Virus record (IMG/VR): IMGVR_UViG_3300045988_175750
Reading direction: 5' to 3' (one strand)
Origin: a virus
DNA length: 35,409 bases
The notes under the pieces are model-generated. The model saw only the letters and a list, made by a program, of their open reading frames with translations. It had not been told where the DNA came from and made no database searches. Below are positions 1 to 35,409 of the stretch, piece after piece; positions within the stretch are counted from its first letter, which is position 1, and the number at the start of each line of letters is the position of its first letter. A program made the position numbers and the translations under genes.

Positions 1-219
1 CGGTTTCGCGGCCGCAACAGCCTCCGACGCGGCCGTCTTCGCCGATTCGGTGGCTGTGGTGCGGGCTTCTTCTTTGGCCTGGGTGATGCGGGTTGTGGTG
101 TCTTCGGCGGCGGCGGCTTTGGCTGCTTCGGCGGCTTGGGTGGCGTGCTGCTCGGCCTCGGTTTTTACCTTTGTGAGCGCGGCCTCTGTGGATTCGGCGG
201 TGCTCTTGAATTGGGTCAT
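1..219 (-). CDS. Ala-rich repeat protein upstream of tailspike, N-terminal part (gene crosses the window junction and continues at 35205..35409)
   Basis: From ATG at 219 the frame is open to nt 1 (exactly 73 codons): MTQFKSTAESTEAALTKVKTEAEQHATQAAEAAKAAAAEDTTTRITQAKEEARTTATESAKTAASEAVAAAKP. An in-frame TTG at 279 preceded by GAAAGG is an alternative start. The plus-strand ORF 50..250 is its shadow. Confidence 0.55.
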   Translation of the reverse strand, partial: MTQFKSTAESTEAALTKVKTEAEQHATQAAEAAKAAAAEDTTTRITQAKEEARTTATESAKTAASEAVAAAKP

Positions 220-292
220 CGGCTGGGCGATGGCCTCGGGGTCGGGGTAGCTTATTCCCCAGGTGCTCGTTGTTCCCAAAGCTGTAGCCTTT

Positions 293-724
293 CTACGGGT
301 TAGCGGCGAGCGCGTCTTCTAGTGATTTCCATGTGCTGCCGCGTTGTTTCATCCAGGTTTCGAGTTCTAGCCATGTGCGGTTTGTGTGTGGCTGTGGTGT
401 GGGTGGTGGGGTTGCGGTTCCGCTGAGGTTGATTGTTTCGCCGGGGTTGATGGTGATTTGTCGGCATTCTGCTTTGACTCGGCGGAGGGCTGAGTCGTAG
501 AGGGCGAACCTCACTTCGTAGGTTGCTGGGGCGAATAGTCTTGTGGGGATGAGGTTTCCGTTTTCGACTGTTCCGGTTGCGGGGGCGCCGGGGTAGGTTT
601 TTCCGTCGGCGGTTGCGGCTTCGGTTGGGGTGAAGCGGATCGTGCCGTGTAGCGGTTCGGGGTTTTCTCCGTCTGTTTTGTTGGAGAGGAATTTCCCTTC
701 GATGGTTCCGATGCTGTTAGTCAT
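293..724 (-). CDS. Hypothetical tail-tip associated protein
   Basis: This 143-aa ORF overlaps the upstream gene by 8 nt (coupling). It lies in the tail-tip block between the minor tail genes and the tailspike. I recognise no motif. Confidence 0.6.
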   Translation of the reverse strand: MTNSIGTIEGKFLSNKTDGENPEPLHGTIRFTPTEAATADGKTYPGAPATGTVENGNLIPTRLFAPATYEVRFALYDSALRRVKAECRQITINPGETINLSGTATPPPTPQPHTNRTWLELETWMKQRGSTWKSLEDALAANP

Positions 725-899
725 GGGTGATTACCTCTGCGACTTCTGCTTTGAATTCTTCTTGCTTCGCTTCTTCGTTCTTCTGGCGGTGTGCTTCGAT
801 GATGCTTAGGTTGAGGATTTCTTCTCGGAGCTCTGCGTTTTCTTGGATGAGTACGCGGCATTTAGTTTCGAGCTGTTCTCGTGTCAGGTGCTCGTTCAT
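717..899 (-). CDS. Small coiled-coil protein (60 aa)
   Basis: ATG at 899 is preceded by AAGGAGA and lies just after the stop (911) of the previous gene. The ORF-track start at 1001 would overlap that gene. The sequence is charged and heptad-like: MNEHLTREQLETKCRVLIQENAELREEILNL... Confidence 0.55.
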   Translation of the reverse strand: MNEHLTREQLETKCRVLIQENAELREEILNLSIIEAHRQKNEEAKQEEFKAEVAEVITHD

Positions 900-910
900 G
901 TGGGGTCTCC

Positions 911-2197
911 TTAGGTGTTTCGGTTTAGCGGGTGGAAGAGTAATTCGACCCAGATGTCGCTTGCAGCGGATGAGTCTAGGTTGTGCAGGAACAGGCTGCA
1001 TGATGAGCTTGTCCTATTGCGGATGTTCGCGGTGACGGCATAGCTTGTGATTGCTTGGGCGGTGATGAACGGGACTTGCCCTTGGTCTGTGAAATTTATT
1101 TTTATTTCTGTCCATCCGCCGCGGGGCGGGAGGTTCTGCGGGCCAACGCTCATATGGAAATATGATTGGGTTTGCGAGAAGCGGCCCTCTAGCCTCATGT
1201 TTGTGAGAACGCGGAGGCTGTCGGAGATATTTACGCCGCCGTTCACATCAATGTATAAGCCTTTGATGTCGTATTCTGGGGCTTCTGCGTTGGATGCTAC
1301 GCCCATGTAGAAGGCGCCCTGGGGGTCCATGCGTATGCGGCCGATAGGGGCGCGCATATCGGCGTCTAGGGGGCGCATTTCAAGGACGGATGCGCGGGAG
1401 CCTGTCACCCCGCGGGCAACGGTTGAGTAGGCTGTCATCCCGGCTTTGTTGCGGGCCGCTGTTGAGAACGTGCCGACGAAGAAATTCTCTTCGCCTGCGG
1501 CGTCAATTTTCACGGTCTGCCGCCCGGTCGCGTCGAATGCGGCTAGGCCGGTGCTGCTGATTTTCATGCCCCGATCAGCGGCCTTGTCTGTCTGAATCCA
1601 TCCCCCGGTGAGAATCTTAGCGGAGAGGTCTTCGACGTTGATTCGTTTGGCTATCAGCTCTGGGGTGACGATGTTCTCTACGACGGTGGCGCGCTGGATG
1701 ATCGCTTCTTCGGTGACAACGAGTTTTTTTGTCTCGGTGCTCATGGCCCGCACGATTTCAGCTGCGAGCTGTTCTGTCACGTTTAGCTGCTTCACGTCCA
1801 GGGTGCCGGGCAGGATTAGGTTCCGCCCGTTGAATAGTGGCTGCGGCGCGTTCTGGATAGCTTTTACTGCCGTGCCCGCGATTTTCTCATCCGTGGTTCG
1901 GGCTTCGACCTGCTGGATACGGTCTCGTGCGTCGCTGAGCGATGTCTCGGCGGCGGTGAGTGTTTCCTTGGCTTTCTCAACAACTTTCACTGCTTCGCCC
2001 ACGCGCTTATCTAGGTCGGCGATTACGTCACCATCCCAGAGGTGGGCTGTTCCGCTGCGGTCGTAGTAGGTTGTTGATTCGCCGGGGCGGGCGACTTTCA
2101 CCCCGTGAGGTGTGGATGCTGGGGTGCGGAGCTGCTGCACGAGCCGCCGCAGCGTGTCCCCGCCGTTCTGGTTCCTCAGGTCTATATAGTTCACCAC
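911..2197 (-). CDS. Minor tail protein / tail fibre-like
   Basis: This 428-aa ORF has a coiled-coil segment (EKAKETLTAAETSLSDARDRIQQVEART) followed by a beta-rich C-terminal part. It sits in the tail-tip block downstream of the tape measure. Confidence 0.7.
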   Translation of the reverse strand: MVNYIDLRNQNGGDTLRRLVQQLRTPASTPHGVKVARPGESTTYYDRSGTAHLWDGDVIADLDKRVGEAVKVVEKAKETLTAAETSLSDARDRIQQVEARTTDEKIAGTAVKAIQNAPQPLFNGRNLILPGTLDVKQLNVTEQLAAEIVRAMSTETKKLVVTEEAIIQRATVVENIVTPELIAKRINVEDLSAKILTGGWIQTDKAADRGMKISSTGLAAFDATGRQTVKIDAAGEENFFVGTFSTAARNKAGMTAYSTVARGVTGSRASVLEMRPLDADMRAPIGRIRMDPQGAFYMGVASNAEAPEYDIKGLYIDVNGGVNISDSLRVLTNMRLEGRFSQTQSYFHMSVGPQNLPPRGGWTEIKINFTDQGQVPFITAQAITSYAVTANIRNRTSSSCSLFLHNLDSSAASDIWVELLFHPLNRNT

Positions 2198-2224
2198 TGC
2201 GACCGCCGCCTTTCTACGCTTGGT

Positions 2225-3328
2225 TTACCATTTTGCTTCTTGGAAATCGAGAGTTATTTTCCCGCTCAAATCCCCACTCATTTTGATGATGCGCATCGCA
2301 CGGGTGCCGTCTGGGATGCTGAGCCACCCGGCGAGGGTTACGTTCGCAGTGTCTCCCACATGAAAAGACCCGAGCGGTGTTTTCGGGCTGGACGCCAGGA
2401 ACGAAAGTGTTACTTGGTCGATCATCTCTTGGCGGGTTTGGAGCGCGCCCTCTGCCTTTTGCCGCAGAACATCGACTGTTGATTGGTCTGAGTCAGACAT
2501 GACCGCCTCAATAAAAGGGGCGTTATGCTCATAGACGCTGCGGAGGTTTTCAGCGAACGCGATAGCTGTTCCCTCGCCCTCGCCGGAGCCAGTGCACCAG
2601 ACGCGGTTCACAAGGTCTTTCCCTGTTGAAGTTATCGAGACTTCCTCGATTTGCGCGAGCGCGGGGGTTGTGTCGAAGTCTGGGACCCAGGCTTGGGGGA
2701 TGAACGGGTATGCTTCGCCTCCGGCGCAGAATTCCCATTCAATGAGGGTATGTTCTTTGTTGGCCCACTTGGGGCGGAACATCAGATCGGGGCCGTTGAT
2801 AACTTCGGTTATTTCTTTCCAGCGCTTGCCGATGAGGTTGTTGCTGACGTTCCATTTTTCATAGGTGCGTTCCCTTGCCGCGGTTTCTTGGTCTGGGGTG
2901 GCGCGGGTGATGGGGAGGTGCCCGCCGGGGCGGTCCATGCCGTGCAGGCAGAGTTGCCAGGCGATTTCTCCGAGGGTGGTGTTGCGGTATTCGAGGTGCT
3001 GCCAGATGGTGCGGTTCTCGAATATTCCGCGGATGCCTTTTATTTTGATTTCTAGTGTGTGTAGGGTTTCTTTGCCCCAGTCTGCGATGTAGCCTGCGAT
3101 GATGGGGTATTCGATGTTGTCGGCCCCGGTGTGGGTGAGTAGGGCGCCGCCTGTGAGCGGCGCCCACCATTCGGGGTTGAGCTGTTTGAGGGCTTTTTTC
3201 TGGACAGTGAAGGATAGCTCTTCGACGCTGTTTAGTGTGATGGTGAATGATCCGCCGGATTCTGGGTTGATGTAGGCGCCTACTTCCCCGGTTACTGGGT
3301 GTATCCAGTAGAGTTTGAACCCGCTCAT
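2225..3328 (-). CDS. Minor tail protein (tail-tip, Tal-like by position)
   Basis: This 367-aa ORF is the third gene after the tape measure and is tightly packed with its neighbours. The assignment rests on synteny only. Confidence 0.6.
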   Translation of the reverse strand: MSGFKLYWIHPVTGEVGAYINPESGGSFTITLNSVEELSFTVQKKALKQLNPEWWAPLTGGALLTHTGADNIEYPIIAGYIADWGKETLHTLEIKIKGIRGIFENRTIWQHLEYRNTTLGEIAWQLCLHGMDRPGGHLPITRATPDQETAARERTYEKWNVSNNLIGKRWKEITEVINGPDLMFRPKWANKEHTLIEWEFCAGGEAYPFIPQAWVPDFDTTPALAQIEEVSITSTGKDLVNRVWCTGSGEGEGTAIAFAENLRSVYEHNAPFIEAVMSDSDQSTVDVLRQKAEGALQTRQEMIDQVTLSFLASSPKTPLGSFHVGDTANVTLAGWLSIPDGTRAMRIIKMSGDLSGKITLDFQEAKW

Positions 3329-3352
3329 TGTGCGCTTCTTTCTGCCTGGTTG

Positions 3353-4219
3353 TTATTCGATTGCGACGCCCTGATCCATTACGACGATTTGGTCTCCGGC
3401 GTATCCCCACTCTCCGCCGCCCTGGACTTGCCAGCCCAAAGTGTTTACCTTGCGTTGTACGGTGTAGTGGATGCGGTGGCGGCCTGCTTTGAAGGTGAGG
3501 GAGCGGCTGATGTCTTTTGTTTCGGCGATGAAACCGTATTCGACTTCGCGGCGGAACTTGAACTCGTTATCCACATAAACTTTGTAGACTATGCTTCCCC
3601 TATCGTTGGGGCCGTATGCGCCGCCGCCGGGGCGGCGGGCCATCACGGTTGAGGATAGCTTGATGTCTACGTTCCGATCTGTGGGGAGGTAGAACTCTCC
3701 GACGCCACGTGTAAATACTCCATCCTCGCGTACTACATCATCAGCAAAGTAGTTGTGAAATAGACGGCCGAGAGAGCCGCCGACGGGGCGAGAGTAAACA
3801 ACATTCCCTGCCTCGGGTGCTGCGGAAGTTGCTGCTACCCCGGGCCGAATTTCCCGCTTGGAGAGCATGACTGCGCCTTGAGGGAGAGTTTCCCCGATTT
3901 TTACCACGGCAGAGACGTTCCCGTCCACCGCCTGCGTATTCTGCTTCACATAGATGATGTCTGTTCGGGAGCCTTGGCGGGGCGCTGGCTGCGTGTTGAG
4001 GGTCTGTTCCATCACGGGGACCTTCACGGCGCGGCCGGGCGCCAGGTGCACTACAACAGCTCCGCTCTTCACCTTGTAGGTCATTGTTGATGTGCCTTCG
4101 ACCTCGCAGCCGCTAATAACCCCTGCGGTCGGGAACTCTGCGGCGTTTATGACCTGGATGTCTTCGGGGGTTGTGCCCAGCCCGTCGGGTGTGTTTGGGA
4201 TTCCGAACCCGGTTGCCAA
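3353..4219 (-). CDS. Minor tail protein
   Basis: This 288-aa ORF is the second gene after the tape measure. It has normal protein composition and is assigned by synteny. Confidence 0.6.
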   Translation of the reverse strand: MATGFGIPNTPDGLGTTPEDIQVINAAEFPTAGVISGCEVEGTSTMTYKVKSGAVVVHLAPGRAVKVPVMEQTLNTQPAPRQGSRTDIIYVKQNTQAVDGNVSAVVKIGETLPQGAVMLSKREIRPGVAATSAAPEAGNVVYSRPVGGSLGRLFHNYFADDVVREDGVFTRGVGEFYLPTDRNVDIKLSSTVMARRPGGGAYGPNDRGSIVYKVYVDNEFKFRREVEYGFIAETKDISRSLTFKAGRHRIHYTVQRKVNTLGWQVQGGGEWGYAGDQIVVMDQGVAIE

Positions 4220-4229
4220 TCTTTTCTCC

Positions 4230-5087
4230 TTAGATGTAGGTGTCTGAAAAATTCACGTCTACCCACCCGCTGGCGGGGGCGAGCGCCTCGACTGCGATTT
4301 CGAACCCGCTGTTTGGTGGGGCGGTGTGCCACGCGCGGCGGGTGAGTAGGTGTGTTTGGTCTTGGCTGCTGAGGTAGAGGGCTCCGGTTGCGCAGTCAAT
4401 GGTGACTGGGGCGGTGGCGTTCACGGCGTGCGGGAATTCTAGGACGCGGCCGGATGATGTGAGCCGGAATCCTGACGCCCAGTCGCCGCGCACTACGTAG
4501 ACCGGGTGCGCGGCGGCGTTGCCGTTGTGCTGGATGATCGCCGCCTGCGGTGGGGTGTCTCCGTAGGAGAGAACCCCTTTGGGGGTTACCCCGAATAGGG
4601 GGTAACGCAGCCCTGTTCCTGCCCCTGCGGGGAATAGCTGAACTATTTTCGGGGTGGCGTATAGGAATGGGTCTGGGGCGACGAATGGGGCTTCGAACGC
4701 GACAGCGCTATCACCCATCAGTTCGGTTTTGATAGCGCCGTCAAGCCGCACCTGAGCGGTTAGTTCTAGGCCTTCTCTTGCGACGGTTAGCTCGCCGAGT
4801 GAGCCGTCCCAGGTGAGGCCGGAGACGAAGCGGCTGGCGACTTCTCGGGCTTCCATCCCTGGCATGAGTAGGGCGCCTTTGAGGGTGATAGTTCGGGCGG
4901 ATCGGCGGGCGGGCGCGGATAGGAACCCGTGCCCTATTTTTCGTTGTGAGTCATCGGACTCTACGCCGACGCCGCCGAACCACCCATCGACGGCTGTTAC
5001 CCAGAACTCGCCTTCTTCGGGCGTGCTCTCGAAGGTGGATAGAACCAAGTTCCCATGCGGGCCTCGTATCGAAACCTCATAGCGCAT
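4230..5087 (-). CDS. Distal tail protein (Dit)-like minor tail protein
   Basis: This 285-aa ORF starts 1 nt after the tape-measure stop, which is the canonical Dit position in siphoviruses. Confidence 0.6.
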   Translation of the reverse strand: MRYEVSIRGPHGNLVLSTFESTPEEGEFWVTAVDGWFGGVGVESDDSQRKIGHGFLSAPARRSARTITLKGALLMPGMEAREVASRFVSGLTWDGSLGELTVAREGLELTAQVRLDGAIKTELMGDSAVAFEAPFVAPDPFLYATPKIVQLFPAGAGTGLRYPLFGVTPKGVLSYGDTPPQAAIIQHNGNAAAHPVYVVRGDWASGFRLTSSGRVLEFPHAVNATAPVTIDCATGALYLSSQDQTHLLTRRAWHTAPPNSGFEIAVEALAPASGWVDVNFSDTYI

Positions 5088-5088
5088 T

Positions 5089-8000
5089 TTAGACTAGTAT
5101 TCCTTCCATCTCGTGGGCGAATGCCTCGCCGAAGCGGCGGCCGAACCTGTCGGGGTCCATCTTGTCGCTGCCTGTGACTTGCACCGTGAACCCGCTGCGC
5201 TGCCCGTATGCGGCGGGCCGCGCCGTAGAGGCTGAGCCTCGGAGAGCGGCGGGCGGCGCCCCGTATGCGCTGGATGACAGGTCTACCCTGGAAGAGAGCA
5301 GGCCCGGCGCGATGGCGTCTTCTACACCGGCGAACCCTTCGCGGGCGGCGTCTACAGCCTTATCGGTCATGTCTGTTATCGCGTCGGCTACGGCATCACT
5401 GTTTTTGCTGATACCTTCCGCCAGGCCTAGAGGAATCCATTTACCCACCTCATCGCGCATCACGCGAGACGGGGAGTGAATTCCGAGCGGGCCTTTCATC
5501 CAGCCGGGCAGGCCGTCAGCGATACTTTTCACTGCCTGGTAGACAGCGCCAGCGGCGTTCTTGATACCGTTCACAAGGCCGTTGATAATATCAGTGCCCA
5601 TTTGGACTAGCTTCCCGGGGAGGGAGTTCAGCTCGTTTACGATGTCCACACCCATTTTCTGGAAGAACCCAATGACGTTATGGATTCCGTCAGATACGCC
5701 CTTTTTGATGCCTTCCCAGATGGTAGAGACGATTTTTCCTATGCCATCCCAAGCAGCGTTCCACACGTTTTTGATAATGTCGATTGCTGATGCGATGACC
5801 TGCCAAACAATTTTGATTGCACCCTCAATGACTGAAACGATTAAGTCCCAGATTCCCTTGAGAATACCCAAGATAGCGTTCCAAGCGCCTTCCCAGTCTC
5901 CCTTGAGGATAGAGGTAAAGAGCTTTATGACGTTGATAATAATATCTATGGCGGCCTTGATGATTGGCACAATCGCGTTCACCACAGTTATTACGATGTC
6001 CAGCACATTTTTGATAATGGGCACGAGAATATCAATGATGGTGGTAATCAGTGGGATAAGCGCCTCTACCAGTGAAAGGATCACTGGGATGAGCGAAGAA
6101 ATGATGAAAACCACCAGCGGGATAATCGCAGCGAGGATCGCCGCAAACACCGATATTACTGTAGTCAGCACGGGCATTAGCGCGGTAATGAGCTGTATAG
6201 CCAGCTGTGCAACAGCCGACTGAATTTCTATAAACATGCCCACGATAGGGGCAAGAACCGGGAGAAGCTGTAAGAAAATTCCAGCTATCTGCGGGAAAAG
6301 CCCTAAAATTGTTCCGACAAGCTCCATGATCGCGGGCAACAGCTGATCCACAATCACCGGAATGAGCGGCTGGAACGCCTGTACCAGCTGCACCCCGAAA
6401 TCAACGACCATCGGGATAAGTGGCGTCAGATGATCGCCTATCTGCATAAACGCCGCGCCGAACCGCTCACCAAAAGAGATGAACGTGGGGCCTAGCGTCT
6501 GGAACATATTCCCGACCGTTTCAAGAGCTGCCATGACTTTAGGCACCACAGCATCGGCAACCTTAGCGAGCGCACCGATCAGGCCGCCGCCTGTTTCGGC
6601 GTTTCCTTTGAGTATCCGCTCGAAGACTGGCACCATCTGCTGGGCGAGTTTTCCGAAGACATCTGCGGCAGTCTTCCCGAATTCCTGAATTTTTGGGACA
6701 ACTTGGGCAACGAGCGGCTGGAATGCCTCTACGATTGTGCGGCCGAGCTCCCCTAGTATTGGGACAATGGTGTCTATGACCGGCTGGATAGCCTTCATCA
6801 GGTTATCCCATGCCTGCCTGCCTACTTCTGTCTGCGTGAAGAAGTACACGAGACCGGCTGCTACGAGGGCGAGCGCGGTAACGATTGCGCCAAGGGGGTT
6901 AGCTGATAGAGCGCCCCATACTGCTTTGATTCCGCTTACGACGCCGCCCATTGCTGCTTTGTACACGGCTGCTGCTGCGGCGGCGCCTTTGAGTGCGAGC
7001 TCTTGGGCTTCGAATGCTTTCGCGCCGAGCTCTGCGGCTTTCCCTAGTTCTGCGACATCTTGGGCTGTGCCAGCGCCTTCTTTGACAAGTTTGAATCCCT
7101 CGCCGACTGCCTTTATCGCGTCTACTGTTCCGGTTACTGCGTCGATGCCTGTTTTGTAAACATCGAGAGCTCCCTTGCCTAGATCTATAGCTGTGGTGAC
7201 TCCTTCATAGGCGAGCTTGGCTCCGCCGAGTACGCCGATGAGGATTCCTACGGCTTCTTGGTGCTGCCCGATGAATTCTGAAAGCGTGTATAGGGACTCG
7301 CTTACTTTTTCAAGGATTCCGTGAACTGTGGCGAGTGCGCCTTCCAGGCCTCCGCCTGCTGCGTCTCCGAGGCCCTGGAAATGCGGGATGATTGACATTA
7401 CGGCCCCAGCGAGCTCGCCTGCGACGCGCACAATGTTGGTGAATATCCCGACGATGCTTCCTGCTATGGGTGGGAGCCAGGTGCCGAGGATACCGCCGAG
7501 GTCTTTTGCGACGGATACGATGGTGCCGCCGTGCCCTTGGAATTTTCCTGCGAGCCCTTGGATCGCTTCGCCTAGAACACTGAACATAGCGCCCCATAGG
7601 GAGCTATCTCCCCAGGCGCCCATTGCTTCACTGAACCCGGTGGCAAATGACTTCGCGGCGTTCTTCATAACGTCGAATGCGCTTTGGATTACTGGGGCTG
7701 CTTGCTGAGCGAGCTGCCCCGCTTTTTGCACGAGCCAATCTACCGCGCCGCCAAGCACCTTGCCTATGATTTTTCCGAATTCTTCGACTGGCTTCATCCA
7801 TTCCTGAAATTTCAGGAAGAATTTTGTGAGCACTGGGTATACCCCGCCGAGGATGTTTGCACCGAAGCGGCCGAGTGCTGCTTTTGCGTTCTCGAATGCG
7901 CCGGGCAGGGTATTACCCATTTCTTTAGCCACAGTACCCGAGGCCTTAGTCATGGCCTTCTCGAACTGTTCAAAGTTGATTTTGCCGTCAGAGGCGAGCT

Positions 8001-8619
8001 TGAAGACGCCTTCGGTTGTGGTGCCGAGCTGATCCGCGAGCGCCTGGTAAATGGGGATGCCTCGGTCTGCGACCTGCTGAAGCACGTCGTTTTGGGCTTT
8101 GCCCAAGGACGCGACCTTGTTATAGATTGCGCCCATTTCCTCCATTGATGAGCCGCTGGATGCGGCGGAGTTCGCAACGGAGGTTAGGACTTTCTCTAGC
8201 CTTTCGCCGGGGGCGATGCCAGCGGCTACGGCACCGGCTGCGGTGGTTGCTGCGGCGTCGAGCCCGAATGCGGTTCCTTTCACTGCTGCGGAGGCGTTGG
8301 ACATGATTGTCTTCACGGCATCCGCATCATGCCCGAGGCCGCGCAGCTTTGCTTGGGCAACGTCGATAGCTTTCAGGCGGGAGAAGCCTTTACTGAAGGC
8401 GGTGCCGAAGATTCCGGCGACGGGGATTGCGGCGACGCCTGCGGCGACTACTTTTCCGATGGTGCCGCCGAAGAGGCGGCCGAAGCCGGAGGATGCTTTC
8501 GCCCCGGCTTCGGCGCCTGCCCGGTCGCCTGCGGCGGCCATGTCGGTAATGATGGACGCGCCCACGCCCTTAGTGCTTGCGATGACGGAGACGTATGCTT
8601 TAGCGAGTTCGTATGCCAT
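5089..8619 (-). CDS. Tail tape measure protein
   Basis: At 1176 aa it is the longest ORF. It is Ala/Gly-rich with a long hydrophobic I/V/L-rich core and a GIHSPSRVM motif, and it lies directly after the G/GT chaperone pair. Confidence 0.92.
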   Translation of the reverse strand: MAYELAKAYVSVIASTKGVGASIITDMAAAGDRAGAEAGAKASSGFGRLFGGTIGKVVAAGVAAIPVAGIFGTAFSKGFSRLKAIDVAQAKLRGLGHDADAVKTIMSNASAAVKGTAFGLDAAATTAAGAVAAGIAPGERLEKVLTSVANSAASSGSSMEEMGAIYNKVASLGKAQNDVLQQVADRGIPIYQALADQLGTTTEGVFKLASDGKINFEQFEKAMTKASGTVAKEMGNTLPGAFENAKAALGRFGANILGGVYPVLTKFFLKFQEWMKPVEEFGKIIGKVLGGAVDWLVQKAGQLAQQAAPVIQSAFDVMKNAAKSFATGFSEAMGAWGDSSLWGAMFSVLGEAIQGLAGKFQGHGGTIVSVAKDLGGILGTWLPPIAGSIVGIFTNIVRVAGELAGAVMSIIPHFQGLGDAAGGGLEGALATVHGILEKVSESLYTLSEFIGQHQEAVGILIGVLGGAKLAYEGVTTAIDLGKGALDVYKTGIDAVTGTVDAIKAVGEGFKLVKEGAGTAQDVAELGKAAELGAKAFEAQELALKGAAAAAAVYKAAMGGVVSGIKAVWGALSANPLGAIVTALALVAAGLVYFFTQTEVGRQAWDNLMKAIQPVIDTIVPILGELGRTIVEAFQPLVAQVVPKIQEFGKTAADVFGKLAQQMVPVFERILKGNAETGGGLIGALAKVADAVVPKVMAALETVGNMFQTLGPTFISFGERFGAAFMQIGDHLTPLIPMVVDFGVQLVQAFQPLIPVIVDQLLPAIMELVGTILGLFPQIAGIFLQLLPVLAPIVGMFIEIQSAVAQLAIQLITALMPVLTTVISVFAAILAAIIPLVVFIISSLIPVILSLVEALIPLITTIIDILVPIIKNVLDIVITVVNAIVPIIKAAIDIIINVIKLFTSILKGDWEGAWNAILGILKGIWDLIVSVIEGAIKIVWQVIASAIDIIKNVWNAAWDGIGKIVSTIWEGIKKGVSDGIHNVIGFFQKMGVDIVNELNSLPGKLVQMGTDIINGLVNGIKNAAGAVYQAVKSIADGLPGWMKGPLGIHSPSRVMRDEVGKWIPLGLAEGISKNSDAVADAITDMTDKAVDAAREGFAGVEDAIAPGLLSSRVDLSSSAYGAPPAALRGSASTARPAAYGQRSGFTVQVTGSDKMDPDRFGRRFGEAFAHEMEGILV

Positions 8620-8670
8620 GTTTACGCCTTTCGAGGTGTTGGGGCACTGATGGGGTGAGCGCTGGCTTGT

Positions 8671-9084
8671 TTATTCTTCTGCGTCAGGTTGGATTCTGCC
8701 GCGGCGGCGGTCTAGCCATGCTTTTGCTTCTTTAAGCGACATGGAGCCGTTTCCGACTTTCTGCGTCTTTTTGTCTTCGACGCCTGGGCGGGGTATTGGC
8801 TTGGGATGGTGGCGGCCTTTAGATCCGTCAGTTGTCCGTTGCCAGTTTGCTTCCGCCAGCTTGTCGATGACTGCGGCGAGTAGGTGCGCGTGCATGTCCC
8901 AGCCCTCGCCGAGCTCCCGCACGGTTGCTGAGTCTGGGGGCATTTTCGCGCATATTGCGGCGGTGATGTGAACGCCCCACCGCTCGGCGAGCTGGTGGGG
9001 TGTTGCCTGGTAGTACCTGATGCAGTCGATAGTGATTAGCTCGCGGTGCTGAGTCAGCAGCCCTACGAGCTTTAGGAGTTTGGG
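8671..9084 (-). CDS. Tail assembly chaperone gpGT extension, reached by -1 programmed frameshift from 9072..9443
   Basis: The -1 frame is open from the slippery site C_CCA_AAC (9078..9084) to the stop at 8671. I translated all 48 codons between 9084 and the ATG at 8943 and found no stop. Confidence 0.7.
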   Translation of the reverse strand, partial: PKLLKLVGLLTQHRELITIDCIRYYQATPHQLAERWGVHITAAICAKMPPDSATVRELGEGWDMHAHLLAAVIDKLAEANWQRTTDGSKGRHHPKPIPRPGVEDKKTQKVGNGSMSLKEAKAWLDRRRGRIQPDAEE

Positions 9085-9443
9085 TTGATTTTCTCCAAGA
9101 GGTCCTGGAAGAACTCGGAATAGTCGGAGAATTTCGTGATGCCTGTTTCAGGATCAGCCAGTAGCTTTTTGACCTTCTGCACCTGCCCGGCGCCGAGGGT
9201 GGCGTTCATGACGGAGAAGATTGCACGGGGGTTGCCTGTTTCCAGGGCTACTAGCTGCTCCATGATTTCTACGTCATCGAGGGCGGCGCGGTTTACTTTC
9301 CAGGTGTGCCCGCGCAGTTCGACCTTGACTTTTTCCAGTTTCCCGCCTGCGGGAAGGTGATCCTGCACGGTTGCTACACCGTACTCGTTCGCACGGATAA
9401 CAGGCCGGTTGTTCTTCTTTTTGCGGGTCTTGCTCTTAGGCAT
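9072..9443 (-). CDS. Tail assembly chaperone (gpG-like)
   Basis: This 123-aa ORF lies between the major tail and tape measure genes and has the RBS AAGGAGACCCC. It ends 4 nt after a slippery heptamer. Confidence 0.8.
   Translation of the reverse strand: MPKSKTRKKKNNRPVIRANEYGVATVQDHLPAGGKLEKVKVELRGHTWKVNRAALDDVEIMEQLVALETGNPRAIFSVMNATLGAGQVQKVKKLLADPETGITKFSDYSEFFQDLLEKINPNS
9078..9084 (-). promoter_or_regulatory. -1 ribosomal frameshift slippery heptamer CCCAAAC (X_XXY_YYZ in the gpG frame)
   Basis: The gpG frame reads AAC CCA AAC TCC TAA. A one-base backward shift gives CCC AAA CTC CTA AAG..., which continues into ORF 8671..8943. Confidence 0.7.
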
Positions 9444-9483
9444 GGGGTCTCCTTCTTAGGTAGCTGGGCCTCGGCATGTTGAG

Positions 9484-9522
9484 CTCTGCCCCGCGCTGAG
9501 ACCCAGAGGGCGCGGGGCAGAG
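9484..9522 (-). terminator. Stem-loop between the major tail and chaperone genes (attenuator-type)
   Basis: A 13-bp perfect stem, ctctgccccgcgc / gcgcggggcagag, with no clear U-tract. Confidence 0.45.
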
Positions 9523-9540
9523 AGACTAGCGGCGTTTCTT

Positions 9541-10062
9541 TTACTTCAGGTACTTGTAAAGCTTCACGCCTTTAGAATCGGGGTAGCAGGTGAGGGTGAC
9601 GTTGTACGAAATCGCTTCCTCGTTCTTGTAGGTGATTTCGCCGCGCTCGGTAACCTGGGCGTCGGGCGCGCAGAGGCGGATTACCTTGTCGCCGTCGAGC
9701 ACGTCGAGAATAACGGTCTGGTGCGGCGCCTGCTTACCTGCGACCTTCACCGCGGTTGCTGACGCCTCGGAGTCGGCGTAGTAAATCTTGTTGGTGAGCG
9801 CGGTAGTCTCTAGCATCGTGAGCTGAAGAGTGACCTTGTGCGAGGTCTGGATCGTGCGCACCACGTCGCCGTTCTGCCAGGCCTTGATGTCGGTAGTGTC
9901 CGAGTCGATAGTCTGGGTGATACCATCCTCACTGATATAGCCCGCGTCCTTGAACGCCACATTCGGCGTGTCAGCTGCGGTTGTAGGCAGTGCGGTTCCC
10001 AGGTCTGCGACCATAAAGGCGCCGCTGATGGCGACGCGAACGTTAGCAGCATTGTTAGCCAT
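9541..10062 (-). CDS. Major tail protein
   Basis: This 173-aa ORF lies between the head-tail connectors and the G/GT chaperones. It is beta-rich and preceded by AAGGAGATAGCG. Confidence 0.8.
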   Translation of the reverse strand: MANNAANVRVAISGAFMVADLGTALPTTAADTPNVAFKDAGYISEDGITQTIDSDTTDIKAWQNGDVVRTIQTSHKVTLQLTMLETTALTNKIYYADSEASATAVKVAGKQAPHQTVILDVLDGDKVIRLCAPDAQVTERGEITYKNEEAISYNVTLTCYPDSKGVKLYKYLK

Positions 10063-10092
10063 AACGCTATCTCCTTGTCTTGGGGTGGGTAA

Positions 10093-10116
10093 AGAAAAAG
10101 CCCCGAAACAGGGGCG
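10093..10116 (-). terminator. Rho-independent terminator after the connector gene block
   Basis: On the minus strand the sequence gcccctgtttcggggc is followed by ttttt. Confidence 0.55.
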
Positions 10117-10130
10117 CTAGGGTCTCAAGA

Positions 10131-10194
10131 AAAAGGCCGACGGCGCGAAAAGGCCGACGGCGCGAAAAGGCCTACGGCGCGAAAAGGCCTACGC
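10131..10194. repeat. 17-bp tandem repeat, about 3.7 copies (aaaaggccgacggcgcg / aaaaggcctacggcgcg)
   Basis: Copies start at 10131, 10148, 10165 and 10182. The last copy overlaps the stop codon of CDS 10189..10587. Confidence 0.9.
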
Positions 10195-10587
10195 TGCTTC
10201 GCCGCGCAGGGTAATAGTGAAGTTCTGTCGGAAGCGCGGGACATCTGCGTCGGTGTCTGGCATCCAAACAATCCCGCCAAGTGGGCGGCACCCATACACC
10301 GTTGTCCCGTCGTAGACCCCCGCGATAGTTTTCAGATGGGCGCGGGCTTTCTCCGCGAGCGTGTATGCCTTGTGCTCATCATCCGCCCAAGCATCTACGA
10401 TGCAGGCGCGGGCCGCATGAGCCGGGGAAAGCTCTTCACCGCCGGAAGGGGTAAGCATGATGAACTCTTCTGGGCGCGGGTTAGGCTCTCGCGCCACATA
10501 CACAGGCACAGCGAGCGCAGCACGGAGCTGTTTTCGGAGGATGGTGTAGGCGTTGGGGTAGATAATTGTTTCGCGGTTGTGTGCCAT
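10189..10587 (-). CDS. Tail terminator / head-tail joining protein
   Basis: This 132-aa ORF is the last of four small connector ORFs before the major tail gene. The assignment is by synteny. Confidence 0.6.
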   Translation of the reverse strand: MAHNRETIIYPNAYTILRKQLRAALAVPVYVAREPNPRPEEFIMLTPSGGEELSPAHAARACIVDAWADDEHKAYTLAEKARAHLKTIAGVYDGTTVYGCRPLGGIVWMPDTDADVPRFRQNFTITLRGEAA

Positions 10588-10591
10588 CTAT

Positions 10592-10864
10592 TTATCCGCC
10601 CCAGCCTGTGACTGCCTTTGAGAGGGCGCCGTGTTTCGCTTCGGCTCTCATCCCTGCTGCGCCGTTGGGGTATACGCGGGCTACTGCGGTGGCTTTCCCG
10701 GCGCGGGTTGAGACGCTGAAATCTTTCCCGGCGCGGCGTTGTATGGCGGTGGCTTCTTGGGTGAGGGCTGACTGGATTTGTGGGCTGGTGCGGAGCTGGT
10801 AGAAGGCGGGGAGATTGAGCACTACTTTTGTTTTTGCCATTTTGGCCTCGCTATCCTTCAACAC
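10592..10864 (-). CDS. Head-tail connector protein (HK97 gp10-like by position)
   Basis: The ORF is 90 aa. The internal start MAKTKVV at 10840 (82 aa) is equally plausible. Confidence 0.6.
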   Translation of the reverse strand: MLKDSEAKMAKTKVVLNLPAFYQLRTSPQIQSALTQEATAIQRRAGKDFSVSTRAGKATAVARVYPNGAAGMRAEAKHGALSKAVTGWGG

Positions 10865-11189
10865 GGTTTAGGTTGATGCGGCACCCTGGGGCGAAGGCAA
10901 AGGGGCCGTGCGTGTAGTCTTCGGGCCAACCCACGGCTTCGAACATGACGCCATTTATGGATACCTTGTCGCCTGGGGCGGTGAAGGGGTCTGGGGCGTA
11001 GAGGTCAAGGTCTCGGCGCACACCTGTTCCTAGCTCTCGGATTTCTGTTTCGGCGCCGGGCGGTGCCCAGCCGTATACCAGCATGTTTTTGGGTGGGTTG
11101 AATTTCGGGGCTGGGCGGCCCCAGTCATCTTCTTCTGCTGCTGAGCGGGCGTAGTGTAGCACCGTGTGGGTGGGTTTAATGAAGGACAT
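10851..11189 (-). CDS. Head closure / head-tail adaptor protein
   Basis: This 112-aa ORF is the second connector gene after the capsid gene. The assignment is by synteny. Confidence 0.6.
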   Translation of the reverse strand: MSFIKPTHTVLHYARSAAEEDDWGRPAPKFNPPKNMLVYGWAPPGAETEIRELGTGVRRDLDLYAPDPFTAPGDKVSINGVMFEAVGWPEDYTHGPFAFAPGCRINLNRVEG

Positions 11190-11193
11190 TTCC

Positions 11194-11574
11194 TTATCCG
11201 ACCTCCCCAGTTAGCAGGTCGTAGGCGGTGGCTTTTTGCCGCCCGATGCCTAGCAGCCGCTTCTCTAGCTTTGAGAGGTAGAGTGAGCCGTTCGGGTTTG
11301 TGAATGAAATCTGCTGATTGAAAGGGCCTGCGGTCTGCGAGATGCTGGATGCGCCGTCTACGAATGGCTGTGAGGCCATGCCTCGTTTCACCATTGCGCA
11401 GGCGACCATGATAATAGCTTGTTCGCTGAGGGTGTCCCAGTGCGGGGCGGCGGTTTGGATGAGAACCCCGGCGTCTGATAGCAGCTGTTCGGCGTGCTTA
11501 TCAGAGCCGGGGGGCATATCCGGCCATCGGGCGCGCAGGTCTTCGGCTGTTATGAGCGGAAATTTACAGGTCAT
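11194..11574 (-). CDS. Head-tail connector (gp6-like) protein
   Basis: This 126-aa ORF lies directly downstream of the major capsid gene. Confidence 0.6.
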   Translation of the reverse strand: MTCKFPLITAEDLRARWPDMPPGSDKHAEQLLSDAGVLIQTAAPHWDTLSEQAIIMVACAMVKRGMASQPFVDGASSISQTAGPFNQQISFTNPNGSLYLSKLEKRLLGIGRQKATAYDLLTGEVG

Positions 11575-11593
11575 GGTTGCGCGCCCTTTCGGC

Positions 11594-12505
11594 TTACTTG
11601 AGGGTGTATTTCACGAAGCTATCCTTGTCGGCGAGCAGCCAGCCGAATTCCGCTTCGGCGCGCACAGCAACAAGGTTGTTCTCGAACAGAGACACAAGCT
11701 TGCCGCCAATCGTTACAGCGGCCTCGGTTGAGACATCGAAGGTGATACCGCCGACGGTGCCCCAAATGCACTTGCTCCAATTGCCGCCGAAGCCGACAAC
11801 GGAGCCGGTGGTGGTTGCGGGCGCGATGCCTTCTGCGAAGACTGCGGGGCGGCCTAGCAGGGTCCCAGCTACAACCGACTCAGCGGTCCCAGTGGTGGGG
11901 GAGGCGGTGAAGATGGGGCGACCGTTGTTATCGACGGAGCTGTTCAGCATCGGTTCCACTACCGTATCCAGGGCGAACCCGGTAAGACGCTTACGGTCTT
12001 TCGCTAGGACGTTCAGCCCTTCGTTGATGTCGGCGAACAGCCCGCCCTTAGCTGCGGTTGAGGTGCCCAGGGTGACGGTCTTAGCCGTTGCGGCGAGGTT
12101 CTGATCTGAACCGAACGGGGAGTCGGTGCCGTGCAGTGCTGCGGCGTCGAATGCCTTTGCGAAGGCCTCGGCAATATCCTGCTTGAGGATTTCCATAAAC
12201 CCGCCGGGGTTGGAGCGCACCACCTCAGCTGAGACCGGGACGATTGCCGCCAGCTTCTTCGGTGTCATGGTCTTAATGCCCAGGCCGCCGTTAGTGGTAG
12301 GCTTCTGCCCACCCTCAGATACCCAGCCTGCGGTAGGCTTCGAAGTCACAATCGGCACATCAACGCCGTTTGCGGAGAGGGGGACCTGACGTGCGAGAGT
12401 TTGCGCGATAGAGACCTTACGGACCTCTTCGAAATATGCTTCCGCCAGCTCGGGGCGGATAAAGCCGGAAAAATCTCCGGTCTGTACGGCCTTGGTAACA
12501 GCCAT
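11594..12505 (-). CDS. Major capsid protein (HK97 fold type)
   Basis: This 303-aa ORF follows the scaffold gene. Its N-terminal region (FIRPELAEAYFEEVRKVSIAQTLARQVPLSANGVDVPI) is typical of the HK97 capsid family. Confidence 0.9.
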   Translation of the reverse strand: MAVTKAVQTGDFSGFIRPELAEAYFEEVRKVSIAQTLARQVPLSANGVDVPIVTSKPTAGWVSEGGQKPTTNGGLGIKTMTPKKLAAIVPVSAEVVRSNPGGFMEILKQDIAEAFAKAFDAAALHGTDSPFGSDQNLAATAKTVTLGTSTAAKGGLFADINEGLNVLAKDRKRLTGFALDTVVEPMLNSSVDNNGRPIFTASPTTGTAESVVAGTLLGRPAVFAEGIAPATTTGSVVGFGGNWSKCIWGTVGGITFDVSTEAAVTIGGKLVSLFENNLVAVRAEAEFGWLLADKDSFVKYTLK

Positions 12506-12537
12506 ATCTATCTAACTCCTATATAGGTCGGTTTTGG

Positions 12538-13053
12538 TTATTTGGCGCCCACGGCAGCTTTCAGTTTGTCCAGCAGCGGGTTACCGTTCAGCGCTAAATC
12601 AGGTTCGCCTTCGCCTGGGACAACCACGCGCTGCGGGCCGGGCACAGTGGCAATCAGCTCTTTGAGCTGTGCCGCGTGCTCTTCTAGTTCCTTGCGGGTG
12701 CTCCCACGCAGTGCGGCGGCGGGAACGCCTGCCTCAGCGGCAACCTCTTCCCGCCAGTCTCGAACCTGATTCGCTGCCTTCAAATCAGCGAGCGCAGCTT
12801 CCGCTTTTTCAGCGCGTTCTATAGCGTCATTAACAGCTGCGGCTTTCTCTTGCAGTTCCGCGTAGTCAGCGAATTTCGCGCGCTCACGTTCTAGACGCTT
12901 GGCGATCACTTGGTCTAGCTGCCGCTGTGAGGTTATTTCACGGAATGGGCCGGTTTCCTCGCTCTGCGGCTCTTGCGCGGGGGCCGTAGGGTGGGTTTCT
13001 TCTGCGGCGGGGGTTTCCGTGGTTACCTGCTCGCTGGTTTCTGCGTCTGCCAT
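12538..13053 (-). CDS. Head scaffolding protein
   Basis: This 171-aa ORF is acidic, Ala/Glu-rich and helical, and lies immediately upstream of the capsid gene. Confidence 0.8.
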   Translation of the reverse strand: MADAETSEQVTTETPAAEETHPTAPAQEPQSEETGPFREITSQRQLDQVIAKRLERERAKFADYAELQEKAAAVNDAIERAEKAEAALADLKAANQVRDWREEVAAEAGVPAAALRGSTRKELEEHAAQLKELIATVPGPQRVVVPGEGEPDLALNGNPLLDKLKAAVGAK

Positions 13054-13073
13054 TTGGGGCTCCTTAAATGCGC

Positions 13074-13100
13074 CAGCCCCGCGCTGTGGTGGCGTGGGGC
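13074..13100 (+). other. Degenerate copy of the conserved GC-rich hairpin element
   Basis: The sequence agccccgcgc-tgtggtg-gcgtggggct is related to the elements at 13170 and 32400. Confidence 0.5.
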
Positions 13101-13169
13101 TGTGGGTTATTATGTTGTGCCGCCTCTTTCCCCGGGCGGTCGGGTAAAACTTTTTGTGTGGGTATGGGT

Positions 13170-13205
13170 AAGCCCCGCGCGCCGGGTGGCGGGCGGGGCT
13201 TCCTC
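13170..13205 (+). terminator. Conserved GC-rich hairpin element, copy A
   Basis: The sequence aagccccgcgcgccgggtggcgggcggggctt forms a 13-bp stem with one mismatch. It is near-identical to 32400..32436. Confidence 0.5.
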
Positions 13206-13226
13206 TTGTGCGGGGTGAGTGGTGTC

Positions 13227-13535
13227 TTATGCTGCGGCGAGCGCTGGGGCGGTGGCGTCTATGATGTCGCCTTCGCTGTTCTCGTAGGTGGCGGCCGCAC
13301 CGGATGCTTTGACGGCTTCCCAGGTTTCAGCTGCTAGGTCTTCACTGGTGTTTGACCGGATGTGCAGTGTGGTGCCTGGGTCTGGCTCATTGGAGTAGAC
13401 AAGGACGGCTCCGCGGTTGGGGAAGGTGTAGGCTGCATCAGCTGCCGTGTCTGCGGCGGCTGCGCCTTTCATGGCTTCCACGATTTTTAGCGCTTCTGGT
13501 GTCTCTGCCTCAATGGTGATGTATGCCTTGTACAT
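13227..13535 (-). CDS. Small acidic protein, candidate immunity partner of the MuF-fused nuclease
   Basis: This 102-aa ORF starts 2 nt after the stop of the MuF-nuclease gene. It is rich in E, D and A and has no structural-gene counterpart in the canonical head module. Confidence 0.6.
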   Translation of the reverse strand: MYKAYITIEAETPEALKIVEAMKGAAAADTAADAAYTFPNRGAVLVYSNEPDPGTTLHIRSNTSEDLAAETWEAVKASGAAATYENSEGDIIDATAPALAAA

Positions 13536-13537
13536 GG

Positions 13538-14746
13538 CTAGTACCCTCTCGTGATAGCTTCGGCGTTGGGAAGTAATACTATCACTTCGTCTATATGGTG
13601 TCTGCCTTCCCTTACATCTTCATTGTAGCGCTTTATGGTGGCGTCTACTTTGGCTGTGATTTCTTCCCGGCTGAGTGGGCTGTCCGATGCGTCTAGGACG
13701 ATCTTTCCCGCTTGGGTGCGGGCTTTACGGATTTGCCCTTGGATGCCGCTAAGGCTTGCCCCTTTCAGCTTTTTAAATTCCCACCGTTCCCCTTCTAAGG
13801 TGGCGTCGGGGGTGGCGTCTGTCTCGGCGGGCGGTATGAACACCGTGCTCATCCCGAGCTTTGCCAGCTTCTCCGCCGTGTCTAGCTCATGCTGGTACAC
13901 ATGCTTTGCTGCTGAGCGGTCCACAGCTCCTTGCTTGGCTGGCTCGGCGAGCGCGTGCCAGCTTTGCGGGGCTGTACGGGAGTGTTCTTTGGGCTCGCCG
14001 TGGGCCGGGTAGATGCCAGGGTATATTTTCTCCATCTGAGAGACTATATCCCAATCTGTGAGCCCTATTTCCCCGCCCGCTTCTTTGGCTGCCGCTTGGC
14101 GTGCGGTTTGGTACCGGCGATAGTCTGCGGCAGGGTTGTACCCCTTGATTTTTGGGGTCTTTTTACCCCAGGCGGGCACGATCATACAGTCGCAATGATC
14201 GTGAAACTTATGGTCGGCGCCAGCGGCTTTTTCTGATGCGTAGTCAAAACCCCGTGAGGCGAGCATGCGGCAGAAAGCGCAGGTTTCGCTTCCTGAGGGG
14301 ACGCGGGCGAATCGTGGGCGGGCAGGGTCTTTTTCTGCTGCGGCAGTGATGGTGTCACGCCCCGCTGATTTTACGATTCGATCCAGCATCCCGGCTAACG
14401 CCGTACTCACTTGCTCAGTGCCGTTTTCTTCCCAGAGAGGCCCCGCCGCGGCGCGAACTTTTGCCTCTACTGCTTCATGAGGGATGGCTGCGGGCAGCTG
14501 AACCCGGTAATCTTCTTTCCCGGTTTCTAGCGCCCGCATCGCCTCGTACCAATCTGCTGCGGCTGCTGCTGCGGCACCACCGTATCGGCCTGCTATAGCC
14601 TGCGTGAGGGTAATCAGCTCATCCCGCACCTGGGCGGGGTCGGCGGTAGCGGGGGTTGCCCTGAGTGCCCTGATAACAAGCTGTTGCGCTTCCTCTGAGA
14701 GGCCGTTCATGGTGGCAAGAAGCGCGTCGATGTCTTCACGGCGCAT
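13538..14746 (-). CDS. MuF-like minor head protein fused to a C-terminal PD-(D/E)xK (CdiA-CT / Tox-REase-like) nuclease domain
   Basis: This 402-aa ORF lies directly after the portal gene. It carries the MuF-type Zn motif TCAFCRMLASRGFDY...HKFHDHCDCMIVP. The C-terminal ~130 aa read ELDTAEKLAKLGMSTVFIPP...TPDATLEGERWEFKKL...QAGKIVLDAS (a D...ExK pattern). Confidence 0.75.
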   Translation of the reverse strand: MRREDIDALLATMNGLSEEAQQLVIRALRATPATADPAQVRDELITLTQAIAGRYGGAAAAAAADWYEAMRALETGKEDYRVQLPAAIPHEAVEAKVRAAAGPLWEENGTEQVSTALAGMLDRIVKSAGRDTITAAAEKDPARPRFARVPSGSETCAFCRMLASRGFDYASEKAAGADHKFHDHCDCMIVPAWGKKTPKIKGYNPAADYRRYQTARQAAAKEAGGEIGLTDWDIVSQMEKIYPGIYPAHGEPKEHSRTAPQSWHALAEPAKQGAVDRSAAKHVYQHELDTAEKLAKLGMSTVFIPPAETDATPDATLEGERWEFKKLKGASLSGIQGQIRKARTQAGKIVLDASDSPLSREEITAKVDATIKRYNEDVREGRHHIDEVIVLLPNAEAITRGY

Positions 14747-14767
14747 CGGTGCACCTCCTTACCTTCG

Positions 14768-16261
14768 TTACGGCTTGCTATCATCGGGCGCCTGCGCGGT
14801 AGCGTCGCTAGGCTCTTCCTTCGGTGCTGGCGGCCCCTCTTGAGGCGCTGGCGGGTTTTCTGCTTGCCTGCTTGCTAGTACAGCGTCAAGCATTTTCGAC
14901 CCCTCAGCGCGGCGTTTATCCGCGATGAGCCGTTCTACGGCCGCCGCGTCATACCCCAGCTTCTCTAGGATAACCGGGGATTCGGCAAGCCACGGCATGA
15001 TCTGAACCTGCTTGAGCACGGCGTCTGCTGCTGCCGCGTCTGAGGTCTGGAACGTCGGGGCGAACCATGCGGAGACCTTCGACAGCCCTTCGAGGGAAGA
15101 CACATCAGATGTCCCCTCGCGCAGCAGCACGGAAATAATTGCGAGCTGCCGCAAAGACGCCTTATAGCCCCGAATAACCCGGTTGGCTCCAAGACGCAGC
15201 GGGTCGCGCTGAGACTGAATCGCTGAATCTGAGGAAGGGTTTTCCGATGGGAAGCCCAGCTCATCAATCGGGATTTGCGACTCAGCCGCTAGGAGCGCCG
15301 CCCACTGGCGGAGCTGATCTGTGTGCGGCTGCATGCTCAGCTGCGAGAATTGGCCGACCTGAGGGAGCTCCCCGTCTTCATCACGGCTTACCGTCAGCAT
15401 CTTAGAAATCAGTGCAGACCATTTCGACGCCGAGAGGGTTTCCTCATCAACGCCGAGCATGTACCGCTGCGGAGAGGCGTAGAACTCTGCGCTGATTTCT
15501 GAGCGAACAATCGTTCGGATCGCTGAGTCTGTTAGGGACATGACGGCCCTGCTAATCCGTGCACGCCCGAACGGGCGGCGCAGGTCTGCCCCCACAGTGA
15601 CGGGCACAATAAGCGGGCGGCCTGTCGGGTTGGGGATAATCTCTGCTTCATATTGCCCGTCACGGCGGATTTTTATAATCGCTGTCTTATCGGGCAGGTA
15701 GAGGGCAACCTCGCGGGGAGTGACACCGCCGAGGCCATCCTCATCTGCTTTCGTGATAGACAGGCCCGCCTTGAGAGTATGCGTGCGTTTGTTCCAAATC
15801 CCTGTTGCCCAGTGCGCGGTTTTAGGGAGCCAAAGGATTTCCGGCTCGCCCTTCGACGTGTCGCCCTGGGTGATTGTGATAAAGGCGCAGGAATGTGTGA
15901 GCGCGGATGAATTGGTCTGAGCGAACAGCTCCGTAAAATTGTTGTCTTCTACTATGCTGTTCAGCCCGAACGGGTCTTCCTCATCGCCTGGTGAAACAAA
16001 CTTCTCGAAGTTGATTCGGTCGGCGAGAACATCTACCACCTTCGCGGGCCAACCGAGTACAGAGTTGATTTTCTTGAGCTGCGGCGGGATGGAGATACCT
16101 AAATCAACCAGCCCCATGTGCTGATCGTAGTATTTCTGGCGCTCTATGTTCCTGCCCCGTTTCTTATCCAGCCGGGCTAACATCTTTTTGACAAGCGCCA
16201 TCTCATCGGTGGAAAGATGCATCTGCGGGGCCGAGCTGATAAACGGCATAACATCGGTCAT
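14768..16261 (-). CDS. Portal protein
   Basis: This 497-aa ORF overlaps the TerL stop by 4 nt, has an acidic C-terminal tail, and sits in the canonical position. Confidence 0.9.
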   Translation of the reverse strand: MTDVMPFISSAPQMHLSTDEMALVKKMLARLDKKRGRNIERQKYYDQHMGLVDLGISIPPQLKKINSVLGWPAKVVDVLADRINFEKFVSPGDEEDPFGLNSIVEDNNFTELFAQTNSSALTHSCAFITITQGDTSKGEPEILWLPKTAHWATGIWNKRTHTLKAGLSITKADEDGLGGVTPREVALYLPDKTAIIKIRRDGQYEAEIIPNPTGRPLIVPVTVGADLRRPFGRARISRAVMSLTDSAIRTIVRSEISAEFYASPQRYMLGVDEETLSASKWSALISKMLTVSRDEDGELPQVGQFSQLSMQPHTDQLRQWAALLAAESQIPIDELGFPSENPSSDSAIQSQRDPLRLGANRVIRGYKASLRQLAIISVLLREGTSDVSSLEGLSKVSAWFAPTFQTSDAAAADAVLKQVQIMPWLAESPVILEKLGYDAAAVERLIADKRRAEGSKMLDAVLASRQAENPPAPQEGPPAPKEEPSDATAQAPDDSKP

Positions 16262-17727
16262 ACGCTAATCCTCTGTTTTCTCTTTCCAGGGTTACGGCGC
16301 GTTGTCTTCGCACCCCAAAATGCTAGTGTTGCTGCTTCGAACAGGGAGACAGACCCGCCTTCTGGGGCCTGCCACCCGAAGCCGCCGCGAGCGCCTATCT
16401 TTCGTCGCGTTGCGGAAAGGACTTGCATGTTTAGCTCATCCTGCGCCGAGTGTGAGAGCGTGCCCGCGATGACGGCTTGGTCGAGCATGGCGTGGGCGGC
16501 GATCACTTGCTCAAGTGATGGCTGCCAGATGAGGTTTTTCTGTCTCACGCCGCGCTCTTGCAGGGCGTTCACCAGGTAGCCAACGCCCGCTTTGCCGTCT
16601 ATCACGAACTGGGCGGCGGTGTCTTTGCGGTCTACTAGGTAATCAATAAGCCATGAGGTGCCTGCGCTCAGAGGCTCACTGCGGATACCTTCAATGAAGA
16701 TAGGGCCGTCGCTGTCGGGGCGGCAGGCCGCAGATAGGGCGACTTCCAGCCCGTCGGGTGAGAACCTGACGCCGTAAACGGTTCGCCCAGCAGCGGGCGG
16801 CTCAGCTTGGAGCTTATTCCACGCCTCCGGCTGGATAGCGCGAGCGGCGAGCGCCTTCTCATCCCAGATTCCCAAACCCTCGCGTTTGAAGCTCTCATCG
16901 TTGGCGAGCAGCTTCCGCATGCGCTGGAATGCGGTTGTGCTGACTCGCTCGGGATAGGACGGGTTGGCTTTCATCCATTGCTTCTTATCGTCCAGGTTCG
17001 CGTTCGGGTCGGCGGAGCATTCGATAAAGAGGGTGTCCTTGTCGCCGTTGAGCGCTTCTTCGCGGCGTTGGGTGAAAACTTCGCCGGGGTCGATGGGGCG
17101 GGGTGGGGTGCCCATCATGATTACAAGGCCGTTTGGTGCCGCGTTTGTTGCGGGCACCATGTCATCCATTGCTTTCTCGGTGAGAATCTGCGCCTCATCT
17201 AGCACGATTACATCCACTTCGGGGAAGCCTCGGCCGAACCCATTTTCTCGTGCGCCGAAAAGGATTCGTGAGCCGTTTTTGAATTCGATTGCTTCCTGCC
17301 CGGCGCCGCGGCGAATGTGGGCGATAAATGGTTTCACGTCGGGCCGGTTCACAATGCCCTGCATCGCTGCGAATGTCTCGTTATGGGTGCGGGAGCGGTG
17401 AGCGCTCCATAGCACTAGGGTATTTGGCTGAGCGTTGCAGAGAGCAAGCATGAACCCAGCTACCATGTGGGTTTTCCCGACCTGGCGGGGGATGCTGATT
17501 ACAGCGCCGCCGACGCCGCAGGCATAAATGCCGTCTTCCCGCTTGGCGAAGATCAGCTTGCCAATCCCTACCTGCCAGGCGTCCATGCCGTACCGCATCC
17601 TGCCTAGCTGCTGGGCTATGCGCTGCCAGCCGGTAGTGACTATCCCCTCTGGGATAACCACGTGGCGGGCGACCTCATGCAGTCGCCGGGTCAAACGGGA
17701 TGTCGCCGACTTTGGCATCGAAGGCAA
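16258..17727 (-). CDS. terL: Terminase large subunit
   Basis: This 489-aa ORF has Walker A PRQVGKT and Walker B VDVIVLDEAQ. The start may instead be the ATG at 17718. Confidence 0.92.
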   Translation of the reverse strand: MPSMPKSATSRLTRRLHEVARHVVIPEGIVTTGWQRIAQQLGRMRYGMDAWQVGIGKLIFAKREDGIYACGVGGAVISIPRQVGKTHMVAGFMLALCNAQPNTLVLWSAHRSRTHNETFAAMQGIVNRPDVKPFIAHIRRGAGQEAIEFKNGSRILFGARENGFGRGFPEVDVIVLDEAQILTEKAMDDMVPATNAAPNGLVIMMGTPPRPIDPGEVFTQRREEALNGDKDTLFIECSADPNANLDDKKQWMKANPSYPERVSTTAFQRMRKLLANDESFKREGLGIWDEKALAARAIQPEAWNKLQAEPPAAGRTVYGVRFSPDGLEVALSAACRPDSDGPIFIEGIRSEPLSAGTSWLIDYLVDRKDTAAQFVIDGKAGVGYLVNALQERGVRQKNLIWQPSLEQVIAAHAMLDQAVIAGTLSHSAQDELNMQVLSATRRKIGARGGFGWQAPEGGSVSLFEAATLAFWGAKTTRRNPGKRKQRISV

Positions 17728-17980
17728 CCTCCTCTAGCTCCAACTCGGCGGCGACGGTCTCCATCTCATCAATATCTTTATCCACCTCTGCAAGGCGGCG
17801 GGTGAGGGCTGCAAGGTCGCGGGCGAGGATGTGCGGGTCATCAATCTGAGCGCCTATCCTGCGGCGAATTGCTTTGAGCCGGTCTAGGCGTGTTCCGTGC
17901 TCAATCGCCCACAGCACAGAATCTTTATCTGCTTCTGCCACGTCAAGATTTACGGGAGGTAGCTGTTTGACATTAGCCAT
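17675..17980 (-). CDS. Terminase small subunit (putative)
   Basis: This 101-aa helical ORF has a strong RBS (GGGAGGTGG) and lies immediately upstream of, and overlapping, terL. Confidence 0.6.
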   Translation of the reverse strand: MANVKQLPPVNLDVAEADKDSVLWAIEHGTRLDRLKAIRRRIGAQIDDPHILARDLAALTRRLAEVDKDIDEMETVAAELELEEVAFDAKVGDIPFDPATA

Positions 17981-17993
17981 TTAGCCACCTCCC

Positions 17994-18058
17994 GTAATGA
18001 AATTTTATTTATTACTTCGTTTAATTATTTATTTGTGGAAAAATCCTGTGAATATATC
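17994..18058. other. AT-rich tract in the HNH-terS gap (candidate bending/IHF-type region of a cos or pac site)
   Basis: The tract aatgaaattttatttattacttcgtttaattatttatttgtggaaaaatcc contains TTATTTATT twice. It stands out sharply against the GC-rich genome. Confidence 0.5.
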
Positions 18059-18224
18059 GCTATCGCCGGAGGGCGCGACCTGAGGCCGCCGCCCCGGGGC
18101 ACCTCCCCACCCCAAAATCGACTCTCCCCCTCCCTGGGGAGGTCTTCAAAAAAGGCTTCATAGTGTATATGTATTCCCTGGGGTGGTTCCGGTGCTAAAG
18201 TAAGCTTTTTTCTTCTTTTTTGCT

Positions 18225-18551
18225 TCACCAATCAATGGAAGTCTTTAATTTCATTGGTTTAGCGACTCGAAGCGTCTTGATTCGCTGCTGTGCTCGTTTT
18301 CCGCCAAGCTTTCCGCCGAGCTGCTGGTTGCATCGGCGACAAATCACTCTCAAGTTATCCATCTTGTCTTGTCCGCCGAGTGCGTGCTCTTGAATATGAT
18401 CTGCTTCCGGTGAGTTAGGTTGTTTGCTTCGTTCGAAGTCTAAGGCGATGCCGCAGCGGGGACAAGTGTACTGCTGGTTGGCTAAAGCTTTTGCGATAGC
18501 TTCTTTCCGCAGCTTCTTCCACTTCCCGGTTCCAGTTCGTGAGGTTGCCAT
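18225..18551 (-). CDS. HNH endonuclease (terminase-associated type)
   Basis: 108 aa from ATG 18551, preceded by GGAAGGAGGGG. Motif: CPRCG...EADHIQEHALGG...NLRVICRRCN. It is positioned next to the terminase genes. Confidence 0.9.
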   Translation of the reverse strand: MATSRTGTGKWKKLRKEAIAKALANQQYTCPRCGIALDFERSKQPNSPEADHIQEHALGGQDKMDNLRVICRRCNQQLGGKLGGKRAQQRIKTLRVAKPMKLKTSIDW

Positions 18552-18581
18552 CGCTTCCCCTCCTTCCTCTTCCCGTTGCAC

Positions 18582-18620
18582 AAACAGGGGCGGCTCGTTC
18601 TCTCTGGGCCGCCCCTGTTT
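18582..18620 (-). terminator. 13-bp perfect stem-loop upstream of the HNH gene
   Basis: The sequence aaacaggggcggc-N13-gccgcccctgttt is followed by a weak U-tract on the minus strand. Confidence 0.45.
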
Positions 18621-18798
18621 GAGCCTACCTCCCCAGGGTGGCGTATGCCCCCCAGGGATTCTAGGGTACCCCCTGACTGTAGGGGTCCCCTACCTTTGCT
18701 GTGTACCCCGTCTAGGTGCAAACCAGAAAACCTAGACGGGGAGCCCCGGAGTAATCTCAACAGGGTACAGCTGTGGTAAGCCCCCTCAGGATACATCG

Positions 18799-19455
18799 CT
18801 ATTCTGAGGGCCGCAACTCCCCCCGGGCCTTTTCTATCAGCTCCCAGATAGAAGCCCGCGGAACAATGAGCCCACATCCGCTACATTCCACCCTATCCAC
18901 CCTTTCCTCAACCCAGACAGCATGTAAGCAATGTATTCTCCCGAGGCTTCCTTCCTCATTGACAAGCTCACGCTTTTTCACTTTGCAGCTAGGGCATTTG
19001 ATGTCCAAGGGGGTGCGGCGGGCAGGGCGGAGATAATCATCAATCTTATCTACCCAACGCCTCGCCCAGCTGCTTATCTCATCCACTGTTCCAGCATCAA
19101 CGCGAGTGCTCAACCCACGAAGCACATTGATGCATGAATGGATCAGAGAATCGTTCGCCCACCACTCAGGAACTAGCTCTCGAAACTCCCGCTCACAGGC
19201 AGCCATGAGGTCGAAAGCGTTAGCGTCAATCAATGAACTACCAGAGAGGGAAGACCCTCCAAGGTTTTTCTCACCTGAGGGATAAATCGCAGCGCTCAGC
19301 TGAACCAGCAGAGGCGGCTCAACGATAGGGCGTCCTTGATAATCGTCAAGGTCTCGGCGCACATTCTCTACTGCAAGCCGCTGCAAAGCATGCCGTGCAA
19401 TTTGCATATACTCAGCACGGCAGATTTCAGCAACCCTTGAATTATCAAACAGCAT
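18799..19455 (-). CDS. Hypothetical protein with C-terminal zinc ribbon
   Basis: 218 aa from ATG 19455 (RBS GGAAGGA, just after the VRR-NUC stop). It has CPSC...CSGC pairs near the C-terminus and a lower GC than its neighbours. Confidence 0.6.
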   Translation of the reverse strand: MLFDNSRVAEICRAEYMQIARHALQRLAVENVRRDLDDYQGRPIVEPPLLVQLSAAIYPSGEKNLGGSSLSGSSLIDANAFDLMAACEREFRELVPEWWANDSLIHSCINVLRGLSTRVDAGTVDEISSWARRWVDKIDDYLRPARRTPLDIKCPSCKVKKRELVNEEGSLGRIHCLHAVWVEERVDRVECSGCGLIVPRASIWELIEKARGELRPSE

Positions 19456-19468
19456 TTCTTTCCTTCCT

Positions 19469-19801
19469 CTAGCTCTGGCGTAGTTCAGTCTGAATCTTCT
19501 CGGAGACCCAATCCGCGGGCCGCCAAACATCAGCATCAGCGCTGCACAGATTCAGATTTTTCAGCCATTCCTCTTGAGCCGATGATATGCGGCCCTTCTG
19601 CGTCTTTAGCTCACGGAAGATCATCCGCCCCGACCTTGGATGCAGCAGCACCAGATCAGGAAACCCCGAAACTGAGCGGCGGCTGTCGAAAGTGTGGTAA
19701 TGAATCCATCCCAACCGCCGCGCAAGCTCAATGATTCTCGATTGGAACTCTGATTCGCTCCATCCCAAAACTTGCTTTTCTAAAAATCTTTTAGCGTCCA
19801 T
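19469..19801 (-). CDS. VRR-NUC domain nuclease
   Basis: This 110-aa ORF carries the PD-(D/E)xK pattern GFPDLVLL...MIFRELKTQKGRISSAQEEW. Confidence 0.85.
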   Translation of the reverse strand: MDAKRFLEKQVLGWSESEFQSRIIELARRLGWIHYHTFDSRRSVSGFPDLVLLHPRSGRMIFRELKTQKGRISSAQEEWLKNLNLCSADADVWRPADWVSEKIQTELRQS

Positions 19802-19868
19802 GCTTTCCTCATCCCTTTCTAAAAACTTTCCTCAATAACTGTTTAAGCACTTAAGAAAGAACATCTAT
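19802..19868. other. AT-rich tract adjacent to the repeat arrays (possible DNA unwinding element)
   Basis: The tract gctttcctcatccctttctaaaaactttcctcaataactgtttaagcacttaagaaagaacatctata is clearly lower in GC than its surroundings. Confidence 0.45.
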
Positions 19869-20217
19869 AACCAGGTTTTAACCGCGGAGCCGTCCCGACC
19901 CATCCCGTCCCGGCATATCCAGGTCCGTCAGCCACAAAACCCAGATAGGACTAAAGACAAACCAGGTTTTAACCGCGGAGCCGTCCCGACCCATCCCGTC
20001 CCGGCATATCCAGGTCCGTCAGCCACAAAACCCAGATAGGACTAAAGACAAACCAGGTTTTAACCGCGGAGCCGTCCCGACCCATCCCGTCCCGGCATAT
20101 CCAGGTCCGTCAGCCACAAAACCCAGATAGGACTAAAGACAAACCAGGTTTTAACCGCGGAGCCGTCCCGACCCATCCCGTCCCGGCATATCCAGGTCCG
20201 TCAGCCACAAAACCCAG
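19869..20217. repeat. 91-bp perfect tandem repeat, 3 full copies plus a truncated fourth
   Basis: The unit ccaggttttaaccgcggagccgtcccgacccatcccgtcccggcatatccaggtccgtcagccacaaaacccagataggactaaagacaaa starts at 19871, 19962, 20053 and 20144. The array is intergenic. Confidence 0.95.
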
Positions 20218-20327
20218 AACGGACCCAGAACGGACCCAGAACGGACCCAGAACGGACCCAGAACGGACCCAGAACGGACCCAGAACGGACCCAGAACGGA
20301 CCCAGAACGGACCCAGAACGGACCCAG
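20213..20327. repeat. 11-bp perfect tandem repeat cccagaacgga, 10 copies plus a partial one (iteron-like, one helical turn)
   Basis: Units start at 20213, 20224 and so on up to 20312, continuous with the truncated fourth 91-bp unit. Confidence 0.95.
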
Positions 20328-20368
20328 CAACAACTAGCCGCCTGTGCGGCGATCATCAGCTTATATTT

Positions 20369-21574
20369 TCATTTTCTGCGTTTTCCTCCCCGGCGCCTGC
20401 GACGGCTCGGCAGGGCGTTAGTGCAGGGCGGTGGCGCGCTCACCGCCAAAGCACTTTTCGGCGATTCTTCTTCCCCCTCTCCTATATCAGAGGCAAAAAG
20501 GGCTAAACCTTTTTCCTTCTCTTCGTCGCTTAATTTCCAAAAGCCCACCTCTGGGGCAAGGGCCTCAGAGTCAGCGCCGCCAGGTGCGTTAAGTGAGGCC
20601 GGGGCCTCAAGTCGCATCGAATCCGCAGCCGAAGCCGCGGCATCTGAAACGGAGCCCACCTCTGGGGCAAGGGCCTCAGAGTCAGCGCCGCCAGGTGCGT
20701 TAAGTGAGGCCGGGGCCTCAAGTCGCATCGAATCCGCAGCCGAAGCCGCGGCATCTGAAACGGAGCCCACCTCTGGGGCAAGGGCCTCAGAGTCAGCGCC
20801 GCCAGGTGCGTTAAGTGAGGCCGGGGCCTCAAGTCGCATCGAATCCGCAGCCGAAGCCGCGGCATCTGAAACGGAGCCCACCTCTGGGGCAAGCTTTTTA
20901 GGCATTGGCTTTTCGCTCTCGGGCGAGGGCCGCACCGGGTAGCCCTGCGCGGCTAGATACATCGCTGTGCTATGCGAGAAAAAAGGCTTTTTAGGGGCAG
21001 GCAGCAAGCCGCCCAGGTCTTTATTGTCTTTGCGGGCCGAGTTACACGAGCGGCAGCAGACAACCATATCGTCAGTCGTTTCCGCTGGCTCGCCAGGCTT
21101 GAGGTGATCGTAGGTTCCGCCGCGGCCGCCTTTGTGGTCGTTCCAATTAACAACCTTGCCGCACCAGCGGCATGCGTCTCCATCCCTCAAACGCACGGGG
21201 ATTGTAATGTCTTTATTACGGGTGTCGTTCCGGCGCTGATTTTCCCATTCCATTTCACTACGGAGGCGCATGTGGAATAGCTCTGGGTCTTCCACGATTC
21301 GGTATGTCTTTTTGCCGTTCTCTTCTAGCTCTTCGGTGAAGTACCCGCAGTGAAAGGCCGCCGGGATGAGCCGATCTGCCCGCCCGTCGCTAAGCATGAT
21401 CGCGGCTGATTCCTCAATGAGGTAATCAGAACGGAAGGAAGCAGCAAAGCTCGCGCACCGTCCCGCGAACCCGAAGAGCTCGTTAAGCAGCCCCGGGTAT
21501 GTCTGCGAGTAAGTGTAGGCCCTGTACACGATTGGATTCATGTGTGCATTGTCCGAGACTTTGAGCCAAGGCAT
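20369..21574 (-). CDS. HNH-motif zinc-finger protein with triplicated 37-aa linker and basic tail; possible replication initiator/organiser
   Basis: This 401-aa ORF begins MPWLKVSDNAHMNP. HNH-like motif: CRWCG...TYDHLKPG...VVCCRSCNSARKD. The segment APEVGSVSDAAASAADSMRLEAPASLNAPGGADSEAL occurs three times, and the protein ends RRRRRGGKRRK. Confidence 0.7.
   Translation of the reverse strand: MPWLKVSDNAHMNPIVYRAYTYSQTYPGLLNELFGFAGRCASFAASFRSDYLIEESAAIMLSDGRADRLIPAAFHCGYFTEELEENGKKTYRIVEDPELFHMRLRSEMEWENQRRNDTRNKDITIPVRLRDGDACRWCGKVVNWNDHKGGRGGTYDHLKPGEPAETTDDMVVCCRSCNSARKDNKDLGGLLPAPKKPFFSHSTAMYLAAQGYPVRPSPESEKPMPKKLAPEVGSVSDAAASAADSMRLEAPASLNAPGGADSEALAPEVGSVSDAAASAADSMRLEAPASLNAPGGADSEALAPEVGSVSDAAASAADSMRLEAPASLNAPGGADSEALAPEVGFWKLSDEEKEKGLALFASDIGEGEEESPKSALAVSAPPPCTNALPSRRRRRGGKRRK
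20542..20893 (-). repeat. 111-bp perfect in-frame tandem repeat, about 3.2 copies, inside CDS 20369..21574
   Basis: The marker ctggggcaag recurs at 20551, 20662, 20773 and 20884 (period 111 bp, equal to 37 codons). Confidence 0.95.
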
Positions 21575-21595
21575 TTGCTGCCCCTTCCTTTCTTT

Positions 21596-21922
21596 CTAGT
21601 CTTCTTCTGGTTCTAGGTGAACGAAGCTTGAGAATTCTTCCGTGAATTCCCACAGGTCCATCCCCAGATATTCGGCGTGGTAGCTGATGAAGCCAGCAGC
21701 TTTGAAAACATTTATTGCTAGTTCAGCTTCTTTTTCATCACCGGCTTTTAAAAGCATTTCTTTGTTTATCCCGTGCCCTAAACAAAGCTTTTTAGAGAAT
21801 TTGAGGGCTCGGAGGAAAACGCCGATTGCAATGTTCAAATCTTGGCCGCTGAATTCTGGTGCTATTTTCCCCGCAGCTTCTTCAAACGGAGACGGGAATT
21901 GAGGGGAAATTGTAATTTTCAT
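21596..21922 (-). CDS. Hypothetical acidic protein (low-GC island)
   Basis: This 108-aa ORF is visibly more AT-rich than its neighbours and has an acidic C-terminus (FTEEFSSFVHLEPEED). Confidence 0.6.
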   Translation of the reverse strand: MKITISPQFPSPFEEAAGKIAPEFSGQDLNIAIGVFLRALKFSKKLCLGHGINKEMLLKAGDEKEAELAINVFKAAGFISYHAEYLGMDLWEFTEEFSSFVHLEPEED

Positions 21923-21924
21923 TT

Positions 21925-22827
21925 TTACCCCTGGGCAAGCTCGAAATCATCTTGGGTAATATTTTGCGCCGCAGACTGCAAAGCATTCAGCCCTTCCACG
22001 ATTTCCGCGACTTCCTCATCAGATGCCTCTTCGCCAGGCTCGCTAAGGAAGGATTTTAAAACCCGCGCCTTATCTGCCTCAGTGGGCTCAAACTCGATAG
22101 GATCAGTCCCAGCGATCAGCTCAGCTTGCTCATTCAACACCGCGAGCGCGGGGGTGAATGAATCAATCTGTTTGTTGAGTGGGCGGCCGGGGTTGATGTA
22201 GGCGCCTACTACGGCGGTGGCTTTGTCTCCGCACATGATGCGGGCCTGGTTTTGGGTAGTGATTGTGGCGCTCACTCCGTATGTTTCGGTGAGTTTTGTG
22301 AGTGCCCCATATTGTCCGGGGAAGAGTACTCCGGTGAGGGTTTCGGGGGTTATTTTTTTGCCGTTGTTGCTGAGTAATTTCAACGTTTGGCGGTATGGCA
22401 GGTGTGCATGTTTTTCCCCTGCGAAGGTTAGCTCTACGGGGCTGTGCACTACTTCTGCCTCTGCCAGGGTGATAGTGCACTGGTTCCCGAATAGCGGGTT
22501 TTCTTCGGTGTCCACTGTGAAATGAAGGGGTTTCGGATCGTCTTTTGTGGCGCGGAATAGGCTCACGATTTGGCGGATTTTTTCGCGGCCGATGGCGAAT
22601 TCTTCGATGTGTCCGTCCCAGTCTGCGATGTCGCAGATGATGGCTGCGGTAATTTTTTTGACGCTTGAGGTTGCGACTAGCAGGAGTTTCCCGGTGGTGG
22701 TGGGGCGGCCGTAGATTATTTCGCAGGATTCTGCTTCTTCTGGTTCGCCTTTGGGGATGGCGTGAGTGATGGGGGCTAGTGCGCGGAGTGCTGGGGAGAG
22801 CTCGGCGGCGTCGATGACGAATTCCAT
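21925..22827 (-). CDS. Hypothetical early protein, possibly sliding-clamp (DnaN)-like
   Basis: This 300-aa ORF has an N-terminus (MEFVIDAAELSPALRALAPI) resembling the opening of a beta-clamp, plus an acidic C-terminal tail. The resemblance is weak and from memory only. Confidence 0.3.
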   Translation of the reverse strand: MEFVIDAAELSPALRALAPITHAIPKGEPEEAESCEIIYGRPTTTGKLLLVATSSVKKITAAIICDIADWDGHIEEFAIGREKIRQIVSLFRATKDDPKPLHFTVDTEENPLFGNQCTITLAEAEVVHSPVELTFAGEKHAHLPYRQTLKLLSNNGKKITPETLTGVLFPGQYGALTKLTETYGVSATITTQNQARIMCGDKATAVVGAYINPGRPLNKQIDSFTPALAVLNEQAELIAGTDPIEFEPTEADKARVLKSFLSEPGEEASDEEVAEIVEGLNALQSAAQNITQDDFELAQG

Positions 22828-22892
22828 GTCTGGTTTTCCTTTTTCTGGGTTGTCTTGTTTTTATTTTAGTCTCTATTTGGAGACAGTGCAAC

Positions 22893-23192
22893 TTAGATGC
22901 CGAGGCCGTATTTGATTTTGAGGTTGAACTGTGTGAGCGTGAGGCGGCGGCATACTTCGGTGATCTCTAGCTTGCGGGCTAGGTCTTCGCCGCGCATGTC
23001 TAGAGCGTAGATGATTCCCCTTAGGTCTTTTTCGGCTTCTTCAAGCTTTTTTAGGATGATCGTGTGTGCGAGGCGCTGGTCGGGCCATAGGCTCCTTTCA
23101 CTGACTCGAACGATTTCTGTTCCGGTCTTTTTCCTGATGTTTTTGATGGTGCTGTGGGCGGTGGGGAATACGTGGGTGAGGGTGAGTTGCAT
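22893..23192 (-). CDS. Hypothetical early protein
   Basis: 99 aa from ATG 23192 (AAAGGAAACAACA upstream, just after the previous stop at 23204). Confidence 0.55.
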   Translation of the reverse strand: MQLTLTHVFPTAHSTIKNIRKKTGTEIVRVSERSLWPDQRLAHTIILKKLEEAEKDLRGIIYALDMRGEDLARKLEITEVCRRLTLTQFNLKIKYGLGI

Positions 23193-23203
23193 TGTTGTTT
23201 CCT

Positions 23204-23785
23204 TTACTTTGCGGGGTTGTATGCGCGTACTGCGTTGCGGGTTGAGTGCTGGCTTGCTGCTTGGAATGCCTGTTCTCGGGATTCGCAGAGTGTAAACTCT
23301 TTGTCCGTGGAATCGCAGTCTTTGCATTCCCAGCGCCAATATCGGCTATCTGTAACTTTTGTTACATGTGTCTTGTGTGCCCTCCATCCGGTGGGCGGGG
23401 TGGGGTAGGCGAGCACTTCTAAATACGCGGGCATATTCCCGAGAGCGTCCACCCATTCGAGCATCTGCTGCTTTTTCTCCCCGTCGATACGCATTTTCTG
23501 GATGCGGGAGCGGAGGGCGGGGATTTTGATTGTGGTGTGCGTGAGCTGCTTTTCGCCTTCTTTGAGTTCATCGCGGGGTATTTTCACTTTCTGCTTTTCG
23601 TCTTGGGGTACCCCGGTGAGGGTGTGCCCGTGCCCGTGCTTTCCAAGGGCTAGGTCAATGTCGGTCGAGAGGATGTAGATAGTCCCGTCGATGTAGGCGA
23701 CTCGTACCCTGGAATCCCAGCCCAGGCCGTCCCAGTGCGGGGCGTTCAGGATTGCTTTTGCTTCGATTGCGTTGTTGGTGCTCAT
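23204..23785 (-). CDS. Hypothetical early protein, possible Bro-N-like DNA-binding N-terminus
   Basis: 193 aa from ATG 23785, which forms an ATGA overlap with the upstream stop. The segment VRVAYIDGTIYILSTDIDLALGK resembles Bro-N, but only weakly. Confidence 0.5.
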   Translation of the reverse strand: MSTNNAIEAKAILNAPHWDGLGWDSRVRVAYIDGTIYILSTDIDLALGKHGHGHTLTGVPQDEKQKVKIPRDELKEGEKQLTHTTIKIPALRSRIQKMRIDGEKKQQMLEWVDALGNMPAYLEVLAYPTPPTGWRAHKTHVTKVTDSRYWRWECKDCDSTDKEFTLCESREQAFQAASQHSTRNAVRAYNPAK

Positions 23786-24000
23786 TTTTTCTTCCTCGGT
23801 TTTGGTTCTAGGTTTGCTTGGCACTGGTGGTTTTCCCCAAGGTGCCGCAGTAGGCTTATTTCTTCTTCGCTCGGGTTGTTGCCGTAGCGCCCGTTGAGGC
23901 ACCTGGCGCATTCCCACCCGGCGCGTACCCCTACTACTTCGCGTTTTTGGTTGAATATAGGCTCAGCCCACCAGCCTATATTTGTCGGTTTCTTACTCAT
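23782..24000 (-). CDS. Small Cys/His-containing protein
   Basis: This 72-aa ORF is coupled by overlap at both ends and contains WECARC...HQC. Confidence 0.5.
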   Translation of the reverse strand: MSKKPTNIGWWAEPIFNQKREVVGVRAGWECARCLNGRYGNNPSEEEISLLRHLGENHQCQANLEPKPRKKK

Positions 24001-24545
24001 GTCAGTTTCCTCTTCGGGGCCGCAATAATGCGCTTCCGCTTCCTGTGGGCCTCAAAGTAAGCCCGAAATCCTGGATCGCGGCGGGCTTGGTTCCACTGGG
24101 CTGCTAGTGCCCGGTTCCGGCGCTTCTGCATGCGGCGGTAGCATGGGTGGCACCGTCGTTGCCCGCTGGCTGGTTCTTCCCTGTAGACCCAGCGGTTCCG
24201 TCCGCAGTTCTGACATTGCGCCACACCCCACCAGTTTTTATATGAGGGGGCGGGCAGGGTATCTACTTTCCAGCCTTTTGCTCGCGCCCATTCGATAACC
24301 TGCTCTTCGGTGTGTAGCCAGGTTTGCCCGCCTACTTTCTGGCTTGATGGGGCGGGGCCTTGCGCGAAGCCTTTAAGCGCCCCTTTCGCCTGGTTGCGCC
24401 AGATAGTTTGACGGCTGGTGTTGAAGATTTCCATTATGTCGCTAGTCGCCCACAAATGTGTTCCTTCTTCAAGGTCCATGCTGTCCACTTTGGGCAAATC
24501 TTCTAAGTGCTGATTCCCCGTCTGGGCTAATGAGTATCTAGGCAT
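23997..24545 (-). CDS. HTH DNA-binding protein with zinc ribbon and basic tail
   Basis: This 182-aa ORF has the Xis/AlpA-like HTH IMEIFNTSRQTIWRNQAKG, followed by CQNCG...CHPC and a basic C-terminus. Confidence 0.6.
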   Translation of the reverse strand: MPRYSLAQTGNQHLEDLPKVDSMDLEEGTHLWATSDIMEIFNTSRQTIWRNQAKGALKGFAQGPAPSSQKVGGQTWLHTEEQVIEWARAKGWKVDTLPAPSYKNWWGVAQCQNCGRNRWVYREEPASGQRRCHPCYRRMQKRRNRALAAQWNQARRDPGFRAYFEAHRKRKRIIAAPKRKLT

Positions 24546-24739
24546 CTCTTGTTCCTCTGGTGCTCATGCATAAATCCATTTGCTGCCTTGATGAGCAGCC
24601 CCATGCTGCGGGCCGCCCGGGTAATATCCTTTTGGGTTCCGCAGAGCTGACATGTCGCATAAATGCATGGTTTTGCTTTCGGGGTTTTCCCCTGGGCGAT
24701 AGTCACCTCTGGGTTGAGTCTTTGATCGTCTGCTGACAA
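24527..24739 (-). CDS. Hypothetical small protein
   Basis: This 70-aa ORF lies in the early operon and overlaps the next gene by 19 nt. Confidence 0.45.
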   Translation of the reverse strand: MSADDQRLNPEVTIAQGKTPKAKPCIYATCQLCGTQKDITRAARSMGLLIKAANGFMHEHQRNKRCLDTH

Positions 24740-24748
24740 TGTTGTTTC

Positions 24749-25072
24749 CTATTCTGGTTTGCTTAGGCGCTGATCCTTTCGGAATGCGTCTTGAGCCTCG
24801 AATAATCTTGTGAAAAGGTCAATAGACCTTTTCCGAGCCGCCTGGTTGATGCTTTCATCTGCCCACGGAAACGCCGAGTGCTCTACCGCGTGGGCGTCTG
24901 CAAGGTATTCCGCATCAACCCGCGCATCTGCCCGCATATGCGGAGGGTAGCTATCCCATACGTATACCGATTCATGGGTTTTGCATTCTTGGCAGTAGAT
25001 GTGCCAGGCGGTGCCCCGGTCTCCCCCGGCTGTACGTATTTCTCGCTGCCACTCTACGATGTGCTTTATCAT
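24749..25072 (-). CDS. Hypothetical early protein
   Basis: This 107-aa ORF overlaps the upstream gene by 4 nt. Confidence 0.55.
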   Translation of the reverse strand: MIKHIVEWQREIRTAGGDRGTAWHIYCQECKTHESVYVWDSYPPHMRADARVDAEYLADAHAVEHSAFPWADESINQAARKRSIDLFTRLFEAQDAFRKDQRLSKPE

Positions 25073-25257
25073 CGTGAAGCCCAGTCCATGAGGATTAATA
25101 ACCCCACAAACCCTAGAATAATCAGGAAAACTACCCCTAAAAAGGCTAAGATGGTGAGCCCAGTTACGAGATCATCAATATGTTCCTCAATGATCCGAAG
25201 CAGCAGAGGGCGGGGGCCTGGCTTCTGGATATGCGGGGGCAAATCTGGGTGAGCCAT
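25069..25257 (-). CDS. Small membrane protein (1 TM)
   Basis: 62 aa from ATG 25257 (GAAGGATAAGGCG upstream). The hydrophobic segment is LTILAFLGVVFLIILGFVGLLIL. Confidence 0.55.
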   Translation of the reverse strand: MAHPDLPPHIQKPGPRPLLLRIIEEHIDDLVTGLTILAFLGVVFLIILGFVGLLILMDWASR

Positions 25258-25261
25258 CGCC

Positions 25262-25543
25262 TTATCCTTCTTCGCTGCGGGCGGTTGTGAAAGTCGCTTT
25301 GAGCCGTGTCTTACCACGCCCCAGATGCTCATAAATCTCACCAGACTTCGGGTAAACGTCAATTACTGATTTCGGCTCAAGAAGCATGGAGATACAGGAT
25401 GCGAGCGCGTCTTCACGTTTTGCGCCGATGGCGGGGTTCCAGAAGAATTCTCCGTTTAGCGTGGGTCCGTCTGGTTCGTGTGTGGTGGGCACTAGGGGCT
25501 GGATGGTGATTTGTTCGGTGATTGTTGAGCTGGTGTTTTTCAT
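25262..25543 (-). CDS. Hypothetical early protein
   Basis: This 93-aa ORF lies in the early operon. Confidence 0.55.
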   Translation of the reverse strand: MKNTSSTITEQITIQPLVPTTHEPDGPTLNGEFFWNPAIGAKREDALASCISMLLEPKSVIDVYPKSGEIYEHLGRGKTRLKATFTTARSEEG

Positions 25544-25568
25544 TTTTTTGGTTCCTTTGTATGTGTCT

Positions 25569-25853
25569 TTAGTGGCGGGCGCTGGATCGTGCCGTGTACC
25601 TGAATGGGGTTGCGGCGTTGATGAGTGTTTTGGCGGCGGCCTCGGGGTCTGCTGCTGGCGTGTGTTCCAGGCTGTCGGCGATGGTTTGGAGGTGGGATTC
25701 TGCGAATCCGATTCGGCCGCCGCCGTATTTTCGACCTCCGATGTGTGGATATTTTCCTGAGACTGCGCGGTCGTGCAGGGTTCGGGGGCTGACTACTCCG
25801 CCGAGGATTTTTGATGCTTCTGCGGCGGTGTATATTTTTTCTCCGATTCGCAT
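25569..25853 (-). CDS. Excisionase-family HTH protein (candidate Xis/RDF or regulator)
   Basis: 94 aa from ATG 25853, overlapping the upstream stop (TAATG). The motif IYTAAEASKILGGVVSPRTLHDRAVSGKYPHIG is typical of the Xis/MerR-like HTH. Confidence 0.65.
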   Translation of the reverse strand: MRIGEKIYTAAEASKILGGVVSPRTLHDRAVSGKYPHIGGRKYGGGRIGFAESHLQTIADSLEHTPAADPEAAAKTLINAATPFRYTARSSARH

Positions 25854-26380
25854 TATTGTTCGTCCTCGATGTCGTCGTTTTCGTGGTACTGGGCTTTTTC
25901 GATGTATTTCTCGATGACGGAGATTTTCATGAGCCGGTCTGTTTCTAGTGCGGCTTTCCAGAATTTTTCTTTGTGCTGTACGGCGCGGGAGCCGATGAGT
26001 TCTCCGGTTGGTGAGCGGAGGGTTTCTACTCGGATCCATAGGCCTGCTTCTTCGTTGTAGAGCGCGAAGCATTCCATTTTCCGGCCTGCTTGGTCGTTGA
26101 ACGCTTTGATTGGCTGGGCCTGTAGCGCCAGTTGGGACACTTCGTCTTTGGCGGGTTTCTCGGGTTCTTCGGGTTTGCTGTCTTTAGCGTTGTTGAGTAG
26201 CCAGTCGCCGGTTGAGAAGGTCTTGCCTTTTTCTGCTTTCTGGTTGTCTACTTCTTCGCTGGCTGCTTTGACTAGCCCTTTGGCGGTTTCTTCTTGGACT
26301 CCGATCAGCCTTAGCACCTTTACGAGGATTTCTTCGCTGGCGGCTTTGGCGTACTCGCTCTTGCGGGTTTCTTCGCTCAT
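25853..26380 (-). CDS. Hypothetical early protein with acidic tail
   Basis: This 175-aa ORF ends ENDDIEDEQ. I recognise no motif. Confidence 0.6.
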   Translation of the reverse strand: MSEETRKSEYAKAASEEILVKVLRLIGVQEETAKGLVKAASEEVDNQKAEKGKTFSTGDWLLNNAKDSKPEEPEKPAKDEVSQLALQAQPIKAFNDQAGRKMECFALYNEEAGLWIRVETLRSPTGELIGSRAVQHKEKFWKAALETDRLMKISVIEKYIEKAQYHENDDIEDEQ

Positions 26381-26396
26381 TGTTTTCTCCTTTTGG

Positions 26397-26744
26397 TTAT
26401 GCGGCGACTTTGGGGGTGCGTTCCGCGCGGGTTGTGCGGTGGTTTTGGAATTTGGTTTTTGCGTTGGCGCGGCGGGTAGTTTTTGCGTCTAAGAATCGCA
26501 TGACGGTTGAGAGGCGGAAATAAACCATGTTCCACTCGCCGGGTTTTTCTGATTCGAGGTAACAGTCCGGCTTTAGTGCGCCGGTGAGGCGGTTCATGTA
26601 CCCGCCAGTAACCGTTGTTATTTTCACGCCTGCGCGGGCGGCGACTTCTGCGGGTGTGATGACTGCTTCGCTTACACCTTCTGGGGGCGGCAGGTGCTTG
26701 TAGAGCGCTTTCCAGCGTGCCTTAAATTTCAGTTCGGAGCTCAT
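26397..26744 (-). CDS. Hypothetical protein, possible HTH
   Basis: This 115-aa ORF contains the HTH-like segment ITPAEVAARAGVKITTVTGGYMNR and has a basic C-terminus. Confidence 0.55.
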   Translation of the reverse strand: MSSELKFKARWKALYKHLPPPEGVSEAVITPAEVAARAGVKITTVTGGYMNRLTGALKPDCYLESEKPGEWNMVYFRLSTVMRFLDAKTTRRANAKTKFQNHRTTRAERTPKVAA

Positions 26745-26949
26745 TTTCGTTTTCCTCTTTGCTCTCTTGGTTTGCTTGCCCTTGGTTTAGCCATGTGTTG
26801 GCTGCCAGTGCCGCGCATATTGCGGTTCCGATTGTTCCGCCGTTGAATGCTCCGGCGGTTCCTGCGGCCCATGCGGTTGTTGAGCCGATGGCGCAGAATA
26901 GGGCTGCGGCGGCCCATGCTAGGGCTGGGATGGTCTGGTTGCTTTTCAT
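26722..26949 (-). CDS. Small membrane protein (2 TM)
   Basis: This 75-aa ORF has two Ala/Gly-rich hydrophobic segments. Confidence 0.5.
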   Translation of the reverse strand: MKSNQTIPALAWAAAALFCAIGSTTAWAAGTAGAFNGGTIGTAICAALAANTWLNQGQANQESKEENENELRTEI

Positions 26950-26967
26950 GTTCTTTCTGGCTTTTTG

Positions 26968-27198
26968 CTAGTCGAAGGTTTGCCAGGTGTTTAGGTTTTG
27001 GCGTAGGTCTTCGAGGGTGTCTGCTACCTCATCTTTGAGCGCCTGCTGTGTAGGGAGCGCTGTGTCTGATGAGAGTAAGTTCAGGATTTTTGTTAGTTTC
27101 TCAGCCGCCCGTGTGGTTTGCGCGACTGCTGTTCGGTTCGGTGTCCCTAGAAAGGCTAGGCCTTGGGATGCGGTGAACTCTTTCACTGATTTCTCCAT
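26968..27198 (-). CDS. Hypothetical early protein
   Basis: This 76-aa ORF is the second gene of the early rightward-equivalent operon. Confidence 0.55.
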   Translation of the reverse strand: MEKSVKEFTASQGLAFLGTPNRTAVAQTTRAAEKLTKILNLLSSDTALPTQQALKDEVADTLEDLRQNLNTWQTFD

Positions 27199-27200
27199 AT

Positions 27201-27476
27201 TTAGTTTTTATTCGGGGATGCCTTGGTTTCGGGTTCGTTTGTGAAGAACCATTCAATAGGTACCCCGAGGATATTTGCGGCATCCCATAGCTGGGTTACG
27301 AGGATGGGCTGTTCACCTGAGAATATCCTTGTTGCGACAGACTGATGTACGCCCCAGGTCTCTGCAAAGATTTTCTTCATGATGCCCTTGCGTTCCCTTG
27401 CAAGGTTTAGGTTCTTAACGATCTTCCGAGCGGCTGGTGTGTCCCAACGGCTAGACCGTGTAAGATTCTGGTTCAT
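27201..27476 (-). CDS. Cro-like XRE-family HTH regulator
   Basis: This 91-aa ORF carries the HTH IFAETWGVHQSVATRIFSGEQ and has the RBS AGGAGA. It is divergent from the cI-like gene. Confidence 0.75.
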   Translation of the reverse strand: MNQNLTRSSRWDTPAARKIVKNLNLARERKGIMKKIFAETWGVHQSVATRIFSGEQPILVTQLWDAANILGVPIEWFFTNEPETKASPNKN

Positions 27477-27588
27477 TTTTGTTATCTCCTGAGCTGGTTG
27501 ATGAGAACATCATATGTCCTCATGTGAAGACAATGCAAGTTGAAAATTGATATTTGCAAAAAATCACATTATGACCTAGTTTTAAAGT
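27477..27588. promoter_or_regulatory. Divergent lysis-lysogeny switch region
   Basis: This AT-rich gap holds a minus-strand promoter: TTGCAT (27538..27533), 18-nt spacer, TATGAT (27514..27509). The palindrome TGATG-AGAA-CATCA (27499..27512) overlaps that -10. The plus-strand promoter is TTGCAA (27554..27559), 17-nt spacer, TAGTTT (27577..27582), 6 nt before the ATG. Confidence 0.55.
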
Positions 27589-27849
27589 ATGAGTAGCAAA
27601 GCTTCCGGTAAAGCGAATGTTTTCTCTCAGCTCGTGAATGCTGAACTTAGTCTCTGGATAGAGAGGAGAGGCCTTTCTCTTCGTGGACTGCAAACAGAGA
27701 CAGGAATCAGCCGCTCACGGTTGGGAAAGACGATTAATCAAGACTTGGCCCCTCTGAACCTGAATGAGCTAGATACGATCTGTACGGCGCTGGATATCTC
27801 ACCGTTGGATGTTGTTCAAGCTGCGGAACGACGGCTTGAGGAAAGATAA
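27589..27849 (+). CDS. cI-like XRE-family HTH repressor (short, 86 aa)
   Basis: The HTH is LSLRGLQTETGISRSRLGKTIN. There is no SD sequence upstream, so the mRNA is possibly leaderless. The gene is divergent from the cro-like gene and co-oriented with the integrase. Confidence 0.75.
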   Translation: MSSKASGKANVFSQLVNAELSLWIERRGLSLRGLQTETGISRSRLGKTINQDLAPLNLNELDTICTALDISPLDVVQAAERRLEER

Positions 27850-27858
27850 TACACAAAT

Positions 27859-27894
27859 AAGCCCCCTGCCTTGCATGTGCTAGGCAGGGGGCTT
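27859..27894 (+). terminator. Stem-loop after the repressor gene
   Basis: A 12-bp perfect stem, aagccccctgcc-N12-ggcagggggctt, with no strong U-tract. Confidence 0.5.
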
Positions 27895-28199
27895 ATCCGT
27901 TCACATGACTGAGAAAGGAAAGGCTGGCTGCTGCCAGCTTCCGGGGAGCAGCAGCCAAAATCACCGATGCAAATATCGTATATGAGCGTGTTGATGCCAT
28001 CAACAAACCTGCCGTATTTCCAGCGTTGTTGAGCGTTGTTAAACGGCAAGTTCCGCGTGTTTTCAAGGGTCTACGCATAGGGTGTAAAAACAAGCGGTTT
28101 TCAACTCCCCCCTCGCGCACACCAAAACCCTTGAAATTCCAAGGAAGAATCCCCCGACTGTTGATTTCGGGGGATTTTTTGTTGATGTAGGGCTAAAAT
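27895..28199. other. Non-coding region upstream of int: candidate attP
   Basis: About 300 bp of lower-GC sequence with no credible ORF. It contains the palindrome gttgatgccatcaac (27990..28004), the direct repeat agcgttgtt x2 (28022..28040), GTTTTCAA x2 plus inverted acccttgaaa (28059..28136), and a terminator-like hairpin at 28149..28181. Confidence 0.45.
28149..28181 (+). terminator. Rho-independent-type hairpin about 25 nt upstream of int
   Basis: The sequence atcccccga-N9-tcgggggat is followed by tttttt. Confidence 0.55.
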
Positions 28200-28205
28200 T
28201 TGAGC

Positions 28206-29288
28206 ATGGCTTCCATTAGAAAAAACCAGCGCAAGGATGGAACTACGGTCTGGGCCGTCCTTTGGCGAGAAAATGGCAAACAGACCTCCCGAACCTTTCC
28301 CACTGAGTACGACGCGCGGATGCTCAAAGATTTTCTGGACGCAAACGGCAATAGCTTTGAGCTCGCGGCGCAAGCTGCTGCGCGGCTGCAATCAACAAAG
28401 CCGACGGTAGACACCATCATCCGGCGGCATATAGATTCTCTCACTTCGATCACAAACGGCACGAGGCTAAAATACGGGCGCATCTACGAGCAGCACATCA
28501 TGGCTCCGCTCGGCTCAATCCCAATCGACGCGCTCAGCCGAACAGACATCACCAGATGGTTCAACCGGCTAGGACGCGCCGAAAAGACCAAACGAAACAT
28601 CCACAGCCTACTCTCATCCGCCCTCGCGGCGGCCGTCAAAGAAGGCATCATCGACTCAAACCCAGCCGTCGGAATCCGCGGAGAGCGCGAACTATCCAGC
28701 GTGCAGGCCGTCTTTCTCAGCCGCGAACAATTCCTACTGATAACCTCCCACATCCGAGAAGAATTTAGCCTATTTGTCCGTTTCCTCGAAGCCACAGGGC
28801 TGCGATTCGGAGAGGCAACCGCGCTGCGCTGGCAAGACATCGACCTCCGCAGTGAGCGCGGGGTAGTGCACGTAAGCCGGGCGGTGCGGCGCGGAGAACG
28901 CGGCGTGACTATCGGCGTGCCAAAAACCCGGTCATCCGTGCGCTCTGTCTCCCTGCCGCTATGGCTCGGCGATGAGCTGCGGGAAGCGCGGGAAGGACAC
29001 GGGCCGGGAGAACTCGTTTTCCAATCGCCAGGCGGGCTAGTGCTCACAAACGGCTACTTCCACCGCCGCGCCTGGATACCCCTCATGAACCAGATTGGCG
29101 CTGAGCTTGGCTGCCGCCCCCGCGTCCATGACCTGCGGCACACGCACGCATCACGGCTCATCGAGGCCGGGGTTCCGCTTCCGGTGATTCAGCGGCGGCT
29201 CGGGCATGAATCTATCACTACCACGGTCGGCACCTATGGACACCTCTCTATCGACGCCGATTCAAAGGCCGCGTCCGTACTGGACTAG
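28206..29288 (+). CDS. int: Tyrosine integrase
   Basis: 360 aa from ATG 28206 (MASIRKNQRKDGTTVWAV...). The C-terminal catalytic pattern is HDLRHTHASRLIEAGVPLPVIQRRLGHESITTTVGTYGHL. Confidence 0.93.
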   Translation: MASIRKNQRKDGTTVWAVLWRENGKQTSRTFPTEYDARMLKDFLDANGNSFELAAQAAARLQSTKPTVDTIIRRHIDSLTSITNGTRLKYGRIYEQHIMAPLGSIPIDALSRTDITRWFNRLGRAEKTKRNIHSLLSSALAAAVKEGIIDSNPAVGIRGERELSSVQAVFLSREQFLLITSHIREEFSLFVRFLEATGLRFGEATALRWQDIDLRSERGVVHVSRAVRRGERGVTIGVPKTRSSVRSVSLPLWLGDELREAREGHGPGELVFQSPGGLVLTNGYFHRRAWIPLMNQIGAELGCRPRVHDLRHTHASRLIEAGVPLPVIQRRLGHESITTTVGTYGHLSIDADSKAASVLD

Positions 29289-29319
29289 CCGAATGTGATT
29301 TATTTAACCAAATCCTAAC

Positions 29320-29350
29320 TTGCTTAACTATTTACACTTCTGTAAAGTGT
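29320..29350 (+). promoter_or_regulatory. Putative promoter and operator of the cargo operon
   Basis: TTGCTT (29320..29325), 17-nt spacer, TAAAGT (29343..29348). The palindrome ACACTT-N5-AAGTGT (29334..29350) overlaps the -10. Confidence 0.4.
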
Positions 29351-29402
29351 TATATGTCAGGTGGTAAACAGGCCATCGACAAAGCAACCAGAAAAAGGAA
29401 AC

Positions 29403-30653
29403 ATGATGGAAAAGCAAGCCCTCACTGGAACCGAAGCGGCCGAATTCCTCGGCCTCAGCCGTCAGCGCTTCTATCAGCTGCTCAAAACTTACCCCTTGGC
29501 CCCCAATAAGCCTGCCAAAGGCAAGACCCGCCGCACATGGGATAAGCAAGCGCTCATCGCATGGCGTGCAGCGCACCTCGCAGAAGGCGCCCCGACAAAA
29601 GAAGAACAAGGACTTACCCCCGATGAACGTATCGGACGCGGGATGCCCACCCGGTTCAAGGACTTCAAAACCTACATCGGGTTAGGCGCACGCATCCTTT
29701 CCGCATACCCCGCAGAAAACTACGCCGAAGGCTGGGGAGCGAAAGCTCGCCGCTGGATCAACGAACACGGCGCAGGGGCGAACGTGAAAGACCTACAGGG
29801 TGTTTGGGATATTGGCTTCTGTTGGGGCGGGTGGAGCGACGCGGGCCTCACCTCTGGCGCGCACAGCTCAGCCCGCGCAAAGCTTGGGCCGCGTTCAACT
29901 TGGCACTACCACGCCGCGCTCGATGCAAAAACTAGCCTGCTTACTGTCTTCCGTCAGCTCTATTGGTCCGTCAATATTAACGGCTGGGCATACGGCGAGC
30001 GCGTCGAGCAGATTTTCTCTGATGTTTCTGAGGCGTTTGATGTTTCGTCTTTGACTGATGATGAGAATGTGCTGGCGCAGATTGATTCTTATTTTGGTGA
30101 GTCGTTGGTTGGTGAGTTGCGTGCTGCGGCTGCTGTTTATTCTCCTAGCTCTGAGGAATGGGCTCTTGTTCAGATTTTTCTTGAGGATTTGGAGCAGGTG
30201 CGGGCGTCTGGTGAGCGGGGGGTGTTGGAGGATGTTCCCGCTTACATGGCTGAGGCTTATGTTCCGTCTCGTGTGCCTGCGCCTTTCCGTTTGCGGCTTG
30301 TTGAGAGTGGGCCGGGTATTGCTTTGCGGTTTTTGGTGGATGATGCGCAGCGGGCGGTAAATCCTGAGTTCTTTGAGGCGTTGGAGCGGGTAGGTGATGG
30401 GAAGGTTTTTTCTGTCCCTGCGGTTGATAGGGATTTGCTCGGGATTAATGCGGAGGCGGCGAAATATGCTGTTGAGGAGCATCTTTTGAATTCTTTGGCG
30501 GGGGCTGCGTGTGGGCTTGGGTATAGGCTCGTTTTTTCCCCTGTGGGTCGTTATGATGCGACGCATGGGCGGTGCGTGAATGATTTTGGAGATATTTATG
30601 AGGGCTCTGTTAGCGAGCTTCCGATAAAGCGGTTTGGAGATGGAAATGAGTAA
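29403..30653 (+). CDS. Cargo protein: N-terminal Xis/MerR-like HTH fused to about 340 aa of unknown function
   Basis: 416 aa from ATG 29403 (AAAAAGGAAAC upstream). The HTH is LTGTEAAEFLGLSRQRFYQLLKTYPLAP...WDKQALIAWR. The remainder is Trp-rich with no motif I recognise. The composition is protein-like, unlike the antisense ORF. Confidence 0.75.
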   Translation: MMEKQALTGTEAAEFLGLSRQRFYQLLKTYPLAPNKPAKGKTRRTWDKQALIAWRAAHLAEGAPTKEEQGLTPDERIGRGMPTRFKDFKTYIGLGARILSAYPAENYAEGWGAKARRWINEHGAGANVKDLQGVWDIGFCWGGWSDAGLTSGAHSSARAKLGPRSTWHYHAALDAKTSLLTVFRQLYWSVNINGWAYGERVEQIFSDVSEAFDVSSLTDDENVLAQIDSYFGESLVGELRAAAAVYSPSSEEWALVQIFLEDLEQVRASGERGVLEDVPAYMAEAYVPSRVPAPFRLRLVESGPGIALRFLVDDAQRAVNPEFFEALERVGDGKVFSVPAVDRDLLGINAEAAKYAVEEHLLNSLAGAACGLGYRLVFSPVGRYDATHGRCVNDFGDIYEGSVSELPIKRFGDGNE

Positions 30654-30660
30654 TGCGTCT

Positions 30661-30753
30661 ATGGATGATTGGTTGCGGCGGATGGGGTTTGTTTCGCAGG
30701 TTTGGCCTGTGAAAGATAGCTCTGATGAGTCGGATAAGGCAGGTGCGAAATGA
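30661..30753 (+). CDS. Possible 30-aa micro-ORF coupled to the next gene
   Basis: MDDWLRRMGFVSQVWPVKDSSDESDKAGAK. Its TGA overlaps the ATG of the next ORF as ATGA. The RBS is weak, so confidence is low. Confidence 0.25.
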   Translation: MDDWLRRMGFVSQVWPVKDSSDESDKAGAK

Positions 30754-31139
30754 GTTTTACGGCGGATGAGCGGGCGGCTCAGGTCGCGGCTGTGCGGGAG
30801 CTCGTGGATGATGGGTTTGTCCCTGTTATTGAGTGGGTTCTTTGGGTTCGGGACGGGTCGGTTTCTGCTGAGTGTCTTCTCTTGTTCCGCACCCCGTGCG
30901 ATGTGCATTATCGGCAGACGGATAGCGTTTTATGTGAGGCGGGGAACCTTATCTCGGTCTATTGGTTGGGGATAGACCCTCTGCCCGATGATAATAGATC
31001 GTTTACGTTTCGTGGGTCTGTTGAGCAGCCGGAATTTAGGGAGCGTCAGAGGCAAGTTGCGGCGGAGCTTTTTGCGCCGTTAGGGCTTGCCGAGTCAGAG
31101 GTTGAGGTTCTGGCGGATTATATTACCGCGGCCGATTAG
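30750..31139 (+). CDS. Cargo protein, acidic, unknown function
   Basis: This 129-aa ORF has the same T/G-ending codon usage as the 3' half of the upstream ORF and is followed by a strong terminator. Confidence 0.7.
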   Translation: MSFTADERAAQVAAVRELVDDGFVPVIEWVLWVRDGSVSAECLLLFRTPCDVHYRQTDSVLCEAGNLISVYWLGIDPLPDDNRSFTFRGSVEQPEFRERQRQVAAELFAPLGLAESEVEVLADYITAAD

Positions 31140-31154
31140 GGGCTGAGAAATACG

Positions 31155-31208
31155 AAAAATGGGGGAGCCCCGAAGACATGAGTAGTCTTCGGGGCTCCCC
31201 CTATTTTT
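31155..31208. terminator. Bidirectional rho-independent terminator between the convergent cargo operon and lysis cassette
   Basis: A 17-bp perfect stem, gggggagccccgaagac-N7-gtcttcggggctccccc, flanked by aaaaat and tattttt. Confidence 0.85.
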
Positions 31209-31222
31209 GGGTCGCCTTTAGA

Positions 31223-31618
31223 TTATGAGGCGTGCCTGGGCGTGTAGTCGCCCATCTCGGTTGTGTCGATGACTTTCCCTTGCGGGTTCAGCAGAGGTTC
31301 GGGTTCTACTGCGGGCGGGTGCCCGGTGCGCCCGGTCTCGGCTGCGGGCCGTGCGATGGGCTCGGTGGGCGGGTTCGAGAGGGTTTCCTCGATCCGCCCT
31401 AGTGCCGCCGTCACGTCGGGGTGCGGCTCCATCTCTACACCTGCGCCACTGTGGCTGACGTTGATAATTGCAATCACGAGCATGAACACGGCAGGGACGA
31501 CAGGGAGCCAGAGCGCGAGCTGGGTTTGAGTGATAATCCCGTGCCCTACCGCGGCGGCGCCGATGAGGGCGGCGACAGCATAGAGGGCCGAGCGGAGGTT
31601 AGCTAATTTTTGGGGCAT
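31223..31618 (-). CDS. Holin (2 TM)
   Basis: 131 aa from ATG 31618 (GAAGGA RBS, 2 nt after the endolysin stop). The two hydrophobic helices are ALYAVAALIGAAAVGHGII and LALWLPVVPAVFMLVIAIINV. It lies last in the lysis cassette. Confidence 0.75.
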   Translation of the reverse strand: MPQKLANLRSALYAVAALIGAAAVGHGIITQTQLALWLPVVPAVFMLVIAIINVSHSGAGVEMEPHPDVTAALGRIEETLSNPPTEPIARPAAETGRTGHPPAVEPEPLLNPQGKVIDTTEMGDYTPRHAS

Positions 31619-31620
31619 GG

Positions 31621-32370
31621 TTAGAATCCTTCCCCCCACGTGGTTGCGGGGTTTCCATCATTCGGGCCAATAGCGATGAAGCGGCGGCGGCCTGCCGCGT
31701 TCGTGTAGGTGAGCCACACATAGCCGTTTTCAGCGACCCAGCCGTCGTAAGCGAATCCTTGGCCGGGCGCGTACCAGCCTTGCGATGGGCTGCTCGGGTC
31801 GGTGTCGTTCGAGACCGCGAGGCGTGCTGATGCGGTGAACCAGCCGCTTGCGGGCGTCCACCGGGTGCTGCCGCGCTGCTGCTGTGCCTGTGCCGCGGCG
31901 GGGCGGGAGCGCACCACGGGTGCGGCCCCATCAGCGGGCGGGCGGTAAAACGCGTACTGCGGCGAATAGGCGGCAGCCCAGTAGGCGTTGTGGTTCTGGA
32001 TAGTGATGCCGTTATTGCCGTAATTACAATGGATGATGTTTTCGTTATCGTCCACGAAAAACCCGGTATGCCCGGCGGAGCCTGTGGACGCGCCACGCAC
32101 GCCCCAGATGAAAACGTCTCCACGGCGCACCTTCACATCGCCGGTCGCGTCTGGTTGGAGCCGCGTAAACCCGGCCCGCTCCAAATCATTAAACAGGCTA
32201 TCAGTGTTCCCAATCGGGGTGTTGTCTGGCAGCAGCCCCGCAGCTTTAAGAGCGAAATAGACCGAGGATGAGCAATCATAGCTGCCCGGCCCCCAGCGGT
32301 TCGCCATCGAGTAAGTCACGCGGCCGCGGCGATCCTGCATCCACGCGAGCGCTGTATCAATTCGACCCAT
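31621..32370 (-). CDS. Endolysin: Amidase_5-type N-acetylmuramoyl-L-alanine amidase plus SH3_5-like cell-wall binding domain
   Basis: This 249-aa ORF contains AWMQDRRGRVTYSM...GSYDCSSSVYFALKAAG...GDVFIWG...AGHTGFF...IIHCNY, as in Pal-type phage amidases. The C-terminus has GYVWLTYTNAAGRRRFIAIG. Confidence 0.88.
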   Translation of the reverse strand: MGRIDTALAWMQDRRGRVTYSMANRWGPGSYDCSSSVYFALKAAGLLPDNTPIGNTDSLFNDLERAGFTRLQPDATGDVKVRRGDVFIWGVRGASTGSAGHTGFFVDDNENIIHCNYGNNGITIQNHNAYWAAAYSPQYAFYRPPADGAAPVVRSRPAAAQAQQQRGSTRWTPASGWFTASARLAVSNDTDPSSPSQGWYAPGQGFAYDGWVAENGYVWLTYTNAAGRRRFIAIGPNDGNPATTWGEGF

Positions 32371-32399
32371 AGGGTTCTCCTTCCGTTATTGGGTGCAGT

Positions 32400-32436
32400 G
32401 AAGCCCCGCGCGCCGTGGTGGCGGGCGGGGCTTTTT
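32400..32436 (+). terminator. Conserved GC-rich hairpin element, copy B (plus-strand U-tract)
   Basis: The sequence aagccccgcgcgccgtggtggcgggcggggcttttt differs from copy A at 13170 by one indel over about 32 nt. Confidence 0.55.
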
Positions 32437-32454
32437 CTGCGGTGGTTTTTGAGG

Positions 32455-32907
32455 TTAGGTTTTTTCGGGCGGTGCCCGTGTGGACATGCCGCCTGTTCGT
32501 GGGCTGTCCCACAGCAGCAGTGAGATGTAGCGTTCAAGCTCTTCTGGCATGTGTGGGTAGGGTGGTGGTTTTCTGCTGCTGATGTGGGATTGCAGTAGGT
32601 GGATGTATCCGACCGCGAGGCTGATAGCGAGGCGTGCGCGGTCTTGAACGTCCCATGCTTCTTCTCTTTCGGAGCGGATGGATAGCTCTAGTGCTCTCAT
32701 TTCGGCTCGGAGGGCTGCTATCTCTGTTGCTTGCCTGTTGTTTTGCTCTTGGAGCGAGGCGATCTGCGACCGGGAATAGTCCAGGTCGGATTTGTGCCTA
32801 TCTGTGCGGGCGGTGGTCCAGTGCCCGAGCCAGGCGAAGGCGCCTGTGACGGCGCCGCCTCCGAGGATGCCAAGGAGTGTGTATGCCTCTGGTGATAGGA
32901 ATGGCAT
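32455..32907 (-). CDS. Membrane-anchored coiled-coil protein (lysis- or tail-associated)
   Basis: 150 aa from ATG 32907 (2 nt after the tailspike stop). It has the N-terminal TM segment YTLLGILGGGAVTGAFAWLGHW followed by a heptad-like stretch, IASLQEQNNRQATEIAALRAEMRALELSI. Confidence 0.6.
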   Translation of the reverse strand: MPFLSPEAYTLLGILGGGAVTGAFAWLGHWTTARTDRHKSDLDYSRSQIASLQEQNNRQATEIAALRAEMRALELSIRSEREEAWDVQDRARLAISLAVGYIHLLQSHISSRKPPPYPHMPEELERYISLLLWDSPRTGGMSTRAPPEKT

Positions 32908-32909
32908 GT

Positions 32910-35195
32910 TTACCCCTCGTAGGCTGTCCCTGGGAGTTGCGTAGGCCAAGGGTCGGTTGTTGTCCACACGAGCGAACCCATCATAGCCCGGCTAGTGTTA
33001 CGCTCCACTCGCATAACCAGGTTGTTATACCAAGAGAAAAAACCGAGCGTGCCCACTTGGAAAGGTTGCCCGTTCCCGATATTCGACGTGACAATAGCCG
33101 ACACTGCGAAACGGTTATCATGCGTATACCGAGGGCCGCCGCTTCGGTCGGGGTAATTCGGTAGCGCCCCGAGCGCCGGTAAGAATCCCTTAGGTAGTGT
33201 CTTACTTTCTAAAACAACGTTCTGCTTTGTGAATTGCGGTGCTGCTGAACCGTGCCTGCGCTCCGGGTTGGTGGTTACCATCCAGACCTGCACCGTGCTT
33301 CCCACGCGGCGTATGAGCACATCGCATAGGCCGCCGCTTTCACTGATGGTCTCCAACAAGCGGATCCCTGTGTCTTGAAGAACGGCCGCACCACCGCCAC
33401 CGCCGCCTTGCGGGCGGGCTTCCAGAGCCTCTACCCGGCGGGCAAGCGCATCAGCCCTAGAGATGAGAGACGATAGGTCGGTTTCTGGGATGGTGACGGA
33501 GCCGCCATCTGGGGTTAGCTTGAGAGTTTTCCCCTCTAGTTCCAGCCGTTGCGGGGCCGCGGCCTGTGGCATGGGTGCTGCGGCTGCGGGGGCGCCAACG
33601 ACGTAGCCTATCATTTTCTGTTCTGTGCGCACGAACCAGGCCATCGCTGGGTATTCGGCTGGCGCTGCGCCTTTAGCCCATTCAATGTTTTCTGGGTGTT
33701 TCGCTGGTGCGCCTTCGAAGTAGACGGCCTGCACCTGTAGCCCCGTGTCTAGGGTGTACTCTGCCCCTGCCTTGGGGGTCTGTACGGGGTTATCACGGCG
33801 GAGGGTTGAGCGGTAGATGTTGTTCACATCTATAACGCAGCCTTCGCGCATGTCTTTCCCGATCCTGACGGCGCGGGGCTCCCCGGCTTGGTTTTTGGGG
33901 TGTTCCCGCGCCTGGGCCTGTTCGATACGCAGGTTAGAGAACCAGCTCTCGATGAAGAAGCCCCAGCGGGCGGATGAGGTTTTAGCGCGGGGGGATTCTG
34001 CGGTGCACCCGATCATGAGTGAGTTAGATGCGCCGTTGCAAACATAGAAGTCTGCTGCTTCGTAGGTTCGGGCCGCGCCGCCGAGCGTGTCCGTGTACGA
34101 GGAAGACTCGGCGGAGCATTCAGAGAAGGTGTTTTTGCCCCACTGGATAACCCAGCCATGCCCCCCGTTGTCTTGCGCTTCGCAGCCGATGAACTTGTTC
34201 TTGGTCCCTTTGATGAACCACCCGGCGCCTGCAAATAGCTTGTCCCGGTTCTTCGGGTTTTCCCACGCCTCTTCCCCGCTGATTTCTTCATACGCCCCAG
34301 CGAGCGCGCCTTCTTGGGTTAGCTCTGGGGTGGTGGGGCGGCCGTAGATGTCTTGCCAGGGGAGGGTACGGCGGGAGTACCAGACTTTACAGGTATCAAA
34401 CGTTACCTGGGATGTGTAGATTTCTACGCCTGCGTGGAGGCCTCCGGTTTCTTTGTTGGCGCCGCCGACGTTGAGGGCGATAAATTTGTTGTCTGCGCCG
34501 CCTGCGCCGCCGGGGGCTCCGGCTTTCAATTCGGGGTGTTCGGGGTGTTTGCCGATTTGGATTCCGGCTTTTAGGGTTTGTCGTATTTTGAGGTTTACGG
34601 AGACCATTTCTTGATCGTCGCGGCCGAGGATGGCTGCGCCCATATCCATATCCCAGATTTCGACGTTTGAGAGTGTGGGGCGGGCGTCTGGTTCGACGGA
34701 GCCGGTGCCGAGGTCGGTGTTCCAGATGATGCCGCAGACGTTGGGGATTGGTTCTTCGTGCTGGGCGAGTGAGCCGTTGCGGGCTAGGATCATGAGGTTT
34801 TCCACGCCGAACCGCACGAGGGCGGGGTCTTGTTCTCGGGTGTTGTATGTTCCGGTGTGGAAGACTCCGGTCATTTCGGGGACTTGGGTGTCTGCGGTGG
34901 CGAATACGCGGGTGCCTTCTCCGGCGCCGTGTACTCGTACTTTCCCTTTCATTTTCAGGAATGGGTAGGAAACTTTATAGGTTCCGCTGGGGAGGAAGAC
35001 GCTGCCGCCGCCGAGTTCGTGGGCTTTGTCGATTGCTTTTTGGATGGCGTCGGTTGAGTCTTTTAGCCCGTAGGGGTCTGCGCCGAAGTCGGGGGATGCG
35101 GCGTTGAGGGATGCGCCGGTGTAGACGGCTTGGGCTGCTTCTAGCCCGGCGCCAGTGAACCGCCCGTTTAAGAGGGTGGGAACGATTGTTGCCAT
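32910..35195 (-). CDS. Tailspike / receptor-binding depolymerase with pectate-lyase-superfamily beta-helix
   Basis: This 761-aa ORF has the N-terminal hallmark DSTDAIQKAIDKAHELGGGSVFLPSGTYKVS. A coiled-coil segment (ADALARRVEALEARPQ), a GGGGGG linker and a C-terminal domain of about 170 aa follow. Confidence 0.8.
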   Translation of the reverse strand: MATIVPTLLNGRFTGAGLEAAQAVYTGASLNAASPDFGADPYGLKDSTDAIQKAIDKAHELGGGSVFLPSGTYKVSYPFLKMKGKVRVHGAGEGTRVFATADTQVPEMTGVFHTGTYNTREQDPALVRFGVENLMILARNGSLAQHEEPIPNVCGIIWNTDLGTGSVEPDARPTLSNVEIWDMDMGAAILGRDDQEMVSVNLKIRQTLKAGIQIGKHPEHPELKAGAPGGAGGADNKFIALNVGGANKETGGLHAGVEIYTSQVTFDTCKVWYSRRTLPWQDIYGRPTTPELTQEGALAGAYEEISGEEAWENPKNRDKLFAGAGWFIKGTKNKFIGCEAQDNGGHGWVIQWGKNTFSECSAESSSYTDTLGGAARTYEAADFYVCNGASNSLMIGCTAESPRAKTSSARWGFFIESWFSNLRIEQAQAREHPKNQAGEPRAVRIGKDMREGCVIDVNNIYRSTLRRDNPVQTPKAGAEYTLDTGLQVQAVYFEGAPAKHPENIEWAKGAAPAEYPAMAWFVRTEQKMIGYVVGAPAAAAPMPQAAAPQRLELEGKTLKLTPDGGSVTIPETDLSSLISRADALARRVEALEARPQGGGGGGAAVLQDTGIRLLETISESGGLCDVLIRRVGSTVQVWMVTTNPERRHGSAAPQFTKQNVVLESKTLPKGFLPALGALPNYPDRSGGPRYTHDNRFAVSAIVTSNIGNGQPFQVGTLGFFSWYNNLVMRVERNTSRAMMGSLVWTTTDPWPTQLPGTAYEG

Positions 35196-35204
35196 GCTTT
35201 GCTC

Positions 35205-35409
35205 CTAGCTGTTGAGGGTTACAGTCCCGTTGCCGTTGTCTGTCCAAGAGGCGCCGCCGGGGGTGGGGGCTGCGGCTTTGGCTGCTTCGGTGGCTTCCTG
35301 GATAATCTGCGGTTTCGCGGCCGCAACAGCCTCCGACGCGGCCGTCTTCGCCGATTCGGTGGCTTCCTGGATAATCTGCGGTTTCGCGGCCGCAACAGCC
35401 TCCGACGCG
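35205..35409 (-). CDS. Ala-rich repeat protein, C-terminal part (continuation of 1..219 across the junction)
   Basis: Translation: ...ASEAVAAAKPQIIQEATESAKTAASEAVAAAKPQIIQEATEAAKAAAPTPGGASWTDNGNGTVTLNS, stop at 35205..35207. The frame matches 1..219 when the 31-nt overlap is merged. Confidence 0.6.
   Translation of the reverse strand, partial: ASEAVAAAKPQIIQEATESAKTAASEAVAAAKPQIIQEATEAAKAAAPTPGGASWTDNGNGTVTLNS
35292..35409 (-). repeat. 69-bp (23-codon) in-frame tandem repeat that continues into nt 1..55
   Basis: The unit ggcttcctggataatctgcggtttcgcggccgcaacagcctccgacgcggccgtcttcgccgattcggt starts at 35292 and 35361. Nt 1..55 match 35310..35364. Confidence 0.9.

Follow-up and report, generated by a model that had tools for sequence, protein, structure and literature searches.

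Predictions place MuF toxins widely among the prophages of human-associated bacteria. To our knowledge, neither packaging nor injection nor neutralisation by the adjacent gene product has been demonstrated for any nuclease-type MuF toxin. According to Jamet et al. 2017 (PMC5576092), 89% of MuF toxin genes are followed by an open reading frame (ORF) of <150 aa, versus 25% of short MuF genes; the same paper names the toxin domain cd13442/PF18451 (Bp1026b type) among MuF toxins, mentions a combination of MuF4 with an EndoU toxin and scores D29 as MuF4-positive in its table. Cognate immunity has been demonstrated for the Apk2 MuF toxins (PMC12226406), and the CdiA-CT of Bp1026b is a tRNase (PMC9990079, PMC5576092).

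In a stretch of viral DNA of 35,409 nt, hereafter called the window, we find what is probably a MuF-type polymorphic toxin–immunity cassette, set among the head genes of a siphophage. The phage is of Rothia type and, as read from its predicted integrase gene, temperate. Its gene order runs TerL, portal, a gene for a 402-aa protein, then scaffold and major capsid, so that in the head/packaging module the 402-aa gene comes next after the portal gene:

16258-17727, TerL gene
14768-16261, portal gene (phrog_104, E 5.5e-112)
13538-14746, minus strand, gene for the 402-aa protein, directly after the portal gene
13538-13540, stop codon of the 402-aa gene
13227..13535, minus strand, 102-aa acidic ORF, candidate cognate immunity gene, starting 2 nt after the 402-aa stop
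13054-13226, intergenic gap of 173 nt between the 102-aa ORF and the scaffold gene
13167..13203, minus strand, hairpin 1 (GGAAGCCCCGC...GCGGGGCTTACC; −29.5 kcal/mol, z = −5.4)
13074..13102, minus strand, hairpin 2
12538-13053, scaffold gene (phrog_233)
28200-29288, plus strand, tyrosine integrase gene (phrog_1, E 1.1e-67)

The initial annotation had described this arrangement from the letters alone, and its description is borne out in each part: the ORF lies where it had been placed and adjoins the portal gene, the acidic 102-aa ORF (pI 4.21, net charge −10) begins 2 nt downstream at the junction TAG CC ATG, and the gap put at 170 nt, with two hairpins in it, measures 173 nt.

The 402-aa protein divides into three segments:

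13994..14746, minus strand, VG15/MuF4 domain, aa 1-251 (PF25310, E 9.2e-64)
13898..13993, minus strand, linker or pre-toxin segment, aa 252-283 (BLASTP junction at aa 251)
13541..13897, minus strand, CdiA_C (Bp1026b-like) PD-(D/E)XK nuclease toxin domain, aa 284-402 (PF18451, E 1.8e-12)

By family assignment, the N-terminal part is a head protein of the MuF superfamily (VG15/MuF4). A MuF-type N-terminus with a Zn motif had been proposed for it, and both the PF25310 match and the quoted peptide are there: the Cys/His motif TCAFCRML...HKFHDHCDCMIVP, encoded at 14186-14281, contains C156, C159, H182, C185 and C187, and the Cys/His residues of the domain are invariant or nearly so among 21 relatives. 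VG15 corresponds to MuF4 in the scheme of Jamet et al. 2017 (PMC5576092), and D29 gp15 belongs to the same Pfam family and matches the VG15 profile at 99.4% probability. Our own alignment of VG15 with MuF1 (hhalign, against a 3-sequence MuF1 alignment) was weak, with E 0.013 and only the Cys/His motif aligned, so the link from MuF4 to MuF1/2 rests on the published HMM–HMM comparison; the VG15 profile found no relative among solved structures. Among its relatives, VG15 proteins carry alternative C-terminal domains (EndoU, PF21814 and others) or none. The PHROG label 'head maturation protease' was considered as a function and rejected, with no protease family or motif detected in a Pfam search.

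The linker begins at the point where homology to relatives lacking the C-terminal (CT) domain ends, leaving an extension of 151 aa beyond the break, and it contains a G-x-VDRS motif that is conserved in alignments of the CT subfamily. An HMM search with the C-terminus returned PF18451 over aa 312-391 at 47.7 bits against a cut-off of 26.6 (E 1.8e-12), and a CT profile built from 38 relatives matched PDB 4g6v_A at E 6.7e-12, the sole significant PDB match. Because of these two matches, the motif resemblance seen at first reading (HELDTA...TPDATLEGERWEFKK...QAGKIVLDAS, present as quoted) is not chance. The AF2 model of the domain is very confident (pLDDT 94.5), and a Foldseek search with it again gave 4g6v_A (E 1.8e-6, TM 0.71–0.72) as the only match <1e-3. 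Five residues are putatively catalytic:

13886-13888, minus strand, E287
13805-13807, minus strand, D314
13778-13780, minus strand, E323
13772-13774, minus strand, K325
13712-13714, minus strand, Q345

D314 and K325 are invariant and E287 and Q345 at least 90% conserved among the 38 sequences, while E287, D314 and E323 align with E, D and D of the 4G6V toxin; the D/E/K set E287, D314, E323 and K325 is thus present in the alignments. From profile and model evidence, the C-terminal ~120 aa is a member of a CdiA-CT toxin family, PD-(D/E)XK clan, with its putative catalytic residues intact. Of the initial annotation's 'CdiA-CT / Tox-REase', the CdiA-CT half and the PD-(D/E)XK clan stand; the family is PF18451/cd13442 and no Tox-REase family. 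Since the sole characterised homologue, Bp1026b CdiA-CT, is a tRNase, RNA is by analogy at least as likely a substrate of the predicted nuclease as DNA.

A word-index search with the CT domain alone gave no match, and an exhaustive search of representatives did find relatives. The CT subfamily occupies the very C-terminal end of its carriers, and 44/60 long carriers match a MuF-superfamily model (32 VG15, 8 Phage_min_cap2 and 4 Phage_Mu_F).

The nearest relatives of the protein (P0002–P0005) are 70–74% identical and end after ~260–270 aa, with a gap of only 72–79 nt before the scaffold gene; over the VG15 domain, aa 1-251, identity to the Rothia protein P0002, which has no CT domain, is 74%. 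The closest Rothia phage relatives share homologous portal, MuF, scaffold and capsid genes and have neither the CT domain nor the 102-aa ORF, which indicates that the two arrived together. Among close relatives the 102-aa ORF never occurs without the CT domain, and the small ORF is also missing from D29 and MrSmee. Comparison with these genomes shows the linker, CT domain, 102-aa gene and hairpin to have been acquired, as judged from gene content, as one insertion of ~0.85 kb. A foreign G+C origin of the cassette was considered and rejected; its GC content and codon usage match the phage.

The 173-nt gap folds as a whole with z = −4.95, and both hairpins inside it are G+C-rich. Hairpin 1, 24 nt past the 102-aa stop codon, resembles a terminator that lacks the U-tract and probably forms the cassette's 3' end; it has no counterpart in the 72-nt gap of the CT-less locus L001, and similar G+C-rich hairpins follow the small ORF in Tsukamurella phage TPA4 and Mycobacterium phage MalagasyRose. 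Hairpin 2 lies just upstream of the scaffold ribosome-binding site AAGGAG. Because a hairpin occupies the same position in CT-less relatives (in L001, before TTAAGGAG), hairpin 2 is an ancestral feature of the MuF–scaffold junction, outside the cassette. An Rfam search of the window, hairpins included, returned no known RNA family.

With GAGAGGG 8 nt upstream and a 2-nt spacer after the 402-aa stop, the 102-aa ORF is positioned for what may be translational coupling. It looks like a real gene on two measures, its codon adaptation (0.77 in frame versus 0.41–0.66 in the other frames) and its ratio of 5 synonymous to 3 non-synonymous differences from the variant L010. Family searches with the protein (Pfam, PHROG, NCBIfam, PADLOC) matched nothing, a homologue search returned only itself or near-identical copies, and among all PDB chains phmmer found nothing relevant, CdiI(II) of 4G6V included. 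A single-sequence model was poor (pLDDT 58.5), and with this low-confidence model the Foldseek matches were ferredoxin-like, generic and non-significant, with CdiI not among them. A promoter scan for sigma-70 sites found no promoter-like site from which lysogens could express the ORF.

The CT subfamily recurs with similar neighbours elsewhere. TPA4 and MalagasyRose, both cultured, have the VG15+CdiA_C architecture and an overlapping downstream ORF of 103–107 aa with pI 4.05–4.24. Retrieval of actinobacterial loci from genome contigs with a narrower CT alignment yielded eight, and in seven of them the CT gene's stop is overlapped or directly followed by an acidic ORF of 98–121 aa. Since five of these seven have short stand-alone CT genes, CT domain and acidic ORF form an autonomous two-gene module. 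The 102-aa ORF resembles this acidic-ORF family in size, pI, position and predicted beta-alpha-beta topology; it was the best of 296 window ORFs against the family HMM, at 8 bits and E 0.067, and hhalign against the family (A8) gave a probability of 1% over 10 columns, neither result being significant. At the VG15+CdiA_C phage loci L004, L005/L006 and L009 no small ORF abuts the CT gene, and tRNA-Trp/tRNA-Leu genes take its position in these sister loci. In this small sample the link between the CT domain and a small ORF following it is only suggestive (7/10 versus 0/4; two-sided Fisher p = 0.07). Because an acidic ORF abuts the same CT subfamily in TPA4, MalagasyRose and seven genome loci, we consider an immunity role for the 102-aa protein a good inference, drawn from position, acidity, co-insertion and analogous loci.

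If the cassette works as its class suggests, the 102-aa protein would be made by coupled translation during late expression and would bind and block the nuclease, so that the producing cell would stay undamaged before assembly is complete. By way of the portal, the MuF domain would bring a few copies of the fusion into the procapsid, as with SPP1 gp7, and at the next infection the fusion protein would leave the capsid together with the DNA; SPP1 gp7 is the model from which both packaging in the virion and injection are extrapolated. Once inside the next host cell, the nuclease would cut host RNA, with tRNA the most likely target by homology and DNA a possible one. A cell slowed or arrested in this way could be biased in the lysis–lysogeny decision or blunted in its defences, or non-lysogen competitors could be harmed.

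It is also conceivable, if rather unlikely, that the virion nuclease serves the phage itself during infection, in host shut-off or counter-defence (for instance by removing certain tRNAs or host nucleic acid at an early stage), and is no interbacterial weapon, the 102-aa protein then being an assembly-time inhibitor only and conferring no immunity on lysogens. The role was left open by Jamet et al. (PMC5576092), and the candidate immunity gene sits in a late head operon, where the promoter scan, confined to sigma-70 and not reaching actinobacterial promoter types, found it no promoter-like site. The replacement of the small ORF by tRNA-Trp/tRNA-Leu genes in sister loci would fit tRNA-directed activity and compensation by phage tRNAs. 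However, tRNA genes are common in actinophages, so this adjacency may be coincidental, and close relatives thrive without the cassette, which argues against an essential function in infection.

A bolder version, which we hold to be very unlikely, is that a capsid-delivered, tRNA-directed nuclease would hit the newly entered cell and be neutralised or compensated interchangeably by an inhibitor gene or by phage tRNA-Trp/tRNA-Leu. On this proposed grouping L004, L005 and L009 would have taken the tRNA option and the window, TPA4 and MalagasyRose the protein inhibitor. Were it true, it would tie MuF toxins to phage tRNA-gene biology and have them serve host takeover rather than bacterial warfare.

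Very improbable, too, is that the 102-aa ORF is a head-assembly accessory (scaffold-like or decoration) or spurious, with the nuclease kept harmless in some other way, such as gaining activity only on packaging or processing. The MalagasyRose equivalent is annotated 'scaffolding protein', the window's ORF has no homologues or family matches in our searches, and some CT-bearing loci have no such ORF. Yet the ORF is missing from the closest relatives, whose portal, MuF, scaffold and capsid genes are homologous, and a separate scaffold gene (phrog_233) is present here; acidic ORFs also stand beside stand-alone CT genes outside any VG15 context, and both the in-frame codon usage and the 5:3 ratio speak for a genuine gene. 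That the CT domain has decayed or is non-catalytic, which would make the protein simply a longer MuF or 'capsid maturation protease' head protein, as labels of the matching PHROG families ('head maturation protease') and of cultured homologues ('capsid maturation protease') might imply, is scarcely credible given the intact and conserved PD-(D/E)XK signature residues, the very confident domain model, the 32 synonymous versus 5 non-synonymous differences between the 402-aa gene and a variant, and a Pfam search that detected no protease family.

Read as a toxin–immunity cassette, the locus has value as a clean natural experiment: among Rothia phages from human-associated samples, one head module occurs both with and without the ~0.85-kb insertion of toxin domain and small ORF. 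On such a natural pair, toxicity, immunity, virion loading and the effect on fitness in an oral commensal can be tested directly.

The locus is a clear example of the known MuF polymorphic toxin class, and the class itself is not new. [quoted passage not shown] Unlike those MuF toxins, which were reported as strongly enriched in Firmicutes, it belongs to Actinobacteria, in a Rothia-like host clade. Its own combination is MuF4 with cd13442.

With CdiA-CT(II)/CdiI(II) of Burkholderia pseudomallei 1026b (4G6V), a tRNase of contact-dependent growth inhibition with its immunity protein, the CT domain shares the Pfam family and, as predicted, the fold, and in both systems a small gene directly follows the toxin, the cognate inhibitor there and a candidate here. 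The two differ in delivery, by capsid (as proposed) versus a type V secretion filament; toxin identity is only ~18%, and the 102-aa ORF has no similarity to CdiI of Bp1026b. Where the window CT family has the canonical E-x-K lysine, the invariant K325, Bp1026b has Tyr, and its toxin reportedly (Morse et al. 2012) uses a lysine of the following helix.

Streptococcal MuF-CdiA_C proteins (among them S. pyogenes prophage 315.6 SpyM3_1433 and the 'minor head protein' of S. equi phage P9) have the same CT family and, like the window, pair a portal-adjacent head protein with small ORFs before the scaffold gene. They differ in their N-terminal domain, which is Phage_Mu_F or Phage_min_cap2 and not VG15, in a CT identity of ~30% and in their Firmicutes hosts.

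In TPA4 (Orf4/Orf5) and MalagasyRose (gp9/gp10), which share VG15 + CdiA_C with the window, the small ORFs have no significant sequence similarity to the 102-aa protein, and the genes are annotated 'capsid maturation protease (and MuF-like fusion protein)' and 'hypothetical' or 'scaffolding protein', not toxin and immunity. Many actinophage 'capsid maturation protease' genes are MuF4 proteins, some with a CdiA-type nuclease domain and a probable immunity gene that is mis-annotated or unannotated. The CT domains of TPA4 and MalagasyRose are 39–43% identical to that of the window, and their BFVD models match the window CT model at TM 0.84–0.86.

The window is a complete-looking temperate siphophage genome of ~35.4 kb, and its terminase and portal genes share 73% DNA identity with those of Rothia phage Spartoi. 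Tail genes reach one end of the window and resume at the other (32910–35195 and 293–8619, minus strand). Among public contigs that encode the same protein, the longest measures 35,402 bp; the window probably represents the entire, circularly permuted phage genome.

28200–29288: tyrosine integrase
16258–17727 (−): large terminase, head module
14768–16261 (−): portal (phrog_104, E 5.5e-112)
13538–14746 (−): 402-aa gene, head module
13227–13535 (−): 102-aa ORF, head module
13054–13226: intergenic gap of 173 nt with two hairpins, between 102-aa ORF and scaffold
12538–13053 (−): scaffold, head module
11594–12505 (−): major capsid protein, head module
5089–8619: tape-measure-sized 1176-aa ORF, tail genes
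right window end: tail-spike-like 761-aa ORF, tail genes

Directly 3′ of the integrase, a 430-aa ORF (29361–30653, plus strand) lies on the strand opposite to most phage genes; it has no match among PHROG families and is a candidate lysogeny-expressed cargo gene (moron or defence).

The initial annotation had read the 402-aa gene as a MuF-type nuclease toxin followed by a candidate immunity gene. This reading is essentially correct and the finding real: the Cys/His motif, the HELDTA…PD…ExK…Q…IVLD string, the 2-nt spacer, the acidic small ORF and the two hairpins were all found. The 402-aa protein joins an N-terminal VG15 domain (residues 3–215; PF25310, E 9.2e-64) to a C-terminal toxin (CT) domain. 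VG15 is the family to which gp15 of mycobacteriophages L5 and D29 belongs; D29 gp15 matches the same Pfam model, and a 21-sequence VG15 profile with 99.4% probability. Because Jamet et al. 2017 list D29 as 'MuF4' in their supplementary table (PMC5576092), we assign the N-terminal domain to MuF4, one of four MuF families connected by HMM–HMM comparison in that study (PMC5576092). Our own shallow comparison of VG15 with MuF1 gave no independent confirmation of the MuF4–MuF1 link. A functional argument also points to VG15 as a MuF, since the CT subfamily occurs fused to three N-terminal types (VG15, Phage_Mu_F and Phage_min_cap2). By tblastn, VG15 homologues occur in 1,523 phage records, actinophages almost without exception, variously annotated as 'MuF-like minor capsid protein' or 'capsid maturation protease'. 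Among VG15/MuF4 proteins, P0017 and P0064 carry an EndoU C-terminus and P0035 carries PF21814; P0044, P0047, P0049 and P0050 have in common a ~150-aa C-terminus (…DIRGQNGQRCAVYFRGGDIAVVNLDKKVRVSLFKY…) that has no Pfam match and may be an undescribed toxin domain.

Residues 312–391 match CdiA_C (PF18451; 47.7 bits, cut-off 26.6), a family of the PD-(D/E)XK clan founded on the CdiA-CT(II) tRNase of Burkholderia pseudomallei 1026b (PMC9990079; PMC5576092). An exhaustive search with residues 270–402 gave 166 representative relatives, with the domain at the extreme C-terminus in nearly all. A 38-sequence CT profile matched one solved structure, 4g6v_A (E 6.7e-12), which was also the sole significant PDB match in a Foldseek search with the AlphaFold model of the domain (pLDDT 94.5; E 1.8e-6, TM 0.71). 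Viral models matched included MalagasyRose gp9, the TPA4 protein, and metagenomic 'CDI toxin-like' and 'minor capsid' proteins. The active site is conserved: D314 and K325 are invariant among the relatives, conservation of E287 and Q345 is 90% or more, and position 323 is E or D. E287, D314 and E323 have acidic counterparts in the aligned Bp1026b toxin, which has Tyr in the canonical ExK position occupied here by K325. Fold and family membership are secure; the domain is a predicted nuclease, and the choice of tRNA or DNA as substrate is not secure.

The toxin domain and the 102-aa ORF entered the head module as one cassette. The four nearest relatives of the 402-aa protein, from uncultured Rothia, are 70–74% identical and 259–272 aa long; identity to P0002, one of these CT-less proteins, is 74% up to residue 251 and absent beyond. 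On the relatives' contigs the MuF gene is followed by 72 nt with one hairpin and then the scaffold gene (57% identical to that of the window), and in Spartoi, Arthrobacter phage MrSmee and D29 a short VG15 gene directly precedes the scaffold gene. The added DNA (~13150–13993) thus comprises linker, CT domain, 102-aa ORF and hairpin 1 (13167–13203), and hairpin 2 (13074–13102) corresponds to the ancestral hairpin ahead of the scaffold ribosome-binding site. G+C content and codon usage of the cassette are the same as in the rest of the phage. Window and variant contig L010 show 100% identity across the gap with both hairpins, whereas ~3% of positions differ in flanking genes; the 402-aa gene, for example, differs in 37 codons. 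This pattern suggests that the RNA structures are under constraint or that the gap is a patch exchanged by recent recombination.

The 102-aa ORF behaves as a real gene, with a codon adaptation of 0.77 in frame versus 0.41–0.66 in other frames, a Shine–Dalgarno-like GAGAGGG upstream, and five synonymous and three non-synonymous differences from the variant. It is an orphan: four libraries gave no family match, a homologue search returned near-identical copies only, and the PDB held no relative. Its single-sequence model was poor (pLDDT 58.5; beta-alpha-beta-beta-beta-alpha-beta-beta), and a structural search gave only non-significant ferredoxin-like matches.

Context makes the 102-aa protein a candidate immunity protein, because its ORF arrived together with the toxin domain and because acidic ORFs adjoin CT genes elsewhere. 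The stop of the VG15+CdiA_C gene is overlapped by a 107-aa ORF (pI 4.24) in TPA4 and by a 103-aa ORF (pI 4.05) in MalagasyRose, and a 98–121-aa ORF (pI 4.3–5.3) overlaps or abuts the CT stop in seven of eight actinobacterial genome loci with the CT subfamily. Five of these seven have a short stand-alone CT gene, and upstream VG15 homology was found among the eight only at L016, weakly; CT domain and acidic protein thus form an autonomous two-gene module. The stand-alone ORFs (138–186 aa; L014 and L017–L020, match from 2501 in each) lack upstream VG15, come from Propionibacteriaceae, Mycobacterium, Mycolicibacter and Aldersonia, and are each overlapped or abutted by an acidic ORF of ~100–120 aa; these pairs look like free toxin–antitoxin-like or orphan toxin–immunity modules. 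The acidic proteins are a family among themselves, to which sequence comparison could not demonstrate that the 102-aa protein belongs. Small downstream ORFs occur in 7 of 10 loci with the CT domain versus 0 of 4 without (p = 0.07, a small sample); published rates are 89% of 191 MuF toxin genes versus 25% of 952 short MuF genes (PMC5576092). As counter-examples, three metagenomic VG15+CdiA_C loci had no abutting small acidic ORF; here tRNA-Trp(cca), with or without tRNA-Leu(cag), lies between the toxin and scaffold genes.

L004 4427–4500: tRNA gene(s) after the CdiA_C-like toxin gene
L005 5450–5609 (same in L006, 3168–3327): tRNA gene(s) after the toxin gene
L009 4010–4171: tRNA gene(s) after the toxin gene

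Since the toxin family was founded on a tRNase, these could be compensating tRNAs, or their placement could be coincidence.

By analogy with SPP1 gp7, and under the hypothesis put forward for MuF toxins, a few copies of the fusion would enter the capsid through the portal, exit together with the DNA and act in the next host. From its context, the 102-aa protein would block the nuclease in the producing cell. The 102-aa ORF lies inside the late operon, and a scan with the sigma-70 consensus only revealed no promoter-like site for it.

The layout of VG15, CdiA_C and acidic ORF already exists in GenBank in cultured phages, under other annotations that are likely in error. The VG15+CdiA_C genes of TPA4 (Orf4; with Orf5 at L012 2189–3651) and MalagasyRose carry the label 'capsid maturation protease'. 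MalagasyRose gp10 (L013 3250–3561; 103 aa, pI 4.05), labelled 'scaffolding protein', looks like an immunity-type ORF, and gp11 (3627–4319; 230 aa, Ala/Pro/Asp-rich), labelled 'major capsid protein', looks like a scaffold. The locus is chiefly of use in two ways: it offers a tractable presence/absence system in oral-commensal phages, and it points to mis-annotated toxin–immunity pairs among actinophages. The class of MuF polymorphic toxins was defined by Jamet et al. in 2017, who named cd13442 (the Bp1026b CdiA-CT domain) among recurrent MuF toxin domains, reported MuF4 toxins in Actinobacteria (for example, Bifidobacterium EndoU) and noted the small downstream ORFs (PMC5576092); for Apk2, another MuF toxin type, cognate immunity has been demonstrated experimentally (PMC12226406).

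What the first reader, a model, noticed from the sequence alone, without database searches (positions are those of the whole stretch)
29289..31208. Unrecognisable three-ORF cargo operon on the lysogeny side (HTH-fused 416-aa protein, 30-aa coupled micro-ORF, 129-aa acidic protein): candidate prophage-encoded defence or exclusion system
These are the only genes besides the repressor and int that run against the ~50 minus-strand lytic genes. They sit between int and the lysis cassette, the classic moron slot. They have their own sigma70-like promoter (TTGCTT-17-TAAAGT, 29320..29348), overlapped by the palindrome ACACTT-N5-AAGTGT. They end at a 17-bp-stem bidirectional terminator (31155..31208), which suggests independent expression in the lysogen. 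The first protein starts with a Xis/MerR-type HTH, which could bind that palindrome, and is followed by about 340 Trp-rich residues with no motif I can name. The micro-ORF stop overlaps the next start as ATGA. The last protein is acidic and also unrecognisable. In temperate actinophages this int/repressor-adjacent position is where prophage-mediated defence genes have been found experimentally. A sensor/effector plus small-partner architecture would fit that role.
Basis: partly seen in the sequence, partly recalled or inferred. Interest (0 to 1): 0.8.

Follow-up and report, generated by a model that had tools for sequence, protein, structure and literature searches.

The report
Orphan HTH-led Rothia phage moron operon
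A self-contained three-gene accessory cassette beside the integrase of a temperate Rothia phage is real and kept by selection, but apart from a DNA-binding head its proteins match nothing known, so a defence role is possible but unproven.

Summary
The window is a complete circular temperate Rothia siphovirus related to phage Spartoi. Between int and the holin lies a plus-strand unit: promoter, a 415-aa gene, a 35-aa coupled micro-ORF, a 129-aa gene, and a 17-bp-stem bidirectional terminator. All three ORFs are under purifying selection, and a codon-phase signal confirms that the micro-ORF is coding. The large protein starts with a Xis/AlpA/BldC-type winged HTH. This head is homologous to a stand-alone 82-aa HTH protein in the same slot of related phages. 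The remaining ~350 aa, the micro-protein and the 129-aa protein match nothing in Pfam, PHROGs, NCBIfam, PADLOC or PDB. The large-protein family has only four clusters among ~15 billion proteins, on Rothia-associated mobile DNA. Its ~38-bp promoter/dyad block travels with it, but the two small genes do not. So this is a classic moron built around an autonomous, probably autoregulated DNA-binding protein, not a conserved three-gene system. Defence is neither supported nor excluded. Separately, the cassette's 3' 1.1 kb has ~90% G/T at wobble positions, starting sharply at codon 200. This is one of several strand-tied patches across the genome, and it explains part of the acidity and unrecognisability.

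The parts
29320..29348 (+). Promoter: -35 TTGCTT (29320-29325), 17-nt spacer, -10 TAAAGT (29343-29348)
   Evidence: Read from the sequence. It matches 8 of 12 consensus positions and was not called by the scan. The block CTTGnnTAACTnTTnACA..TGTAAAnT is conserved upstream of homologues with 46% protein identity, which have TTGAAT-17-TAAACT.
29331..29350 (.). Two overlapping dyads on the -10: TTTACA-N4-TGTAAA (29331-29346) and ACACTT-N5-AAGTGT (29334-29350). Candidate operator for the HTH protein.
   Evidence: The first dyad is the only perfect site in the window. It is perfect upstream of the P0003/P0024 homologues and 5/6 in the window's close relatives (T29341C). The second dyad is perfect in the window, L003 and L006, 5/6 in L004, and 4/6 in L001 and L091. 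Binding is inferred, not shown.
29406..30653 (+). Gene A, 415 aa (416 if started at ATG 29403; ORF open from GTG 29361). An orphan, mobile-element-borne protein led by an HTH.
   Evidence: start codon. Purifying selection: pN/pS 0.07-0.15 for the N half and 0.14-0.35 for the C half. Only four homologous clusters exist.
29406..29591 (+). Gene A residues ~1-62: winged HTH of the Xis/AlpA/BldC (MerR-superfamily) type
   Evidence: HTH_17 at 17.8 bits, below Pfam's cut-off of 27. Excisionase PHROGs match with E from 7e-4 to 2e-2. Model pLDDT is 70-86 in this stretch. Foldseek matches RdfS, Pukovnik Xis, BldC, AlpA, PrtN and Spartoi gp31 with probability 0.9-1.0. The region is 41-43% identical to the 82-aa slot HTH of relatives.
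29592..30200 (+). Gene A residues ~63-265: basic, Trp-rich, predicted all-helical core, conserved across the whole family
   Evidence: The profile match to the most distant member, P0005, covers profile positions 1-263. Helices are predicted at low confidence.
30201..30650 (+). Gene A residues ~266-415: acidic C-terminal region that varies between family members
   Evidence: It aligns with P0002 and P0003 but not convincingly with P0005. The last 215 residues have pI 4.3. No family or PDB match.
30006..31139 (+). Patch with ~81-90% G/T at codon third positions (C3 ~0-10%). It starts abruptly at codon 200 of gene A and runs to the end of the 129-aa gene.
   Evidence: Change point at nt 30006, log-likelihood ratio 141. 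The signal follows the reading frame of each ORF. It is absent from the distant homologues.
30646..30753 (+). Micro-ORF, 35 aa (MSNASMDDWLRRMGFVSQVWPVKDSSDESDKAGAK). Alternative starts at 30634, 30640 and 30661. Translationally coupled on both sides.
   Evidence: The wobble G/T phase shifts into this frame from about 30634. GGAG lies 6 nt upstream of ATG 30646. Sd:Nd counts in the four pairwise comparisons among window, L006, L011 and L003 are 1:0, 2:1, 3:1 and 1:0; the pairs are not independent. No homologue outside this phage lineage.
30750..31139 (+). Gene C, 129 aa, acidic (pI 4.27), lineage-specific orphan
   Evidence: Only relatives at 96-98% identity exist. pN/pS is 0.13-0.47. No family match. 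The model has pLDDT 46.
31155..31207 (.). Bidirectional intrinsic terminator shared with the convergent holin gene
   Evidence: 17-bp stem with 13 G-C pairs, called on both strands. 23-nt arms. -48.2 kcal/mol, z = -8.4.
28200..29288 (+). Tyrosine integrase immediately upstream (context)
   Evidence: Phage_integrase E = 1.7e-22 and phrog_1 E = 1e-67.
27589..27849 (+). Cro/CI-type repressor (context), divergent from the Cro-like gene at 27476-27201
   Evidence: HTH_26 E = 5e-9. HTH_3 for the 91-aa gene.
31223..32370 (-). Holin-like gene and Amidase_5/SH3_5 endolysin genes, convergent with the cassette (context)

Best explanation
The region is an autonomous accessory transcription unit (a 'moron') in the variable int-to-lysis slot of a temperate Rothia siphovirus.

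Its core is gene A, a member of a tiny family found on Rothia-associated mobile DNA. The protein has an N-terminal Xis/AlpA/BldC-type winged HTH, a conserved Trp-rich helical domain, and a variable acidic tail.

Inferred mechanism. Gene A's protein binds the dyad(s) that overlap the -10 of its own conserved promoter. This would autoregulate the cassette, most plausibly holding it at a low constitutive level in the lysogen. The helical and acidic part would carry the actual activity or sense a signal. The 35-aa and 129-aa acidic proteins are additions specific to this phage lineage. They are made in fixed ratio with gene A by translational coupling.

What is shown: the gene structure, the coupling geometry, the promoter and terminator, purifying selection, the HTH fold class, the family distribution and the variability of the slot. 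What is inferred: DNA binding at the dyad, expression in the lysogen, and any phenotype. The biological role (conflict between mobile elements, or control of integration and excision) cannot be assigned from sequence.
For: Self-contained unit. The promoter block is 30 of 38 positions identical between this phage and homologues that share only 46% protein identity. In those homologues the gene is also followed directly by a hairpin terminator. The window has a strong bidirectional terminator.

Variable slot. Spartoi carries 9 other genes in this slot, and 11 related viral contigs carry 5-9 other genes there.

Real genes. pN/pS is 0.07-0.35 for gene A and 0.13-0.47 for the 129-aa gene. Micro-ORF changes are mostly synonymous. 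The wobble signal tracks all three reading frames.

DNA-binding head. Searches support it. It is the only Xis-type HTH in the genome.

Operator candidate. A unique perfect dyad lies over the -10, and the same dyad is present upstream of the P0003/P0024 homologues.

Family is autonomous. It comprises four clusters only. They lie on a 35-kb phage, on recurrent 99-125-kb Rothia contigs, and on an ICE-like element. The partner genes differ in each setting.
Against: No expression data exist. The promoter matches the sigma-70 consensus at only 8 of 12 positions. Neither dyad is perfect in all family members. Xis/BldC-type HTH proteins usually bind direct repeats head-to-tail rather than palindromes (established knowledge). 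There is no terminator between int and the cassette, so read-through from int is possible. About 85% of gene A and both small proteins have no recognisable fold or motif.
Confidence: 0.6

Rival explanations
1. Prophage-encoded anti-phage defence or superinfection-exclusion module. Gene A senses or binds incoming phage DNA or protein, and the small acidic proteins act as effector or antidote.
For: The position and orientation match experimentally shown prophage-mediated defence loci of actinophages. Those loci lie near int and the repressor, at the prophage ends, and are expressed in the lysogen (PMC6426596, read). The cassette has moron architecture. The family is confined to mobile elements and is oriented against the backbone genes in the ICE-like element as well. 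The homologue's neighbourhood holds an AcrVA2-like gene.
Against: The only PADLOC hit is an HTH match to mad1 at 19.8 bits. No nuclease, ATPase, NTase, TIR, Sir2, protease or membrane motif was found. The three genes do not co-occur outside this one lineage. Slot cargo in relatives shows no known defence genes either, only an orphan Dam methylase.
Confidence: 0.25
2. Recombination directionality or excision control. Gene A's N-terminal Xis-type domain acts with the adjacent integrase, and the C-terminal part adds regulation.
For: The top structural matches are RdfS excisionase, Pukovnik Xis and phage 'Excise' proteins. The gene is immediately downstream of int and co-oriented with it. It is the only Xis-type HTH in the genome. 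Relatives keep a homologous stand-alone 82-aa HTH in the same slot. In the ICE-like element the homologue lies 3.6 kb from int in the same orientation.
Against: Known Xis proteins are 50-110 aa, whereas this one is 415 aa. The dyad half-sites are not found in the candidate attP region, 27897-28199. The Rothia homologues P0002, P0003 and P0024 have no integrase within 10 kb upstream. The same fold also serves AlpA/PrtN-type activators and small-terminase DNA-binding domains.
Confidence: 0.2
3. The cassette is a lytic-cycle accessory operon, transcribed during infection rather than in the lysogen. Possible roles are host takeover or anti-defence, with the acidic proteins acting as mimics or inhibitors.
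For: Small acidic phage proteins are often inhibitors (established knowledge). Opposite orientation alone does not prove lysogenic expression. No terminator separates int from the cassette.
Against: The cassette is co-oriented with the repressor and int and convergent with the lysis genes behind a very strong bidirectional terminator. It has its own promoter, which is conserved even where the gene sits outside any phage. Part of the acidity is a by-product of mutation bias.
Confidence: 0.12
4. The region is decaying or non-functional DNA, and the ORFs stay open only because of skewed composition.
For: The G/T-rich wobble removes stop codons. It even creates a spurious 337-aa antisense ORF at 29895-30908, whose translation is low-complexity.
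Against: pN/pS is well below 1 for all three ORFs. Gene A is colinear along its full length with homologues at 46% identity. The skew sits at third positions in the frame of each ORF.
Confidence: 0.03

Closest known systems
Rothia phage Spartoi gp31 and its orthologues: the 82-aa 'helix-turn-helix DNA binding domain protein' in the int-to-lysis slot
   Same: It lies in the same slot, on the same strand and in the same phage group. It is 41-43% identical to residues 12-53 of gene A and was recovered by fold search (rank 11).
   Different: It is a stand-alone protein of 82 aa. It lacks the ~350-aa Trp-rich and acidic extension, and it sits in the middle of a 5-9-gene operon rather than at its head.
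Excisionase / AlpA / BldC / RdfS group of MerR-superfamily winged-HTH proteins (Pfam HTH_17, TIGR01764)
   Same: The predicted fold of residues ~1-60 matches (probability 0.9-1.0). Weak sequence matches exist. The gene lies next to a tyrosine integrase.
   Different: Scores are below the curated cut-offs (17.8 against 27 bits; 14-20 against 28.8 bits). The protein is four to eight times longer than members of this group. No binding to attP or to direct repeats has been shown.
Lysogenically expressed prophage-mediated defence operons of actinobacteriophages, such as Sbash gp30/31 (PMC6426596)
   Same: These are small operons of unknown-function genes close to int and the repressor, near the prophage ends, with independent transcription.
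   Different: There is no sequence similarity. No expression or phenotype data exist for this cassette, and its gene content is not conserved as a set.
Classical phage morons: promoter-gene-terminator insertions between conserved genes (concept from lambdoid phage comparisons; from my own knowledge)
   Same: The cassette has its own promoter and terminator. It is inserted between conserved int and lysis modules. Its content differs between close relatives, and its base composition is atypical.
   Different: The atypical composition is a strand-tied G/T wobble patch that begins inside gene A, not at the cassette boundary. It therefore does not simply mark foreign origin.

Membership tests
Moron (autonomous accessory transcription unit in a phage genome) | Own promoter upstream and own terminator downstream | tested here: met
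   The -35/-10 block is conserved across 46%-identity homologues. A 17-bp-stem terminator is present, z = -8.4. Promoter activity itself was not measured.
Moron (autonomous accessory transcription unit in a phage genome) | Present between genes that are adjacent, or differently filled, in related phages | tested here: met
   The int-to-lysis slot holds unrelated gene sets in Spartoi and in 11 related viral contigs.
Moron (autonomous accessory transcription unit in a phage genome) | Expressed from the repressed prophage | not testable with these tools
   This needs RNA-seq or 5'-RACE of a lysogen.
Excisionase / HTH_17 (PF12728, TIGR01764) | Sequence score above the curated family threshold | tested here: not met
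   PF12728 scores 17.8 bits against a cut-off of 27. TIGR01764 scores 14.2 bits for the window protein and 20 bits for P0002, against a cut-off of 28.8.
Excisionase / HTH_17 (PF12728, TIGR01764) | Winged-helix fold of the Xis/MerR type | tested here: inconclusive
   The N-terminal 60 residues are modelled at pLDDT 70-86. They match RdfS, Pukovnik Xis, BldC and AlpA with probability 0.9-1.0, but with E > 0.01 and from a 4-sequence alignment.
Excisionase / HTH_17 (PF12728, TIGR01764) | Small stand-alone protein that bends attP arm DNA and directs excision | tested here: not met
   The protein is 415 aa. Operator half-sites are absent from the attP candidate. Activity cannot be tested here.
Known anti-phage defence systems (PADLOC-DB v2) | Profile match of at least one component to a defence protein model | tested here: not met
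   The only hit is an HTH match to mad1 (19.8 bits, residues 3-59). Nothing matches the micro-ORF or the 129-aa protein.
Conserved multi-gene system (sensor/effector plus small partner, or toxin-antitoxin-like) | Components co-occur in different genomic backgrounds | tested here: not met
   The 35-aa and 129-aa genes occur only in the >=95%-identical phage lineage. Homologues P0002, P0003 and P0024 are solo genes. P0005 is paired with an unrelated 220-aa gene.
MerR-type transcription regulators | Dyad operator centred in an over-long (19-20 bp) -35/-10 spacer, plus a C-terminal coiled-coil and effector domain | tested here: not met
   The spacer is 17 nt and the dyads overlap the -10 rather than being centred in the spacer. 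No MerR model matches.
Prophage-mediated defence of actinobacteriophages (Cluster N / Sbash / CarolAnn type) | Lysogenic expression and heterotypic plating defect | not testable with these tools
   Only the positional criterion (near int and the repressor) is met.

The most novel reading that the evidence does not exclude
Gene A founds an unrecognised family of conflict or control proteins confined to Rothia-associated mobile DNA. In this reading, a Xis-type winged HTH both autoregulates the cassette and targets foreign or own DNA. This phage lineage has added two coupled small acidic partners. The 1.1-kb patch with ~90% G/T at wobble positions, which starts inside the gene, would record a patchy, strand-specific C-to-T and A-to-G hypermutation or recombination history of these phages, and not ordinary codon usage.
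Probability: 0.2. Interest if true: 0.7.

Novelty: new variant of a known kind. Interest (0 to 1): 0.4.

Why it matters
Rothia species are abundant members of the human oral and airway flora, and their phages are almost unstudied. This cassette is carried by a phage that recurs as ~35.3-kb contigs in many public assemblies. Any phenotype it gives lysogens, whether phage exclusion, excision control or host regulation, would therefore act in a common human commensal.

The large protein offers a compact, testable case of a Xis-type DNA-binding head joined to an unknown domain. It moves between a phage, an ICE-like element and a ~120-kb Rothia contig type together with its own promoter.

The plus-strand genes also serve as a natural control. 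They show that the extreme wobble skew in these phages follows the DNA strand, not the coding sense. That bears on how mutation bias can make phage proteins acidic and unrecognisable.

Tried and rejected
1. Family libraries. Pfam, PHROGs, PADLOC and NCBIfam scans of all three proteins and of the homologues returned only weak HTH hits. A CATASP hit (E = 0.014) appears only in two 96%-identical sequences and was dismissed as noise.
2. Homologue searches. Word-indexed searches were run with a single sequence and with a 5-sequence profile. An exhaustive HMMER profile search was run over 1.84 billion representatives. Together they found four clusters and no more. The 129-aa protein has only near-identical relatives.
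3. Annotated collections. INPHARED phages (DNA and tblastn), PLSDB plasmids and 185,579 GTDB species genomes gave no match. IMG/VR gave one near-identical contig.
4. Structure. AlphaFold2 models of gene A (pLDDT 48) and the 129-aa protein (pLDDT 46) are unusable beyond the HTH. Foldseek against PDB and BFVD matched only the HTH. A PDB sequence-profile search found nothing. I did not run a fold search on the 129-aa model because its confidence is too low to be meaningful.
5. Link between the 129-aa protein and slot proteins of relatives. The best match is to the L012/L013 117-aa protein, with E = 0.016 in a database of about 110 sequences. That is too weak to claim.
6. Partner genes of the distant homologues show no similarity to the micro-ORF or the 129-aa protein.
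7. The antisense 337-aa ORF (29895-30908) was rejected as a by-product of A-depleted wobble positions. Its translation is low-complexity and basic.
8. Rfam gave no RNA family in the window, and no tRNA genes were found.
9. Further copies of the operator elsewhere in the genome or in attP were not found.
Full report
**What the window is.** The large terminase is 82% identical in protein to that of Rothia phage Spartoi, and the structural genes match Spartoi DNA at ~73% identity. The window carries a 31-nt exact terminal direct repeat, so it is a circular assembly. An identical-length JGI/IMG contig of 35,409 nt holds a 416-aa member of the gene A cluster. The window is therefore a complete temperate siphovirus genome, shown in the opposite orientation to Spartoi. 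The layout is: tail genes, lysis genes (holin 31639-31223, Amidase_5/SH3_5 lysin 32370-31621), the cassette, int (28200-29288), a candidate attP, the repressor (27589-27849), a divergent Cro-like gene, and the early genes.

**Checking the observation.** The three plus-strand ORFs, the ATGA overlap and the terminator are all present. There are three corrections.
- The first ATG of gene A (29403) reads ATA in three close relatives, so the start is probably 29406 and the protein 415 aa.
- The micro-ORF is better modelled as 35 aa starting at ATG 30646. GGAG lies 6 nt upstream, and the ORF overlaps gene A's stop by 8 nt. In this region G/T reaches ~90% at third codon positions, and that signal jumps into the micro-ORF frame from about 30634 and back into the 129-aa frame at 30750. 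This is direct evidence that all three frames are coding.
- Trp richness is confined to the first 200 residues (10 of 11 Trp). The last 215 residues are acidic, pI 4.3.

The promoter TTGCTT-17-TAAAGT is a weak consensus match and the scan did not call it. However, the surrounding block is 30 of 38 positions identical to the region upstream of homologues that share only 46% protein identity (TTGAAT-17-TAAACT). That conservation is the best evidence that the promoter is functional.

**Are these real genes?** Comparison with three relatives at 95-96% identity (L003, L006, L011) gives pN/pS of 0.07-0.15 for gene A's N half and 0.14-0.35 for its C half. The 129-aa gene gives 0.13-0.47. Micro-ORF changes are mostly synonymous: Sd:Nd is 1:0, 2:1, 3:1 and 1:0 in four non-independent pairwise comparisons. 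Gene A is colinear along its full length with 400-aa homologues at 44-47% identity. The 337-aa antisense ORF (29895-30908) is a by-product of A-poor wobble positions.

**What the proteins are.** Residues ~1-60 of gene A form a winged HTH of the Xis/AlpA/BldC type. The evidence:
- weak HTH_17, TIGR01764 and excisionase-PHROG hits;
- this is the only confidently modelled part of the protein;
- fold matches to RdfS, Pukovnik Xis, BldC, AlpA, PrtN and Spartoi gp31 with probability 0.9-1.0.

This head is 41-43% identical to the stand-alone 82-aa HTH protein that occupies the same slot in Spartoi and related viral contigs. It is the only HTH of this type in the genome. The remaining ~350 residues, the micro-protein and the 129-aa protein match nothing in Pfam, PHROGs, PADLOC, NCBIfam or PDB sequences. 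Both AlphaFold2 models are of low confidence (pLDDT 48 and 46).

**Distribution.** Across ~15 billion proteins the family has four 90%-identity clusters.
- The phage allele recurs on many ~35.3-kb contigs.
- Two 400-aa clusters are annotated in Rothia mucilaginosa and Rothia sp. HMSC071B01 (WP_070505362.1). They always lie 3-5 kb from one end of recurrent 99-125-kb contigs. The gene is solo there, with the conserved promoter, its own hairpin terminator, and repeat-rich non-coding flanks.
- A 404-aa relative shares only the first ~263 profile positions. It sits in an ICE-like element (VirB4-like, TcpC, FtsK-like, int and ParE/Phd hits, several of them weak or faint), behind an unrelated 220-aa gene and oriented against the backbone.

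The family is absent from INPHARED, PLSDB and the GTDB species representatives. The micro-ORF and the 129-aa gene occur only in the phage lineage. The conserved unit is therefore promoter plus gene A plus terminator, not the three-gene set.

**The slot.** In Spartoi and 11 related viral contigs the int-to-lysis interval holds 5-9 other small plus-strand genes. These include the 82-aa HTH and an orphan Dam methylase, and the rest are unknown. None matches a known defence model. This is a genuine variable cargo slot. By analogy with Sbash and the Cluster N mycobacteriophages it is a plausible place for lysogenically expressed defence genes (PMC6426596). That remains an analogy only.

**Regulation (inferred).** Two overlapping dyads cover the -10.
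- TTTACA-N4-TGTAAA (29331-29346) is the only perfect site in the window. It is perfect upstream of the P0003/P0024 homologues and 5/6 in the window's close relatives.
- ACACTT-N5-AAGTGT is perfect in the window, L003 and L006, and 4-5/6 in the distant homologues.

The recognition helix (SRQRFYQLL) is identical in the window protein, P0001, P0002 and P0003. Autorepression by gene A is the simplest reading. Against it, Xis/BldC-type proteins usually bind direct repeats.

**Compositional discontinuity.** Third-position G+T rises from 0.36 to 0.90 at codon 200 (nt 30006; log-likelihood ratio 141), while C3 falls to 0-10%. The patch continues to the end of the 129-aa gene. The distant homologues lack this jump. 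Comparable patches, in which the plus strand is 80-100% G/T at wobble positions, occur throughout the genome inside minus-strand genes. Examples are 293-724, parts of the tape-measure gene, and 25853-26949. They also occur in relatives. Because the cassette is coded on the other strand, it shows that the bias follows the DNA strand and not the coding sense.

This pattern fits C-to-T plus A-to-G pressure on the plus strand, as expected from deamination of single-stranded DNA (PMC3269015 abstract), together with mosaic recombination. The sharp border inside the gene implies recombination between two alleles of gene A. Majority-polarised singleton substitutions in the unskewed N half show 34 C>T plus A>G against 14 G>A plus T>C. 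This count is small and only suggestive. Compared with P0002, the C half has lost Lys, Thr, Ile and Met and gained Val, Ala and Gly. Part of the acidity and unrecognisability is therefore a mutational by-product.

**Verdict.** This is a real, selected, self-contained moron. Its core is an orphan Xis-type-HTH protein that is probably autoregulatory, with two lineage-specific coupled partners. Defence (about 0.25) and excision control (about 0.2) remain open. Neither has direct support, and no known family can be assigned.

Noticed in passing
whole window; e.g. 293-724, parts of 5089-8619, 21925-22827, 25853-26949, 30006-31139, parts of 32910-35195: The genome is a mosaic of patches where the plus strand is 80-100% G/T at codon third positions, whichever strand the gene is on. 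The switches are sharp and fall inside genes. This suggests strand-tied C>T and A>G mutation pressure combined with mosaic recombination.
   Followed up: partly
window 19869-20218, 20212-20327, 20542-20893: Three 100%-identical tandem arrays: 91 bp x 3.8, 11 bp x 10.5, and 111 bp x 3.2. The last lies inside the 401-aa ORF at 20369-21574. They could be replication-origin iterons, or a repeat protein, or an assembly effect.
   Followed up: no
window 27857-28199: The repressor-int intergenic region has a 19-nt-arm hairpin (27857-27896), repeated TGTTGA/TCAACA motifs and a CCCCCGA/TCGGGGG hairpin. It is probably attP with integrase arm sites. If so, the cassette would lie about 1.2 kb from the int-proximal prophage junction.
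   Followed up: partly
window 1-31 and 35379-35409: A 31-nt exact terminal direct repeat indicates a circular assembly, and a ~66-nt duplicated unit lies next to the junction.
   Followed up: partly
L001 6600-11440; L004; L091-L095: The 400-aa Rothia homologue sits alone within kilobases of non-coding DNA. That DNA is packed with 8-bp-periodic CCAACAAGTCGGAAAGTTGG-type repeats and TGCAATCACTGCA-type repeats. The gene always lies 3-5 kb from one end of recurrent 99-125-kb contigs, and AcrVA2-like and toxin-like genes are nearby. This may be a discrete ~120-kb element.
   Followed up: partly
L005 (Spartoi) 26733-26978: Spartoi gp39, annotated 'excise', aligns as a Cro/CI-type HTH and occupies the Cro position. 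The window's counterpart at that position (27201-27476) matches HTH_3. The Xis-type HTH in these phages is instead the slot protein gp31.
   Followed up: partly
L020 8714-9302; L024 8420-9008: In relatives, the Dam-like methylase region in the same slot shows a similar switch to ~0.8 G/T at wobble positions, between its 5' ORF and the adjoining 3' ORF.
   Followed up: no
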